Shown here: positions 1 to 25,107 of the stretch, piece after piece
Layout of the letters: each line of letters starts with the position of its first letter
Numbering within the stretch: position 1 is the first letter of the stretch
DNA from: Anaerohalosphaeraceae bacterium
Lineage (GTDB): Bacteria; Planctomycetota; Phycisphaerae; Sedimentisphaerales; Anaerohalosphaeraceae
Assembly (NCBI GenBank): GCA_050309605.1
Contig: JBNRMN010000085.1
Location: forward strand, 1 to 25,107
DNA: 25,107 bases
Reading direction: 5' to 3'
Notes under the pieces: model-generated
What the model was told of the DNA's origin: nothing
The model's database searches: none
What the model saw: the letters and a program-made list of their open reading frames with translations, nothing else
Position numbers and translations under genes: made by a program

Positions 1-63
1 AAATCACTGTCGCTGCAGATATAGAGGGTGAGACCTCATTAACCTTTTTTAGGAGATTTCCGA

Positions 64-1908
64 ATGCAAAAAACAGACACAGGCCCTCCCGTATTAATCC
101 AGTTTCCGACCGCTCAGGTGCTGGCCAGCCAGCGACTGCCCGCCCTCGAAATCGTCGCCTACACAGGCGGGTTTATGACGGTGCCGGGCTGGGGGCCGCT
201 GTGTATCGACCTGAAGGGCCTTGAGGCCGGACAGGTAGCGGTGCTGGCCGACCACGACGCCAAGCAGTCCGGCGTGGTCGGTCACGGCACTGCCTCGGTC
301 GAAGGCGGCAGGTTGGTGGTGCGAGGCCTTATGAGCGCCGACAGCGAAGCGGCGCGCGAGGTGCTCAAGGCCGCCAAGAACGGTTTTCCCTGGCAAGCGT
401 CCGTTGGGGTCGAGGTTCTGGATTCTGATCGCCTGCGCCCGGGACAGGCGATTGACTTGAACGGCCGCCATCTGGTTTGTCCGGATGGTGGTGCCGTTCG
501 GGTTACGCGCGGCAAGCTGCGCGAGGTCAGCATCACGGCGCTGGGCTGTGACGATGCGACCGCTGTACAGATTACTGCAATGAAAGTTCAAGGAGACAAT
601 GTTATGGAACAGACAGTAGAAACACCGGAAGTCAAAACCGACGACCTGCAGGCCGAGTGCAAGCGGGTTGCTAATATTCGCAACCTGTGCGGCGACCGCT
701 ATCCGGAGATTCAGGCCAAAGCCATCGATAGCGGCTGGGACGAAAACCGTACCGAACTGGAAATCCTGCGGGCCTCGCGCCCTGCGGCTCCGGGCGTGTT
801 TATCCGGGCGACGCATACGCCCAACAGCAACGTCCTCGAAGCGGCGCTGCTGATGCGGATGGGTCGGTCGGAGTTGGCCGAGAAAAATCTCGGTGCGATG
901 GCCTTGGAGCAGGCCGACCGGATGGGGGTCACCAACCTCATCGATGTTTGCCGGGCGGCCCTGTACGCCGACGGTCAGCCGATTCCCAACAACCGGATGG
1001 AACTGGTCAAGGCGGCCTTGAGTACCTACTCGTTGCCGGTGGCGCTGGGCAATGTGGCCAACAAGGTGCTGCTGGACGCCTACGCCGAGACGCCTGCGAC
1101 ATGGCGGACGTTCTGTGCAGTACGCAGCGTCAGCGACTTTAAGACCAACACGGTCATTCGCCCGACGTTTACCGGCCAGCTTGAGGAGATTGCCAAAGGC
1201 GGCGAGTTCAAACACGGTAGCGTGGACGAGGCGATGGTGCAGTATGCCATCGACACGTTCGGCAAAATGTTGAGCATCGACCGTCGCGACATCATCAACG
1301 ACGATTTGAGCCTGTTTGAGGACACGGCCGCCTCGCTGGGCCGAGCGGCGATGCGTCGGGTCAGCGATTTGGTCTATCACGTGCTGCTGGCCAACGCCGA
1401 CGACTTTTTCTCGCTGGACAATAACAACCTGCTGACCGGCGGACCGAGCGTCTTGAGCATCGACGCCTTGAGCGAGGCGATTGCACTGCTCCGCACCCAG
1501 CGGGATAAGGAAGGCAATGACCTTGACCTCAAGCCTTCGGTGCTGCTGGTCAGCCCGGAACTGGAAAGCACGGCCCGGGCGCTGCTGGAAAGCGAGTATA
1601 TTCAGGCACAGGTCGAAGGTCCGACGGGCAATTCGCTCCGCAAAGCCGTCCGGCTTGAGGTCGAGCCGCGGTTGAGCAACGATGTCAAGTTCCCGGCGAC
1701 CGCCTCGAAAAAGCAGTGGTTCCTGTTTGCCTCGCCGAGCAACATGCCACAAATCGTCGCCTTCCTCAACGGCCGTCAGTCGCCGACGACGGAGTTTTTC
1801 GGTCTGGACCACGACGTCAACCGCCTGGCCGTCGCCTGGCGTGTCTATCACGACTTCGGTACGGCGATGTGCGACCCGCGTGCTGCCGTTCGCAGCGACG
1901 GCGAATAA
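64..1908 (+). CDS. Phage prohead protease-major capsid protein fusion (Mu-like gpT-type / HK97-fold capsid domain, Planctomycete phage type)
   Basis: N-terminal protease-like motifs AYTGG, DHD, GFPWQASVG and LREVS. C-terminal capsid motifs VANKVLL, SVSDFK, GEFKHG, TFGKMLSIDRRDIINDDL, AFLNGRQSP and YHDFG. AGGAG RBS upstream of ATG 64. Confidence 0.88.
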   Translation: MQKTDTGPPVLIQFPTAQVLASQRLPALEIVAYTGGFMTVPGWGPLCIDLKGLEAGQVAVLADHDAKQSGVVGHGTASVEGGRLVVRGLMSADSEAAREVLKAAKNGFPWQASVGVEVLDSDRLRPGQAIDLNGRHLVCPDGGAVRVTRGKLREVSITALGCDDATAVQITAMKVQGDNVMEQTVETPEVKTDDLQAECKRVANIRNLCGDRYPEIQAKAIDSGWDENRTELEILRASRPAAPGVFIRATHTPNSNVLEAALLMRMGRSELAEKNLGAMALEQADRMGVTNLIDVCRAALYADGQPIPNNRMELVKAALSTYSLPVALGNVANKVLLDAYAETPATWRTFCAVRSVSDFKTNTVIRPTFTGQLEEIAKGGEFKHGSVDEAMVQYAIDTFGKMLSIDRRDIINDDLSLFEDTAASLGRAAMRRVSDLVYHVLLANADDFFSLDNNNLLTGGPSVLSIDALSEAIALLRTQRDKEGNDLDLKPSVLLVSPELESTARALLESEYIQAQVEGPTGNSLRKAVRLEVEPRLSNDVKFPATASKKQWFLFASPSNMPQIVAFLNGRQSPTTEFFGLDHDVNRLAVAWRVYHDFGTAMCDPRAAVRSDGE

Positions 1909-1935
1909 GTGTCTGATGGGGGTACGTTATCCCTT

Positions 1936-1990
1936 GGATGGCGGGGGTTTTTGTCCTTTACCCCGCCATCCCATTTGTTTAATTTTATTT
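1936..1990 (+). terminator. Probable intrinsic terminator or hairpin after the capsid gene
   Basis: GGATGGCGGGG (1936-1946) and CCCCGCCATCC (1961-1971) form an 11-bp perfect stem, followed by T-rich sequence. Confidence 0.6.
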
Positions 1991-2005
1991 TCACGGGAGG
2001 CGTGT

Positions 2006-2161
2006 ATGGTCACCACAGAATGTCCCACAGCGAAAATCGGCAAGTACCGCATCAATGTCCAACCGTCCGCAGAAGAGCCGCCACAGGCCAACCAGCGCGT
2101 CGAGGCGTTGGCCCAGTGGCTGCTGGCCCAGTGGACCAAAGAGCAGATTGAGAGGAATTAG
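2006..2161 (+). CDS. Small hypothetical protein (51 aa, MVTTECPTAKIGKYRINVQ...), coupled to the helicase gene
   Basis: GGGAGG RBS at 1995-2000, ATG at 2006. Its stop TAG abuts the ATG at 2162. It is the C-terminal part of track ORF 1682..2161. Confidence 0.6.
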   Translation: MVTTECPTAKIGKYRINVQPSAEEPPQANQRVEALAQWLLAQWTKEQIERN

Positions 2162-3859
2162 ATGGCAGCGCCCAAGCTCCTTAGCAGCGACGGGATGCTC
2201 TGGCCGTGGCCGACCGATTATGACGGCCGCTATATTTGCCTGTCGGCCGAGCGGATGTATCGCAGTGGCTTTTTGAAATCGGCCCATGCCGCGCAGCATC
2301 TCATCATCGACAATGATAACCCCAAAGACGACATCCACCGACGGCTCAAGCTCAACTGGGCATGGGAGCAGCGGCGTCTGTGTCGGGATGCGTTCAACAA
2401 TAAAAAACTTCGGCGACTGGAAATCGACGCCTACCATACCGACCAGCCTGCGCGGTTGAACCACTATCGCAGCCAAAGCAGCCATCCGGTGCGTCTGGCG
2501 TTCCGGCTGGCCTATTGGCGGGGTCGGGTCCACGCGCTCGAATATATCAAGCAGTCGTACTTCGATGCGGGATTTCCCGAGCACAGCGGCCATCGGAAAT
2601 GGGGCTATTTCCACGAGAGCATGGTCATCCCGTGGGCCAGGAAGGTCGCCGACTGGGCCAACAATCCGCTGGACGGAAAACTCTACCTGCCGCCTGACCT
2701 GATACACCAAGCCCGGCAGATTGCCGAACGTGAGCGGAAATGGAAACCGCCTGCGCCAGTGGCCAAACCGAAGCCAGCGGCGATGTCGGCAGCGGTCGCA
2801 GCGCCCAAAACCATCACGCCCGCACCGCTGCCGGCGTCACCTGCCGAGATTATCACCATCTCGCTGGCTGACGTCGAGGGCAAGGAGATACAGTGGTTCT
2901 GGCCCAACCGCATCCCGGCCGGAATGCTGACGCTCTTGGTGGGCAATCCCGGGGTGGGTAAATCGTTTCTGACGATGTACATCTGCGCGATAGTCTCGAC
3001 GGGTCGCGACTGGCCGGATGACAAAAACACGCTCGCCCCCGGCTCGGTGCTCTTGTTCAGCGATGAAGAGAGCTTGGAATATGCCATCAAGCCGCGGCTG
3101 CAGTCACACGGGGCCGATTGCTCTAAAATCTTTGCCGTCCCGCACATCCGATGCGCTGACGGTCATCCCGAGCCATTCACCATCGACGAGCATATTCAGC
3201 TGCTGCGTGAAAAGCTCCAGAAGATGCCCGATTGCCGGGTCATCATCTTTGACCCGATTACGGCGTATCTGGGGGCCGTCAACGCCAACAACAACGCCGA
3301 GGTGCGGGGCGCACTGGTCGGCCTGCAGGGCTTGGCGCAGGAGCGGAACGTGACCATTCTGGGCATCAACCATTTTTCCAAAAAAGCCGAGCTGGATGCG
3401 ATTCACCGGATTCTGGGGTCGACGGGATTTGTGGCGGCCGCACGCGCGGTCTGGGCGGTGATTCAGGAAAAGCCGGACGAACACAATCCCGACCCCGACC
3501 CGCCTCGCCTGCTCATCCCGGTCAAGAGCAACTACAGCATCGCACCGACGACGCTGCAGTTTCAGATTATCAATAAACAGGTGGTCTTTGACAAATCGTC
3601 ACAGCGGGTGGACATCGACTCGATTCTGCAGCAGACCAAAAAGAAAGGCGGCCGGCAGTCCAACAAGAAAGATGCCATCGCCGATTGGCTCAACGAGCGA
3701 GTCGGCACCGAACCCGTGCTGGCCGATGAACTGCAGGTCGAGGCGGAAAGCAAAGGGCTGACGTGGAGTTATGTCCAGAAGGTGGCAAACGAGATAGGGA
3801 TTGTCAAAACCAAATCGGCCGAGCATGGCGGGAAATCATTGTGGGCGTGCGGTGAATGA
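2162..3859 (+). CDS. AAA_25/RepA-like (RecA-fold SF4-type) replicative helicase with unrecognised N-terminal domain
   Basis: Walker A GNPGVGKS, Walker B VIIFDP, ILGINHFSKK, GSTGFVAAAR and KSN motifs. Pro/Ala-rich linker around aa 195-230. Short helical C-terminal domain. Confidence 0.82.
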   Translation: MAAPKLLSSDGMLWPWPTDYDGRYICLSAERMYRSGFLKSAHAAQHLIIDNDNPKDDIHRRLKLNWAWEQRRLCRDAFNNKKLRRLEIDAYHTDQPARLNHYRSQSSHPVRLAFRLAYWRGRVHALEYIKQSYFDAGFPEHSGHRKWGYFHESMVIPWARKVADWANNPLDGKLYLPPDLIHQARQIAERERKWKPPAPVAKPKPAAMSAAVAAPKTITPAPLPASPAEIITISLADVEGKEIQWFWPNRIPAGMLTLLVGNPGVGKSFLTMYICAIVSTGRDWPDDKNTLAPGSVLLFSDEESLEYAIKPRLQSHGADCSKIFAVPHIRCADGHPEPFTIDEHIQLLREKLQKMPDCRVIIFDPITAYLGAVNANNNAEVRGALVGLQGLAQERNVTILGINHFSKKAELDAIHRILGSTGFVAAARAVWAVIQEKPDEHNPDPDPPRLLIPVKSNYSIAPTTLQFQIINKQVVFDKSSQRVDIDSILQQTKKKGGRQSNKKDAIADWLNERVGTEPVLADELQVEAESKGLTWSYVQKVANEIGIVKTKSAEHGGKSLWACGE

Positions 3860-3885
3860 GCAGGATATACTAAGAGAGTATTATT

Positions 3886-3947
3886 ATAAGTTGTATAAGT
3901 AGGATAAGTAGAAGATCCTCAACTTATCCTACTTATCCAAGATATCC
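3886..3947. repeat. Iteron-like 9-bp repeats arranged as an inverted repeat; putative replication origin
   Basis: ATAAGTTGT-ATAAGTAGG-ATAAGTAGA (3886-3912) with opposing copies on the other strand. Perfect 15-bp IR ATAAGTAGGATAAGT (3895-3909) / ACTTATCCTACTTAT (3922-3936). AT-rich, directly after the helicase gene. Confidence 0.65.
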
Positions 3948-4001
3948 GACTCATACACTTACATACATCCTGATTAATTCGCAAAAGACGACGGCGATTA
4001 T

Positions 4002-4052
4002 GGTTCCTTCCGGGTAAAACAGGCAGGAGACTCCGCCGGGAACAATCACCAT
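4002..4052 (+). other. Candidate cos-like packaging signal
   Basis: GGTTCCTTCCGG (4002-4013) resembles the lambda cosQ region GGGTCCTTTCCGG and is followed by the GC-rich CTCCGCCGGGAAC. Intergenic, downstream of the replication module. Confidence 0.35.
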
Positions 4053-4107
4053 CCCAGAAAGAGTTAATTTTGGGCGGGGCATTTTTGCCGTAACGCGCAG
4101 GGGCGCT

Positions 4108-4287
4108 ATGTGGACACGAAGCTCATTACTCCAATTGGCCTGGCAGTGCTATGGCGACCATCGCGGCTGCTACCGCATGCGCTGCGCCCGCTGCGGGACG
4201 CGCTTTTTCGCATCGCGGCCCAACGCCCGCTATTGCCGCAACGCCTGTCGGCAATGGGCGTACCGTCAGCGGCGAAAATTGCCATAA
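4108..4287 (+). CDS. 59-aa zinc-finger microprotein (CxxC...YCxxxCR; CGNR-like)
   Basis: Hand translation: MWTRSSLLQLAWQCYGDHRGCYRMRCARCGTRFFASRPNARYCRNACRQWAYRQRRKLP*. Below the ORF-track size cut-off. Confidence 0.65.
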   Translation: MWTRSSLLQLAWQCYGDHRGCYRMRCARCGTRFFASRPNARYCRNACRQWAYRQRRKLP

Positions 4288-4405
4288 AAATAGTGCATAT
4301 TTATCAATAATTCCGGCCTAATACGCTTGGCTTCTGGTGGGGTTTATGGCCCTATAGGGACGTTATTAAAGACAAAAAAACGCCACTATTCAGGAGACAA
4401 AACAA

Positions 4406-4894
4406 ATGGAACTGACGGACGAAATTATCGACATGACCTACAAATTCGCACACACCTACCTGCGGCGCATCGGACGCACCGACATCGACCACAACGACCT
4501 TGCCCACGACGCGATGGTCAAGATTGCAAAGGCATCCGAGGTGGAGCCCCGGTTTCTGCGGCACCGCGTCTGGTTGGATATCAAAAGCGTGTTTTTTGAT
4601 TTTTACACCAACGCGACCACCCGCAAACACAACGTGCTGCTGGACGCGGTTCACGCCGAGTTCGATATGGAAACATTCGACCCGGATACGGTAACCGCCA
4701 AAGATGAATTTATCCGGGCACTGAAGATTGTATTTCGGGCGCAACCGACCCAATACGAAATTCTCGTCCTGCTTTTGAGTGGAAAGACCATCAAGGAGAT
4801 TGCGCAAATGCGCGGCACCACCACGAACGCGGTAGATGAATTGAAACAGAAAGCCCGAAAAGAAATCGCAGCGATCCTTGGCATCGCCGCATAG
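4406..4894 (+). CDS. ECF sigma-70-like / LuxR-type HTH regulator
   Basis: Region-2-like DHNDLAHDAMVKI and region-4 HTH EILVLLLSGKTIKEIAQMRGTTTNAVDELKQKARKEI. CAGGAG RBS at 4391. Confidence 0.7.
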   Translation: MELTDEIIDMTYKFAHTYLRRIGRTDIDHNDLAHDAMVKIAKASEVEPRFLRHRVWLDIKSVFFDFYTNATTRKHNVLLDAVHAEFDMETFDPDTVTAKDEFIRALKIVFRAQPTQYEILVLLLSGKTIKEIAQMRGTTTNAVDELKQKARKEIAAILGIAA

Positions 4895-4911
4895 ACAGAA
4901 AGGAATTCACC

Positions 4912-6699
4912 ATGGCATCCAAAAAACACATCAAGGCGGTCGGCTATGCCCGACGCAGCACCGACCTGCAGGAGCGGTCGATTCCCGACCAGAAGGCGTA
5001 CATCGAAAAATGGGCCCAGCAGAATGGCTACCGCATCCTCCGCTGGTACGTCGATGACGCCATCAGCGGCACCAGCACCAAGGGACGGATGGCGTTTGAG
5101 CGGATGATTGAGACCGCCGAGAACGGCCGGGATTTCGATACCATCCTCTGCTATGACATCAGCCGTTTTTCACGGGGCGGCACCAACGAGACGGGGTACT
5201 ATTTGCATCGGCTTGAGAAAGTAGGTGTCAACGCCATCTTCCCTGCCGACGGGATTCCTGACGGCGACGAGGGCGAACTCTTGCAAGGCGTCAAATCCTG
5301 GCAAGCCAAACAATACACGGTCAAATTGTCGCGGGATGTGATTCGGGGGTACATTTCGACGGTCACCATTCGACACAGTGCGGTGGGCGGCATTGCGCCC
5401 TATGGGTATGACAAGCAGCACCAGACCGCCAACGGTCAGATACTGCGGACGTTCCGCTGGATGGCCGATGGTCGCAAACAGGAATTCGGACCCGACGGCA
5501 AGCTGGTACGCATCTTGGAAAAGAGCGAATTTGTCAAGAAGGCCAAAAGCGATATTGTCCGGCTGGTGCCCAGCGATCCGGAGCGGGTCAAAACCGTCCA
5601 GCGGATTTTCAGCCTTTATCTGTCTGGTCGTGGAGCTGCCCATATCGCTTCTATTCTCAATCGGGATGGCATTCCGAGCTATACCGGAGTCAAGTGGGTC
5701 AGTCGCCAAATTCGAGGGGTCTTGGACAATCCCGTCTACAAAGGCGCATTGGTCTGGAACCGACGCACACTGGGGCGCTTCAATGGGGTTGACGGCGATG
5801 GCAATCTTCGTCCGAAGCGTAATTTTCTGGCGGCCAATAATCCGCAAGAAGACTGGTATCTGGTCGAGAATGTTCACGAACCGCTGGTCTCGCCCGATGA
5901 CTTTGAAAAAGCCCAGCAGGAAAAGAAAAATCGCTGCGATATGGGTGGCCGTGCCAAATCCACAGGCCGCGCCTTGTTGTCGGGATTGATTGTCTGTTCC
6001 CATTGCAACCAATCGTTTCATAAGACATACGTGGAGTGTAAATCCGGGGGTGTACCAACGCGATACTATTACTATGCCGATGCGGGGTATAAGCGGGGTG
6101 GTAAATTCCTCTGCAAGCAGACGAACGTCCCAATGGAACCACTGAACGCCTGGGTGCTGCATCACGTCAAACGCATCCTCTTGGGCGACCACAAGACCGT
6201 TGAGGAGGCGGTCGCCGCATTTATCAAAAAACTCCGGTTGGGCAAAGAGACGGCCGACGATACGGCCAACATCCAAAAAGAACTGGACGCGGTCAACCGC
6301 CGCATCAAGGCGACGCTGGCAATGCTGGCCGATCCGAGTTTTGAGGGACTGGATGAGATAAAAGCCACCCTGTCCGAATTGAAACTGCGTCGCGACCGAC
6401 TGCAGAAAAAGAATAATACCCCCAAACCCGCTGTCGCCACCTTCCGGGAATCCGATTTACGGGATTGGGCAACGGAACATATCGCCGCCATCGACCGCCT
6501 CATCGCACACCCCACCGCCACCGTCGAGGATAGAAAACTCGTCCACGCCTTTATCCACCGCATTGAAATCGACCCCTACGCCAAACAGGGAACACTTTAC
6601 CTTCACAAAGATGTGTTTGAAATCTTCAAAAACAATTTTTGCAGTTGGGGGAGTATGCAGGATTACCGCGGCGCGCTCAAGATGAAAGGCGAAGCATAA
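4912..6699 (+). CDS. Large serine recombinase (resolvase catalytic domain + recombinase domain + Zn ribbon/coiled coil)
   Basis: AVGYARRST with catalytic Ser, DDAISG, DISRFSR, PYGY, LDNPVYKG, HEPLVSPDDFEKAQ, LLSGLIVCSHC and a coiled-coil segment. Confidence 0.93.
   Translation: MASKKHIKAVGYARRSTDLQERSIPDQKAYIEKWAQQNGYRILRWYVDDAISGTSTKGRMAFERMIETAENGRDFDTILCYDISRFSRGGTNETGYYLHRLEKVGVNAIFPADGIPDGDEGELLQGVKSWQAKQYTVKLSRDVIRGYISTVTIRHSAVGGIAPYGYDKQHQTANGQILRTFRWMADGRKQEFGPDGKLVRILEKSEFVKKAKSDIVRLVPSDPERVKTVQRIFSLYLSGRGAAHIASILNRDGIPSYTGVKWVSRQIRGVLDNPVYKGALVWNRRTLGRFNGVDGDGNLRPKRNFLAANNPQEDWYLVENVHEPLVSPDDFEKAQQEKKNRCDMGGRAKSTGRALLSGLIVCSHCNQSFHKTYVECKSGGVPTRYYYYADAGYKRGGKFLCKQTNVPMEPLNAWVLHHVKRILLGDHKTVEEAVAAFIKKLRLGKETADDTANIQKELDAVNRRIKATLAMLADPSFEGLDEIKATLSELKLRRDRLQKKNNTPKPAVATFRESDLRDWATEHIAAIDRLIAHPTATVEDRKLVHAFIHRIEIDPYAKQGTLYLHKDVFEIFKNNFCSWGSMQDYRGALKMKGEA
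6655..6699 (+). pseudogene. 3' remnant of a prophage major capsid gene fused to the LSR C-terminus; putative attR junction near 6645-6660
   Basis: MQDYRGALKMKGE aligns ungapped with this window's capsid end MCDPRAAVRSDGE (6/13 identical plus V/L and R/K). It is followed, after a TA moron, by DUF2190, the gene that normally follows the capsid gene. Confidence 0.7.
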
Positions 6700-6712
6700 A
6701 CAGCCGGATGGG

Positions 6713-6979
6713 TCATTCGTAATGTGACCACATCCGCAGCACTTTGACAATACGTTCTTCGGTTAAGACCTGATAGACCAAGCGATGCTGAATGTTGATC
6801 CTGCGGGAGTACAGCCCCGTCAAATTGCCAAGCAGTTTTTCGTATGGCGGATAGGACGAAAAGGGGTCTTTTTCAATAAGTGCCAAAAGTTTTCTCACTT
6901 TCGGTGCTAATCCGGCAGCGGCGATTTTATTGGCATCTTTGACAGCGGCTTTGGTCAGGATGACTTCGTATCGGGCCAT
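6713..6979 (-). CDS. yoeB: Txe/YoeB family mRNA interferase toxin
   Basis: PPYEKLLGNLTGLYSRRINIQHRLVYQV...MWSHYE. Start at ATG 6979 (MARYEV), overlapping the antitoxin end. Confidence 0.92.
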   Translation of the reverse strand: MARYEVILTKAAVKDANKIAAAGLAPKVRKLLALIEKDPFSSYPPYEKLLGNLTGLYSRRINIQHRLVYQVLTEERIVKVLRMWSHYE

Positions 6980-7221
6980 GCAAACTCCGAAAGCGGGGTG
7001 CATTCTTCAGGTGATGCCTGACGGCCTTCAAGCAAGCTCTGGGTCATGCCCGGAATCGATTGAAGGTAAAGAGTCTCCTGAATGGCGGCGTAGTCTTCCT
7101 CTGAGATCAGGATACCTGCCCCGTTCTTGCTGGTAATGCAGATCGGCTCGTGCGACTCCTGAACCTGGCTAAGGAGCTTATAGAGCTGTTTTCGAGCGTT
7201 TGTGGCGGTAATGGTCGTCAT
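6955..7221 (-). CDS. yefM: Phd/YefM family antitoxin
   Basis: TATNARKQLYKLLSQVQESHEPICITSKNGAGILISEEDYAAIQETLYLQSIPGM; lies upstream of yoeB. Confidence 0.92.
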   Translation of the reverse strand: MTTITATNARKQLYKLLSQVQESHEPICITSKNGAGILISEEDYAAIQETLYLQSIPGMTQSLLEGRQASPEECTPLSEFAWPDTKSS

Positions 7222-7262
7222 AAAACCTATCCAGAAGTTAGGGTTGAAGCTTTACAGTAAAC

Positions 7263-7278
7263 GTACGCTATAGCGTAC
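7263..7278. promoter_or_regulatory. Probable YefM-YoeB autoregulatory operator
   Basis: Perfect 16-bp palindrome GTACGCTATAGCGTAC about 40 bp upstream of yefM. The GTAC half-sites resemble the TGTACA core of YefM operators. Confidence 0.65.
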
Positions 7279-7323
7279 ATAAAGTTCGCGTGAAAGTCAA
7301 CTAAAATCTATGAAGGAAAAATT

Positions 7324-7665
7324 ATGGCAACAGCACGATTTATTCATGACGGTGATGCGATTGATTACACCCCCGGCGCAGCGGTTAACGCCGGCGATGT
7401 GGTGGTTCAGGGCGATCTGATCGGGATTGCCAAGCTGGACATGGCCGCCGGTCAACTGGGGGCGCTGGCGGTAACGGGCGTCTTTGACGTTCCCAAGGCC
7501 ACCGGCACGGGCACCGACATTGCGGCCGGAGCCAAGCTCTATTGGAACACATCCAATCAACAGGCCACCGATGATGACGGCAGCGGCTTCAATAAGTATC
7601 TGGGCAAGGCCGTACGTGCAGCGGCCACCACAGATGCGACGGTGCGGGTACGACTGGAACAATAA
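7324..7665 (+). CDS. DUF2190 family phage head decoration/cement protein
   Basis: MATARFIHDGDAIDYTP...GDVVVQGDLIGIAKLD...GALAVTGVFDVPK...GAKLYWN...YLGKAV...VRVRL. Confidence 0.88.
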   Translation: MATARFIHDGDAIDYTPGAAVNAGDVVVQGDLIGIAKLDMAAGQLGALAVTGVFDVPKATGTGTDIAAGAKLYWNTSNQQATDDDGSGFNKYLGKAVRAAATTDATVRVRLEQ

Positions 7666-7670
7666 CGGGT

Positions 7671-7734
7671 GTGGGGCTTGGGGCGTGAGGCTTGAGGTTG
7701 ACACTGCCTCCCCCAAGCCCCACGCCTCAAGCCC
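7671..7734. repeat. Heptamer-repeat stem-loop (G[GA]GGC[TG]T units)
   Basis: GTGGGGC-TTGGGGC-GTGAGGC-TTGAGGT followed by complementary CCCAAGC-CCCACGC-CTCAAGC. Confidence 0.7.
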
Positions 7735-7742
7735 GAATTGAT

Positions 7743-8096
7743 ATGAGCAATTTACTGAACAACGGCCTGGACTGGCTGGAGCAGAAGCTCCTGGGTTTCT
7801 GCTCCAGTCCGGTCGCGTATCGGCGAAACAGCCAAACCGTAACTGTTAATGCCGTCTTCGGCAAAACCGACTATGAGGTGGACAATGAGTCGGGTCTGCG
7901 TGTGGGCAGTTTTGTGTGGGATTTTCTGATGGATGCAGAGGCTTTGGCCATGACGCCGGAGATTGGTGACATCGTGGTGGTTAACAACAAACAATTTGAA
8001 GTGATGGCTCTGTCCGGTCAGGGCTGCTGGCGCTGGACGGGGCCGAACCAAAAAACCTATCGTATCCACACTCAGGAGATTGGCAGTGACCTGTAA
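7743..8096 (+). CDS. Putative phage head-tail joining/head-closure protein
   Basis: MSNLLNNGLDWLEQK...VAYRR...FGKTDYEV...WDFL...PEIGDIV...WRW...YRIHT; lies after DUF2190. Start taken at ATG 7743. Confidence 0.6.
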   Translation: MSNLLNNGLDWLEQKLLGFCSSPVAYRRNSQTVTVNAVFGKTDYEVDNESGLRVGSFVWDFLMDAEALAMTPEIGDIVVVNNKQFEVMALSGQGCWRWTGPNQKTYRIHTQEIGSDL

Positions 8097-8322
8097 AGAA
8101 CAATATGAAAACGTCTGCAAGGACGAGTTTGCCGGGCTGCATGATAAGCTGGACAAGATGGACGAAGCCATCCGCGGCAACGGCAAGCCGGGGATTCAGG
8201 TCCGCCTGGACCGGCTGGAGCAGGAACGGCTCAGCCGCAGCAAGGTGGCGTGGTTTGTTATCGGCTGTATCACGACGTTGGCCGGTTCGATTGCCACATC
8301 GTGGATTGTGAGGACGCTATGA
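8086..8322 (+). CDS. Small phage membrane protein (coiled coil + one C-terminal TM helix)
   Basis: LHDKLDKMDEAIRGNGKPGIQVRLDRLEQ then hydrophobic VAWFVIGCITTLAGSIATSWIV. AGGAG at 8074-8078 favours the GTG start at 8086. Confidence 0.7.
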   Translation: MTCKEQYENVCKDEFAGLHDKLDKMDEAIRGNGKPGIQVRLDRLEQERLSRSKVAWFVIGCITTLAGSIATSWIVRTL

Positions 8323-8741
8323 AAATCGCCATTGATATTGCTGATGCGGTCGCTGCCGAGCTGGCGAACTTGCCTTTGACCATTCATCGCCGTGTCCTGC
8401 CGGAATACGAGTTGGCCGAACTGAAGAGCCTGACGGTTACCGTGGTGCCCAAGTCGGTCGAGATCGCCTATGTCACACGGGATGCGACCGGTTATGAGGT
8501 GGCGATAGACATCGGGATTCAGCAAAAGATCGGTAAGGACACCGATGCGGAGGTCACACGGCTAAGCGACGTTGTCAGTGAGATCGTATCGTTCCTGAAC
8601 CGTCGTTCGTTGCCGACGCTCAAGGCGCGGTTTAAGGCCCTCGTCAACGAGCCGGTCTATGCCCCGGAAATGCTCCGTGAAAAACGGCTGTTTTTGTCCG
8701 TGGTCACCGTAACCTATCTTTGTCAGGAGGTGGTACGATAA
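8319..8741 (+). CDS. Putative phage tail terminator / neck protein; last codons altered by the IS110 insertion
   Basis: ATGA overlap with the previous gene. IADAVAAEL, RRVLPEYEL, IDIGIQQK, EPVYAPE and FLSVVTVTY. The terminal VVR* is read from IS sequence. Confidence 0.6.
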   Translation: MKIAIDIADAVAAELANLPLTIHRRVLPEYELAELKSLTVTVVPKSVEIAYVTRDATGYEVAIDIGIQQKIGKDTDAEVTRLSDVVSEIVSFLNRRSLPTLKARFKALVNEPVYAPEMLREKRLFLSVVTVTYLCQEVVR

Positions 8742-8745
8742 ATCC

Positions 8746-9015
8746 TGAATGAGGTTGAGCCGATATTTTTTCTTTCTTTTTTCCCCGGTTTGGGGTGAGG
8801 GGAAAAAAGCGAAAAAATATCTTCTTGACAGCATTCGTTGGCGTTTTAACTTCGATTTTACGAATCGGAGTAGAATAGGTTTCAGGCTGCATGATTCGTA
8901 TGGGGCATCGACCTCGAACAGGAGAATATTCAGACCTGTAACCGAACCGGCCACAATAAGGCATTGCGACCTTGTATAGGAGAATGGTGGACGCCGACAG
9001 TGAAGTCTACTCCAG
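8746..9015 (+). ncRNA. Candidate IS110 bridge RNA
   Basis: Structured left end: hairpin 8762-8821, enclosing stem 8867-8874/9006-9013, and two internal arms (8878-8943, 8948-8996). The arms contain CAGGAG (equal to the left target flank) and ATAGGAG (equal to the right-end donor sequence). RNA ends are approximate. Confidence 0.6.
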
Positions 9016-9050
9016 ACAATGGAAACCATGAATGTTTAGGAGAACGCACA

Positions 9051-10064
9051 ATGAGTTATCTTGGAGTAGACTTGCACACGAACAGTTTTACGGTGTGCCA
9101 TCGGACCAAGCAGGGAAAGCAGCGTATTGCAACGTATGCCATCGACCGGATGGATCGGTTTGGCAAGACCTTGCGGAAACGGGACGACGTGGCCGTGGAA
9201 GCGACCGGCAATACGGCGTGGTTTGTCGAGCAGATTCGGTCGTCTGTCAGAAAAGTGATTGTGGTGGATCCGAACCAGTTTAAGGTGATTCGTCAGTCGG
9301 TAAAAAAGACGGACAAACACGACGCCAGGGCATTGGCGTTATTTTTGAGCAAAGGCATGTTGCCTGAGGCACGTATGAAAGAAAAAAAGAACACCCAGTT
9401 GCATTCATTGGCCGCCACGCGGGACAAGCTGGTCAAACAGCGAACGGCGTTGGCAAACAAGGTGCATAATGTCCTGAACAGTTACGGCCTGAAATGGAAA
9501 AAAGAGACACTGACAACAGAAAAGGGTCTCAAGAGTATTTTGTCCTTTGACTGGGACACAATTGTACGGGTCGAGCTGGAGGTGCTGACCGATCAGATTC
9601 GGTCGCTGACCCGAAGCATCAAGCGTTTGGATGCGGACATTGCTGAACACGGCAAGGTGCTGAAAGGCCATGAAAACCTCAGCAGTATCAAGGGTATCGG
9701 CGAAAAGTCGGCCACCGTGCTGCTCAGTGTCATCGGCAATGTGAAGGATTTTGCCAATGAAGACAAACTGGCGTCGTATTTCGGGATTGTGCCGCGCGTC
9801 AAGGATTCCAATGAGATCGTACGGCATGGGCGGATCACCAAACACGGCTCGACCCTGGCTCGCACGACATTGGTGCAATGCACCTTGTCGGCCAAACGGT
9901 ACAGTCCCTATTTGAGGCAGTATTATGAACGGATCAAGCGAACACGCGGCAGCGGCAAAGCGATCATTGCCACCGCACGGAAACTGCTTGGGATCATCTA
10001 CAAAACCCTGACACATGACTGGGTGTTTGAGGACTTCCCAAACTTTGTGATCGCAACACGTTAG
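9051..10064 (+). CDS. IS110 family transposase/recombinase (DEDD RuvC-like + Transposase_20)
   Basis: YLGVDLH, VAVEATG, KKTDKHDA, SIKGIG, YFGIVPRVKDS, GRITKHG and AIIATARKL. AGGAG RBS before ATG 9051. Confidence 0.95.
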   Translation: MSYLGVDLHTNSFTVCHRTKQGKQRIATYAIDRMDRFGKTLRKRDDVAVEATGNTAWFVEQIRSSVRKVIVVDPNQFKVIRQSVKKTDKHDARALALFLSKGMLPEARMKEKKNTQLHSLAATRDKLVKQRTALANKVHNVLNSYGLKWKKETLTTEKGLKSILSFDWDTIVRVELEVLTDQIRSLTRSIKRLDADIAEHGKVLKGHENLSSIKGIGEKSATVLLSVIGNVKDFANEDKLASYFGIVPRVKDSNEIVRHGRITKHGSTLARTTLVQCTLSAKRYSPYLRQYYERIKRTRGSGKAIIATARKLLGIIYKTLTHDWVFEDFPNFVIATR

Positions 10065-10115
10065 CGTAAAAATAATTGAAAATTGGAGTAGACTTTTATC
10101 ATAGGAGACCACCAT

Positions 10116-13100
10116 ATGTTCCATCTGACTTTACGAGTGCCTTGGCATGACCGCCAATGGGATGGTTGTGTTTGTGACAAACCGTTACAGAACTCCTTTT
10201 GCGTTGCGCTTGACCGTATCCGTGTGGAGCGAGACGAAATAGCGGAAGACAAAATCAAGGGGCAGCACTTTCGTGATTTGAGTCAGCATGAACTGCCTGC
10301 CTGTAAAGCCGAGTCCGGATACTTCATGAGTCCACACTCATGGTTACGCGAGTTTAAACATCCCTATAGCCAAAACAAAAAAGCTCAGGCAACCCACGGC
10401 AATTTGGAGAAAACGAGCATTCCTGTCCCTGAGTATTCAACATTTGCTGTTCCCTTTGCATGGATGCTGCGAAAAAATCAGAAGCAGCTTGAGGCGGGCC
10501 TCCCCAACCCACTGCCACCCGACGAGAAACCTCCCTTCGAGACTCCTTGGGTATTCGGGCGTTCCCGACAGGAGGCGATTTCTGATCTGATGTTCGGGCG
10601 GATCACGGATGATAAGTCACTGGTGTTCTTTTACACCAAGGAAGGACATCCTCTTGGCGACAATCTACCACGCCTAGTAATCGGCGTTGGGCGAGTGTTG
10701 AGAGTTGGGAAATTGTTGTACTATGAATCTTCGGGTAAGACCACCTACCCTCTGTGGGACCGCATCATCCGCCACTCAATCCGAACTGATGGCCATGACG
10801 GCTTTCTTCTGCCGTATCACGACTATCTTAAACTTACGGGAGACCCCGAGGAAGACGCTCGCAGACGTGAACTCCTTCTGGAGATAGCTGTAGCCGTCGA
10901 TTGGGGACACATGAAGGAGTTCTCGCACGCGGCAGAATTGGCTCCGCCTGGCACCGCTCTTTCTACGCTGACTCGATGCCTCGCTGCAGTGCGTCTTATC
11001 CGAAAGCACGGAATTGCGGAAGGCCCCTGGGATCGGCATGAGGAATGGCTTAATCAGCAAATCGCGGATGTGTGGCAAGATCGCGGTGCATTTCCGGGTA
11101 CTGGGTCCGCCCTTGAAGCACTAGGAATGAGGTTGGGCACTTCTCTGTACTTCGAATTGCTGGCCATGGGGGCCGTGCAACCGAGCGATAACCCGTGGAC
11201 CGTGGTAGATGCAATCTTACGCGGCAAAAAAAATCCTCCCCAGACAGCGTATTCCGGTGACATCAAAGCCATTCGCTCGACATGGGAAGGGCTATCCGCC
11301 GAACGACGAGCTCTACTGGAACTCCTTTCTCGTTTCGACTTGACTCCTGGGCAGGCACAGCGGTGGTTCGACCCAAACAAAAGAGCTAATGCTACTCATG
11401 CTCAGATAACGGACAGGGAAATACTGGAAAACCCGTATCGTACAGTGGAGGCAGACCTGGGTGATCATGAAAACGTGCCAGTAAGCATAGGCATGGTCGA
11501 CCGCGGCCTCATGCCAGATAGTTCAATTGCGGCAAAGCACCCAGTACCTGCACCTTCATCGGTTGATTCTCCATTAGATAAGCGACGTGTTCGAGCTGCC
11601 TTAGTCTCTATCCTTAAATCGGCAGCCAATGAGGGGGACGCCCTCATGGGCATTAGCGAAATTTTAGAGCGGATGCCGAAAATCGACTTGTCTCAGCCCT
11701 GCAATGTTGGAATGGATTGGTTAAATGCGAATAAAGGTTTTCTCTCAGAGGTCGTAGAGACGGTCGATATCACTGTCAAATCCGGAAAGACAGAGAAACT
11801 AATTCCATCATTACAACTCACTGAATATCGCAAACAAGAAGATAGGCTGCGTAACGTCCTTCATGCCCGCGCGGAAAGAAAAACGGTCACAGTGAAAACT
11901 AGTTGGGCGGCTTTACTCAAAAAGGCCATTCAAGATGCTGGAGGGGCATACGACCCAAAGAATCCCCGTCACACCGCTGCACTTAAAGAGCAGACAGACG
12001 CACTGGCCTGCATCATTGATAGAAAGCTGACCGTCCTGACCGGAAAAGCCGGTACAGGCAAGACATCTGTGCTGGGTGCATTGTTGCTTTGCGATGATAT
12101 TATCAAGGACGGCATTCTGTTATTAGCCCCGACGGGTAAAGCACGTGTGCGACTTGGTCGCGCTACAAACGCTGAAGCAATGACGGTTGCCCAGTTCTTG
12201 AACAGTCTCGGACGGTATGATGGAGTCAGGCAAAAACCTCTGCTTGTCGGCAAGGACAAGTACAGGAAGGAGAAAACAGTTGTTATTGATGAAGCATCGA
12301 TGCTGACAATGGATACCCTCTTGGCCGTATTGGAAGCATTAGACTTGGCACATGTCCAGCGACTGATCCTTGTTGGCGATCCCAATCAATTACCACCCAT
12401 TGGGGTCGGAAGACCCTTTGCGGATTTAGTTGCTAGTTTTGAAAGTGCATTGGCGTCAAATGACCCTTTAATTCAGAATCGCGGATTAGCAATGGCTCGT
12501 CTATCTGTTGAAGTGCGAGCTGTGGCTGGTGCACCTTCTGGCACGCTTCGCCTGGCATCGTGGTTCACACGCGAGCCACAAATGGTGGATGCAGACCGCA
12601 TTCTAAGCGACATAGAAATGAATGGGGCTTTTAATGATTTAGAACTCTGTTTTTGGAAAACTCCCGAGGAACTTCGCTCAAGATTCATGGAGCAATTCAA
12701 GAAGCAATTTGGGATAAATAATGAGAAGGACGTTGATAATTTTAACCTCGCTTTGGGTTTCAACCCTGAAGGATGGATGCCATTTGATGCCCCAGAAGGT
12801 GCAGAGAACTTCCAGATACTCTCTCCTGTGCGTATGCACCCATACGGTGTGCGTGAGATCAACAGATGGGTACAGCGATCCTTTCGAATGGATAAGCTGC
12901 AAAAGGCGAGAGCATTTCGGGGAACAAGTCTGGGTGATGAGGAAATTGTCGTTAGCGATAAAGTTATTCAGCTCGATAACGGAACCAGATATGCTTATGA
13001 CGGAAATGGCCAATTGGAAGTATATCTTGCCAACGGAGAAATCGGAGTTGTGTGCCCTGGCAAGGCAGGATGGGTAAATGTGGTTTTCAGCGGAAGAAAG

Positions 13101-13805
13101 AATATTAGGGTCGGATACAGCAAGCGAGATTTTCCACAAGGAAGTGGACCATTGGAACTTGCATACGCGCTTACTGTTCATAAGGCGCAGGGCAGTGAAT
13201 TCAAGAAGGTGTTTGTTGTTATCCCCAGAAAATGTAGACCCTTGTCCAGAGAACTGCTTTATACTGCACTGACAAGGTCCCGCGAGAAGCTCGTTCTATT
13301 AATCGAAGGGAATGATGGCTCTTGTTTGTATGATTTTTCTCGACCGGAAAAATCTGAAACTGCAAGAAGAAACACCAACCTGTTTACGAGTGCTGTCCGT
13401 GATCAAGCAGAGACAGTCCCTTACGTTGAACATCTCATACACCGTACCGAGAAGGGGCATATGGTTCGCAGCAAATCGGAACTTGTCATTGCGAATATTC
13501 TATTCCACATAGAAGGCCTGCGTGACTACGAATATGAGCGAGTTTACGAGGGAATCACTGTACCCGGGAAGATGCGTCCCGATTTTTCTTGGGTCACTCC
13601 CGCAGGTGACCTACTGATCTGGGAACATTTAGGGATGTTGGGACGCGACGACTATCGAATAGCTTGGGAATGGAAAAAGGATTGGTATGAGAAGAATTGT
13701 TTTCAAGTCGGTAAGAATCTGTTTACAACACAAGAGGATAATGGTGGCAGACTTAATTCTCAAGAAATCATATCTGTTGCAAGGATAATAGAAAAAATTC
13801 TTTAA
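10116..13805 (+). CDS. Large RecD-like SF1B helicase with long N-terminal extension and C-terminal PD-(D/E)XK-like nuclease domain
   Basis: Helicase motifs GKAGTGKT, LLAPTGKA, VIDEASM, LVGDPNQLPPIG, LANGEIG, AYALTVHKAQGSEF and LLYTALTR. C-terminal VRSKSELVIAN...YEYE...PDF...IWEHLGM. Confidence 0.88.
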   Translation: MFHLTLRVPWHDRQWDGCVCDKPLQNSFCVALDRIRVERDEIAEDKIKGQHFRDLSQHELPACKAESGYFMSPHSWLREFKHPYSQNKKAQATHGNLEKTSIPVPEYSTFAVPFAWMLRKNQKQLEAGLPNPLPPDEKPPFETPWVFGRSRQEAISDLMFGRITDDKSLVFFYTKEGHPLGDNLPRLVIGVGRVLRVGKLLYYESSGKTTYPLWDRIIRHSIRTDGHDGFLLPYHDYLKLTGDPEEDARRRELLLEIAVAVDWGHMKEFSHAAELAPPGTALSTLTRCLAAVRLIRKHGIAEGPWDRHEEWLNQQIADVWQDRGAFPGTGSALEALGMRLGTSLYFELLAMGAVQPSDNPWTVVDAILRGKKNPPQTAYSGDIKAIRSTWEGLSAERRALLELLSRFDLTPGQAQRWFDPNKRANATHAQITDREILENPYRTVEADLGDHENVPVSIGMVDRGLMPDSSIAAKHPVPAPSSVDSPLDKRRVRAALVSILKSAANEGDALMGISEILERMPKIDLSQPCNVGMDWLNANKGFLSEVVETVDITVKSGKTEKLIPSLQLTEYRKQEDRLRNVLHARAERKTVTVKTSWAALLKKAIQDAGGAYDPKNPRHTAALKEQTDALACIIDRKLTVLTGKAGTGKTSVLGALLLCDDIIKDGILLLAPTGKARVRLGRATNAEAMTVAQFLNSLGRYDGVRQKPLLVGKDKYRKEKTVVIDEASMLTMDTLLAVLEALDLAHVQRLILVGDPNQLPPIGVGRPFADLVASFESALASNDPLIQNRGLAMARLSVEVRAVAGAPSGTLRLASWFTREPQMVDADRILSDIEMNGAFNDLELCFWKTPEELRSRFMEQFKKQFGINNEKDVDNFNLALGFNPEGWMPFDAPEGAENFQILSPVRMHPYGVREINRWVQRSFRMDKLQKARAFRGTSLGDEEIVVSDKVIQLDNGTRYAYDGNGQLEVYLANGEIGVVCPGKAGWVNVVFSGRKNIRVGYSKRDFPQGSGPLELAYALTVHKAQGSEFKKVFVVIPRKCRPLSRELLYTALTRSREKLVLLIEGNDGSCLYDFSRPEKSETARRNTNLFTSAVRDQAETVPYVEHLIHRTEKGHMVRSKSELVIANILFHIEGLRDYEYERVYEGITVPGKMRPDFSWVTPAGDLLIWEHLGMLGRDDYRIAWEWKKDWYEKNCFQVGKNLFTTQEDNGGRLNSQEIISVARIIEKIL

Positions 13806-13855
13806 CAATTTTGAATAGCCATAAAGCCCATTAACAAACAGTTCAAAGGATCGGC

Positions 13856-14350
13856 ATGAGCAAACCATTCAATTTAAAAGTTAAGAAGCAAAAAACTACT
13901 GCGCAATCAAAAGTTCCTATTATTTGTGCTGTCCACAAGGAATTGAAAGCATGCTTTAATGGATGGAAAGGTCAAGCTAAACGACGACGAAAAAAATTCC
14001 ATTTGACCTTCCAAGACATACAGCAGATATGGATAGCGCAGAACGGGCATTGTGCTGTTACTGGTCAAGCCATGACTTTTACAAAGAAAGACGTCAATAA
14101 AGTTTCTCTCGATAGAGTGGATTCAAGTGGTGATTACAGTTACAACAATGTGCGGATGGTGGCCGTGAAGGTAAATTATGCTCGACATACATATTCCGAT
14201 GATGATCTTCGGACAATTCTTAAGGATATGGAACATATCGATAGGTTGCGTAAGGCCTTGAGTGGCGGAAAGAACTGGTTCAAAAGAGCTGTTTTGCTGC
14301 CGGAGTACATTAAAATTTTTGGCCGACCGAATTCCGCTAACCGTCGATGA
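13856..14350 (+). CDS. HNH/His-Me finger-like endonuclease
   Basis: QNGHCAVTG...VSLDRVDSSGDYSYNNVRMVAVKVN pattern; basic N-terminus. Confidence 0.65.
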   Translation: MSKPFNLKVKKQKTTAQSKVPIICAVHKELKACFNGWKGQAKRRRKKFHLTFQDIQQIWIAQNGHCAVTGQAMTFTKKDVNKVSLDRVDSSGDYSYNNVRMVAVKVNYARHTYSDDDLRTILKDMEHIDRLRKALSGGKNWFKRAVLLPEYIKIFGRPNSANRR

Positions 14351-14383
14351 ACCCATCGCGGTGGTTGTAAGTGCAATTCAGTC

Positions 14384-15091
14384 CTATAGAACGATTCCGG
14401 TAACCACTAAGCCGAGAGCGTACCCCAGACCAATCAAGTTTGCCAATGTGGGAGGTAGATCCCGCTCAAGCCCGATGCGGTGGACATCTACCCCCCTGAC
14501 CCTCATGGCCAGCCACAGGTCGTCAAGCTTAACCATCACGCCGACGAGCAGCGGAACCAGGAGTGCAGATAGGTTACGAGGAAGATGCTTCATCCGCTGT
14601 AGGCCCCGTTCCCGGCCCAGCCCGCGAGCACGCTGTGCGACTATGATACGACGTGTCTCCTCGAAGATGACAGGCAGAAAGCGTAGCCCCATGCCAATGG
14701 CCAGACAGAATGTCTTCGGCAACCGCAGCCACCGCAATCCCGCAACGATATCGTAAGGACGAGTCGCGACGAAGAACGCGATACAGATACCCCCAACCGC
14801 CATCCACCTCGCAACCGCAACGCCAGCAGCCAAGACTCCTGCTTTGGTGGGGTCGCCCGCGACGGCCAGCCCGAAGAAGACCATGAGAACAACTACGAAC
14901 ATCGGAATCGCCCGGAGATATGGGGAACGGTCCACTCGGCACAATACCAATGCCGCGACAGCCGAGATGAGGAGCCACCCAACGAGAACCACACTGTTCG
15001 TAAAGGCGGCAATAGAATACGCTATCAGAAGGGATAGTTTTACCCTATAGTCGGTTTCGCCAACAACGCGATGGAAGACGCCACTCACCAC
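14384..15091 (-). CDS. ECF transporter transmembrane T component (EcfT/CbiQ family)
   Basis: Several TM helices, LRFLPVIFEETRRIIVAQRARG and AMRVRG (the two Ala-Arg-Gly-type motifs). Confidence 0.9.
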   Translation of the reverse strand: MVSGVFHRVVGETDYRVKLSLLIAYSIAAFTNSVVLVGWLLISAVAALVLCRVDRSPYLRAIPMFVVVLMVFFGLAVAGDPTKAGVLAAGVAVARWMAVGGICIAFFVATRPYDIVAGLRWLRLPKTFCLAIGMGLRFLPVIFEETRRIIVAQRARGLGRERGLQRMKHLPRNLSALLVPLLVGVMVKLDDLWLAMRVRGVDVHRIGLERDLPPTLANLIGLGYALGLVVTGIVL

Positions 15092-16524
15092 TCATCACCT
15101 TCACTTAGGCCAAAATGGCGATGAACTTCGCCAATCACCTCGTTCGTTGGACCGGAACAGGTGATGCGCCCATCGGATAGCAGAACAAGGCGGTCGGTCT
15201 CTTGCCTGATGAGTTGAAGATCATGGGTCGCAATAACAAACACCGTCCCCTTAGTCTTCTGCCATTCATGGATTAGACGCTTCAGAGCGGCCCTGTGGTA
15301 TAGGTCAAGGCCAAGCTCGGGTTCGTCAAGCAGCACCACATCGGGTTCTAACACAAAGGCACATGCAAGCGCTAGAATCTTCTTCTGGCCATACGAGAGT
15401 GTGTGTGGATCACGCTCCAGATCGCCAAGCCCAAAGAACTCCTGTCCCCACTCAATCCGACGTTCAATCTCTGTGGGCGAAACAGAATGGTTTTCAAGAC
15501 CGAAACGCAGTTCCTCACGTATCGAGCGAGCGAACAATTGATGGTTCGGATTCTGAAAAACGATTGCCGTCCGATGGCCGGGCTTGGAGGAGTTGACGGA
15601 TATAAGGCTCCCACCTCGTCTTGCCCGAGCGAGGCCCCCGAGGAGGCAGAGCAACGTGGACTTTCCGCTGCCGTTGGCTCCTACTAACCCTAGCGTAGAG
15701 CCATGAGCGACCGATAGTGGTTGGGCAAGGTCAAGCCTAAAACGTCCACCACGGTATGCGAACTCCATCCTCTCGCACAACACGAGTTCGGGGCCAGCCG
15801 GCGTGGCCCTACCGAGAGATGGCTGCGGATGAGCATCGTCTGGTTCAATATCGAACAAATCAGCCAGAGCGACAGGGGACAAACTCGTGCCACTCGTGTC
15901 CAGTCGCAATGTACCACACTTGAGGCCCAGAACGCGATCTGCGATCTCGAATACGCCAGTGGGGCGTTGGCTAAGCAGCAGCAGCTGCACGCCAGACGCG
16001 CGGAGTGATTTCAGAAGACGTGTCAATTGCCTTTGAGAAGGCGGGTCAAGTGTCGTACCGGGCTCATCAAGCACCAAGCATCGCGGCTTTCTCGCGACCG
16101 CGATAGCAAGTGCCGCTTTTTGCCGCTGTCCCATGGAAAGCTCTGCTGGGGACCGGTCCATCAAGTCTTGAAGCTGGAAGTGCTCAACAACTTCGAGGTC
16201 GGGAAACTCGTCCGCAAGGCGTAGAGAGAAAAACTGCGCATCACAGTCTTGAAACAGAATGCCCACCTTCGCAAGCCACGCCTCGGTCGATGTCGTCGAC
16301 AGCAAAGCTCCATCAACGCGGACCTCACCATCCACTGTTCCGTCCATTAACCGTGGCAGAATGCCAGTTACAACGTATCCGAGCGAACTTTTTCCAGAGC
16401 CATTCCGGCCCAACACGGCAACAGATTCGCCCCGGTCGAGAGTAAAGCTTACTTCACGGAGTACTGACTCTCCAGTTCCTGTTGACTCATAGGAGGCGTG
16501 GCGAATGTCAACGGTCAGGCTCAT
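15085..16524 (-). CDS. ECF transporter fused double ATPase (A-A')
   Basis: Two ABC domains: GRNGSGKS/LSMGQRQK/LVLDEP and GANGSGKS/FQNPNHQLF/LSYGQKK/LLDEP/IATHD. Confidence 0.9.
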   Translation of the reverse strand: MSLTVDIRHASYESTGTGESVLREVSFTLDRGESVAVLGRNGSGKSSLGYVVTGILPRLMDGTVDGEVRVDGALLSTTSTEAWLAKVGILFQDCDAQFFSLRLADEFPDLEVVEHFQLQDLMDRSPAELSMGQRQKAALAIAVARKPRCLVLDEPGTTLDPPSQRQLTRLLKSLRASGVQLLLLSQRPTGVFEIADRVLGLKCGTLRLDTSGTSLSPVALADLFDIEPDDAHPQPSLGRATPAGPELVLCERMEFAYRGGRFRLDLAQPLSVAHGSTLGLVGANGSGKSTLLCLLGGLARARRGGSLISVNSSKPGHRTAIVFQNPNHQLFARSIREELRFGLENHSVSPTEIERRIEWGQEFFGLGDLERDPHTLSYGQKKILALACAFVLEPDVVLLDEPELGLDLYHRAALKRLIHEWQKTKGTVFVIATHDLQLIRQETDRLVLLSDGRITCSGPTNEVIGEVHRHFGLSEGDEW

Positions 16525-17077
16525 CCCGCTCCTTCCTTAAGGTCGCGAAGACGCGTAACTGTGCCAACTTGGACTCGTATAGCCAGCGCCCTAGTACGGC
16601 CCCCAGAAGACCGAGGACGAATTGAGCTCCGGCCAAAGTGAGAAGAAGTGGTCGTAGCTTTTCCACGCCCGGAAGCCCGAGCAGGCTTATGGCCGCGAAG
16701 ATGGTCACAATGCTCGTCGTTGCAGCAGCTCCGCCGCCGAGGTAGACCGCCCATCGCCGGCGTTGCCCGATGGCGACAGCGATATCGTACACAAGGCCGA
16801 TAGCGAGACCAATCATTGGCTTGTAGATGCCCGGAGGTCCACCGATCACCGTTGGGATCGCAAGGGAAAACGTCACCAGCATCATCAAGGTCGCGCTACC
16901 AAACCGCGGCACGGCTTGAGCGCCGATCACTGCAATCGCAACACAAACGAAGATGTTGAGCAGTCCGCCAGTTGCAGGAATTCCAGTGGCCAGAATAAGG
17001 CCAGTGCCGAGAACAAAGGCAATAGCAAAGGTCGCGGCCCCAAATACACCGCATGCAGCAGCTTGCTTGGAAGTCAT
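16508..17077 (-). CDS. ECF transporter substrate-binding S component (substrate unknown)
   Basis: 189 aa with about 6 TM helices and a PRFGSAT motif; directly upstream of and overlapping the ATPase gene. Confidence 0.75.
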   Translation of the reverse strand: MTSKQAAACGVFGAATFAIAFVLGTGLILATGIPATGGLLNIFVCVAIAVIGAQAVPRFGSATLMMLVTFSLAIPTVIGGPPGIYKPMIGLAIGLVYDIAVAIGQRRRWAVYLGGGAAATTSIVTIFAAISLLGLPGVEKLRPLLLTLAGAQFVLGLLGAVLGRWLYESKLAQLRVFATLRKERDEPDR

Positions 17078-19293
17078 GACGTCTCCTTTGGCGGGTCAAT
17101 GCTAGTCCCATCGTAGTACAAGGTAATAGGTCCATCTGCGGAAACGCACAAGACCACAACTCTTGACGTATCGTTTGGTTTCGACATACTGAGAAGACGA
17201 GCAGATGTGTGTCGTGCGCCATTCTTCAGAGTCTTTGCTTCCCGCTCCGAGCCATACCACTGCTTATCGTTAGACGAAATCGCAGGCATCAAGTACCTCC
17301 GGCCAAGTACCAACGACTGATCATCTACGCATAAGACAACTGCTCCGTCCTCGATTGCGAGGTGATAAAGATCATCCTCATAAGAGTCCTCCAATTTGTA
17401 TCGCTCGAAATACACCCGTGTCATCGGATAGCTCAATTGATCAGCCTCAGCGACTGAGCTGACGAGAACAAATGCACCTCCCTGCTTATTATCCACTAAT
17501 TTCTCGATGACCCGATAAAGGACCTTACACCATTGTGGGAGATCGTCGCTCGATAATGTCGTATCGAAATATCGCTCATATGCCTTCTTCACCGCTTCCC
17601 ATGGCTTCCACTGCCTTCTTTCCGCGAAGCGGTCGCCAGTCCACTGACCACGCTGGACCTTAATGCCTCCTCCAGGATGGGTACATTTTATGCGATAAAC
17701 GCCTTCCGAGCCGCACTCATAAACGACAAGCGCGGGATTGCGCTTACACAACTCTTCGATAACTTCATACCGAGTGCGGAGTTGAGCCGGAAACAGAAAC
17801 CCGCGATCAAAAGTAGCTCTATGCAAAGATATAGTATCTCCGTCTGTCTGAGCCCAAAGAACAGCATCACGCTGTTGGAAAAATGAGTAGTTGCCAAGAA
17901 TTGCGCAAGCGACTCGCTCATAGTGAATTTCATGGTCAGTACATTCAGGATGTGTAGAGCATTTCCGGGACACTTCTTCAGGCGGACTCGGATCAGGACG
18001 TAACTTATGATTCTGCACTGGACATGGCTGTAATATCTCGGGTTCGCGGTCCTGCCCTTCGTTGAGGTAGTAGGTCAAGCGGTCATCTCTCACGGGCTTG
18101 TTTGTAGCCTGTCCATTAGAAAGATGGCCGCTATTCGCATGACTGTCTTCGTAGTCGAGCGGGGGGAGCGAACAGCGAAGACCATTGTGTACGGCAGACG
18201 GCAAGCCCGTCACGACGTGGAAGGACAGAGCCTGGCCTTCATGCTTCTGCCGCGAAAGCTTCTCTGCAAGCCTCAGCACTGAAAGTTCTGCACCAGGAGC
18301 AAAATCGCCCAGTTGTGGTTCTTTGGTTCCGTACACGTAATCGAAGATTTCGTGAAAGACATCGCTGTGCATTTTGTAAAATTCTTGGCTGGCTGACGTT
18401 CCCCGCTCAATAGCCAGATTGACAGAGCACCACGGCCAGACCAGCCGATAGCCACCGTTTCGATTCTTTCCTGGCGGATAGAGTAGCAGGAAACCACTAA
18501 GGCTCTTGTTCGTTTTGCGGGTAAGGTACTCCAGCCAGAAAATGCTTGATTGGAGAAGCTGAAGCAACGGATCGATGCTTTGCCTAAATTCATTCTCATC
18601 CATAGGATCTCGGGGCGGATAGGTAGTCCTCCCGGGTGCACCAAAAACTTCAATTGCTGAGAACTCATTCAGGAAGGTGAGGATCGGCTGGTATTCGCAA
18701 GCGTTAGCGGAGTGGCACATAGCTAAGTAGGTATCGAGCCTTGCCTTGCGCAGGACATCCTTAGAATCTGACTGGTCGGTATTATTGTTCGTAATTTGGC
18801 AAATAAAATCACCCAAAAGAATCTCTGCCAGCTTGGCAGGGTATTCTATTGTCAGGCTGTCTTTATCTTTTTGCACATATCGCTGCCTAGCCTCAGTCGT
18901 TCGCTGCAATATCACGGTTGCTGGGGCTTCATGTGTCTCTTTGGAGGAATTCAGCCAGCCCCGTCGAAAGAAGTCAGTCATTACTTGAGTAAACCGATAG
19001 GCAGGATCAAATGCACCGGTCAATCGCTCAAACAACTCCCACTCCTGCTGTGGATAAATCGCCCAGATACTCCCATGGTGGGATAGCGAACGGTAGTGCC
19101 AACAACCCGCAACAATCGCGTCACACAGAACATCCGGAAAACAAGCTTGGGCGAATTCTTGGTCTCTATTCATCTGGATATCCGACAATAGTCTCTCAAG
19201 AGCACGATATGGCGGGATCTGCTCTTTTTCGACTATAACACGCGATTGCGAGATTAACTGGGCGATGCGCTCACGCATGGAGTCCGCTGCCAT
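17074..19293 (-). CDS. Large protein with C-terminal diadenylate cyclase (DisA_N/DAC)-like domain and unrecognised N-terminal region
   Basis: QGGAFVLV, LAIEDGAVVL (DGA motif), GARHTSA (RHR-like motif) and VSADG. Start re-assigned to ATG 19293 (TGATG overlap with the upstream stop, GGGAG RBS). Confidence 0.78.
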   Translation of the reverse strand: MAADSMRERIAQLISQSRVIVEKEQIPPYRALERLLSDIQMNRDQEFAQACFPDVLCDAIVAGCWHYRSLSHHGSIWAIYPQQEWELFERLTGAFDPAYRFTQVMTDFFRRGWLNSSKETHEAPATVILQRTTEARQRYVQKDKDSLTIEYPAKLAEILLGDFICQITNNNTDQSDSKDVLRKARLDTYLAMCHSANACEYQPILTFLNEFSAIEVFGAPGRTTYPPRDPMDENEFRQSIDPLLQLLQSSIFWLEYLTRKTNKSLSGFLLLYPPGKNRNGGYRLVWPWCSVNLAIERGTSASQEFYKMHSDVFHEIFDYVYGTKEPQLGDFAPGAELSVLRLAEKLSRQKHEGQALSFHVVTGLPSAVHNGLRCSLPPLDYEDSHANSGHLSNGQATNKPVRDDRLTYYLNEGQDREPEILQPCPVQNHKLRPDPSPPEEVSRKCSTHPECTDHEIHYERVACAILGNYSFFQQRDAVLWAQTDGDTISLHRATFDRGFLFPAQLRTRYEVIEELCKRNPALVVYECGSEGVYRIKCTHPGGGIKVQRGQWTGDRFAERRQWKPWEAVKKAYERYFDTTLSSDDLPQWCKVLYRVIEKLVDNKQGGAFVLVSSVAEADQLSYPMTRVYFERYKLEDSYEDDLYHLAIEDGAVVLCVDDQSLVLGRRYLMPAISSNDKQWYGSEREAKTLKNGARHTSARLLSMSKPNDTSRVVVLCVSADGPITLYYDGTSIDPPKETS

Positions 19294-20070
19294 CACAATC
19301 TCCCTGATGAGCCATGTGTCAATACTCCGCATTCAACCTTTTGCCTATGTGAAAGATGCCGCTCAAACCAGGAATGGAAGACGGCCCACCACTCTTCAAA
19401 CAACGAACGAGGATGGTCGCCAACATCGTAACCTTGCTTGAGTAGAGCGAGTTGACCTTCACGGATGTAAGAGAAAACCGTCAACACCTCATGTAACGAG
19501 GATCGAGTTAAGTTCCGTTCATCCAAAGCATGAGTCATCAAGGTCGGGACGCGAAGCTTTGAGATTGCACGGCAAGGGTCATATTCCCAGTCAATCGCAT
19601 CCGGGTCCCATCGCACCTTGTGTTCGGACATCATGGTCAGTGCCCGTTGCTTGACCTTGTTCGGCATGAACACCAAGCCATATATGGCGAGTGCCTTGAT
19701 CGGGTGCTTCTCTCCGCGGATCAGGTAATCCATGGCGGCATACGTTCCCGTGCACTGCGCAAGCATGACCTGTCGGTTCGCGTCAACAGCTGGATGGTCT
19801 TGGCATGCGGCCACAACAGCAGCCAAGTCTTCGGTAGCGTTCTGTACAGAAAGCATCCCACCGGCTGCCTCCCTGTCCTCTGAAATTGCAGAACACGGCC
19901 GTATATCCGTTATCGGCGATGACATTGGCCATCGTGCGGATGTAGGGAAGAACGCCGTAAGCGTTTCCCGCCATGAAGACGACTGGACAAGGGCCAGTGA
20001 CACCCCGGCCGGGTATAAGCCATGTTTCTATCGTCTCACCATGAGACACAACGTGAATGTGTTCACTCAT
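19293..20070 (-). pseudogene. Alpha/beta hydrolase with AQCTG nucleophile elbow, split by one extra base near 19863 (pseudogene or sequencing error)
   Basis: Frame 1 (start 20070) runs PVVFMAG...ADNGYTAVFCNFRGQGGS. Frame 2 continues GGMLSVQNATEDLAAVV...VDANRQVMLAQCTG...VPTLMTHALDE. The minus strand reads GGC AGC C GGT GGG ATG. Confidence 0.8.
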
Positions 20071-20864
20071 TTGGCTTTCTCCAGACAGCGGATAGTCCTT
20101 GCAGAGTCACGTCTGTTCGGCCTTCTCGCTCTTGTCGAACCTTGCTTTCTGCTAGCGTCCGCCAGTATTTTATTAAAGACTTCTATCAATTTTCCGTAAA
20201 GTTATAGGAGACGATTTTATGGGACCCTTCTCCCATCGATTCGCGGTGGATCACGTCACACCGACCTTAGCCGCGAACCCGCTTCTGGGTTAATCCAAGC
20301 TAGACTCGCAACTTCCAGATTATCTCCGCTATTGCGCCGTTGTTATCTTTCGGCATTCAAATCATTCTGTCCTTGGCTGTGAGACTCCGTAAATCTCGAA
20401 AGTCCTCGCAAATAATAGGCGCATTATAGGGCATGCAAAATCGCTGTCAATCGAATTCTCCACCGGTCGTGGACCGTGGACTGCTCGAACGTCGCGGCGA
20501 ACATGAAGAACCCGTCCGCGATATCTTTCTTGAAAATGTGAAAGTTGATAAGACCACCGAGAGGGCAAAAACTTAGAAATGCCGAAAATATTCTGGAAAA
20601 GAATGTTCGATTCTGAAACCAAATAGTCAGACCCTAAAAGATATCCTGAATTTGCCTGAACGATATTTCCATTATACTGGATTCAGTTTTACACCAAAAT
20701 AACGTTCAGCGGGCGGTACTGTTGCAGCCCACCGTTATTCTGCACTCTCAAGCTGTTAACTGCCCAAGAAAAAAATGTCTTGATGCTTAATTCTGTCAAC
20801 TATCAGAGCAAATATAAGTCCATTCTTTACATGGCTTTATGTAACATACTTCGGTTTGAAAGTC

Positions 20865-20880
20865 ATCCCGCTCGGGGAGC
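20865..20880 (+). other. 3' fragment of a tRNA (Asn-like); probable attR of the island/prophage
   Basis: ATCCCGCTCGGGGAG fits T-loop end + T-stem CCCGC + acceptor strand TCGGGGA + discriminator G (A72/G73, as in bacterial tRNA-Asn). No 5' tRNA half upstream; a terminator follows. Confidence 0.62.
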
Positions 20881-20885
20881 TAATC

Positions 20886-20916
20886 GCCCTCTACAAACCC
20901 GTAGAGGGCTTTTTTT
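20886..20916 (+). terminator. Rho-independent terminator (likely the original tRNA terminator)
   Basis: GCCCTCTAC-AAACCC-GTAGAGGGC followed by TTTTTTT. Confidence 0.88.
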
Positions 20917-21076
20917 ATGCCCATTTTGACACCCCACGAATCGATGGGCTATTATGGGTTATGTCAAAAAATACCCATTATCTTTGAAAATGTTGTGAAT
21001 TCGGGATTTTGTTTACATACCATAATCAGAGCATTTACAGAAAGCGTTAAGCTGGGCAGGAAGAAAAAGGTGTTAG

Positions 21077-21592
21077 ATGTCCAAAAAAGATGAATTTGTC
21101 GGTTATTTTATCAAATATCAGCAGCATCTGTTTAACTTTATACTGACATTAGTGCCCAATTACTCGGATGCGGAGGATATTTTGCAAAAATCAGCCAGCA
21201 TTATGTGGGATAAGTTTGACACCTTTGACAGCAGCACCCTTTTTTTGACGTGGGCGCGGAAAATTGTCAGATTTAATATATCCAATTATTACAGAACAAA
21301 AAAGAAAGAGTACCGGCTTGACGATGATCTTCTTGAGCGTCTGTGTTCGGTTCACCAAGAGGCGTCGGTGTATTTCGAAGAGCAACGCGCGGCACTGAAA
21401 ATTTGCATGAGCAAACTCGATCGAACAGATCGACATTTATTGGAGTTGCGGTATTATCAACGTGTTTCGGTACAGGACATCGCCCGAAAATTTAATAAGC
21501 CGGCCCATTTTCTTTATCGGCGGATTTCTATGATTTTTGTTTCACTGCAACGCTGTATAACCCGCGCGATGATGTCAGGGGATGTGGTATGA
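21077..21592 (+). CDS. ECF RNA polymerase sigma-70 factor, Planctomycete/Verrucomicrobia type
   Basis: LFNFILTLVPNYSDAEDILQ...WDKFDTF...FLTWARKIVRF...ALKICMSKL...LLELRYYQ...LQRCI. Confidence 0.9.
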   Translation: MSKKDEFVGYFIKYQQHLFNFILTLVPNYSDAEDILQKSASIMWDKFDTFDSSTLFLTWARKIVRFNISNYYRTKKKEYRLDDDLLERLCSVHQEASVYFEEQRAALKICMSKLDRTDRHLLELRYYQRVSVQDIARKFNKPAHFLYRRISMIFVSLQRCITRAMMSGDVV

Positions 21593-23253
21593 ATTCGCTT
21601 GATGTGAGGCAGTTGTACACTTTGATTACCGCTTCGGTTGAAGGAGACATTACGCCGGAGCAGTTTTTGCACTTGAAGGAATTGCTATGCGCTCATCCTC
21701 AGGCGATGCGCTATTATGTGGATTATATATCGATCCTGTGTCATATCCGCTCAAGTGATTCCGTTGACCAGATGACCGGTTCGGATGCGTTTGATGAGGC
21801 GTTTTGGGAACTGCTTTTGCAGCATGAAAACACCGCGCCGGCCATTGATCTGCCGCGGTCGTGTACGCCGCCTGAACCCGCGCTCGTCAGTCCGCAGGAT
21901 CGGCCGACCGGCAATCGGCGCATTTCAAAATCGTCAATTATTTCTTTGATCGTATCGACCGCGGCGATCCTTTTTCTTGTTTTGTTTGCATGGTTTGCGC
22001 CGCCCAAGTCAGGGATTTCGGTTGCCACCTTGAAAGACAGCCTGAACGCCAAATGGGCCGATCCGCCACAGTTGATGCGCCATGGAACACGACTTCAGAC
22101 CGGCTCGGAGATGCTGCTGCTTCGGGATGGGCTTGCGACCCTGGTCTTTGATAATGATGCCACGATAGTGCTGGAAGGGCCGGCGGAATTTCAAATTCTG
22201 ACCAGCGATCAAATCAACCTCAATTACGGACGGATTTACGCCATTATCCCGCCGCAGGCCTATGGTTTTCTGGTCAATACGCCGACTGCCAAGATCATTG
22301 ATTTGGGGACGGAGTTCGGCGTTCAGCAGGATATGCACGGAAACACGGAGCTGCACGTTGTTCGCGGCAAGACAAGCCTTGTTTCAGGGGTCAAAGGGAG
22401 CCGAATCAATGTGTATGTCGAAGCGGGAGCCGCCAAACGACTTGATGTCAGGGCCGGACAAATTGAAGACGTCGCTTGTGACACCACGCTGTTTGCCCGT
22501 CGTATCGATTCCGACACACAATTTGTTTGGCGGGGTCAGAACAAGCTGGACCTGGCCGATATTGTCGGCGGCGGCAACGGATTCGGGACAGGACAACTCG
22601 ATACAGGAATCAATCCGACCTCCGGCAGGCCGGCGTCGGTACTTCTTGAGACACAATCTGCACCCAATGACTTTCGTCCGGTGTTATTTAATCCCTATAT
22701 TGACGGAGTTTTTATTCCCGACGGACGGACGCCACAGATTATCAGTTCCGAGGGACATCTGTTTGAAGCCTGTCCGCCCACAAGCGGTCATTGCTTTAAC
22801 AATGTCCTCAATACGGTAAGACTTTATGATTTTCAGGCCTTTCGGGGCATGCCGCAGCCAAGCGGCCCCAGCGCGTTCAAATGTTTACTGCTGCATGCCA
22901 ATATCGGCGTTACTTATGACCTTCAGGCCTTGCGTGCGCTCTTGCCGGACGTCAATTTTGTTCGTTTTGTATCCCGATTCGGCATTGAAAAAGAAGCGAT
23001 GCGTCCTGCGCTGAGCAATGCTGATTTCTGGATATTGGTCGATGGTCGGCTGCAATACAAGAAAACCCAAGTGGGGTGGGGAGAATTTTACGATATTGAG
23101 CTGCCGCTTTCCGAGCAGAATCGTTTTTTGACTCTTGTCGTGACCGATGGTCAGGATCCCAATGAGCGTTTTTATGAGAACCGGGACTATCCGCCGATTG
23201 ACAGCGATTGGGGGATGTTTGTTGATCCGGTTCTGATTTTGGAATCGGAATGA
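21589..23253 (+). CDS. FecR-domain anti-sigma factor with C-terminal NPCBM/NEW2-like domain
   Basis: ATGA overlap with the sigma gene; one TM helix; LEGPAEF, VNTPTAKIIDLGTEFGV and ELHVVRG; C-terminal ADFWILVDG...RFLTLVVTDG...DWGMFVDPVL. Confidence 0.85.
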   Translation: MNSLDVRQLYTLITASVEGDITPEQFLHLKELLCAHPQAMRYYVDYISILCHIRSSDSVDQMTGSDAFDEAFWELLLQHENTAPAIDLPRSCTPPEPALVSPQDRPTGNRRISKSSIISLIVSTAAILFLVLFAWFAPPKSGISVATLKDSLNAKWADPPQLMRHGTRLQTGSEMLLLRDGLATLVFDNDATIVLEGPAEFQILTSDQINLNYGRIYAIIPPQAYGFLVNTPTAKIIDLGTEFGVQQDMHGNTELHVVRGKTSLVSGVKGSRINVYVEAGAAKRLDVRAGQIEDVACDTTLFARRIDSDTQFVWRGQNKLDLADIVGGGNGFGTGQLDTGINPTSGRPASVLLETQSAPNDFRPVLFNPYIDGVFIPDGRTPQIISSEGHLFEACPPTSGHCFNNVLNTVRLYDFQAFRGMPQPSGPSAFKCLLLHANIGVTYDLQALRALLPDVNFVRFVSRFGIEKEAMRPALSNADFWILVDGRLQYKKTQVGWGEFYDIELPLSEQNRFLTLVVTDGQDPNERFYENRDYPPIDSDWGMFVDPVLILESE

Positions 23254-23422
23254 AGATAAATGGCACAAATCCAATTGTTCGATCAATCGAAGAAAGGAGG
23301 TTGACGTCAAAGACATTGAAATGTGGAGTTAAGTATGATCCGTAGGAAAGTGATTGTTTGGGTAGGGATACATTAAAATGTGGGTATTTGCCCGAAACTT
23401 AAATTTTTTGGAGGTTTGAAAG

Positions 23423-24079
23423 ATGAAAAGAGTATTGGTTCTTTCAATGGTGGCTGTGTTGGCCACAGCGGTACAGGCGGTTGACATCTCATCGTCGTTC
23501 ACTAATCTGGATTTTGACAGCGGAATTACTCATATTGCCACTGGATTTGACAATCCGAATGCAGATATCATTGGCTGGAGCGACTATCCTGCCCACCCTT
23601 TGACTGACGCAGGGGTTGAAGGACCCAGTGCCTGGTGGCTTCCTGATGATTATGCTTATGGGCAGGCGGCCTTTATGGGGCCCGGCGACGGCGCCTACAA
23701 CATGAGCAATTACGTCATTCAGGCTGATGATGTATTTACCATTAGCTATTTGGCCGGCGTGTGGGGTTGGCAGGGTAACGGAGACGGGAGAGGTGAGTGG
23801 ACGGCCACCTTGTTCTATGACGATCCCGCCAATGTAATCGGAAGTTACGTACAGGACTTTGTCTGGGTTTCGTTGGGTGATGGGGTCTGGTATTCTGACC
23901 CTGTCGGAATCGCGGCAACGCCTGAATCGGTCGGTGGTACACTCGGCATTCTTTTCCAGAATACGACGGGTGACAAGATCTCACAGATCGATGAAATTAG
24001 CGTGACGGTCATTCCGGAGCCGGCAACGATGGCTCTGCTGGGCCTGGGTTCTCTGGTAATAGCCCGAAAACGCAAATAA
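23423..24079 (+). CDS. PEP-CTERM sorting domain secreted protein
   Basis: Signal peptide MKRVLVLSMVAVLATAVQA and C-terminal VIPEPATMALLGLGSLVIARKRK. Confidence 0.92.
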   Translation: MKRVLVLSMVAVLATAVQAVDISSSFTNLDFDSGITHIATGFDNPNADIIGWSDYPAHPLTDAGVEGPSAWWLPDDYAYGQAAFMGPGDGAYNMSNYVIQADDVFTISYLAGVWGWQGNGDGRGEWTATLFYDDPANVIGSYVQDFVWVSLGDGVWYSDPVGIAATPESVGGTLGILFQNTTGDKISQIDEISVTVIPEPATMALLGLGSLVIARKRK

Positions 24080-24111
24080 GTGGTTATGAATGAAGTCTTT
24101 TTAGTCGAAAT

Positions 24112-24143
24112 TCTGCTGATGGTTCTCAAGGACCATCAGCAGA
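24112..24143 (+). other. Intergenic stem-loop without U-tract
   Basis: TCTGCTGATGGT (24112-24123) / ACCATCAGCAGA (24132-24143), a 12-bp perfect stem. Confidence 0.6.
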
Positions 24144-24227
24144 TCGGCTGAAAAAGCGTGTATCAGATCATGAAAAGTAAAATCGTGCTACTAAGTATCA
24201 ATTTATTCTTTTAGTAGGAGAATTAAA

Positions 24228-25107
24228 ATGAAAAAAGTATTAGTTCTATTAATGGCGGCTGCGTTGGCCACAGTAGTACAGGCGGAAGAAGACATCTCAT
24301 CGTTATTCACTAATCTGGATTTTGACAGCGGAATTACTCATATTGCCACTGGATTTGATAATCCGAATGCAGATATCATTGGCTGGAGCGACTATCCTGC
24401 CCACCCTTTGAATGACGCAGGGGTTGAGGGACCAAGTGCCTGGTGGCTTCCTGATGATTATGCTTATGGGCAGGCGGCCTTTATGTCTCCGGGCGACGGC
24501 GCCTACAACATGAGCAGTTACGTCATTCGGTCCGGTGATGTATTTACCGTTAGTTTTTTGGCCGGCGTGTGGGGTTGGGAAGGTAGCGGAGACGGGAGAG
24601 GTGAGTGGACGGTTACCTTGTTCTATGACGATCCCGCCAATGTAATCGGAAGTTTCGTACAGGAATTTACCAATGTGGGGTTGGGAGATGTGGTCCGGTT
24701 TACTGACCCTGACGGGATCACAGCCACTCCTGAATCGGCCGGCGGTACACTCGGCATTCTTCTCCAGAATACGACGGGTGACAAGATAGCGCAGATCGAT
24801 GAAATCACCGTTAGTTTTGTTGGGACCATAGGACCTTATGATCCTGTGGTTAAGCCGGAAAATCCCGAAGGTTCAGTCGGTGTACTCATCAACAATGAGC
24901 AGGCCGAGGTCACACTGAGTTGGAAGGCCGGAGCCGATCCGGACGAAGAGCGGGGATATCCGGTTGACCCGGATATTCTGGGCCATTACATTTTTCTTTC
25001 CAGCGGCAATCCGGGCGACGATCCCAACGTTCATTTGATTGATTATGTCCCCCAGGTTCATGCGGAAGACCCGTATGAAACCGATCCGTACAATGAGTAT
25101 GGTCCGA
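24228..25107 (+). CDS. Secreted multidomain protein (runs off the window); N-terminal domain is a near-copy of the preceding PEP-CTERM protein
   Basis: AGGAG RBS, MKKVLVLLMAAALATVVQAEEDISSLFTNLDFDSGITHIATGFDNPNADIIGW..., open to the window end. Continues VTLSWKAGADP...HYIFLS instead of PEP-CTERM. Not in the ORF track because it has no stop. Confidence 0.88.
   Translation, partial: MKKVLVLLMAAALATVVQAEEDISSLFTNLDFDSGITHIATGFDNPNADIIGWSDYPAHPLNDAGVEGPSAWWLPDDYAYGQAAFMSPGDGAYNMSSYVIRSGDVFTVSFLAGVWGWEGSGDGRGEWTVTLFYDDPANVIGSFVQEFTNVGLGDVVRFTDPDGITATPESAGGTLGILLQNTTGDKIAQIDEITVSFVGTIGPYDPVVKPENPEGSVGVLINNEQAEVTLSWKAGADPDEERGYPVDPDILGHYIFLSSGNPGDDPNVHLIDYVPQVHAEDPYETDPYNEYGP

Follow-up and report, generated by a model that had tools for sequence, protein, structure and literature searches.

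The window, that is, the whole stretch of 25,107 nt from an Anaerohalosphaeraceae genome, holds part of a small mobile element, equipped with a capsid gene of its own and a large serine recombinase (LSR), which is lodged in the final codons of the capsid gene of a resident prophage in this planctomycete. Positions 1-6662 are very likely the right-hand portion of an integrated satellite-type element, a member of a family widespread in Planctomycetota, within its helper's capsid gene. Sequence comparison documents the integration, both junctions, the empty site, a family-wide capsid-to-LSR module and a tropism for phage genes. The composite in the source genome appears rearranged, and the element may be stranded in it.

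The recombinase frame ends in a capsid tail

The LSR frame (4912-6699, + strand) shows the domain order of a large serine recombinase, with Resolvase (PF00239) at residues 9-144, Recombinase (PF07508) at 223-341 and Zn_ribbon_recom (PF13408) at 355-420. Serine recombinases share the N-terminal catalytic motif Y-x-R-x-S-T-x-x-Q; the LSR reads GYARRSTDLQ at this place, and in an alignment of 36 homologs R14, R15, S16, T17 and D18 show at least 90% conservation. The native part of the protein extends through the crossover core (4912-6662) and has no stop of its own before it. The frame terminates in MQDYRGALKMKGEA and a stop at 6655-6699, whereas the capsid frame at 64-1908 terminates in MCDPRAAVRSDGE; the two tails align without gaps with 6 of 13 positions identical, and blastn of the window against the whole genome found no DNA repeat between them. 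The resemblance, as first noticed in an earlier sequence-only reading of this DNA, was thus reproduced in all its parts.

A profile HMM was built from the C-terminal 40 residues of 8 intact capsids of the helper type from other loci and run against all 63,772 six-frame ORF ends of the genome (at least 30 aa). The LSR end ranked 5th (E 0.0089, HMM positions 26-40 of 40), preceded only by four genuine capsid ends, namely those of the element's own capsid, C69, C86 and the fragment on contig C91 described below. It ranked 5th again with a 126-sequence HMM (E 0.13). Judged by these rankings, the match between LSR and capsid tails is more than chance would produce. Capsids with such a tail do exist: the intact helper-type capsids terminate in ..DFGVALQDPRGGVKAKGEA or ..DFGVREQDHRAALLMKGQA, in line with the ending that the sequence-only reading had given for Planctomycete prophages. 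The right junction, attR, has its element side at 6636-6662, comprising an 18-nt P arm (6636-6653), 3 bases and the 6-bp core GCAGGA (6657-6662). It is followed by the final 11 codons and the stop of the interrupted helper capsid gene (B' arm, 6663-6699, + strand), in frame with the LSR ORF.

The left junction and the empty site

The sequence-only reading had placed attL to the left of the window and had suggested looking for a second, 3'-truncated capsid gene ending near DFG. Both are present on contig C91 of the same genome, which begins within a helper-type capsid gene (Phage_capsid_4 profile positions 199-249 of 262). This fragment reads ..GYIDFGVREQD and continues into 22 element-encoded residues and a stop, so that past the core the conserved capsid tail is replaced by the unrelated SFLPQLQKRKFRWVKRKIEEVK. 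The fragment is 60-67% identical to the second capsids of loci L079 and L051, and 93-98% identical at the protein level to the capsids of congeners. Beyond it lie homologs of the left-arm genes of a relative, L007; the five left-arm ORFs on C91 had no match in PADLOC, Pfam or PHROGs. The P arm matches the reverse complement of the C91 P' arm at 17 of 18 positions, and the arms stand 16 nt apart with GCAGGA central. The attP predicted in this way consists of inverted half-sites with no long repeat and contains no replacement for the 3' end of the interrupted gene; attL, attR and the empty site have the 6-bp core in common. In the assembly the window remains unjoined to C91, and the gap between them includes a two-copy repeat of ~300 bp.

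An empty site was reconstructed from G299, a genome of the same genus without an LSR of this family. On the reverse complement of G299:C95, positions 9437-9611 correspond to reverse-complemented C91 (rcC91) 1-175, and positions 9606-11007 to window 6657-8071, the latter with 80% DNA identity. G299:C95 holds one intact capsid-TA-cement-HTJ locus, and the two alignments overlap there by exactly the 6-nt core, which is the only overlap between the halves. Four intact alleles were found, in G299 and G284. In attL, attR and the empty site alike the position lies within the capsid gene, which is followed by the cement and head-tail joining genes.

The element's own capsid gene and the two tails

The gene at 64-1908 (+ strand) codes for an intact protease-major capsid fusion of 614 aa (Phage_capsid_4 profile positions 6-261 of 262; phrog_4523, 'major head and protease protein', E 1.4e-77). 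Among the matches listed it has at least 119 homologs of ~615 aa, 118 of 119 with a D-x-R..KGEA-type tail, and it is 33-38% identical to the helper-type capsids. In 50 of 58 related loci the LSR has a full-length homolog of this gene 2.4-5.2 kb upstream, and the gene is for this reason assigned to the element; by comparison with its relatives, its tail is the native one of its own clade. Together with the fragment on C91 and the empty site, this module bears out the model favoured in the sequence-only reading, in which the helper capsid gene is broken and the element carries a divergent protease-capsid of its own.

Two other readings of the tails were considered. From the window alone, the topologically simplest is that the element spans only ~1870-6655, was inserted in the 64-1908 capsid gene and supplied it with a replacement C-terminus, and the 6/13 alignment between the two tails speaks for it. 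However, the nearest homologs of this capsid (70-74% identity) end in ..MCDPRAAVRS.., so the tail is native and has not been replaced; the gene belongs to the conserved capsid-to-LSR module, and C91 carries the true 5' half of the interrupted gene, which codes for a different capsid, only 33-38% identical. We therefore reject this reading, to which we give almost no weight. It is just as hard to believe that the capsid-like tail is the native conserved C-terminus of the LSR, or a chance likeness, with the C91 match an artefact of binning or assembly. The tail is shared by 23 of 119 LSR homologs, which alone could suggest a native conserved end, but the homologs part ways directly past ..STR...G[DE], and others continue from the same point into the 3' part of a methylase, terminase, SU10 capsid or tape-measure gene. 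Moreover, from the core onward the window is collinear with the intact 3' end of a congener's capsid gene and the genes downstream of it, and the near identity of the C91 fragment to congeners' capsids does not fit an artefact.

Other features of the element

The gene content given in the sequence-only reading (protease-capsid, helicase, sigma-like gene, LSR, TA, DUF2190 and head-tail gene) agrees with Pfam and PHROG matches, and portal, terminase and tail-tube families are absent from 64-7665, as that reading had it. The capsid gene is followed by a primase-helicase-type replication gene of the AAA_25 (RepA/DnaB-like) type at 2162-3859 (+ strand; PF13481 E 4.6e-30; PHROG primase/helicase families), and AAA_25 genes occupy the same position in L019, L051, L070 and L007. 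An AT-rich block at about 3880-3960, with ATAAGT/ACTTAT repeats and a 30-nt inverted repeat, is a candidate replication origin because it follows the replicase gene. Contigs from runs X3 and X4 part at this repeat block, with loose ends at 3917. A small ORF of 59 aa with a CxxC..CxxC pattern (4108-4287, + strand) is conserved in related elements: tblastn of L007 9023-9400 gave 55% over 95 aa at window 4000-4284, and it also matches L099 and L100. It is a candidate DNA-binding or directionality factor by inference; no directionality factor was otherwise identified in the element. The frame at 4110-4310 differs from this conserved ORF and is probably spurious, and its lack of hits in Pfam, PHROGs and PADLOC is uninformative. 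A sigma-70 region-4-like regulator (4406-4894, + strand; PF08281 E 1.1e-4; phrog_1740) precedes the LSR, and shows 54% protein and 74% DNA identity to a gene in a helper-like prophage region of G299:C55, from the same genus. AlpA and tyrosine-integrase families were absent among the ORFs scanned in the window and C91.

At the left end, positions 1-127 (+ strand) hold the capsid gene's 5' leader and first 21 codons and form the right end of the ~300-bp two-copy repeat, where the assembly forks. They match the reverse-complemented end of host contig C45 exactly, with divergence at 127/128. We considered whether C45 represents the empty site of an insertion at 127/128 and dismissed it: in run X1 the repeat is a 309-nt contig of depth 26 with two exits ~15 deep each, so both exits are at full depth, and the capsid N-terminus is homologous to the N-termini of close homologs through 127/128, and is thus native across the boundary. 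The second copy is a duplicated piece of the element located beside host argG.

Helper genes and the copy in this genome

Downstream of attR the genes are those of the helper. The YoeB/ParE-type toxin and Phd/YefM antitoxin pair (6713-7221, - strand; Pfam) belongs, on comparative evidence, to the helper prophage and not to the element, and in G299:C95 a counterpart with 92-93% aa identity separates the intact capsid gene from the cement gene. It is followed on the + strand by the head-completion genes, i.e., the cement/decoration gene Phage_cement_2 (DUF2190, 7324-7665) and the head-tail joining gene (7692-8096), both with Pfam and PHROG matches, and then orf163 (8250-8741) and orf76 (8749-8979), in the same order as after the intact helper capsids of L051, L079, L095, L101, L105, G299 and G284. 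Helper synteny stops at an IS110-family transposase gene (8964-10064, + strand; PF01548, PF02371), and the tail genes that follow orf163 in L088 and L103 were unmatched further along the window. Helper portal, terminase and the capsid 5' part were not found in the genome bin, which is weak evidence of their absence because the bin is incomplete for phage regions.

One contig of run X3 bridges attR, and run X4, from another study, contains pieces at least 99% identical to the element and to the helper side. Contigs of runs X1, X3, X4 and X5 contained no excised or empty-site form, with no joints and no loose end at the core (6657-6662); such contigs drop rare variants, and a missing excised form there is not evidence against excision. 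A narrow degenerate two-arm pattern for the excised (attP) form of the subfamily matched nothing in either the JGI metagenome contigs or IMG/VR (0 each). There was no circular contig of the element and no locus of at least 6 kb with terminal direct repeats.

A family of elements in phage genes

The LSR clade (48-74% identity) has at least 8 mapped natural attB sites. Since the middle part of the present element is unassembled, the inventory of virion genes rests on bounded relatives. Relatives with both ends visible (L019, L007, L103 and L062) measure 10.5-11.3 kb. Among their scanned ORFs the capsid-protease gene is the sole structural gene recognised, and portal, terminase and tail genes were absent. 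The ORFs for these family scans were chosen by hand, as greedy longest-ORF calling put an antisense ORF over the LSR in GC-rich loci.

Seven recognised target sites lie in phage genes: three capsid genes, terL, a tape-measure gene, a ParB-methylase gene near phage modules and probably a tail gene. L103 splits the same capsid tail type as the window element, L007 interrupts a capsid gene of the SU10 type between profile positions 230 and 231, and L062 splits an SU10 capsid gene in antisense. L019 splits the ParB-methylase gene and L093 the tape-measure tail, and L051, L079 and L070 are in terL, after which come genes for portal, a second capsid, cement and head-tail joining. L008 is in a DUF899 gene, a non-phage target. 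Of the tails of 119 LSR homologs, 23 are capsid-type, so that these C-termini do repeatedly end in capsid tails, a point raised in the sequence-only reading; 21 are the C-terminal part of a methylase and 56 are unclassified. Target classes track LSR subclades, with 4 changes on the tree compared to 27-35 in the shuffles shown.

The attP form was found in L013, where P and P' are contiguous, and the same tail occurs in 3 protein clusters. In this excised state the LSR ends in a basic P'-encoded tail (..RKFRW.. or ..FAW..), and after integration its end is taken from the target: 11 residues of capsid, a methylase part of ~130 aa or a stretch of 410-470 aa from the terminase nuclease domain. The reading frames of LSR and target coincide at 6 co-oriented sites. 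As attP lies within the stop-less 3' end of the LSR gene, each integration and excision rewrites the C-terminus of the enzyme. The state-dependent C-terminus might conceivably act as a built-in switch of directionality or timing, which could partly substitute for a separate directionality factor. Because integration fuses the LSR to a helper virion protein, it could also tie excision to late translation of the helper. We think this rather unlikely; if true, the clade as a whole would amount to a natural set of self-reporting, retargetable serine integrases.

Proposed life cycle and alternatives

The element is co-oriented with the helper capsid gene and inserted 11 codons ahead of its stop. 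The integrated LSR gene, lacking a stop before the attP core, reads through into the final 11 codons of the helper capsid, which in turn loses its conserved C-terminal 11 residues and gains the 22 element-encoded ones. In the scheme we propose by analogy with the satellites known as helper-embedded PICIs (HE-PICIs), the helper capsid gene would stay altered until the recombinase excises the element precisely, and helper late transcription could reach the co-oriented element. Once excised, it may replicate using its own origin, and it would be packaged, by means of the portal, terminase and tails of the helper, in capsids made of its own capsid protein. Excision, helper dependence and packaging are all drawn from this analogy.

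A plausible, though not the most probable, alternative agrees with this scheme on the identity of the element and differs only on its present function: the element integrated in the capsid gene and the composite was later rearranged and truncated, so that clean excision or packaging is no longer possible. On C91 the left arm runs directly into what is left of a tape-measure gene, its final ~310 codons, and two distal tail genes, the IS110 gene follows orf76 with no tail genes beyond it in the window, the helper portal and terminase were missing from the bin, a duplicated piece of the element, ~300 bp long, lies beside host argG, the excised form went unseen in the run contigs, and many helpers of HE-PICIs appear truncated according to Tommasini et al. 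(PMC10111431). Against such a relic, however, the LSR, capsid and replicase frames are intact, as are both att sites with their shared core; the incomplete bin makes the absences weak evidence, and the C91 tail genes may be late genes that the element has captured and carries, as for HE-PICIs in the same report (PMC10111431). Much less probably, the element is an autonomous small temperate phage or other integrative element whose recombinase merely uses sites in prophage genes, independent of the prophage it interrupts. Helper dependence here is deduced, L008 is in a non-phage gene and nearly half of the LSR tails are unclassified, all of which such an element would allow. Nevertheless, the bounded relatives consist of capsid gene, replicase, LSR, regulators and cargo, seven recognised target sites fall in phage genes, and a virion cannot be built from capsid protein alone. 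A helper-dependent satellite remains our preferred reading.

Comparison with known systems

Like P4-like satellites, PLE and PICMI, the element is small and integrative, with a replicase, cargo/defence genes and a presumed reliance on a helper, and PLEs also use a serine recombinase. To our knowledge, P4, PLE and PICMI have no homolog of the helper's major capsid gene; their integration sites are chromosomal, whereas the planctomycete element lies inside helper genes. LSR elements that split host genes, restored on excision, include SPbeta in spsM, skin in sigK and the A118-type phages in comK. They share with the present element the LSR insertion into an ORF at a short core, with precise excision restoring the gene. 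However, their targets are developmental or competence genes of the host, and they themselves are full or defective phages, whereas the element described here targets another prophage and has no virion module.

The capsid-forming PICIs (cf-PICIs) are described as encoding all proteins for capsid formation and packaging, with only tails taken from the helper (bioRxiv 10.1101/2022.09.08.507074). The present element resembles them as a satellite with its own capsid protein, not only remodelling the helper's. In contrast to what that preprint describes, its bounded relatives have the capsid-protease as their only recognised virion gene and are embedded in helper genes; of the marks of a cf-PICI, no portal, head-tail connector or small terminase of its own was found in window 1-6662, C91 or the bounded relatives scanned.

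The closest parallel is offered by the HE-PICIs. According to Tommasini, Mageeney and Williams (2023, NAR Genom Bioinform, PMC10111431), their commonest target is the capsid gene, they carry a capsid gene of the same family as the interrupted one together with their own primase/replicase and origin, and their attP contains no replacement sequence, so that only excision mends the interrupted late gene ('regulated gene integrity'). New late-gene sites have been gained again and again within one integrase clade, with subclades matching site groups, and the helpers are often truncated (PMC10111431). Insertion into the helper capsid gene, an own capsid gene, a replicase, an origin-like block and an attP without replacement are all features of the planctomycete element as well. 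The behaviour is therefore already known, and the statement in the sequence-only reading that no described satellite family behaves in this way does not hold, as HE-PICIs, including one within a capsid gene and carrying its own, were published in 2023 (PMC10111431).

There are differences from the HE-PICIs as that source describes them. HE-PICIs use tyrosine integrases, with AlpA, in Enterobacterales; the present element uses an LSR, located at its 3' end with attP inside the stop-less 3' coding end, in Planctomycetota. Its capsid gene is a protease-capsid fusion, its regulators are sigma-like with no Bro-N network seen, and its family has further targets in SU10-type capsid genes, in a tape-measure gene and in a gene for a ParB-methylase. 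It is thus a functional analogue of HE-PICIs and a separate LSR-based lineage, not a member of the HE-PICI family. Among the papers searched, none mentions 'Planctomycetota' together with 'phage satellite', and these appear to be the first candidate phage satellites in the phylum. The clade is also of practical use: attP, attL, attR and attB can all be read from sequence, which should help in studying how serine integrases change site specificity, and the recombinase-methylase, recombinase-terminase and recombinase-capsid 'fusion proteins' of Planctomycetota MAGs represent integration junctions rather than true multidomain enzymes. Embedding in helper late genes, with the capsid gene favoured and a spare capsid gene carried along, has evolved at least twice, with unrelated recombinases and in very distant phyla, which argues for a general satellite solution and not an enterobacterial curiosity.

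Gene content of the element and its helper

The window, at 25,107 bp, is one entire contig of the 97 that make up the genome, with about 60% G+C at 128-3500 and about 50-55% in the remainder. Pfam and PHROGs profiles identify a protease-major capsid fusion gene (64-1908, 614 aa; Phage_capsid_4 profile positions 6-261 of 262 in Pfam, phrog_4523 in PHROGs), then an AAA_25 primase/helicase-like gene (2162-3859). A gene resembling sigma region 4 (4406-4894) precedes the large serine recombinase (LSR, 595 aa, 4912-6699). Next come a toxin-antitoxin pair of YoeB/ParE-Phd type, encoded on the minus strand (6713-7221), a DUF2190 cement gene (7324-7665) and a head-tail joining gene (7692-8096), which is separated by two small ORFs from an IS110 transposase (8964-10064). 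The repeat block at about 3880-3960, directly after the replicase gene, is a candidate origin, and a conserved 59-aa CxxC ORF (4108-4287) is a candidate accessory or directionality factor.

The element interrupts the capsid gene of a resident prophage

The sequence-only reading had claimed that the LSR frame, which ends in MQDYRGALKMKGEA*, carries a tail of the same type as the capsid frame at 64-1908, which ends in MCDPRAAVRSDGE*. The translations confirm this, with 6 of 13 positions identical, and no DNA repeat was found between the two tails. Among the 119 listed homologs of the 64-1908 capsid (about 615 aa, all from Planctomycetota), 118 have a D-x-R..KG[EQ]A-type tail. When an HMM built from the last 40 residues of eight intact helper-type capsids from other loci was run against the full set of 63,772 genomic ORF ends, that of the LSR ranked fifth (E 0.0089, HMM positions 26-40 of 40). 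Because only four genuine capsid ends stand above it, the likeness is both real and specific.

Two arrangements could place a capsid tail at this position. Either the element spans only about 1870-6655 and was inserted in the capsid gene at 64-1908, or it broke the capsid gene of a helper prophage and brought 64-1908 as its own, with attL lying to the left of the window. The ..MCDPRAAVRS.. ending of the 64-1908 protein recurs in its closest homologs (70-74% identity); therefore, this end is native and the shorter element is ruled out. The second arrangement, which the sequence-only reading had favoured, is supported by a helper capsid half on contig C91, a shared core, an empty site in a congener and a recurrent capsid-LSR module. 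The 3'-truncated second capsid gene that it predicted was recovered when second capsids from related loci served as tblastn queries against the genome: a 58-residue piece lies at the extreme end of C91 (8009 to 7836, minus strand). This piece is 60-67% identical to residues 653-710 of 721 of those capsids, corresponds to Phage_capsid_4 profile positions 199-249 of 262, and its ORF aligns to positions 12-29 of the capsid-tail HMM. Its frame reads ..GYIDFGVREQD and then SFLPQLQKRKFRWVKRKIEEVK*.

The attL on C91 and the attR in the window have only GCAGGA in common (C91 7842-7837, window 6657-6662). The element-side flanks form 18-nt inverted arms, 17 of 18 positions matching, 16 nt apart and with the core central, which by sequence is the expected look of a serine-integrase attP. 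Furthermore, the left-arm genes of a relative, L007, have homologs on C91 downstream of attL. At the level of sequence, these junctions demonstrate integration into the helper capsid gene. The altered ends of both reading frames follow directly: the helper capsid has lost its conserved last 11 residues and gained 22 others, and the LSR frame has no stop before the core, so that it ends in the helper's 11 codons.

Among 401 genomes sampled from the phylum, the family LSR was present in 3, including the present one; it was not found in the two same-genus genomes. The same-genus genome G299 and the same-family genome G284 each carry the helper head module twice (L175-L178; G299:C55, G299:C95, G284:C13 and G284:C4), comprising terL, portal, capsid, cement, head-tail joining gene and orf163, all with intact capsid genes. 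Both G299 contigs stop in orf163, presumably at a repeat. In G299:C95, whose capsid gene ends ..GYIDFGVREQDHRAALLMKGQA*, the empty-site allele can be reconstructed: positions 1-175 of the reverse complement of C91 align to 9437-9611 of that contig's reverse complement (87% identity) and window 6657-8071 aligns to 9606-11007 (80% identity), and the two pieces abut with an overlap of exactly the 6-nt core. Since the same toxin-antitoxin pair (92-93% aa identity) sits between the intact capsid and cement genes at this empty site, the pair belongs to the helper.

Two further matches link the element to the congener's L175 (G299:C55). The sigma-like gene (window 4396-4859) has a relative at L175 4734-5222, in the helper-type prophage region (54% aa, 74% nt), which suggests, from sequence, that helper and element have exchanged genes or share late-gene regulation. 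An intergenic stretch of the element (window 3998-4050) matches L175 229-281, upstream of a ParB-methylase gene (54 nt, 85% identity). A packaging or regulatory site common to both is one possibility, and this stretch may be what had been read earlier as a cos-like motif.

Related elements and their targets

Among the 119 listed homologs of the LSR (48-74% identity), every sequence diverges right past a conserved ..STR...G[DE]. Their tails are of capsid type in 23, the C-terminal part of an N6_N4 methylase in 21, of 'SSSHS' type in 16, P'-encoded (by an element-side att arm) in 3 and unclassified in 56. GTDB genomes, with 129 confirmed loci, and IMG/VR were scanned, and 98 loci from these scans were analysed. 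The LSR N-terminus is at family level in 91, and the upstream sequence is 5.5 kb or longer in 58. Fifty of these 58 have, on the strand of the LSR, a full-length homolog of the 64-1908 capsid whose end lies 2.4-5.2 kb upstream of the recombinase, and by this sequence context the capsid gene is assigned to the element.

Both junctions are visible in five loci. In L019 a ParB-methylase gene is split (profile 1-93 in the left part, with the LSR fused to 139-220), in L007 an SU10-type capsid gene at profile position 230/231, in L103 a capsid tail just as in the window, in L062 (of the 'SSSHS' class) an SU10 capsid gene at profile positions 52-56, antisense, and in L093 a tape-measure gene in its last ~20 codons. 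In L051, L079, L070 and many IMG/VR loci, the LSR is fused to a gpA terminase nuclease domain, followed by portal, second capsid, cement and head-tail joining genes. One relative, L008, is located in a non-phage DUF899 gene, and in L013 P and P' are contiguous, which is the attP form. Bounded elements measure 10.5-11.3 kb and, besides the capsid gene, AAA_25 and the LSR, carry sigma-like genes, with opposite-strand cargo of restriction-modification genes (L103, L070) or DUF4145 (L019); no portal, terminase or tail family was found among their scanned ORFs. On a tree of LSR cores trimmed of their tails, 4 changes account for the four labelled target classes (63 of 120 rows), compared to 27-35 in the ten shuffles shown of 200 run, a contrast that relatedness inflates. 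In L074 (10001-12901), the LSR frame enters a methylase 3' part that is seemingly interrupted directly past the HEWC motif by about 250 extra residues; our guess is an intein-like insert.

State of the element and helper in this genome

Several observations weigh against an element that still works in this genome. The window is not joined to C91, which is a separate contig. The left arm on C91 adjoins a tape-measure gene, of which the last ~310 codons are present, and two distal tail genes; either the element captured these late genes or a deletion brought them there. Helper synteny in the window ends at IS110, and helper portal and terminase genes were not found in the genome bin. A two-copy repeat of about 300 bp (window 1-127 and ~182 nt to its left, covering the capsid gene leader and first 21 codons) has both exits at full depth. 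Contigs assembled from runs of one study reproduce this arrangement, and a run of a second study contains near-identical pieces; no excised form was present in the assembled contigs of those runs, and pattern searches of JGI metagenome contigs and IMG/VR gave no matches to the attP form of this subfamily.

The second copy of the repeat (C45 33128-33254) lies beside host argG, joined to the antisense 3' end of a GLUG-motif ORF. In sequencing run X1, a contig breaks at window 6531-6533, 125 nt before the core, where depth increases from 15.1 to 18.8; there may be a minor variant that shares only the LSR gene end and the helper side. A related LSR 3' end was also seen in runs X3 and X4.

Other capsid genes occur in the genome. 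Two C-terminal ends (..DFGCDLGDPRGITKYLG[FY]AE*) open contigs C86 (1-551) and C69 (6540-7088), which have 659 bp in common at 96% identity and then diverge. By sequence, these represent a third capsid type; their 5' parts are not in the genome bin. An SU10-type major capsid gene on C33 (289410-290285), apparently uninterrupted across the matched part, is 70% identical to the gene split in L007 and points, from sequence, to another prophage.

Past 10064 the window has unrelated genes. A 1229-aa RecD/UvrD-like protein (10116-13805) aligns along its entire length to the candidate defence family PDC-S68 (1393 bits) and is followed by an HNH/endonuclease VII-like ORF (13856-14350). The minus-strand stretch 15085-20003 encodes an ABC-type double ATPase (PADLOC model mad3, E 6e-48) and then three ORFs of 189, 752 and 236 aa that matched no family, and may be another defence-island module. 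Two adjacent PEP-CTERM protein genes (23420-24003 and 24225-24811) form a direct repeat, 89% identical, and the final 127 bases are common to the end of contig C84, another assembly fork.

Proposed working and comparison with known satellites

By analogy with helper-embedded PICIs (HE-PICIs), excision would restore the helper capsid gene, possibly with the CxxC ORF product as accessory or directionality factor, and late transcription of the helper would run into the co-oriented element. Replication would start from the repeat block just past the replicase gene, and packaging would combine the element's own capsid protein, which is 33-38% identical to the helper capsid, with helper portal, terminase and tails.

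HE-PICIs were described by Tommasini, Mageeney and Williams in 2023 (PMC10111431). In that study, one PICI sits in capsid gene E of a lambdoid helper and has its own capsid gene, 491 further HE-PICIs occupy 14 late-gene sites, a single tyrosine-integrase clade serves them all, and attP is without replacement sequence. Their behaviour is the same as that of the window element. But the window element uses an LSR, and AlpA was not found in it; because the defining integrase differs, it falls outside HE-PICI membership. The literature searched, covering part of the journals, gave no report of Planctomycetota together with a phage satellite and no LSR-based case of a satellite in prophage capsid or terminase genes. 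These are probably the first satellite candidates in Planctomycetota. Their significance lies in an integrase family with many natural sites readable from sequence, in a stop-less recombinase frame whose C-terminus varies with integration state, and in convergence with HE-PICIs: the element is an LSR-based version of an already known kind, and its LSR basis is new.

Follow-up and report, generated by a model that had tools for sequence, protein, structure and literature searches.

Insertion sequences of the IS621/IS110 group provide the canonical bridge-RNA scheme used here for comparison, as set out in the portions of the published reports available to us (Durrant et al. 2024, PMC11208160; Hiraizumi et al. 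2024, PMC11208158; PMC13626964). According to these texts, a recombinase of the DEDD/Tnp family is encoded between a long left end and a short right end, and the RNA is ordered as a 5′ stem-loop, a target-binding loop and a donor-binding loop. Each loop places two guide strands around a hairpin, a 2-nt core is present at both junctions, and the dinucleotide following the 3′ guide is able to match the other substrate (handshake). Counterparts of all these features can be recognized in the element described below and its relatives. However, IS621 is reported to target a REP-like repeat, whereas the target here is a functional host signal. Targeting of a Shine-Dalgarno (SD) sequence and ATG has precedents in IS900 and IS901, IS110-family elements of Mycobacterium avium with the target motif CATGNNNNNNTCTCCTT (PMC8141618). 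Their consensus site consists of an SD sequence and a start codon about 6 nt apart and insertions are seldom found inside genes, both resembling the present case. IS900 is further described as carrying, on the opposite strand, a host-dependent ORF (hed).

The window analyzed here, meaning the whole stretch of 25,107 nt from an Anaerohalosphaeraceae bacterium (GCA_050309605.1, JBNRMN010000085.1:1-25107), contains one IS110-family element located directly in front of a helicase gene. With a probability of roughly 85%, we read it as an intact, bridge-RNA-guided insertion sequence belonging to a clade that targets host SD sequences via a 7-nt guide and whose donor guide reads an SD-like right end.

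Boundaries and neighborhood of the element

The element spans 1378 bp if the right-hand AGGAG is counted as its last five bases. The features of the insertion and its surroundings, all on the plus strand, are:

8250-8741, +: upstream host ORF, ending in the codons GTG GTA CGA TAA (8730-8741), which lie within the element
8723-8729, +: TCAGGAG, left target half and core; original SD copy retained at the left junction
8730-10107, +: IS110-family element (copy alignments, end breaks in relatives, contigs of other studies, promoter register)
8730-9050, +: left end, 321 nt, non-coding, encoding a putative bridge RNA (fold, covariation)
9051-10064, +: transposase/recombinase gene, 337 aa (ORF, Pfam, NCBIfam), with its own RBS AGGAG at 9038-9042
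10100-10107, +: right terminus CATAGGAG, left-donor half and core, now the SD sequence of the helicase gene
10108-10118, +: right target half, made up of spacer ACCACCAT and the helicase ATG (sequence reading)
10116-13805, +: downstream host gene, helicase of 1229 aa with AAA_30, AAA_19 and UvrD_C_2 domains (Pfam)

The right end comprises 43 nt (10065-10107). An initial annotation of this DNA had assigned the element to the IS110 family, which is supported by two Pfam domains of the transposase (DEDD_Tnp_IS110, PF01548, E 3e-14; Transposase_20, PF02371, E 5e-22) and by a match to NCBIfam NF033542, 'IS110 family RNA-guided transposase' (235.6 bits against a cut-off of 140). It had also given the junction sequences and a helicase start at 10116, all of which are present in the window. 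At the left, CAGGAG is followed by GTGGTACGAT, the wider context being ...TTTGTCAGGAG|GTGGTACGAT with the boundary at 8729/8730, and at the right the sequence reads ...GGAGTAGACTTTTATCATAGGAG|ACCACCAT-ATG, with AGGAG at 10103-10107 and 8 nt separating the right end from the ATG. Because the final codons of the upstream ORF lie inside the element, the insertion replaced its C-terminal tail.

The boundaries are supported by several copies. In a relative genome, a full copy with 80% DNA identity aligns to exactly positions 1-1378 of the query 8730-10107, and the ends recovered from relatives all stop at identical bases (12/12 right, 8/8 left). Contigs from two other metagenome studies carry an element of about 99% identity, where the alignment covers 8724 to 10107/10108 before running into unrelated flanks. 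One of these contigs (X5) represents a second insertion of the same element with the left flank ...AAAACAGGAG|. Searches for an unoccupied orthologous site found none, and no circle back-joints were seen in the assembled contigs examined.

Since AGGAG is found at both junctions of the window copy, it could be thought of as an ordinary 5-bp target-site duplication arising from staggered cuts without any RNA guide. This explanation is contradicted by the junctions of other copies and we regard it as highly improbable: the left pentamer varies (AAAGAG, GGGAG, AAGAA) while the right-hand copy is constantly CATAGGAG, eight conserved bases in every element. As the pentamers of the two junctions may disagree at -4 or -5 (copies L055 and L097), there is no true target duplication, and the unrelated ends GTGGTACGAT and CATAGGAG do not form terminal inverted repeats. 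The protein is, moreover, an IS110 DEDD recombinase, and internal guides covary with the flank, as detailed below.

Insertion sites relative to gene starts

Because the host genome contains a single copy of the element, all statistics rest on relatives. Relatives sharing the same anatomy have transposases of 32-88% identity and are distributed across Planctomycetota, Alphaproteobacteria, Nitrospira, Spirochaetia, Syntrophales and others. In 83 distinct right flanks drawn from the clade's three sequence groups, the element end reads (C/T)ATAGGAG, with one copy ending in ...GGAA. A flank was counted as a gene start if an ATG or TTG was located 5-9 nt downstream of AGGAG and opened an ORF that was either open-ended or no shorter than 50 codons. 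By this definition, 75 of the 83 flanks (73 ATG, 2 TTG) qualify, with spacers of 5 (9 flanks), 6 (36), 7 (17), 8 (10) and 9 nt (3), the mode being 6. In the host genome, 545 of 2616 AGGAG sites (20.8%) have a qualifying start, and the probability of finding at least 75 among 83 is 6e-42 at p = 0.209. The eight exceptions lack a long ORF at 5-9 nt and consist of five flanks with an ATG and a short ORF, two with a second SD sequence and an ATG at 15-18 nt, and one with neither. In all flanks examined, transposase and downstream gene point the same way. Targeting of RBS motifs, as proposed in the initial annotation, is supported by the other copies collected, which have constant ends and mostly precede start codons. 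Judged by sequence comparison, the natural target of this large cross-phylum clade is the SD sequence of host genes. The window itself contains six CAGGAGA matches against 2.9 ± 1.45 expected; the two that had been pointed out as unoccupied sites, at 4391 and 8073, are both present, the former located 9 nt before the ATG at 4406.

A different origin of the gene-start bias is conceivable, namely that the element recognizes only (A)AGGAG anywhere and that the bias arises later by selection, intragenic insertions being lost and the rebuilt RBS allowing survivors to persist. Covariation with the site is limited to a 7-nt guide, the other loop strand shows no site-specific match, and the base following AGGAG is A in 47/84 cases, similar to ordinary gene starts (166/304), all of which would fit this explanation. 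Further, 67% of host AGGAG sites are found inside long ORFs, where insertion would break a gene. However, after removal of intragenic sites, only 57-63% of host sites are gene starts, and the observed 75/83 has P = 1.8e-8 at p = 0.632, a value based on one genome and a crude ORF mask. In addition, in three multi-copy genomes (15, 10 and 9 copies) an ATG follows after 5-8 nt in 15/15, 10/10 and 8/9 flanks, and no tolerated intragenic copy was seen in any of them. Selection of this kind is a possible but doubtful explanation. Unexpectedly, within the sequences compared, no guide was found that accounts for the near-exclusive insertion at true gene starts, which the 7-nt guide does not explain.

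Putative bridge RNA and its guides

The left end is predicted to encode a bridge RNA in which an outer stem encloses a target module and a donor module, an architecture supported by covariation. Its elements are:

8762-8822, +: long U/A-rich hairpin near the 5′ side of the left end, shared by members of the planctomycete subgroup
8867-8874, +: outer stem, 5′ strand GGAGTAGA, enclosing both binding loops and pairing with 9006-9013
8878-8943, +: first module, predicted target-binding loop; stem 8878-8886 pairs with 8935-8943 (compensatory pairs)
8917-8924, +: 3′ guide of the target loop, AACAGGAG (match to and covariation with the left flank, both known sites)
8925-8926, +: AA at the handshake-guide position, not matching the left-end start GT in this copy
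8951-8954, +: CCAC, 5′ segment of the second module, able to pair with GTGG (8730-8733), the four bases that open the element
8958-8973, +: hairpin of the second module, predicted donor-binding loop (AU to GC compensatory change)
8976-8982, +: AUAGGAG, 3′ guide of the donor loop, same sequence as the terminal 7 bases at the right end (10101-10107)
9006-9013, +: outer stem, 3′ strand TCTACTCC (compensatory changes)

The single-sequence fold of the left end has a z-score of -4.8, and an Rfam search of the left end matched no family. Compensatory changes affect 8/37 predicted pairs in the planctomycete-type alignment and 17/43 pairs in the distant group, and those in the outer stem include GGAGCAGA/TTTGCTCC, GGGGTAGA/TCTACCCC and AGAGTAAA/TTTACTCT. 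The hairpin at 8762-8822 is possibly the 5′ stem-loop of the transcript. The target module contains a 5′ loop segment (8887-8901) and a hairpin (8902-8915), and its architecture is the same in the distant group. The 5′ segment of the second module covaries with the left-end start between subgroups (CCA with TGG, CCG with CGG). In the mid group, the handshake dinucleotides AC, AU and CU agree with left-end starts AC, AT and CT.

The target guide is 7 nt long and reads NNNGGAG, specifically ACAGGAG in this element and, for most relatives, AAAGGAG. Covariation of the guide with the left target flank is seen across 73 sites and 35 element variants (family-level permutation, p at most 5e-5). Guide and flank agree at -6 in 68/73 sites, at -7 in 53/73, at -8 in 29/73 and at -9 in 9/73; summed over -8 to -5, there are 222/292 matches compared with 164 ± 11 after permutation and a maximum of 210 in 20,000 shuffles. 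Guide letters other than A at -7 to -5 are matched in 41/61 cases, while only 49/219 target letters are non-A. The left junction of the window copy, CAGGAG at 8724-8729, agrees with the element's own guide, whose C at -6 fits both known sites (window and X5). Among relatives, a GGGAG guide is paired with a GGGAG site (L097), guide UUUAGGAG with a TTAGGAG site (L045) and guide GUGAAGGAG with GAAGGAG (Tardibacter plasmid), and guide GAGAAGGAG matches 9/9 (L057).

The donor guide is ATAGGAG in all 60 rows compared, and it is because this guide equals the element's own right end that the SD sequence is rebuilt. The left junctions AAAGAG (L055) and GGGAG (L097), found while the right ends stay AGGAG, place the crossover 3′ of -4 and limit the core to about AG. 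AGGAG as a whole had been proposed as the shared core; this did not hold, the remaining identity reflecting mimicry between donor and target. It may be asked whether such mimicry is only a mechanistic by-product, with near-duplicate loops and a recombinase, handshake or 'half-match' preference favoring a donor half that resembles the target half. In every group, even at protein identities as low as 32%, the two 3′ guides do differ mainly at -6 (A or C vs U), and in a Spirochaetia genome with 15 copies, 10/15 left flanks are TATAGGAG, the spelling of the donor guide and not of the target guide UUUAGGAG. On the other hand, the right end stays AGGAG even at AAAGAG or GGGAG sites, and the donor and target halves of IS621 are described in the available text as unrelated except for the CT core (PMC11208160, PMC11208158), so that likeness is not a general requirement. 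We treat a by-product origin as a tentative minority view.

A further reading concerns the target loop, whose 5′ strand in two of three groups carries a conserved CAU and might read the spacer and ATG, so that SD sequence and start codon would be recognized together. In the distant group the CAU keeps a constant location, and in the planctomycete group it appears as GCAU; when reverse-complemented, the segment resembles an A-rich spacer followed by ATG, and one 4-copy family matches 5/6, 4/6, 2/6 and 5/7 spacer bases by eye. However, when the right target half, which the 5′ strand would be expected to read, was compared with this strand, nine own sites scored no better than 304 random host AGGAG gene starts (Fisher p = 0.44; the window's own site ranks at 0.987), and start and non-start AGGAG sites differed by 0.15-0.5 matches, about as with shuffled guides. 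The distance between SD sequence and ATG also varies from 5 to 9 nt within one family, and the mid group carries UAU, AAU or GAU instead of CAU. Joint recognition through this strand therefore appears unlikely.

Proposed mechanism and relation to described elements

Returning to guided insertion via the 7-nt guide, we propose that the 3′ guide of the target module reads the left target flank and core, the two changing together across variants, while the 3′ guide of the donor module, AUAGGAG, would read the right terminus, with its 5′ strand providing a short complement to the first bases of the element. The crossover lies at or beside the terminal AG and yields LT-AG|element...CATAGG-AG|RT, by a recombination chemistry presumably like that of IS621. 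The old SD sequence remains at the left junction and the SD-like terminus takes over the original distance of 5-9 nt to the start codon. A guide RNA that spells a ribosome-binding site would thus lead to landing before start codons and leave a fresh RBS for the gene behind.

The predicted circle junction reads TAGACT-17 nt-TACGAT with a TG two bases 5′ of the -10 hexamer, in agreement with the junction promoter suggested by the initial annotation. Its halves are:

10089-10094, +: TAGACT, -35 half of the junction promoter (same-register comparison of elements)
8734-8739, +: TACGAT, -10 half, with TG at 8731-8732; the promoter would form only in the circle (register kept in 28/29 elements)

The 17-nt spacer is kept in the same register, with different hexamers, in these 28/29 elements. 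A sigma70-type promoter, with its -35 contributed by the right end and its -10 by the left end, would thus arise only upon circularization. No sigma70-like promoter was found inside the element and no terminator between the element and the helicase gene. Given its co-directional seat in the 5′ leader, host read-through would yield both recombinase and bridge RNA before proceeding into the helicase gene, which retains an SD sequence. The SD-like right end may have been kept because the downstream gene is spared; in this adaptive interpretation, insertion would cause little damage and leave the downstream gene translatable.

Compared with the published text on IS621, where the core is CT and the flank-identical guide is located 5′, the core here is AG on the recombinase strand and the guides are found 3′ of the loop hairpins. 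Also in contrast to the IS621 description, only one 7-nt guide shows site covariation and the donor half mimics the target half. An AG core on the recombinase strand together with 3′ flank-identical guides corresponds to the IS621 layout viewed from the opposite strand, and, with respect to recombination-site polarity, the gene cassette thus appears to be inverted. The site motif of IS900, as given in the available text, reads CATG-N6-TCTCCTT in the orientation of the insertion sequence, placing its transposase against the host gene, whereas AAGGAG-N5-9-ATG in transposase orientation places it with the host gene here. The reversed guide order and core strand with respect to IS621 and IS900 were unexpected and mark a variant within the IS110 family, not an exclusion from it.

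An unnamed member of the clade can be found in Supplementary file 5 of Durrant et al. (PMC11208160) as six rows with the donor ...TTTTTATCATAGGAG|CTGGCATGATAAAGG and targets target_seq3607-3609. It has the same right terminus and left-end type, and its three targets run from AAGGAG through an A-rich spacer to ATG, AG occupying the core position. In the main text of that paper, 'ribosom' occurs twice and 'start codon' is absent, and no discussion of SD targeting was seen. Another member, annotated as 'IS110 family transposase', is encoded on plasmid pHSL4 of Tardibacter chloracetimidivorans (NZ_CP018225.1) with 54.6% protein identity. This element belongs to another host phylum and does not carry the long hairpin seen 5′ in the planctomycete subgroup; its junctions read ...GAAGGAG|CTGGCATGAATG and ...CATCATAGGAG|ACAACCG-ATG.

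The element, its boundaries and its relatives

An IS110 element inserted at a Shine-Dalgarno (SD) sequence, with a right end that rebuilds the ribosome-binding site (RBS), had been proposed in the initial annotation. This observation is real and the first reading was essentially right, as both the ends of related elements and their start-codon flanks agree with it. The 1378-bp element occupies 8730-10107. Its left junction, at 8729/8730, reads ...TTTGTCAGGAG|GTGGTACGATAAA and its right junction, at 10107/10108, reads ...GGAGTAGACTTTTATCATAGGAG|ACCACCATATG. The transposase scores 235.6 bits against the NCBIfam model 'IS110 family RNA-guided transposase' (cut-off 140). The stop codon of the upstream ORF lies inside the element, and the last codons of this ORF were therefore replaced by the insertion. 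No second copy is present in the host genome.

Features of the element and its surroundings
64-1908, capsid-type protein
2162-3859, AAA_25 protein
4912-6699, large serine recombinase
6713-7003, minus strand, YoeB/ParE-type toxin ORF
8250-8741, upstream ORF, crosses the left AGGAG, stop TAA within the element
8730-9050, left end of the element
9051-10064, transposase ORF, sole long ORF between the junctions, two Pfam IS110 transposase domains
10116 (ATG), helicase-like ORF of 1229 aa, AAA_30, AAA_19 and UvrD_C_2 domains

The gene upstream of the element appears as a pair of ORFs (8080-8322 and 8250-8741) that overlap in different frames, perhaps through a frameshift or because its start is unusual. 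The left third of the window (64-7003) resembles an integrated phage-like or mobile island, and the element and its helicase neighbor may be part of the same island.

The 60 relative genomes contain many end fragments at contig ends and a single complete copy, which has 80% DNA identity and spans positions 1-1378 of the query (8730-10107) exactly. Breakpoints fall on identical bases in each of the 12 right ends and 8 left ends of these relatives, with the left junction reading (A)AGGAG|(G/A/T)TGGTACGATAAA and the right end reading GGAGTAGAyTTTTAwCATAGGAG| before unrelated DNA. In species genomes, a protein-guided scan yielded 80 loci that fall into three sequence groups. The right terminus (C/T)ATAGGAG is common to all three, and the element begins directly after an AGGAG-like flank word; left-end sequences differ between groups (GTGGTACGAT, ACGGTATGAA, GAATGATAAAA). 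A cultured-strain example lies on the Tardibacter plasmid pHSL4. ISAtu7 shares 32.5% identity, and its ends sit within IS66-family elements.

Sequence groups of related elements by transposase identity
Planctomycete group, 73-88%: Planctomycetota MAGs
Mid group, 52-59%: Alphaproteobacteria, Nitrospira, Pirellulaceae, Acidobacteria, Saprospiraceae, Chloroflexia, a Paracaedibacteraceae MAG
Distant group, 32-37%: Spirochaetia, Syntrophales, Desulfobacterales, Dysgonomonadaceae, a Gracilibacteria MAG

The window element itself recurs at about 99% identity with other flanks in contigs of two other metagenome studies, one copy (run X5) reading ...AAAACAGGAG|element|ATACTATT-ATG and the other (run X6) element|ATTGAAA-ATG. 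When the region 8300-10600 was compared, runs of three other studies (X5, X6 and X7) showed 12-14 differences over about 1.1-1.4 kb without the window flanks, which suggests recent spread or a multi-host element. In the search for an empty site, homologues of the upstream gene in the 60 relatives were found to precede other genes (two end at contig ends), the 5' part of the helicase has no orthologue in the same genomes, and 19 metagenome loci with helicase homologues carry unrelated upstream DNA; neither an empty-site nor a circle joint occurs in the contigs of four runs. A joint of 8453 to 8645 in run contigs was treated as unrelated (194 other letters between the sides, one side of 21 letters). 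One metagenome helicase homologue (L125, 100-150) is preceded by ...CACAGCATAGGAG-TATTCA-ATG, which is similar to the right end of the IS and may be a relic of it or simply an SD.

Bridge RNA guides and the crossover site

Folding of the 321-nt left end is far more favorable than that of shuffled sequences (z = -4.8). A consensus fold of eight left ends, planctomycete-type and related, shows compensatory changes in 8 of 37 pairs and comprises the following parts.

Parts of the consensus fold
Outer stem: GGAGTAGA/TCTACTCC, compensatory variants present
First module (target-binding loop): stem, internal loop and hairpin
Second module (donor-binding loop): located 3' of the first module

The fold of twelve distant-group left ends has compensatory changes in 17 of 43 pairs; it contains both modules and an outer stem, together with a 5' stem-loop. 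This is the architecture given for IS110 bridge RNAs in the published text available. No Rfam model matches the left end; the sole hit in a scan of 8000-10800 (E<=1), CRISPR-DR57 (20.1 bits, gathering score 39), is a sub-threshold chance match arising from a long hairpin with U-rich and A-rich arms near the left-end start (8762-8822). The planctomycete subgroup conserves this hairpin, which the other two groups lack. The word GGAGTAGA occurs three times, at 8867 (outer stem), 9061 (transposase codons 4-6, G-V-D) and 10086 (right end, overlapping the -35 box). Its single complement TCTACTCC at 9006 could pair with the coding-region copy rather than the outer stem, a pairing choice that might act as a switch between folding of the bridge RNA and translation of the transposase.

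The strand that follows the hairpin on its 3' side starts, in both modules, with G and continues with a word ending in AGGAG. The first-module word, or guide, varies among elements and tracks the left flank of the insertion site: counted back from the left junction over 73 sites and 35 element variants, guide and flank are identical in 68/73 cases at -6, 53/73 at -7, 29/73 at -8 and 9/73 at -9. Matches summed over -8 to -5 reach 222/292, compared with 164 +/- 11 and a maximum of 210 in 20,000 shuffles of guides among families. The window element is alone among close kin in having C at -6, and both of its known sites also carry C there. Locus L097 combines a GGGAG guide with a GGGAG site, L045 has guide UUUAGGAG and site TTAGGAG, and in one genome guide UACAGGAG accompanies ACAGGAG in 8 of 10 sites. 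Misses are found at -7 (L042 and L046), at -6 (L049) and overall (L058).

The second-module word is always AUAGGAG, the last seven bases of the element, while the strand 5' of the second hairpin holds a short complement of the element's first bases and changes with the left-end start (CCA/TGG, CCG/CGG, CAUUC/GAATG). In the mid group and some other elements, the two bases after the first-module AGGAG equal the element's first two bases (AC/AC, AU/AT, CU/CT), as would be expected of a handshake guide; the match fails in the window copy (AA vs GT). On one Spirochaetia chromosome carrying 15 copies (L081-L095), 10 left flanks read TATAGGAG, as spelled in the donor guide and at the right terminus of the element itself, and only 3 read TTTAGGAG, the target-guide spelling. 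The TATAGGAG flanks may reflect 'half-match' recognition by the donor loop, a mode described in the published text available, or could stem from re-use of formerly occupied sites.

Some left junctions read AAAGAG or GGGAG, yet the right end of the same copies is AGGAG. Positions -4 and -5 are therefore target-derived on the left and donor-derived on the right. Judged from these junction sequences, the shared core is about the terminal AG, and the rest of the 'duplicated' AGGAG reflects the similarity of donor and target rather than a duplication. After a canonical IS110 insertion, just two SD bases would remain before the gene, whereas here the RBS is rebuilt because the donor end resembles the target. 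At the left junction (8725-8741 in the window), the SD precedes a very short in-element frame with an early stop in all groups, and ribosomes arriving from upstream would be predicted to terminate there at once. The bases of this frame double as the -10 box.

Short frames after the left-junction SD
Window: GTG GTA CGA TAA
Sister subgroup: ATG GTA CGA TAA
Mid group: ACG GTA TGA
Others: ATG GCA TGA or ATG GTA TGA

Preference for gene starts

The expectation that start codons would follow shortly after AGGAG in other copies was borne out: 75 of 83 distinct right flanks have a start codon 5-9 nt downstream (ATG 73, TTG 2; mode 6 nt), counting only starts followed by an ORF that spans 50 or more codons or runs off the locus. 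Among the 8 exceptions, five have ATG at 6-8 nt but a short ORF, two have a second SD together with an ATG at 15-18 nt, and one lacks a start. In the host genome, 545 of 2616 AGGAG sites (20.8%) and 64 of 231 AAAGGAG sites (27.7%) qualify, and gene starts make up 57-63% of AGGAG sites once the interiors of long ORFs are dropped. The observed frequency lies above both backgrounds (P = 6e-42 for all sites, 1.8e-8 with long-ORF sites dropped), which derive from one genome and a crude ORF mask.

A 7-nt guide alone cannot suffice for this near-exclusive use of true gene starts. The bias may result from selection after insertion or from a structural or transcription-linked preference. Canonically, it is the 5' strand of the first loop that should read the right half of the site, and here this strand holds a CAU conserved in two groups, which raised the idea that it reads the spacer and ATG. 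This idea found no support in tests: for the 5' strand, scores at its own sites (9 sites) do not exceed those at 304 random AGGAG gene starts (Fisher p = 0.44), start and non-start sites differ by 0.15-0.5 matches, about as with shuffled guides, and the base preference directly after AGGAG is that of ordinary gene starts. Wobble-tolerant pairing of this G/U-rich strand is a third possible explanation of the bias. The transposase has an RBS of the same kind as the element's targets (9038-9053; AGGAG, 8 nt, ATG), which is spelled TTTAGGAG where the target guide has AACAGGAG; this mismatch at -6/-7 may shield the element from self-targeting.

Polarity, expression and wider reading

Bridge RNAs, junction promoters and handshake guides have been described previously (PMC11208160, PMC11208158, PMC13626964). 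According to the accessible text of these reports, the recombinase gene of IS621 lies between the left end and the right end, both boundaries carry CT and the left junction is LT-RD; the IS621 loops run left guide, stem-loop, right guide, and the left guide pairs with the bottom strand, thus reading like the top-strand left flank plus core. In contrast, this clade has flank-identical guides 3', complementary guides 5' and core AG on the recombinase strand. Read from the opposite strand, the site becomes CAT-N5-9-CT|CCTTT, and guide order, CT core and handshake position are all canonical. IS900 and IS901 are IS110-family elements inserting between SD and start codon, and the IS900 motif in its own orientation is CATGNNNNNNTCTCCTT (PMC8141618). 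IS900 thus has canonical polarity and is directed against the host gene, whereas this clade is co-directional with it. From this comparison with published text on IS621 and IS900, we infer that the RNA and recombinase genes of this clade are inverted with respect to recombination-site polarity, an arrangement that would make the clade co-directional with the host gene.

When the ends were joined in silico, a -35 box in the right end and a -10 box at left-end base 5 or 7 were separated by a 17-nt spacer in 28 of 29 elements; the TAGACT-N17-TACGAT junction promoter with TG predicted for the window element shares this register and spacer.

Junction promoter hexamers by group
TAGACT/TACGAT with TG
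TTGCAA, TTGAAA or TTGACA with TATGAA
TTGACT/TAAAAA with TG

Scans found no sigma70-like promoter within the integrated copy and no terminator between the transposase stop and the helicase start, which fits expression by host read-through, the putative mode for the window element. Host read-through is required for IS621 excision (PMC13626964).

A more far-reaching interpretation, to which we assign a probability of roughly 40%, is that this widespread cross-phyla clade represents a 'polite' kind of RNA-guided element, with a donor site that imitates a gene start: its cassette would be inverted against site polarity (CT core antisense), one of two target guides would be relaxed, and a single 7-nt guide would home on SDs. 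Lying co-directionally in 5' leaders, the element would use the host promoter for the read-through transcription on which IS621 excision depends and would supply the downstream gene with a replacement SD from its own terminus. Bridge recombinases are under development as programmable genome-insertion tools, and natural designs therefore matter. The natural program here is a universal functional signal, the RBS; one short guide appears to read this signal, and the donor end appears built to restore it after the interruption. If true, such single-guide, half-site reading shows how far target recognition can relax in a working system and bears on off-target rules, and the inverted cassette, if it holds, makes insertion orientation relative to guide polarity an evolvable feature. 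For annotation, the element accounts for a recurrent 1.3-1.4-kb insert exactly between SD and ATG in many phyla and warns that the SD before such genes is the element's own.

In the searchable literature, which for the Durrant et al. supplements means file 5 (others may bear on the matter), we found no text tying a bridge-RNA guide to SD targeting and no description of an SD-restoring right end, co-directional orientation or reversed guide order; term searches of the seekRNA paper and the CazIS110-1 preprint returned no passage on RBS targeting. A member of this clade with three SD+ATG targets is listed as a row in Supplementary file 5 of Durrant et al. (PMC11208160). Other target groups in that file resemble translation starts read from the opposite strand, for example ...CAT(G)N5-6TCTCCTGTGT, and ...TTCATAACTC... 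or ...TTCATATCT... with CAT beside the center, and therefore several IS110 lineages may home on start regions.

Follow-up and report, generated by a model that had tools for sequence, protein, structure and literature searches.

What is encoded by the non-coding DNA upstream of the transposase gene at 9051-10064, and what is the role of the AGGAG motifs that it repeats? The window, i.e., the whole stretch analysed here, comprises 25,107 nucleotides of a contig from an Anaerohalosphaeraceae bacterium, and within it the first-pass annotation had proposed 8746-9015 as a candidate bridge RNA with two loops, carrying target-like and donor-like guides. Bridge RNAs are programmable recombination guides and are of current engineering interest. 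We have compared the locus with its relatives, and judging from the sequences it is very probable that the stretch encodes the bridge RNA of an IS110-family element, which would guide insertion into ribosome-binding sites.

The element and its protein are delimited as follows:
8730-10107, + strand: the whole IS110-family insertion sequence, defined from copies in one genome and from 42 close-clade loci
9051-10064, + strand: transposase (bridge recombinase) of 337 aa, identified by Pfam, NCBIfam and an IS621 alignment
8735-8742, + strand: left partner of the subterminal inverted repeat, ACGATAAA, 7/8 match
10095-10102, + strand: right copy of the subterminal inverted repeat, TTTATCAT, 7/8 match with its partner

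The product of 9051-10064 matches Pfam DEDD_Tnp_IS110 (3e-14) and Transposase_20 (5e-22) as well as NCBIfam NF033542, 'IS110 family RNA-guided transposase' (235.6 bits at a cut-off of 140), and its C-terminal domain alone aligns to the IS621 transposase 8wt6 (1.5e-11). Its stop codon is followed by only 43 nt before the right end. The element is single-copy in its own genome and is surrounded by a phage-like region. For the comparison we have collected relatives from species-representative genomes (81 transposase homologues, 80 loci kept) and from metagenomes (at least 245, drawn from the first 600 pattern matches; 80 loci kept).

The ends are well defined in these relatives. In one genome, the copies L003-L006 have the same sequence from GTGGTACG / GTGGTACGATAAA through CATAGGAG / TTTTATCATAGGAG in all four cases and are unrelated outside it, and the same ends are found in 42 close-clade loci, where the left flank ends in GGAG in 41 of 42 cases and in GAAG in L121. 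Since the ends are defined by these two sets, the element is taken as 8730-10107; the shared AGGAG leaves its exact boundary ambiguous. The dinucleotide AG, at 8728-8729 and 10106-10107 in the window, closes every right end and 49 of the 50 left flanks. In L166, where the donor guide is GATAGGAG, the target and donor guides have only AG in common, and the core dinucleotide common to target and donor is therefore AG. Between the subterminal repeats of joined ends stand AGGAG and GTGGT; with the core assigned to the left side, the extensions are 7 and 3. The spirochaete-type clade has the same layout, repeat-AGGAG / 5 nt-repeat (TTTTTAT / ATAAAAA).

In the window, the insertion point lies inside the Shine-Dalgarno (SD) site of a helicase gene starting at 10116, and the last codons of the upstream frame 8250-8741 have been replaced by the insertion, with its stop codon now within the left end. 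The situation is general: as the start codon of an open frame stands 5-10 nt past the right end in 69 of 78 distinct right flanks, most commonly with a spacing of 6 or 7, the family inserts into SD sites, co-directional with the downstream gene. The element end ...ATAGGAG leaves AGGAG before the downstream start codon with the spacing unchanged.

An exact empty site was not recovered from the flank searches of related genomes; the right flank 10108-10900 has no match in 40 of them, and the left-end DNA is matched in 4 of 60 relatives. Contigs of run X4 that carry a homologous upstream gene diverge from the window at 8717. A DNA contig of the same run holds a copy of the element with 14 differences over 8724-10107 and with different flanks: the left flank reads ...AATCAAAA and then CAGGAG, so that the insertion follows AACAGGAG, and the right flank is A and then TACTATTATGG. 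Among the 13 of these 14 differences that are listed, 0 fall within 8917-8926, where the arm-1 guide described below is located.

The predicted RNA has the following parts:
8865-9016, + strand: bridge RNA core, an outer stem around a target arm and a donor arm (161.6 bits with the covariance model R1)
8867-8874, + strand: 5' strand of the outer stem, GGAGUAGA (= GGAGTAGA), pairing with 9006-9013
9006-9013, + strand: 3' strand of the outer stem, UCUACUCC (= TCTACTCC), pairing with 8867-8874
8878-8943, + strand: arm 1, putative target-binding loop, with basal stem 8878-8889/8931-8943 and distal hairpin 8901-8916
8948-8996, + strand: arm 2, putative donor-binding loop, with distal hairpin 8957-8974
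8762-8821, + strand: long A/U-rich leader hairpin, a possible 5' stem-loop, present in the minimum-free-energy fold and conserved in the close clade

The strings and pairings named in the first-pass annotation were all found in place by direct reading, including the arm-1 stem of GGTTTCAGG (8878-8886) with CCTGTAACC (8935-8943) and the arm-2 stem of CGGCCAC (8948-8954) with GTGGACGCCG (8987-8996). The minimum-free-energy fold of 8746-9050 has -104.3 kcal/mol (z -4.76), and 0 of 100 shuffles are as stable. In a MAFFT alignment of 30 relatives, 95.1% of the cells pair, compared with 27.6-43.0% when the partners are slid; six pairs are doubly changed, and the covariation score is reached by 0 of 500 shuffles. 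As the relatives are not independent, such shuffle p-values overstate the significance.

The covariance model R1, built from the RNA core, was run on 100 sources (284,567 bases). It gives 97 matches, each of them upstream of a transposase homologue, and reaches families that are 32-37% identical in protein (Spirochaetota, Syntrophales, Desulfobacterales and Gracilibacteria records). The match at 8865-9016 is the only one in the window's own genome. Over the 97 sequences 93.7% of the cells pair and compensatory changes are seen in 30 of 36 pairs, in an alignment that is itself fitted to the model; covariation supports a conserved structure with two loops. The outer stem is 97.4% paired, with compensatory changes in 7 of 7 modelled pairs, and in 4 of the 30 MAFFT rows a U-A pair has become C-G. 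The arm-1 basal stem shows double changes in 10 of 12 pairs; the distal hairpins of arm 1 and arm 2 are each 99.8% paired, the latter with double changes in 4 of 5 pairs. Pairing is weak at the base of arm 2 (75.7% in the 30 MAFFT rows, and 71.5% for its 4 basal pairs in the R1 matches). The outer stem, the arm-1 stem and the two distal hairpins also come out of an independent RNAalifold prediction, which draws the arm-2 base otherwise. A scan of 8400-10400 with Rfam found no family, only three chance-level matches with E 0.31-0.8.

The two arms are homologous to each other. In each, a basal stem leads to a 5' guide strand, then to a conserved distal hairpin of the GRGG-CAUUGCGA-CCYC type, and then to a 3' guide strand whose first base is G. 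After the hairpin with its CAUUGCGA-type loop, both arms continue with G, a guide that has AGGAG at its end, two variable bases and U.

Two other features of the early description are present as well. The long U/A-rich hairpin at 8762-8821 is present in the minimum-free-energy fold, yet its pair count does not beat the slid controls (67.2% paired versus 50.7-62.0%, indistinguishable). It is conserved in the close clade and specific to it, with different hairpins at the same place in other clades, and by analogy it may correspond to the 5' stem-loop of IS621. As for the reported complementarity to the -35 region of the right end, AAGTCTACTCCA at 9003-9014 is indeed the exact reverse complement of 10084-10095, and is complementary to 9062-9073 as well, but the match does not covary: in the GGAGCAGA subclade the 3' strand of the outer stem shows no compensatory change toward either the right end or the coding start. 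The two complementary sites belong to a 13-nt direct repeat at 9061-9073 and 10083-10095, the right-end copy of which overlaps the -35-like hexamer. The 12-nt right-end complementarity and the 13-nt repeat are conserved in clades with the outer stem GGAGUAGA.

The segments proposed to read DNA are the following:
8918-8924, + strand: left target guide ACAGGAG, in the same sense as left flank plus core, with guide/flank covariation
8925-8926, + strand: two bases AA at the handshake position after the left target guide, without match to the left end GT
about 8893-8899, + strand: candidate for the right target guide, in the 5' strand of arm 1 and antisense to right flank +7..+1
8976-8982, + strand: left donor guide AUAGGAG, identical (7/7) to the right end 10101-10107
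8951-8954, + strand: right donor guide CCAC, which is the complement of GTGG at the left-end start (8730-8733) and covaries with it

For the left target guide, the 8 bases that follow the arm-1 hairpin were set against the final 8 of the left flank. Of the 97 R1 matches 12 were dropped (left end absent, fewer than 10 flank bases, the arm-1 deletion in L011, or truncation in L038), and the remaining 85 loci give 50 unique pairs. Guide and flank agree in 39 of 50 pairs at -7, 48 of 50 at -6 and 50 of 50 at -5, where shuffling gives means of 17.2, 34.2 and 44.3, respectively; at -8 they agree in 11 of 50, i.e., without signal. Since the matches cover -7 to -5 and stop at -8, the guide is taken as the 7 nt of 8918-8924. 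It would pair with the bottom strand, with its last two bases opposite the core AG. In the window, CAGGAG at 8919-8924 equals the left flank 8724-8729, and the flank TCAGGAG matches the guide at 6 of 7 positions. The correspondence is longer in distant relatives with targets other than SD sites, where the RNA equals the left junction over 13-14 nt (L166 TCGATATTCAGAT, L150 CTCGCGGGGGAGAT). The covariation between guide and target, which had been suggested as a check on the candidate, is thus found, most clearly at -7 and -6.

The bases of the donor arm behave differently on its two sides. ATAGGAG is invariant in the RNA and in the right end at every locus parsed, so that the left donor guide is recognised by identity. 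Among 48 unique combinations, the right donor guide is complementary to left-end position 2 in 43, to position 3 in 45 and to position 4 in 40, where shuffling gives 17.2, 31.7 and 28.0 on average; at position 1 the complementarity (20 of 48) is not significant. Across clades, left end and arm 2 pair as GTGG/CCAC, ACGG/CCGU and GAATG/CAUUC. The two bases after the left guides have been compared as well. After the target guide, the second handshake-like base is the same as left-end position 2 in 33 of these 48 combinations (13.9 on average after shuffling), a signal that arises across families, and the first gives no signal (29 of 48 versus a mean of 30.0). After the donor guide, neither base shows a signal against the right flank (25 and 23 of 79, versus 26.0 and 23.0).

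For the right target guide, the hypervariable 5' strand of arm 1 was examined. When this strand is compared with the right flanks of 79 loci by permutation within clades, one register of 12 stands out (z 5.33), in which the last-but-one variable base is opposite +1. Most of the signal is due to the middle clade; by clade, z is 5.55 there (31 loci), 1.69 in the window's clade (36) and 1.34 in the spirochaete-type clade (12). In the close clade, the longest match gives p 0.0125 for antisense and 0.17 for sense, and a fixed-register scan of 33 loci has a best p of 0.023, uncorrected. The candidate guide matches its own insertion at 3 of 7 positions in the window (+1, +2 and +4 only) and at 1 of 7 in the X4 copy (+1 only). 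In this register the strand appears to complement the right flank across the family, and does so weakly, without significance, in the window's clade. Of the right-hand guides that could not be assigned at first, the donor one is accordingly placed at 8951-8954, and the target one at about 8893-8899 is tentative in this clade.

Overall, the covariation with the left flank and the left-end start supports arm 1 as the putative target-binding loop and arm 2 as the putative donor-binding loop, as the labels target-like and donor-like had anticipated, and the comparative data place the left guides after the hairpins, on the 3' sides of the loops, as the first reading had it.

Other explanations of the same stretch have been weighed against the bridge RNA. 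One is that the leader is a regulatory 5' UTR of the transposase mRNA, whose AGGAG loops resemble SD sequences without any guide role and match the flanks by chance. AGGAG is a common motif, and 9003-9014 could pair with the coding start at 9062-9073, thereby enclosing the ribosome-binding site. However, this pairing is lost in the GGAGCAGA subclade, and the variable guide positions follow the flanks in 39 and 48 of the 50 pairs; L166 and L150 match non-SD targets over 13-14 nt, and the 5' strand of arm 2 covaries with the left-end start. We consider this explanation very improbable. Another explanation is that arm 1 alone guides, as a short seekRNA, while arm 2 is a protein-binding scaffold and the protein reads the ends through the subterminal repeats. 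In its favour, neither AUAGGAG nor the right end varies, the ends are flanked by an 8-bp subterminal inverted repeat, and short RNAs suffice for some elements according to Siddiquee et al. (PMC11187229). Against it, covariation links the arm-2 5' strand to left-end positions 2-4 in different clades, all 97 R1 matches have arm 2 conserved, and L011, a natural derivative without arm 1, retains arm 2. A donor arm without a guiding role is hence unlikely.

The placement of the left guides might also be an artefact, with a wrong fold or wrong arm borders hiding the canonical IS621 order, in which the left guides are 5'. IS621 is the best-studied model, and the base of arm 2 is uncertain. On the other hand, the structures that fix the side, namely the arm-1 stem and the distal hairpins, are 93.0-99.8% paired with many double changes and are recovered independently by RNAalifold; the + strand alone fits the G-U pairs, and the segment equal to left flank plus core follows the hairpin in every locus. 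A canonical order is thus barely credible here, and we retain the bridge RNA with its left guides on the 3' sides of both loops.

How does this predicted RNA compare with known systems? The IS621 bridge RNA has 177 nt (Durrant 2024, PMC11208160). Its target loop comprises a stem, the left guide A50-U58, a stem-loop, the right guide G77-G80 and handshake bases; the left guides pair with the bottom strand and the right guides with the top strand, and the core is CT (PMC11208158, PMC11208160). The present system resembles it in that the RNA lies in the left end, upstream of the DEDD/Tnp recombinase, that two homologous loops serve target and donor, each with a bottom-strand and a top-strand guide, that a 2-nt core is shared, and that the two bases after the post-hairpin guide track the other DNA in a handshake-like manner. 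The distance from the 3' end of the core to the transposase start codon is 35 nt, the RNA being in the non-coding left end.

The differences concern mainly the order. In this element the hairpin comes after the right guides and before the left ones, the reverse of IS621, and the core in RNA sense is AG instead of CT, AG being the reverse complement of CT. In addition, the outer stem here encloses both arms, the post-hairpin guide is long and dominant (7 nt or more), and the subterminal repeats have 8 bp, compared with 2-3 bp in IS621. Because the left guides follow the hairpins and the RNA-sense core reads AG, the system can be viewed as a mirror image of IS621. When the opposite DNA strand is read, all guides and handshake-like bases fall exactly at the positions described for IS621; the module would therefore be mirror-inverted relative to the direction of transcription. 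The view of the first-pass annotation that this is a larger variant architecture does not hold for the core, which has 152 nt against the 177 nt given for IS621 in Durrant 2024, and the extra length is a predicted 5' leader.

Nor are guides on the 3' side a new variant in themselves, as the corresponding strand order has already been reported for IS1111-type seekRNAs by Siddiquee 2024. There, the top-strand complement comes before the bottom-strand match in the 5' to 3' direction, opposite to the order in the IS110 type, and the ends of IS1111 elements reach 7 and 3 bases past the subterminal repeats (PMC11187229); the inverted repeats of this group are given as 7-17 bp (PMC11208158, PMC11208160, PMC11187229). 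The element thus resembles IS1111-type elements (ISEc11, ISKpn4 and ISPa11) in its strand order, in subterminal repeats of at least 7 bp and in the 7-and-3 extensions. It differs in that the RNA is upstream of the transposase here and downstream there, although Siddiquee et al. mention exceptions with an upstream non-coding region (PMC11187229). R1 has no match in the ISEc11 locus (best E 3.2) and nothing below E 0.2 across the ISEc11, IS5708 and Klebsiella IS110 loci, and identity to the ISEc11 transposase is only 26%. As read from the sequences, the ends and the strand order are IS1111-like and the position of the putative RNA is IS110-like; that is, the predicted bridge RNA belongs to a known kind, with a guide order opposite to that of IS621. 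A 2026 preprint describes many bridge-RNA variants with deviating structures (10.64898/2026.10.21.760802).

The taste for SD sites has a parallel within the IS110 family. IS900 lies antisense to its target gene, whereas the present element is co-directional in 69 of 78 cases. The target motif of IS900 in Mycobacterium avium subsp. paratuberculosis is given as CATGNNNNNNTCTCCTT in PMC8141618. Since this motif is the reverse complement of AAGGAGA-N6-CATG, i.e., an SD site followed by a start codon, SD targeting is already known in the family. Among the papers listed in our literature search, none has both IS900 and bridge RNA, and those joining bridge RNA with ribosome-binding-site terms concerned other subjects.

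With regard to expression, two hexamers near the ends can be noted:
8734-8739, + strand: -10-like hexamer TACGAT after TGG, part of a proposed junction promoter; GGTACGAT is invariant in 36 aligned left ends
10089-10094, + strand: -35-like hexamer TAGACT of the right end, in register with TTGACA, TTGACT and TTGCAA of related clades

When the ends are joined, the best -35/-10 spacer is 17 bp in most of 65 distinct end pairs, and other clades have different hexamers at this distance. The TAGACT/TACGAT combination occurs in 19 of the 65, and 56 of 65 score 8-9 of 12, values that stand without a shuffle control. Hexamers at this 17-bp spacing fit the junction promoter described for IS621 and ISEc21 (PMC11208158, PMC11208160, PMC11187229), and from such a putative promoter the RNA would start near 8746. 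A scan of 8500-10300 for sigma-70 promoters and terminators gave 0 promoter-like sites in the linear sequence. An internal promoter, TTGACA-N16-TAACTT, was rejected, as it is present in the nearest subclade only. Since the insertion is co-directional, read-through from the host gene is also a possible source of the RNA. Stretches 8753-8918 and 8810-8960 are covered by contigs from RNA libraries. These contigs belong to relatives that differ at 7 to 14 of about 150-165 bases, and one of them extends into flanking DNA, such libraries being able to contain DNA.

Based on the above analyses, the following mechanism can be proposed. The left non-coding end would encode a bridge RNA with its core at 8865-9016, transcribed probably from the promoter at the circle junction, or else by read-through. 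Arm 1 would read the target, and arm 2 the donor, i.e., the joined ends of the excised element. The RNA is presumed to bind the recombinase, which by analogy with IS621 would exchange strands at the shared AG; the chemistry is likewise presumed. As the guides spell Shine-Dalgarno sequences, the element would land in ribosome-binding sites in the same direction as the downstream gene.

A broader reading has, in our estimate, about an even chance of being right. According to it, the element represents a widespread lineage of bridge recombinases that is intermediate between IS110 and IS1111, with a guide module mirror-inverted relative to IS621 yet located upstream of the transposase; it homes co-directionally to SD sites, uses its own end to rebuild the ribosome-binding site, and may express the RNA and the transposase by read-through from the host.

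Several consequences deserve attention. The AGGAG left before the downstream gene, as in the 69 of 78 insertions, could make such insertions mild, and elements of this type can pass for operon leaders in annotation. The 152-nt scaffold is compact and conserved from Planctomycetota to Spirochaetota, with natural reprogramming at defined positions. With an upstream RNA and a reversed guide order, the element is a natural test case for a dependence of the synaptic complex on the handedness of the loops, and it may connect the IS110 and IS1111 layouts.

As to its distribution, R1 matches a single genome among 150 others sampled from the phylum, a figure that indicates patchiness only. The lineage is seen beside related transposases in records of Planctomycetota, Alphaproteobacteria, Nitrospira, Acidobacteria, Spirochaetota, Desulfobacterales/Syntrophales and Gracilibacteria.

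We have found that certain members of the family no longer target Shine-Dalgarno (SD) sites. The locus L166 has the target ...TCGATATTCAG (at about 700–800), and the locus L150 has ...CTCGCGGGGGAG; in each case the left target guide, on the 3' side of the target arm, matches the target. These two targets with their matching guides show that every position except the core AG has been reprogrammed naturally.

A set of 15 copies (L052–L066) is held by one spirochaete assembly. In nine of these, the left flank is TATAGGAG, which is identical to the element's own right end and differs by one mismatch from the guide of these copies, UUUAGGAG. A similar palindrome, of the GCATCCATGC type, lies immediately upstream in 5 of the 15 flanks.

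A natural derivative, from which the entire target arm is absent, was observed at L011 (1185–1501) and L089, in the same assembly as the intact sister copy L010. Here the arm-1 hairpin loop is joined straight to the homologous arm-2 loop (GGCATTG...GACC), and the RNA that is left consists of the donor arm only. The left flank of the derivative, TGAAGGAG, agrees with the guide of L010.

In the window, the element has a phage-like context on both sides (4912–8741 and 10116–13805), with the following features:

4912–6699, large serine recombinase
6713–7003, minus strand, YoeB-like toxin
6955–7221, minus strand, Phd/YefM antitoxin
7324–7665, head decoration/cement protein
7692–8096, head-tail joining protein
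10116–13805, AAA_30/UvrD_C_2 helicase of 1229 aa, whose SD site is the insertion point

The frame at 8250–8741, for which no family match was found, has had its C-terminus altered by the insertion (8724–8741), and its stop codon, TAA at 8739–8741, lies within the element's left end. Contigs from sequencing run X4 (records 17 and 18) carry a homologue of this upstream gene, with 15–16 differences in 114 bases (8604–8717), and past 8717 they continue into unrelated sequence. They represent a related locus that lacks the element rather than an exact empty site.

The outer stem of the bridge RNA has a 3' strand (complement at 9003–9014) that is complementary to both copies of a 13-nt direct repeat, TTGGAGTAGACTT:

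9061–9073, copy in the transposase coding start
10083–10095, copy in the right end

Covariation was sought for this complementarity, and none was found.

Additional hairpins were also observed in the distal loops, of ~40 nt within the arm-2 hairpin loop of L111 and L124, and shorter within the arm-1 hairpin loop of L153; insertions are therefore tolerated in these loops.

Follow-up and report, generated by a model that had tools for sequence, protein, structure and literature searches.

What might a diadenylate cyclase (DAC) domain be doing inside the operon of a membrane importer? The question is raised by a locus on contig JBNRMN010000085.1 (assembly GCA_050309605.1) of an Anaerohalosphaeraceae bacterium, in a stretch of 25,107 nucleotides that was analyzed as a whole and is called the window here. 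DAC enzymes were long regarded as a few housekeeping cyclases; between 2023 and 2026 many sensor-bearing families were distinguished among them, some of which were shown to act in phage defense. The reading that we prefer, to which we would give a probability of roughly 40%, is that the locus is an accessory operon in which a cargo-sensing cyclase is linked to a dedicated ECF importer.

The operon and its ECF importer

Five genes on the minus strand, filling positions 14384–20070, encode a hydrolase, a cyclase of 739 amino acids, and the S, AA' and T proteins of an ECF transporter (Table 1), and they overlap at all four junctions. The stop of the hydrolase and the start of the cyclase share a TGATG (19291–19295) with a GGGAG 8 nt upstream, while the stop of the cyclase and the start of S share an ATGA (17074–17077) preceded by AAGGAG. 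S and AA' overlap by 17 nt (16508–16524), and AA' and T, which starts with GTG, by 7 nt (15085–15091). Given these overlaps and ribosome-binding sites, the five genes are one translationally coupled unit. The earlier note had proposed both this parts list and the reading as a single unit, and both hold now that domain matches, coordinates and all junctions have been read directly.

Table 1. Features of the operon and its upstream region, in the direction of transcription; positions are those of the window.
Feature	Positions	Strand	Basis or remark
Sigma-70-like promoter match, TTGACA-16 nt-TATAAT	20423..20450	−	12/12 consensus; ~350 nt upstream of the first gene
Long putative leader, from promoter match to hydrolase ATG	20071..20416	−	Without recognized riboswitch
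α/β-hydrolase, N-terminal 69 codons, frame A	19864..20070	−	Ends ...FCNFRGQGGS; aligns with intact relatives P0055 and P0054
Single extra base, hydrolase frameshift	~19863	−	Approximate position, from frame A and frame B matches
α/β-hydrolase, C-terminal 189 codons and stop, frame B	19293..19862	−	Relatives match Hydrolase_4 and Peptidase_S15
Cyclase, N-terminal module of unrecognized fold, residues 1–334	18292..19293	−	Invariant C51, C64, H66, C193, C289 and W residues
Cyclase, degenerate DAC-like (DACNH-like) domain, residues 335–560	17614..18291	−	hhalign
Cyclase, variable Pro/Glu/Asp/Ser/His-rich insert with Cys/His patch, residues 381–455	17929..18153	−	Alignment
Cyclase, DAC (DisA_N-type) domain, residues 561–739	17077..17613	−	GGAFVL, EDGAVVL, GARHTSA, VSADGPITLY; hhalign, BLASTP
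ECF S component, 189 aa, MptD/Trep_Strep-like	16508..17077	−	Hydropathy fits a multi-pass membrane protein; family-member matches
Fused double ECF-type ATPase AA', 479 aa	15085..16524	−	Two ABC_tran domains, 156.7 bits
ECF T component, 235 aa, CbiQ family	14384..15091	−	PF02361, 71.3 bits (cut-off 25); hydrophobic segments

Promoter-like sites number 7 in the region against 6.8 expected from shuffles, and the listed site, the best of them, is a consensus match only. Rfam gave no match in the leader at E up to 10 and none in the whole window, and the RNA fold of the leader has a z-score of −0.54; with no Rfam match and an unremarkable fold, a riboswitch in the leader was rejected. No tRNA, tandem repeats or informative flanking repeats were found.

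The assignment of S depends largely on its relatives. The window's own protein meets PF09605 at an E value of 0.13 only, while among 24 family members (36–88% identity) nine match PF09605 (best 2.1e-8) and nine match TIGR02185 (best 3.2e-9). A search of solved structures by sequence gave nothing meaningful for S, and the literature searched named no substrate for the MptD/Trep_Strep family. AA' scores 240 bits with ECF_ATPase_2 and 210.8 bits with cbiO (cut-off 211.8), and ECF_ATPase_1, ECF_ATPase_2 and cbiO all stay below their equivalog cut-offs; its closest PDB relatives are CbiO and EcfA, and its first nucleotide-binding domain presumably has SQR at the site of the THD H-loop of the second. 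T also scores 50.9 bits with TIGR02454, under that model's cut-off. To judge from these family matches, S, the fused AA' and T are a complete, dedicated importer in the style of group I ECF transporters.

The hydrolase gene is interrupted. The frameshift reported earlier is real in the sequence, where frame A matches intact relatives as far as ...RGQGGS and frame B from GGMLSVQ onward; the extra base may be either a true mutation or an assembly error. Frame A has a weak DLH match (E 0.026), and the window's two fragments are without a family-model match, while intact relatives reach 25.9–27.8 bits with Hydrolase_4 (cut-off 27) and 24.4–24.5 bits with Peptidase_S15 (cut-off 23). Among solved structures, a search by sequence returned nothing beyond weak noise from dienelactone hydrolase and falcipain. 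All three sequences that span the nucleophile elbow have AQCTG there, Cys replacing the Ser of G-x-S-x-G; ALDERN and GDHP contain the candidate acid and His, a triad proposed from motif position only. Within the explanation that we favor, the product would be a cytosolic Cys-type α/β-hydrolase. Since the gene is frameshifted, this copy of the locus may be decaying.

Domain build of the cyclase

A protein start at 19293, giving 739 residues, fits the N-termini of three relatives, and the start of the 752-residue open reading frame does not; hydropathy indicates no membrane segment. The Pfam DAC model (PF02457) matches at 20.1–20.7 bits (E 5e-4; profile positions 6–118 of 119), below its gathering score of 27, and does so only in a scan restricted to the C-terminal part. 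Profile comparison is more decisive: hhalign joins the DAC region to P0048 and P0053 at 98.1% with four close sequences and at 98.6% with 21. BLASTP finds 31% identity to P0048 over 160 residues (E 2e-13) and gives E 2e-8 in a second comparison with bona fide DAC proteins, and the family profile recovers Pfam-positive DAC proteins at library-wide E values of 2.4e-4 and 9.3e-4. That profile drew 22 proteins, 18 of them with a DAC match at E up to 0.01 and four with scores above 27 bits: P0035 (28.8), P0047 (35.0), P0048 (58.3) and P0053 (43.0). Neither the cyclase family as a whole nor its DAC domain by itself found a solved structure in searches by sequence. By homology, then, the C-terminal ~180 residues are securely assigned as a true but divergent DAC domain.

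The motifs that had been read in this domain, EDGAVVL with DGA kept and GARHTSA at the RHR site, are borne out. Among 21 relatives that share 15–20% identity with the window's protein, D649, G650, G692, R694, S718, D720 and G721 are present in every one, A651 in 19 and H695 in 18. At the RHR site the window's protein has R694-H695-T696; Arg occupies the third position in one of the 21 relatives, and the Pfam-positive P0048 and P0053 likewise lack RHR, having RHN and RHS. The fixed floor of the PanS active site, in the part of its description available, consists of D71, G72, G107 and R108. From its conserved residues, the domain is predicted to be active.

Upstream of it, about 590 residues had been described as unrecognized. 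That remains true of the first ~330, which gave no Pfam, PDB or Atlas match and no detectable relative; in hhalign, their match to the N-terminal parts of the remote relatives is at most 0.8%. It does not remain true of residues 335–560, which hhalign aligns with the DAC region at 92% (P 6.4e-7), against 0.1% for the N-terminal region and at most 0.4% for 20 column shuffles. PF21750 (DACNH) has no match to the cyclase despite this alignment, and no Pfam DACN* model matched pieces of the window's protein at E up to 10 or the 21 relatives at E up to 1. At the level of profile comparison, these values demonstrate an internal degenerate DAC repeat. H351 and E352 are found in 21 of 21 relatives and N468 and Q473 in 19 of 21, and F358 is also invariant. 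The core of pseudo-DAC and DAC domains is common to the remote relatives (hhalign 99.4%, E 4.5e-21) and the N-terminal ~330 residues are not, the pattern expected when a swappable sensor is set before an unchanging output. Look-alikes in the Atlas pair DAC with DACNH, DACNG, DACNK, DACND or DACNV, which is a lead only.

The Cys/His-rich patch to which the earlier note drew attention does exist, though it sits in a variable insert that is 39, 29 and 20% identical to the three relatives, contains indels, and keeps 5 of 75 positions invariant among the four close sequences. It was accordingly rejected as a conserved metal site, a role that the alignment makes unlikely. Outside the patch, 9 of 18 cysteines are invariant among the four close sequences.

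The four polar residues conserved in the pseudo-DAC domain suggest a second, different ligand site, and it is here that an account without signaling finds its footing. The 739-residue protein could be a cargo-processing nucleotidyltransferase in which the degenerate and catalytic DAC domains pair within one chain and the cargo replaces the second ATP, so that the imported compound, or its hydrolysis product, would be adenylylated in a salvage pathway. ECF operons often encode cargo-handling enzymes, and the third Arg of RHR is missing; in PanS, as far as the available description goes, broken symmetry of the DAC site has changed the product. Proteins of similar build, the DS-2C group, nevertheless yield plain c-di-AMP in the portion of the reports at hand, and we know of no DAC-fold enzyme with a non-nucleotide acceptor. 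We regard this account as quite unlikely.

Recurrence and genomic surroundings

The cyclase family is very rare, consisting of three close relatives (P0002–P0004) and about 20 remote ones. The close relatives are full-length, and 238 of 739 positions, the catalytic ones included, are invariant. Across 185,579 GTDB species genomes, the four close sequences gave 65 pattern matches and five remote relatives 398, none of them confirmed. Searches with tblastn found no match for P0001 or P0046 in plasmids or phages, nor for P0005 (the S component), P0030 or P0047 in plasmids; the operon DNA had no match in plasmids, and positions 1–8000 of the window none in phages.

The earlier note had weighed whether the arrangement might be unique to this genome. 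As far as that is testable, it is not: S relatives of 88% and 76% identity lie on contigs of 6335 and 7935 nt, the cyclase relatives P0002 and P0004 lie on contigs of exactly these lengths, and an intact hydrolase relative (77% identity) is likewise on a contig of 7935 nt. Judged by equal nucleotide counts, S and the cyclase would recur together on two further contigs of the close clade, one of which would also carry the hydrolase. The cyclases are 53% and 41% identical to that of the window, far below the figures for S (88% and 76%) and the hydrolase (77%).

This recurrence bears on the simplest account of the locus, that the neighbors are functionally unrelated or the locus is decaying, so that an ordinary ECF importer of a vitamin or metal happens to follow a fast-evolving orphan and a pseudogene. 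The hydrolase frameshift speaks for it, as does a cyclase conserved far less than S. Four overlapping junctions argue against chance adjacency, however, as does a pairing implied on two further contigs despite cyclase divergence (41–53%), and the full-length close relatives with their invariant catalytic positions argue against decay; we consider this account very improbable.

The low conservation of the cyclase relative to its neighbors would suit a conflict protein no less than a partner in transport, and the surroundings invite such a reading. The operon could be an anti-phage or conflict system in which the 739-residue protein would detect infection and respond with a nucleotide signal, with the hydrolase, the transporter or both as effector, or with the transporter supplying or removing the signal. 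It adjoins a full-length PDC-S68 candidate defense helicase (1392.9 bits) and a phage-type endonuclease VII/HNH gene, and it borders a stretch that contains genes for a phage capsid, a primase-helicase and a serine recombinase, together with an IS110. The earlier note placed divergent DACs that carry large N-terminal sensors in conflict systems, in agreement with the available portions of two bioRxiv preprints (Nabhani et al., 2026; Ragucci et al., 2026), where CdaG/DS-2C, the closest known build, is enriched in defense islands beside CD-NTases and 2TM-beta effectors. The fast evolution of the cyclase, the rarity and patchiness of its family, which is absent from the GTDB species genomes, and a broken hydrolase of the kind common in decaying defense loci would all be in keeping with this.

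Several observations nonetheless pull the other way. PADLOC-DB 2.0 returned nothing for the hydrolase fragments, the cyclase, S or T, and for AA' only generic ABC/AAA hits (33 models; best mad3, 162 bits); no effector of known type is present in the operon. We know of no ECF transporter in defense, and the literature searched links none to a DAC. S is conserved at 76–88%, as expected for a nutritional function. The GC3 of the operon (0.52–0.64) differs from that of the PDC-S68/endonuclease block (0.39–0.47) and resembles the right flank, and a PDC-S68 relative on a Rhizobium plasmid is without such neighbors. With its defense flavor owed to one adjoining candidate defense gene and otherwise to analogy, a conflict function appears unlikely. 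The helicase itself was rejected as a component of the system, its Rhizobium plasmid relative having different neighbors.

Coupling of uptake to signaling, and known systems

Under the preferred reading of a cargo-sensing cyclase, the ECF importer would take up a small molecule, which the hydrolase might cleave. The N-terminal module, the degenerate DAC pocket, or both would read the imported compound, and the outcome would govern how the catalytic DAC domain pairs or how active it is. Synthesis of c-di-AMP, or of a related cyclic dinucleotide, would thereby keep pace with uptake. We infer here that the cargo serves as the signal and is what the hydrolase acts on, and that the nucleotide has a receptor. 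Support comes from translational coupling, a complete ECF module, DAC homology and conserved catalytic positions, and further from the swappable-sensor pattern, the lack of a membrane segment, and the implied recurrence of S with the cyclase. The reading is weakened by the lack of a recognizable cyclic dinucleotide receptor in the operon and of a riboswitch, by a DAC score below the Pfam cut-off, by Thr at the third RHR position, by the frameshift in the hydrolase, and by the low conservation of the cyclase. A stronger form of it, in which the operon is a transport-to-messenger device that turns an exogenous molecule, possibly a signal from other cells, into a cyclic dinucleotide or a new AMP conjugate in an asymmetric two-domain site, we consider doubtful.

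Galperin reportedly distinguished 22 DAC families in 2023. Set against the CdaG/DS-2C and PanS builds, the predicted build of a unique ~330-residue module, a degenerate DAC domain and a DAC domain appears to be undescribed. Its genomic partners, a complete dedicated ECF importer and a Cys-type hydrolase, are without earlier report for a DAC; the claim that no DAC and ECF system has been described was upheld in the literature searched, which yielded none. The combination suggests that uptake of an unnamed compound is wired to nucleotide signaling. If this coupling is functional, it would offer a tractable case of small-molecule switching of a DAC, with the S component as a handle for identifying the switching molecule, and a first functional context for orphan MptD/Trep_Strep S components. 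As a defense system, the operon would bring an ECF transporter into that role for the first time. Should it prove to be a transport-to-messenger device, no earlier ECF transporter would have come with a second-messenger synthase of its own, and the DAC fold would gain a new regulatory logic.

Among known systems, c-di-AMP controls transporters such as OpuC, Ktr and Kdp through a receptor domain of the transporter itself. There, too, a DAC product is linked to membrane transport, but its cyclase (CdaA or DisA) comes from another locus, whereas here the cyclase gene is part of the transporter operon, in which no receptor domain was seen. Dedicated group I ECF transporters with MptD/Trep_Strep S components likewise join an S of ~190 residues, a fused ATPase and a CbiQ-type T in one operon, an S, fused-ATPase and T build that we take YkoEDC to resemble; none of them has been described with a DAC-domain partner, however, and the window's S falls below the family models.

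PanS of the Panoptoo/PanDA system also uses a DAC outside CdaA/DisA housekeeping, and in the available part of its description the floor of the active site has the same D, G, G and R as here. As described there, however, PanS has ~150 residues, no sensor, constitutive activity, and a 2TM-beta effector as its partner, none of which applies to the window's cyclase. CdaG/DS-2C, described in the two preprints of 2026 and, as they cite, by Galperin in 2023, comes closer. In the accessible portion of the reports, its members are, like the window's protein, soluble and multi-domain, with a C-terminal divergent DAC that keeps only part of the DGA and RHR motifs, preceded by the DAC-like, non-catalytic DACNH, a position taken here by residues 335–560. 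Their architecture is described there as DACNG-DACNH-DAC in about 550–575 residues, as against 739 here; neither DACNG nor DACNH is found by Pfam in the window's protein or its 21 relatives, and in place of CBASS-type neighbors (CD-NTase, 2TM-beta) there are a hydrolase and an ECF transporter, in which PADLOC recognizes no CBASS component. Three of the DS-2C/CdaG proteins gave nucleotide products in vitro, and for two of these c-di-AMP was confirmed by LC-MS, according to the portions available (Nabhani et al., 2026; Ragucci et al., 2026); these products provide a precedent for activity in a DAC whose build resembles that of the window's cyclase.

Operon layout and the ECF importer

Analysis of open reading frames recovers the five minus-strand genes described in the earlier note, at exactly the coordinates it gave, and direct reading of the sequence bears out the overlaps it had claimed at all four junctions. 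TGATG spans the hydrolase stop and cyclase start, with GGGAG lying upstream; ATGA does the same for the cyclase stop and S start, preceded by AAGGAG; and S overlaps AA' by 17 nt and AA' overlaps T by 7 nt. The genes form a single unit, limited on the left by a convergent endonuclease gene. Among the promoter-like sites of the region, the best fits the consensus at 12 of 12 positions and is found some 350 nt ahead of the first operon ATG; the leader has no Rfam match and an unremarkable fold (z = -0.54).

Features of the operon and its surroundings
Feature	Position	Strand	Basis or remark
Mobile-element stretch	64-10064		614-aa protein with C-terminal phage capsid domain, sigma-70 region-4 protein, large serine recombinase; no tRNA or clear flanking repeats
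Inverted repeat	3886-3945		30+30 nt, perfect register, 83% complementary, no spacer, ATAAGT-like units, directly past the AAA_25 gene; may be an origin or operator for the element
PDC-S68 candidate defence helicase (SF1, 1229 aa)	10116-13805	+	PADLOC full-length match, 1392.9 bits
Endonuclease VII/HNH gene (164 aa)	13856-14350	+	PHROGs phage endonuclease/endonuclease VII/HNH, best E 1.9e-17; GC3 0.39
T, 235-aa membrane protein	14384-15091	-	ORF reading
AA', 479-aa double ATPase	15085-16524	-	ORF reading
S, 189-aa membrane protein	16508-17077	-	ORF reading
739-aa cyclase protein (752-aa ORF; likely start gives 739 aa)	17074-19293	-	ORF reading
Hydrolase, two frames	19783-20070 and 19293-20003	-	ORF reading
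Strong terminator-like hairpin	20886-20909	+	Nine pairs then seven T, in the 1-kb gap between operon and ECF sigma gene; no sizeable plus-strand ORF upstream; could end a small RNA or serve the opposite strand
ECF sigma and FecR-like genes	21077-23253	+	Sigma gene overlaps the start of the 554-aa FecR-like protein, an anti-sigma factor whose C-terminal NPCBM/NEW2 domain is a module of carbohydrate-binding type
Two tandem PEP-CTERM genes	23420-24590	+	Recent duplication, to judge from a common 300-nt stretch at 93% identity

By homology, the transporter genes make up a full ECF importer that brings its own energising module: T belongs to the CbiQ family (71.3 bits), AA' carries two ABC_tran domains, matches ECF ATPase and CbiO models best among the named ones and has CbiO and EcfA as its closest solved relatives, and relatives of S match Trep_Strep and MptD models. 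S gives no significant family match alone; it has 24 relatives in a 5.8-billion-protein set, and among 24 aligned members, the window's own S included, nine match PF09605 (Trep_Strep) and nine match TIGR02185 ("MptD family putative ECF transporter S component"). We found no account in the accessible literature of a substrate for this family. One ATP site of AA' may be degenerate, and possibly non-hydrolytic, since NBD1 has SQR at the position of the H-loop, which in NBD2 takes its usual form, THD; Walker A and B are intact in both.

Taken together, the two hydrolase frames are 77% and 89% identical to intact relatives 259 and 222 aa long. Alignment places a break in the gene, one extra base at about 19863, since frame A follows the relatives as far as ...RGQGGS and frame B resumes at GGMLSVQ. 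The relatives match Hydrolase_4 at or near threshold and Peptidase_S15 above it, and at the nucleophile elbow each of the three sequences covering that site has AQCTG, suggesting by its position a nucleophilic Cys like that of dienelactone hydrolases.

Tandem DAC-like domains in the cyclase protein

The 739-aa protein has no membrane segment and, taken whole, no meaningful match in Pfam, NCBIfam, PADLOC, PHROGs or PDB sequences. Its C-terminal domain is nonetheless a DAC by homology: scanned alone it gives an end-to-end Pfam DAC match at 20.1 bits, below threshold; proteins retrieved by the family profile match DAC at E <=0.01 in 18 of 22 cases and above cut-off in four; hhalign against two Pfam-positive DACs gives 98.1-98.6%; and the BLASTP alignment with one of these bridging proteins (P0048) covers 160 aa at 31% identity (E 2e-13). 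Among 21 full-length family members, at 15-20% identity to the window's protein, D649, G650, G692, R694, S718, D720 and G721 are invariant, A651 is kept in 19 and H695 in 18, and Arg occupies the third RHR position in one; the earlier note had remarked that DGA is kept and RHR altered. That third Arg is also missing from both Pfam-positive bridging DACs. For PanS, the minimal DAC of a defence system, the crystal-structure paper gives the fixed active-site floor as D71, G72, G107 and R108. The domain is probably active, because its core positions are kept, the PanS floor matches, and the bridging DACs also do without the third Arg.

Residues 335-560, upstream of this domain, align with it by hhalign at 92% (P 6.4e-7) with all 21 sequences, at 70.9% under another column rule, at 86.5% with the remote relatives alone and at 0.2% with the four close sequences alone, against 0.1% for the N-terminal region as a control and <=0.4% for 20 column-shuffled controls. 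The alignment pairs the first helix-strand (HEGQALSFHVV in the middle region, GGAFVLV in the DAC), the RH helix (TRYEVIEELC, ARHTSARLLS) and the last strand (VVYECGSEGVYRI, VVLCVSADGPITLY). The middle domain is without the catalytic residues and has invariants of its own (H351, E352 and F358 in 21/21; N468 and Q473 in 19/21); Pfam DACN* models match neither the window's protein nor any of the 21 relatives. Profile comparison points to a degenerate DAC-like domain in tandem with the DAC. Such a pair could also supply an asymmetric two-domain site by which the protein adenylylates a cargo, a function we consider distinctly unlikely.

The earlier note had called everything upstream of the DAC domain unrecognised, which holds for the N-terminal 330 residues but not for the DAC-like domain; the Cys/His patch it reported is present, within an insert of that domain, but is poorly conserved (five of 75 positions invariant, with indels). 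The N-terminal module has no match in Pfam, Atlas or PDB and no similarity to the same regions of other subfamilies (hhalign <=0.8%), two of which resemble each other there (70.5%), while the pseudo-DAC and DAC core is common to a remote subfamily (hhalign 99.4%, E 4.5e-21). This looks like a pattern of swappable sensor and constant output.

Rarity, apparent recurrence and genomic setting

Three full-length relatives of the cyclase protein occur in the 5.8-billion set, at 53, 47 and 41% identity by BLASTP (55, 49 and 44% in alignment). An exhaustive HMMER search of 1.84 billion representatives recovers 26 proteins at E <=1e-3 and only two at E <=1e-10, the window's own and its close relative P0004; 17 weaker matches, of 680-835 aa, have the C-terminal 300-400 residues in common. 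GTDB scans with close, then with remote relatives found none; no relative of the cyclase proteins turned up in the plasmid and phage collections, nor any of S or the operon DNA among the plasmids. Another close relative, P0003, appears to be truncated or frameshifted in another assembly, because an 80-aa protein (P0044) agrees with its first ~41 residues and then diverges.

The longest contigs carrying S relatives at 88% and 76% identity measure 6335 and 7935 nt, as do those of the cyclase relatives P0002 and P0004; an intact relative of the hydrolase, P0055, likewise has a contig of 7935 nt. These equal lengths suggest that the linkage recurs on at least two further contigs; P0003's contig, of 11491 nt, has no counterpart among the S or hydrolase relatives listed. 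The broken hydrolase would fit genes that are adjacent but unrelated, or a decaying locus, and the apparent recurrence speaks against this; we regard such a reading as very unlikely. On what are apparently the same contigs, the cyclase is much less conserved than its partners: identity is 53% and 41% for the cyclase, 88% and 76% for S, and 77% for the hydrolase.

The left side of the operon is occupied by mobile-element genes (phage capsid, AAA_25 primase-helicase, serine recombinase, IS110 transposase), followed by the helicase and endonuclease; the right flank codes for an ECF sigma factor, a FecR-like protein and PEP-CTERM proteins. Its GC3 marks the region as a mosaic in which the operon does not obviously belong with the helicase block: 0.63-0.76 in the left element, 0.39-0.47 for the helicase and endonuclease, 0.52-0.64 across the operon and 0.47-0.56 in the right flank. 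Twenty-four plasmids from a variety of bacteria carry relatives of the helicase at 32-35% identity, whose annotation goes no further than "AAA family ATPase"; the neighbours of one such relative, on a Rhizobium plasmid, are unrelated. The operon's location, the fast evolution of its cyclase, the rarity of the family and the CdaG precedent would all suit a defence system, an explanation that we find unlikely, given that the locus has no known effector or PADLOC match and that its S component is highly conserved.

Proposed import and sensing, and known cyclases

The best-supported reading, to which we give a tentative probability of about 0.4, is that a dedicated ECF importer brings in a cargo, perhaps cleaved by the hydrolase, which a CdaG-like sensor-cyclase would then sense, making a cyclic dinucleotide for a presumed receptor. 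The earlier note knew of no described system of this kind, and full-text searches likewise found no paper joining a DAC with an ECF transporter; in two 2026 preprints on defence DACs the word "transporter" is absent. The build may still figure among the 22 DAC families of Galperin's 2023 catalogue. In CdaG and DS-2C a non-catalytic DAC-like domain precedes the DAC, a build that the one here resembles, and its combination with an importer bears on research into both nucleotide signalling and transport.
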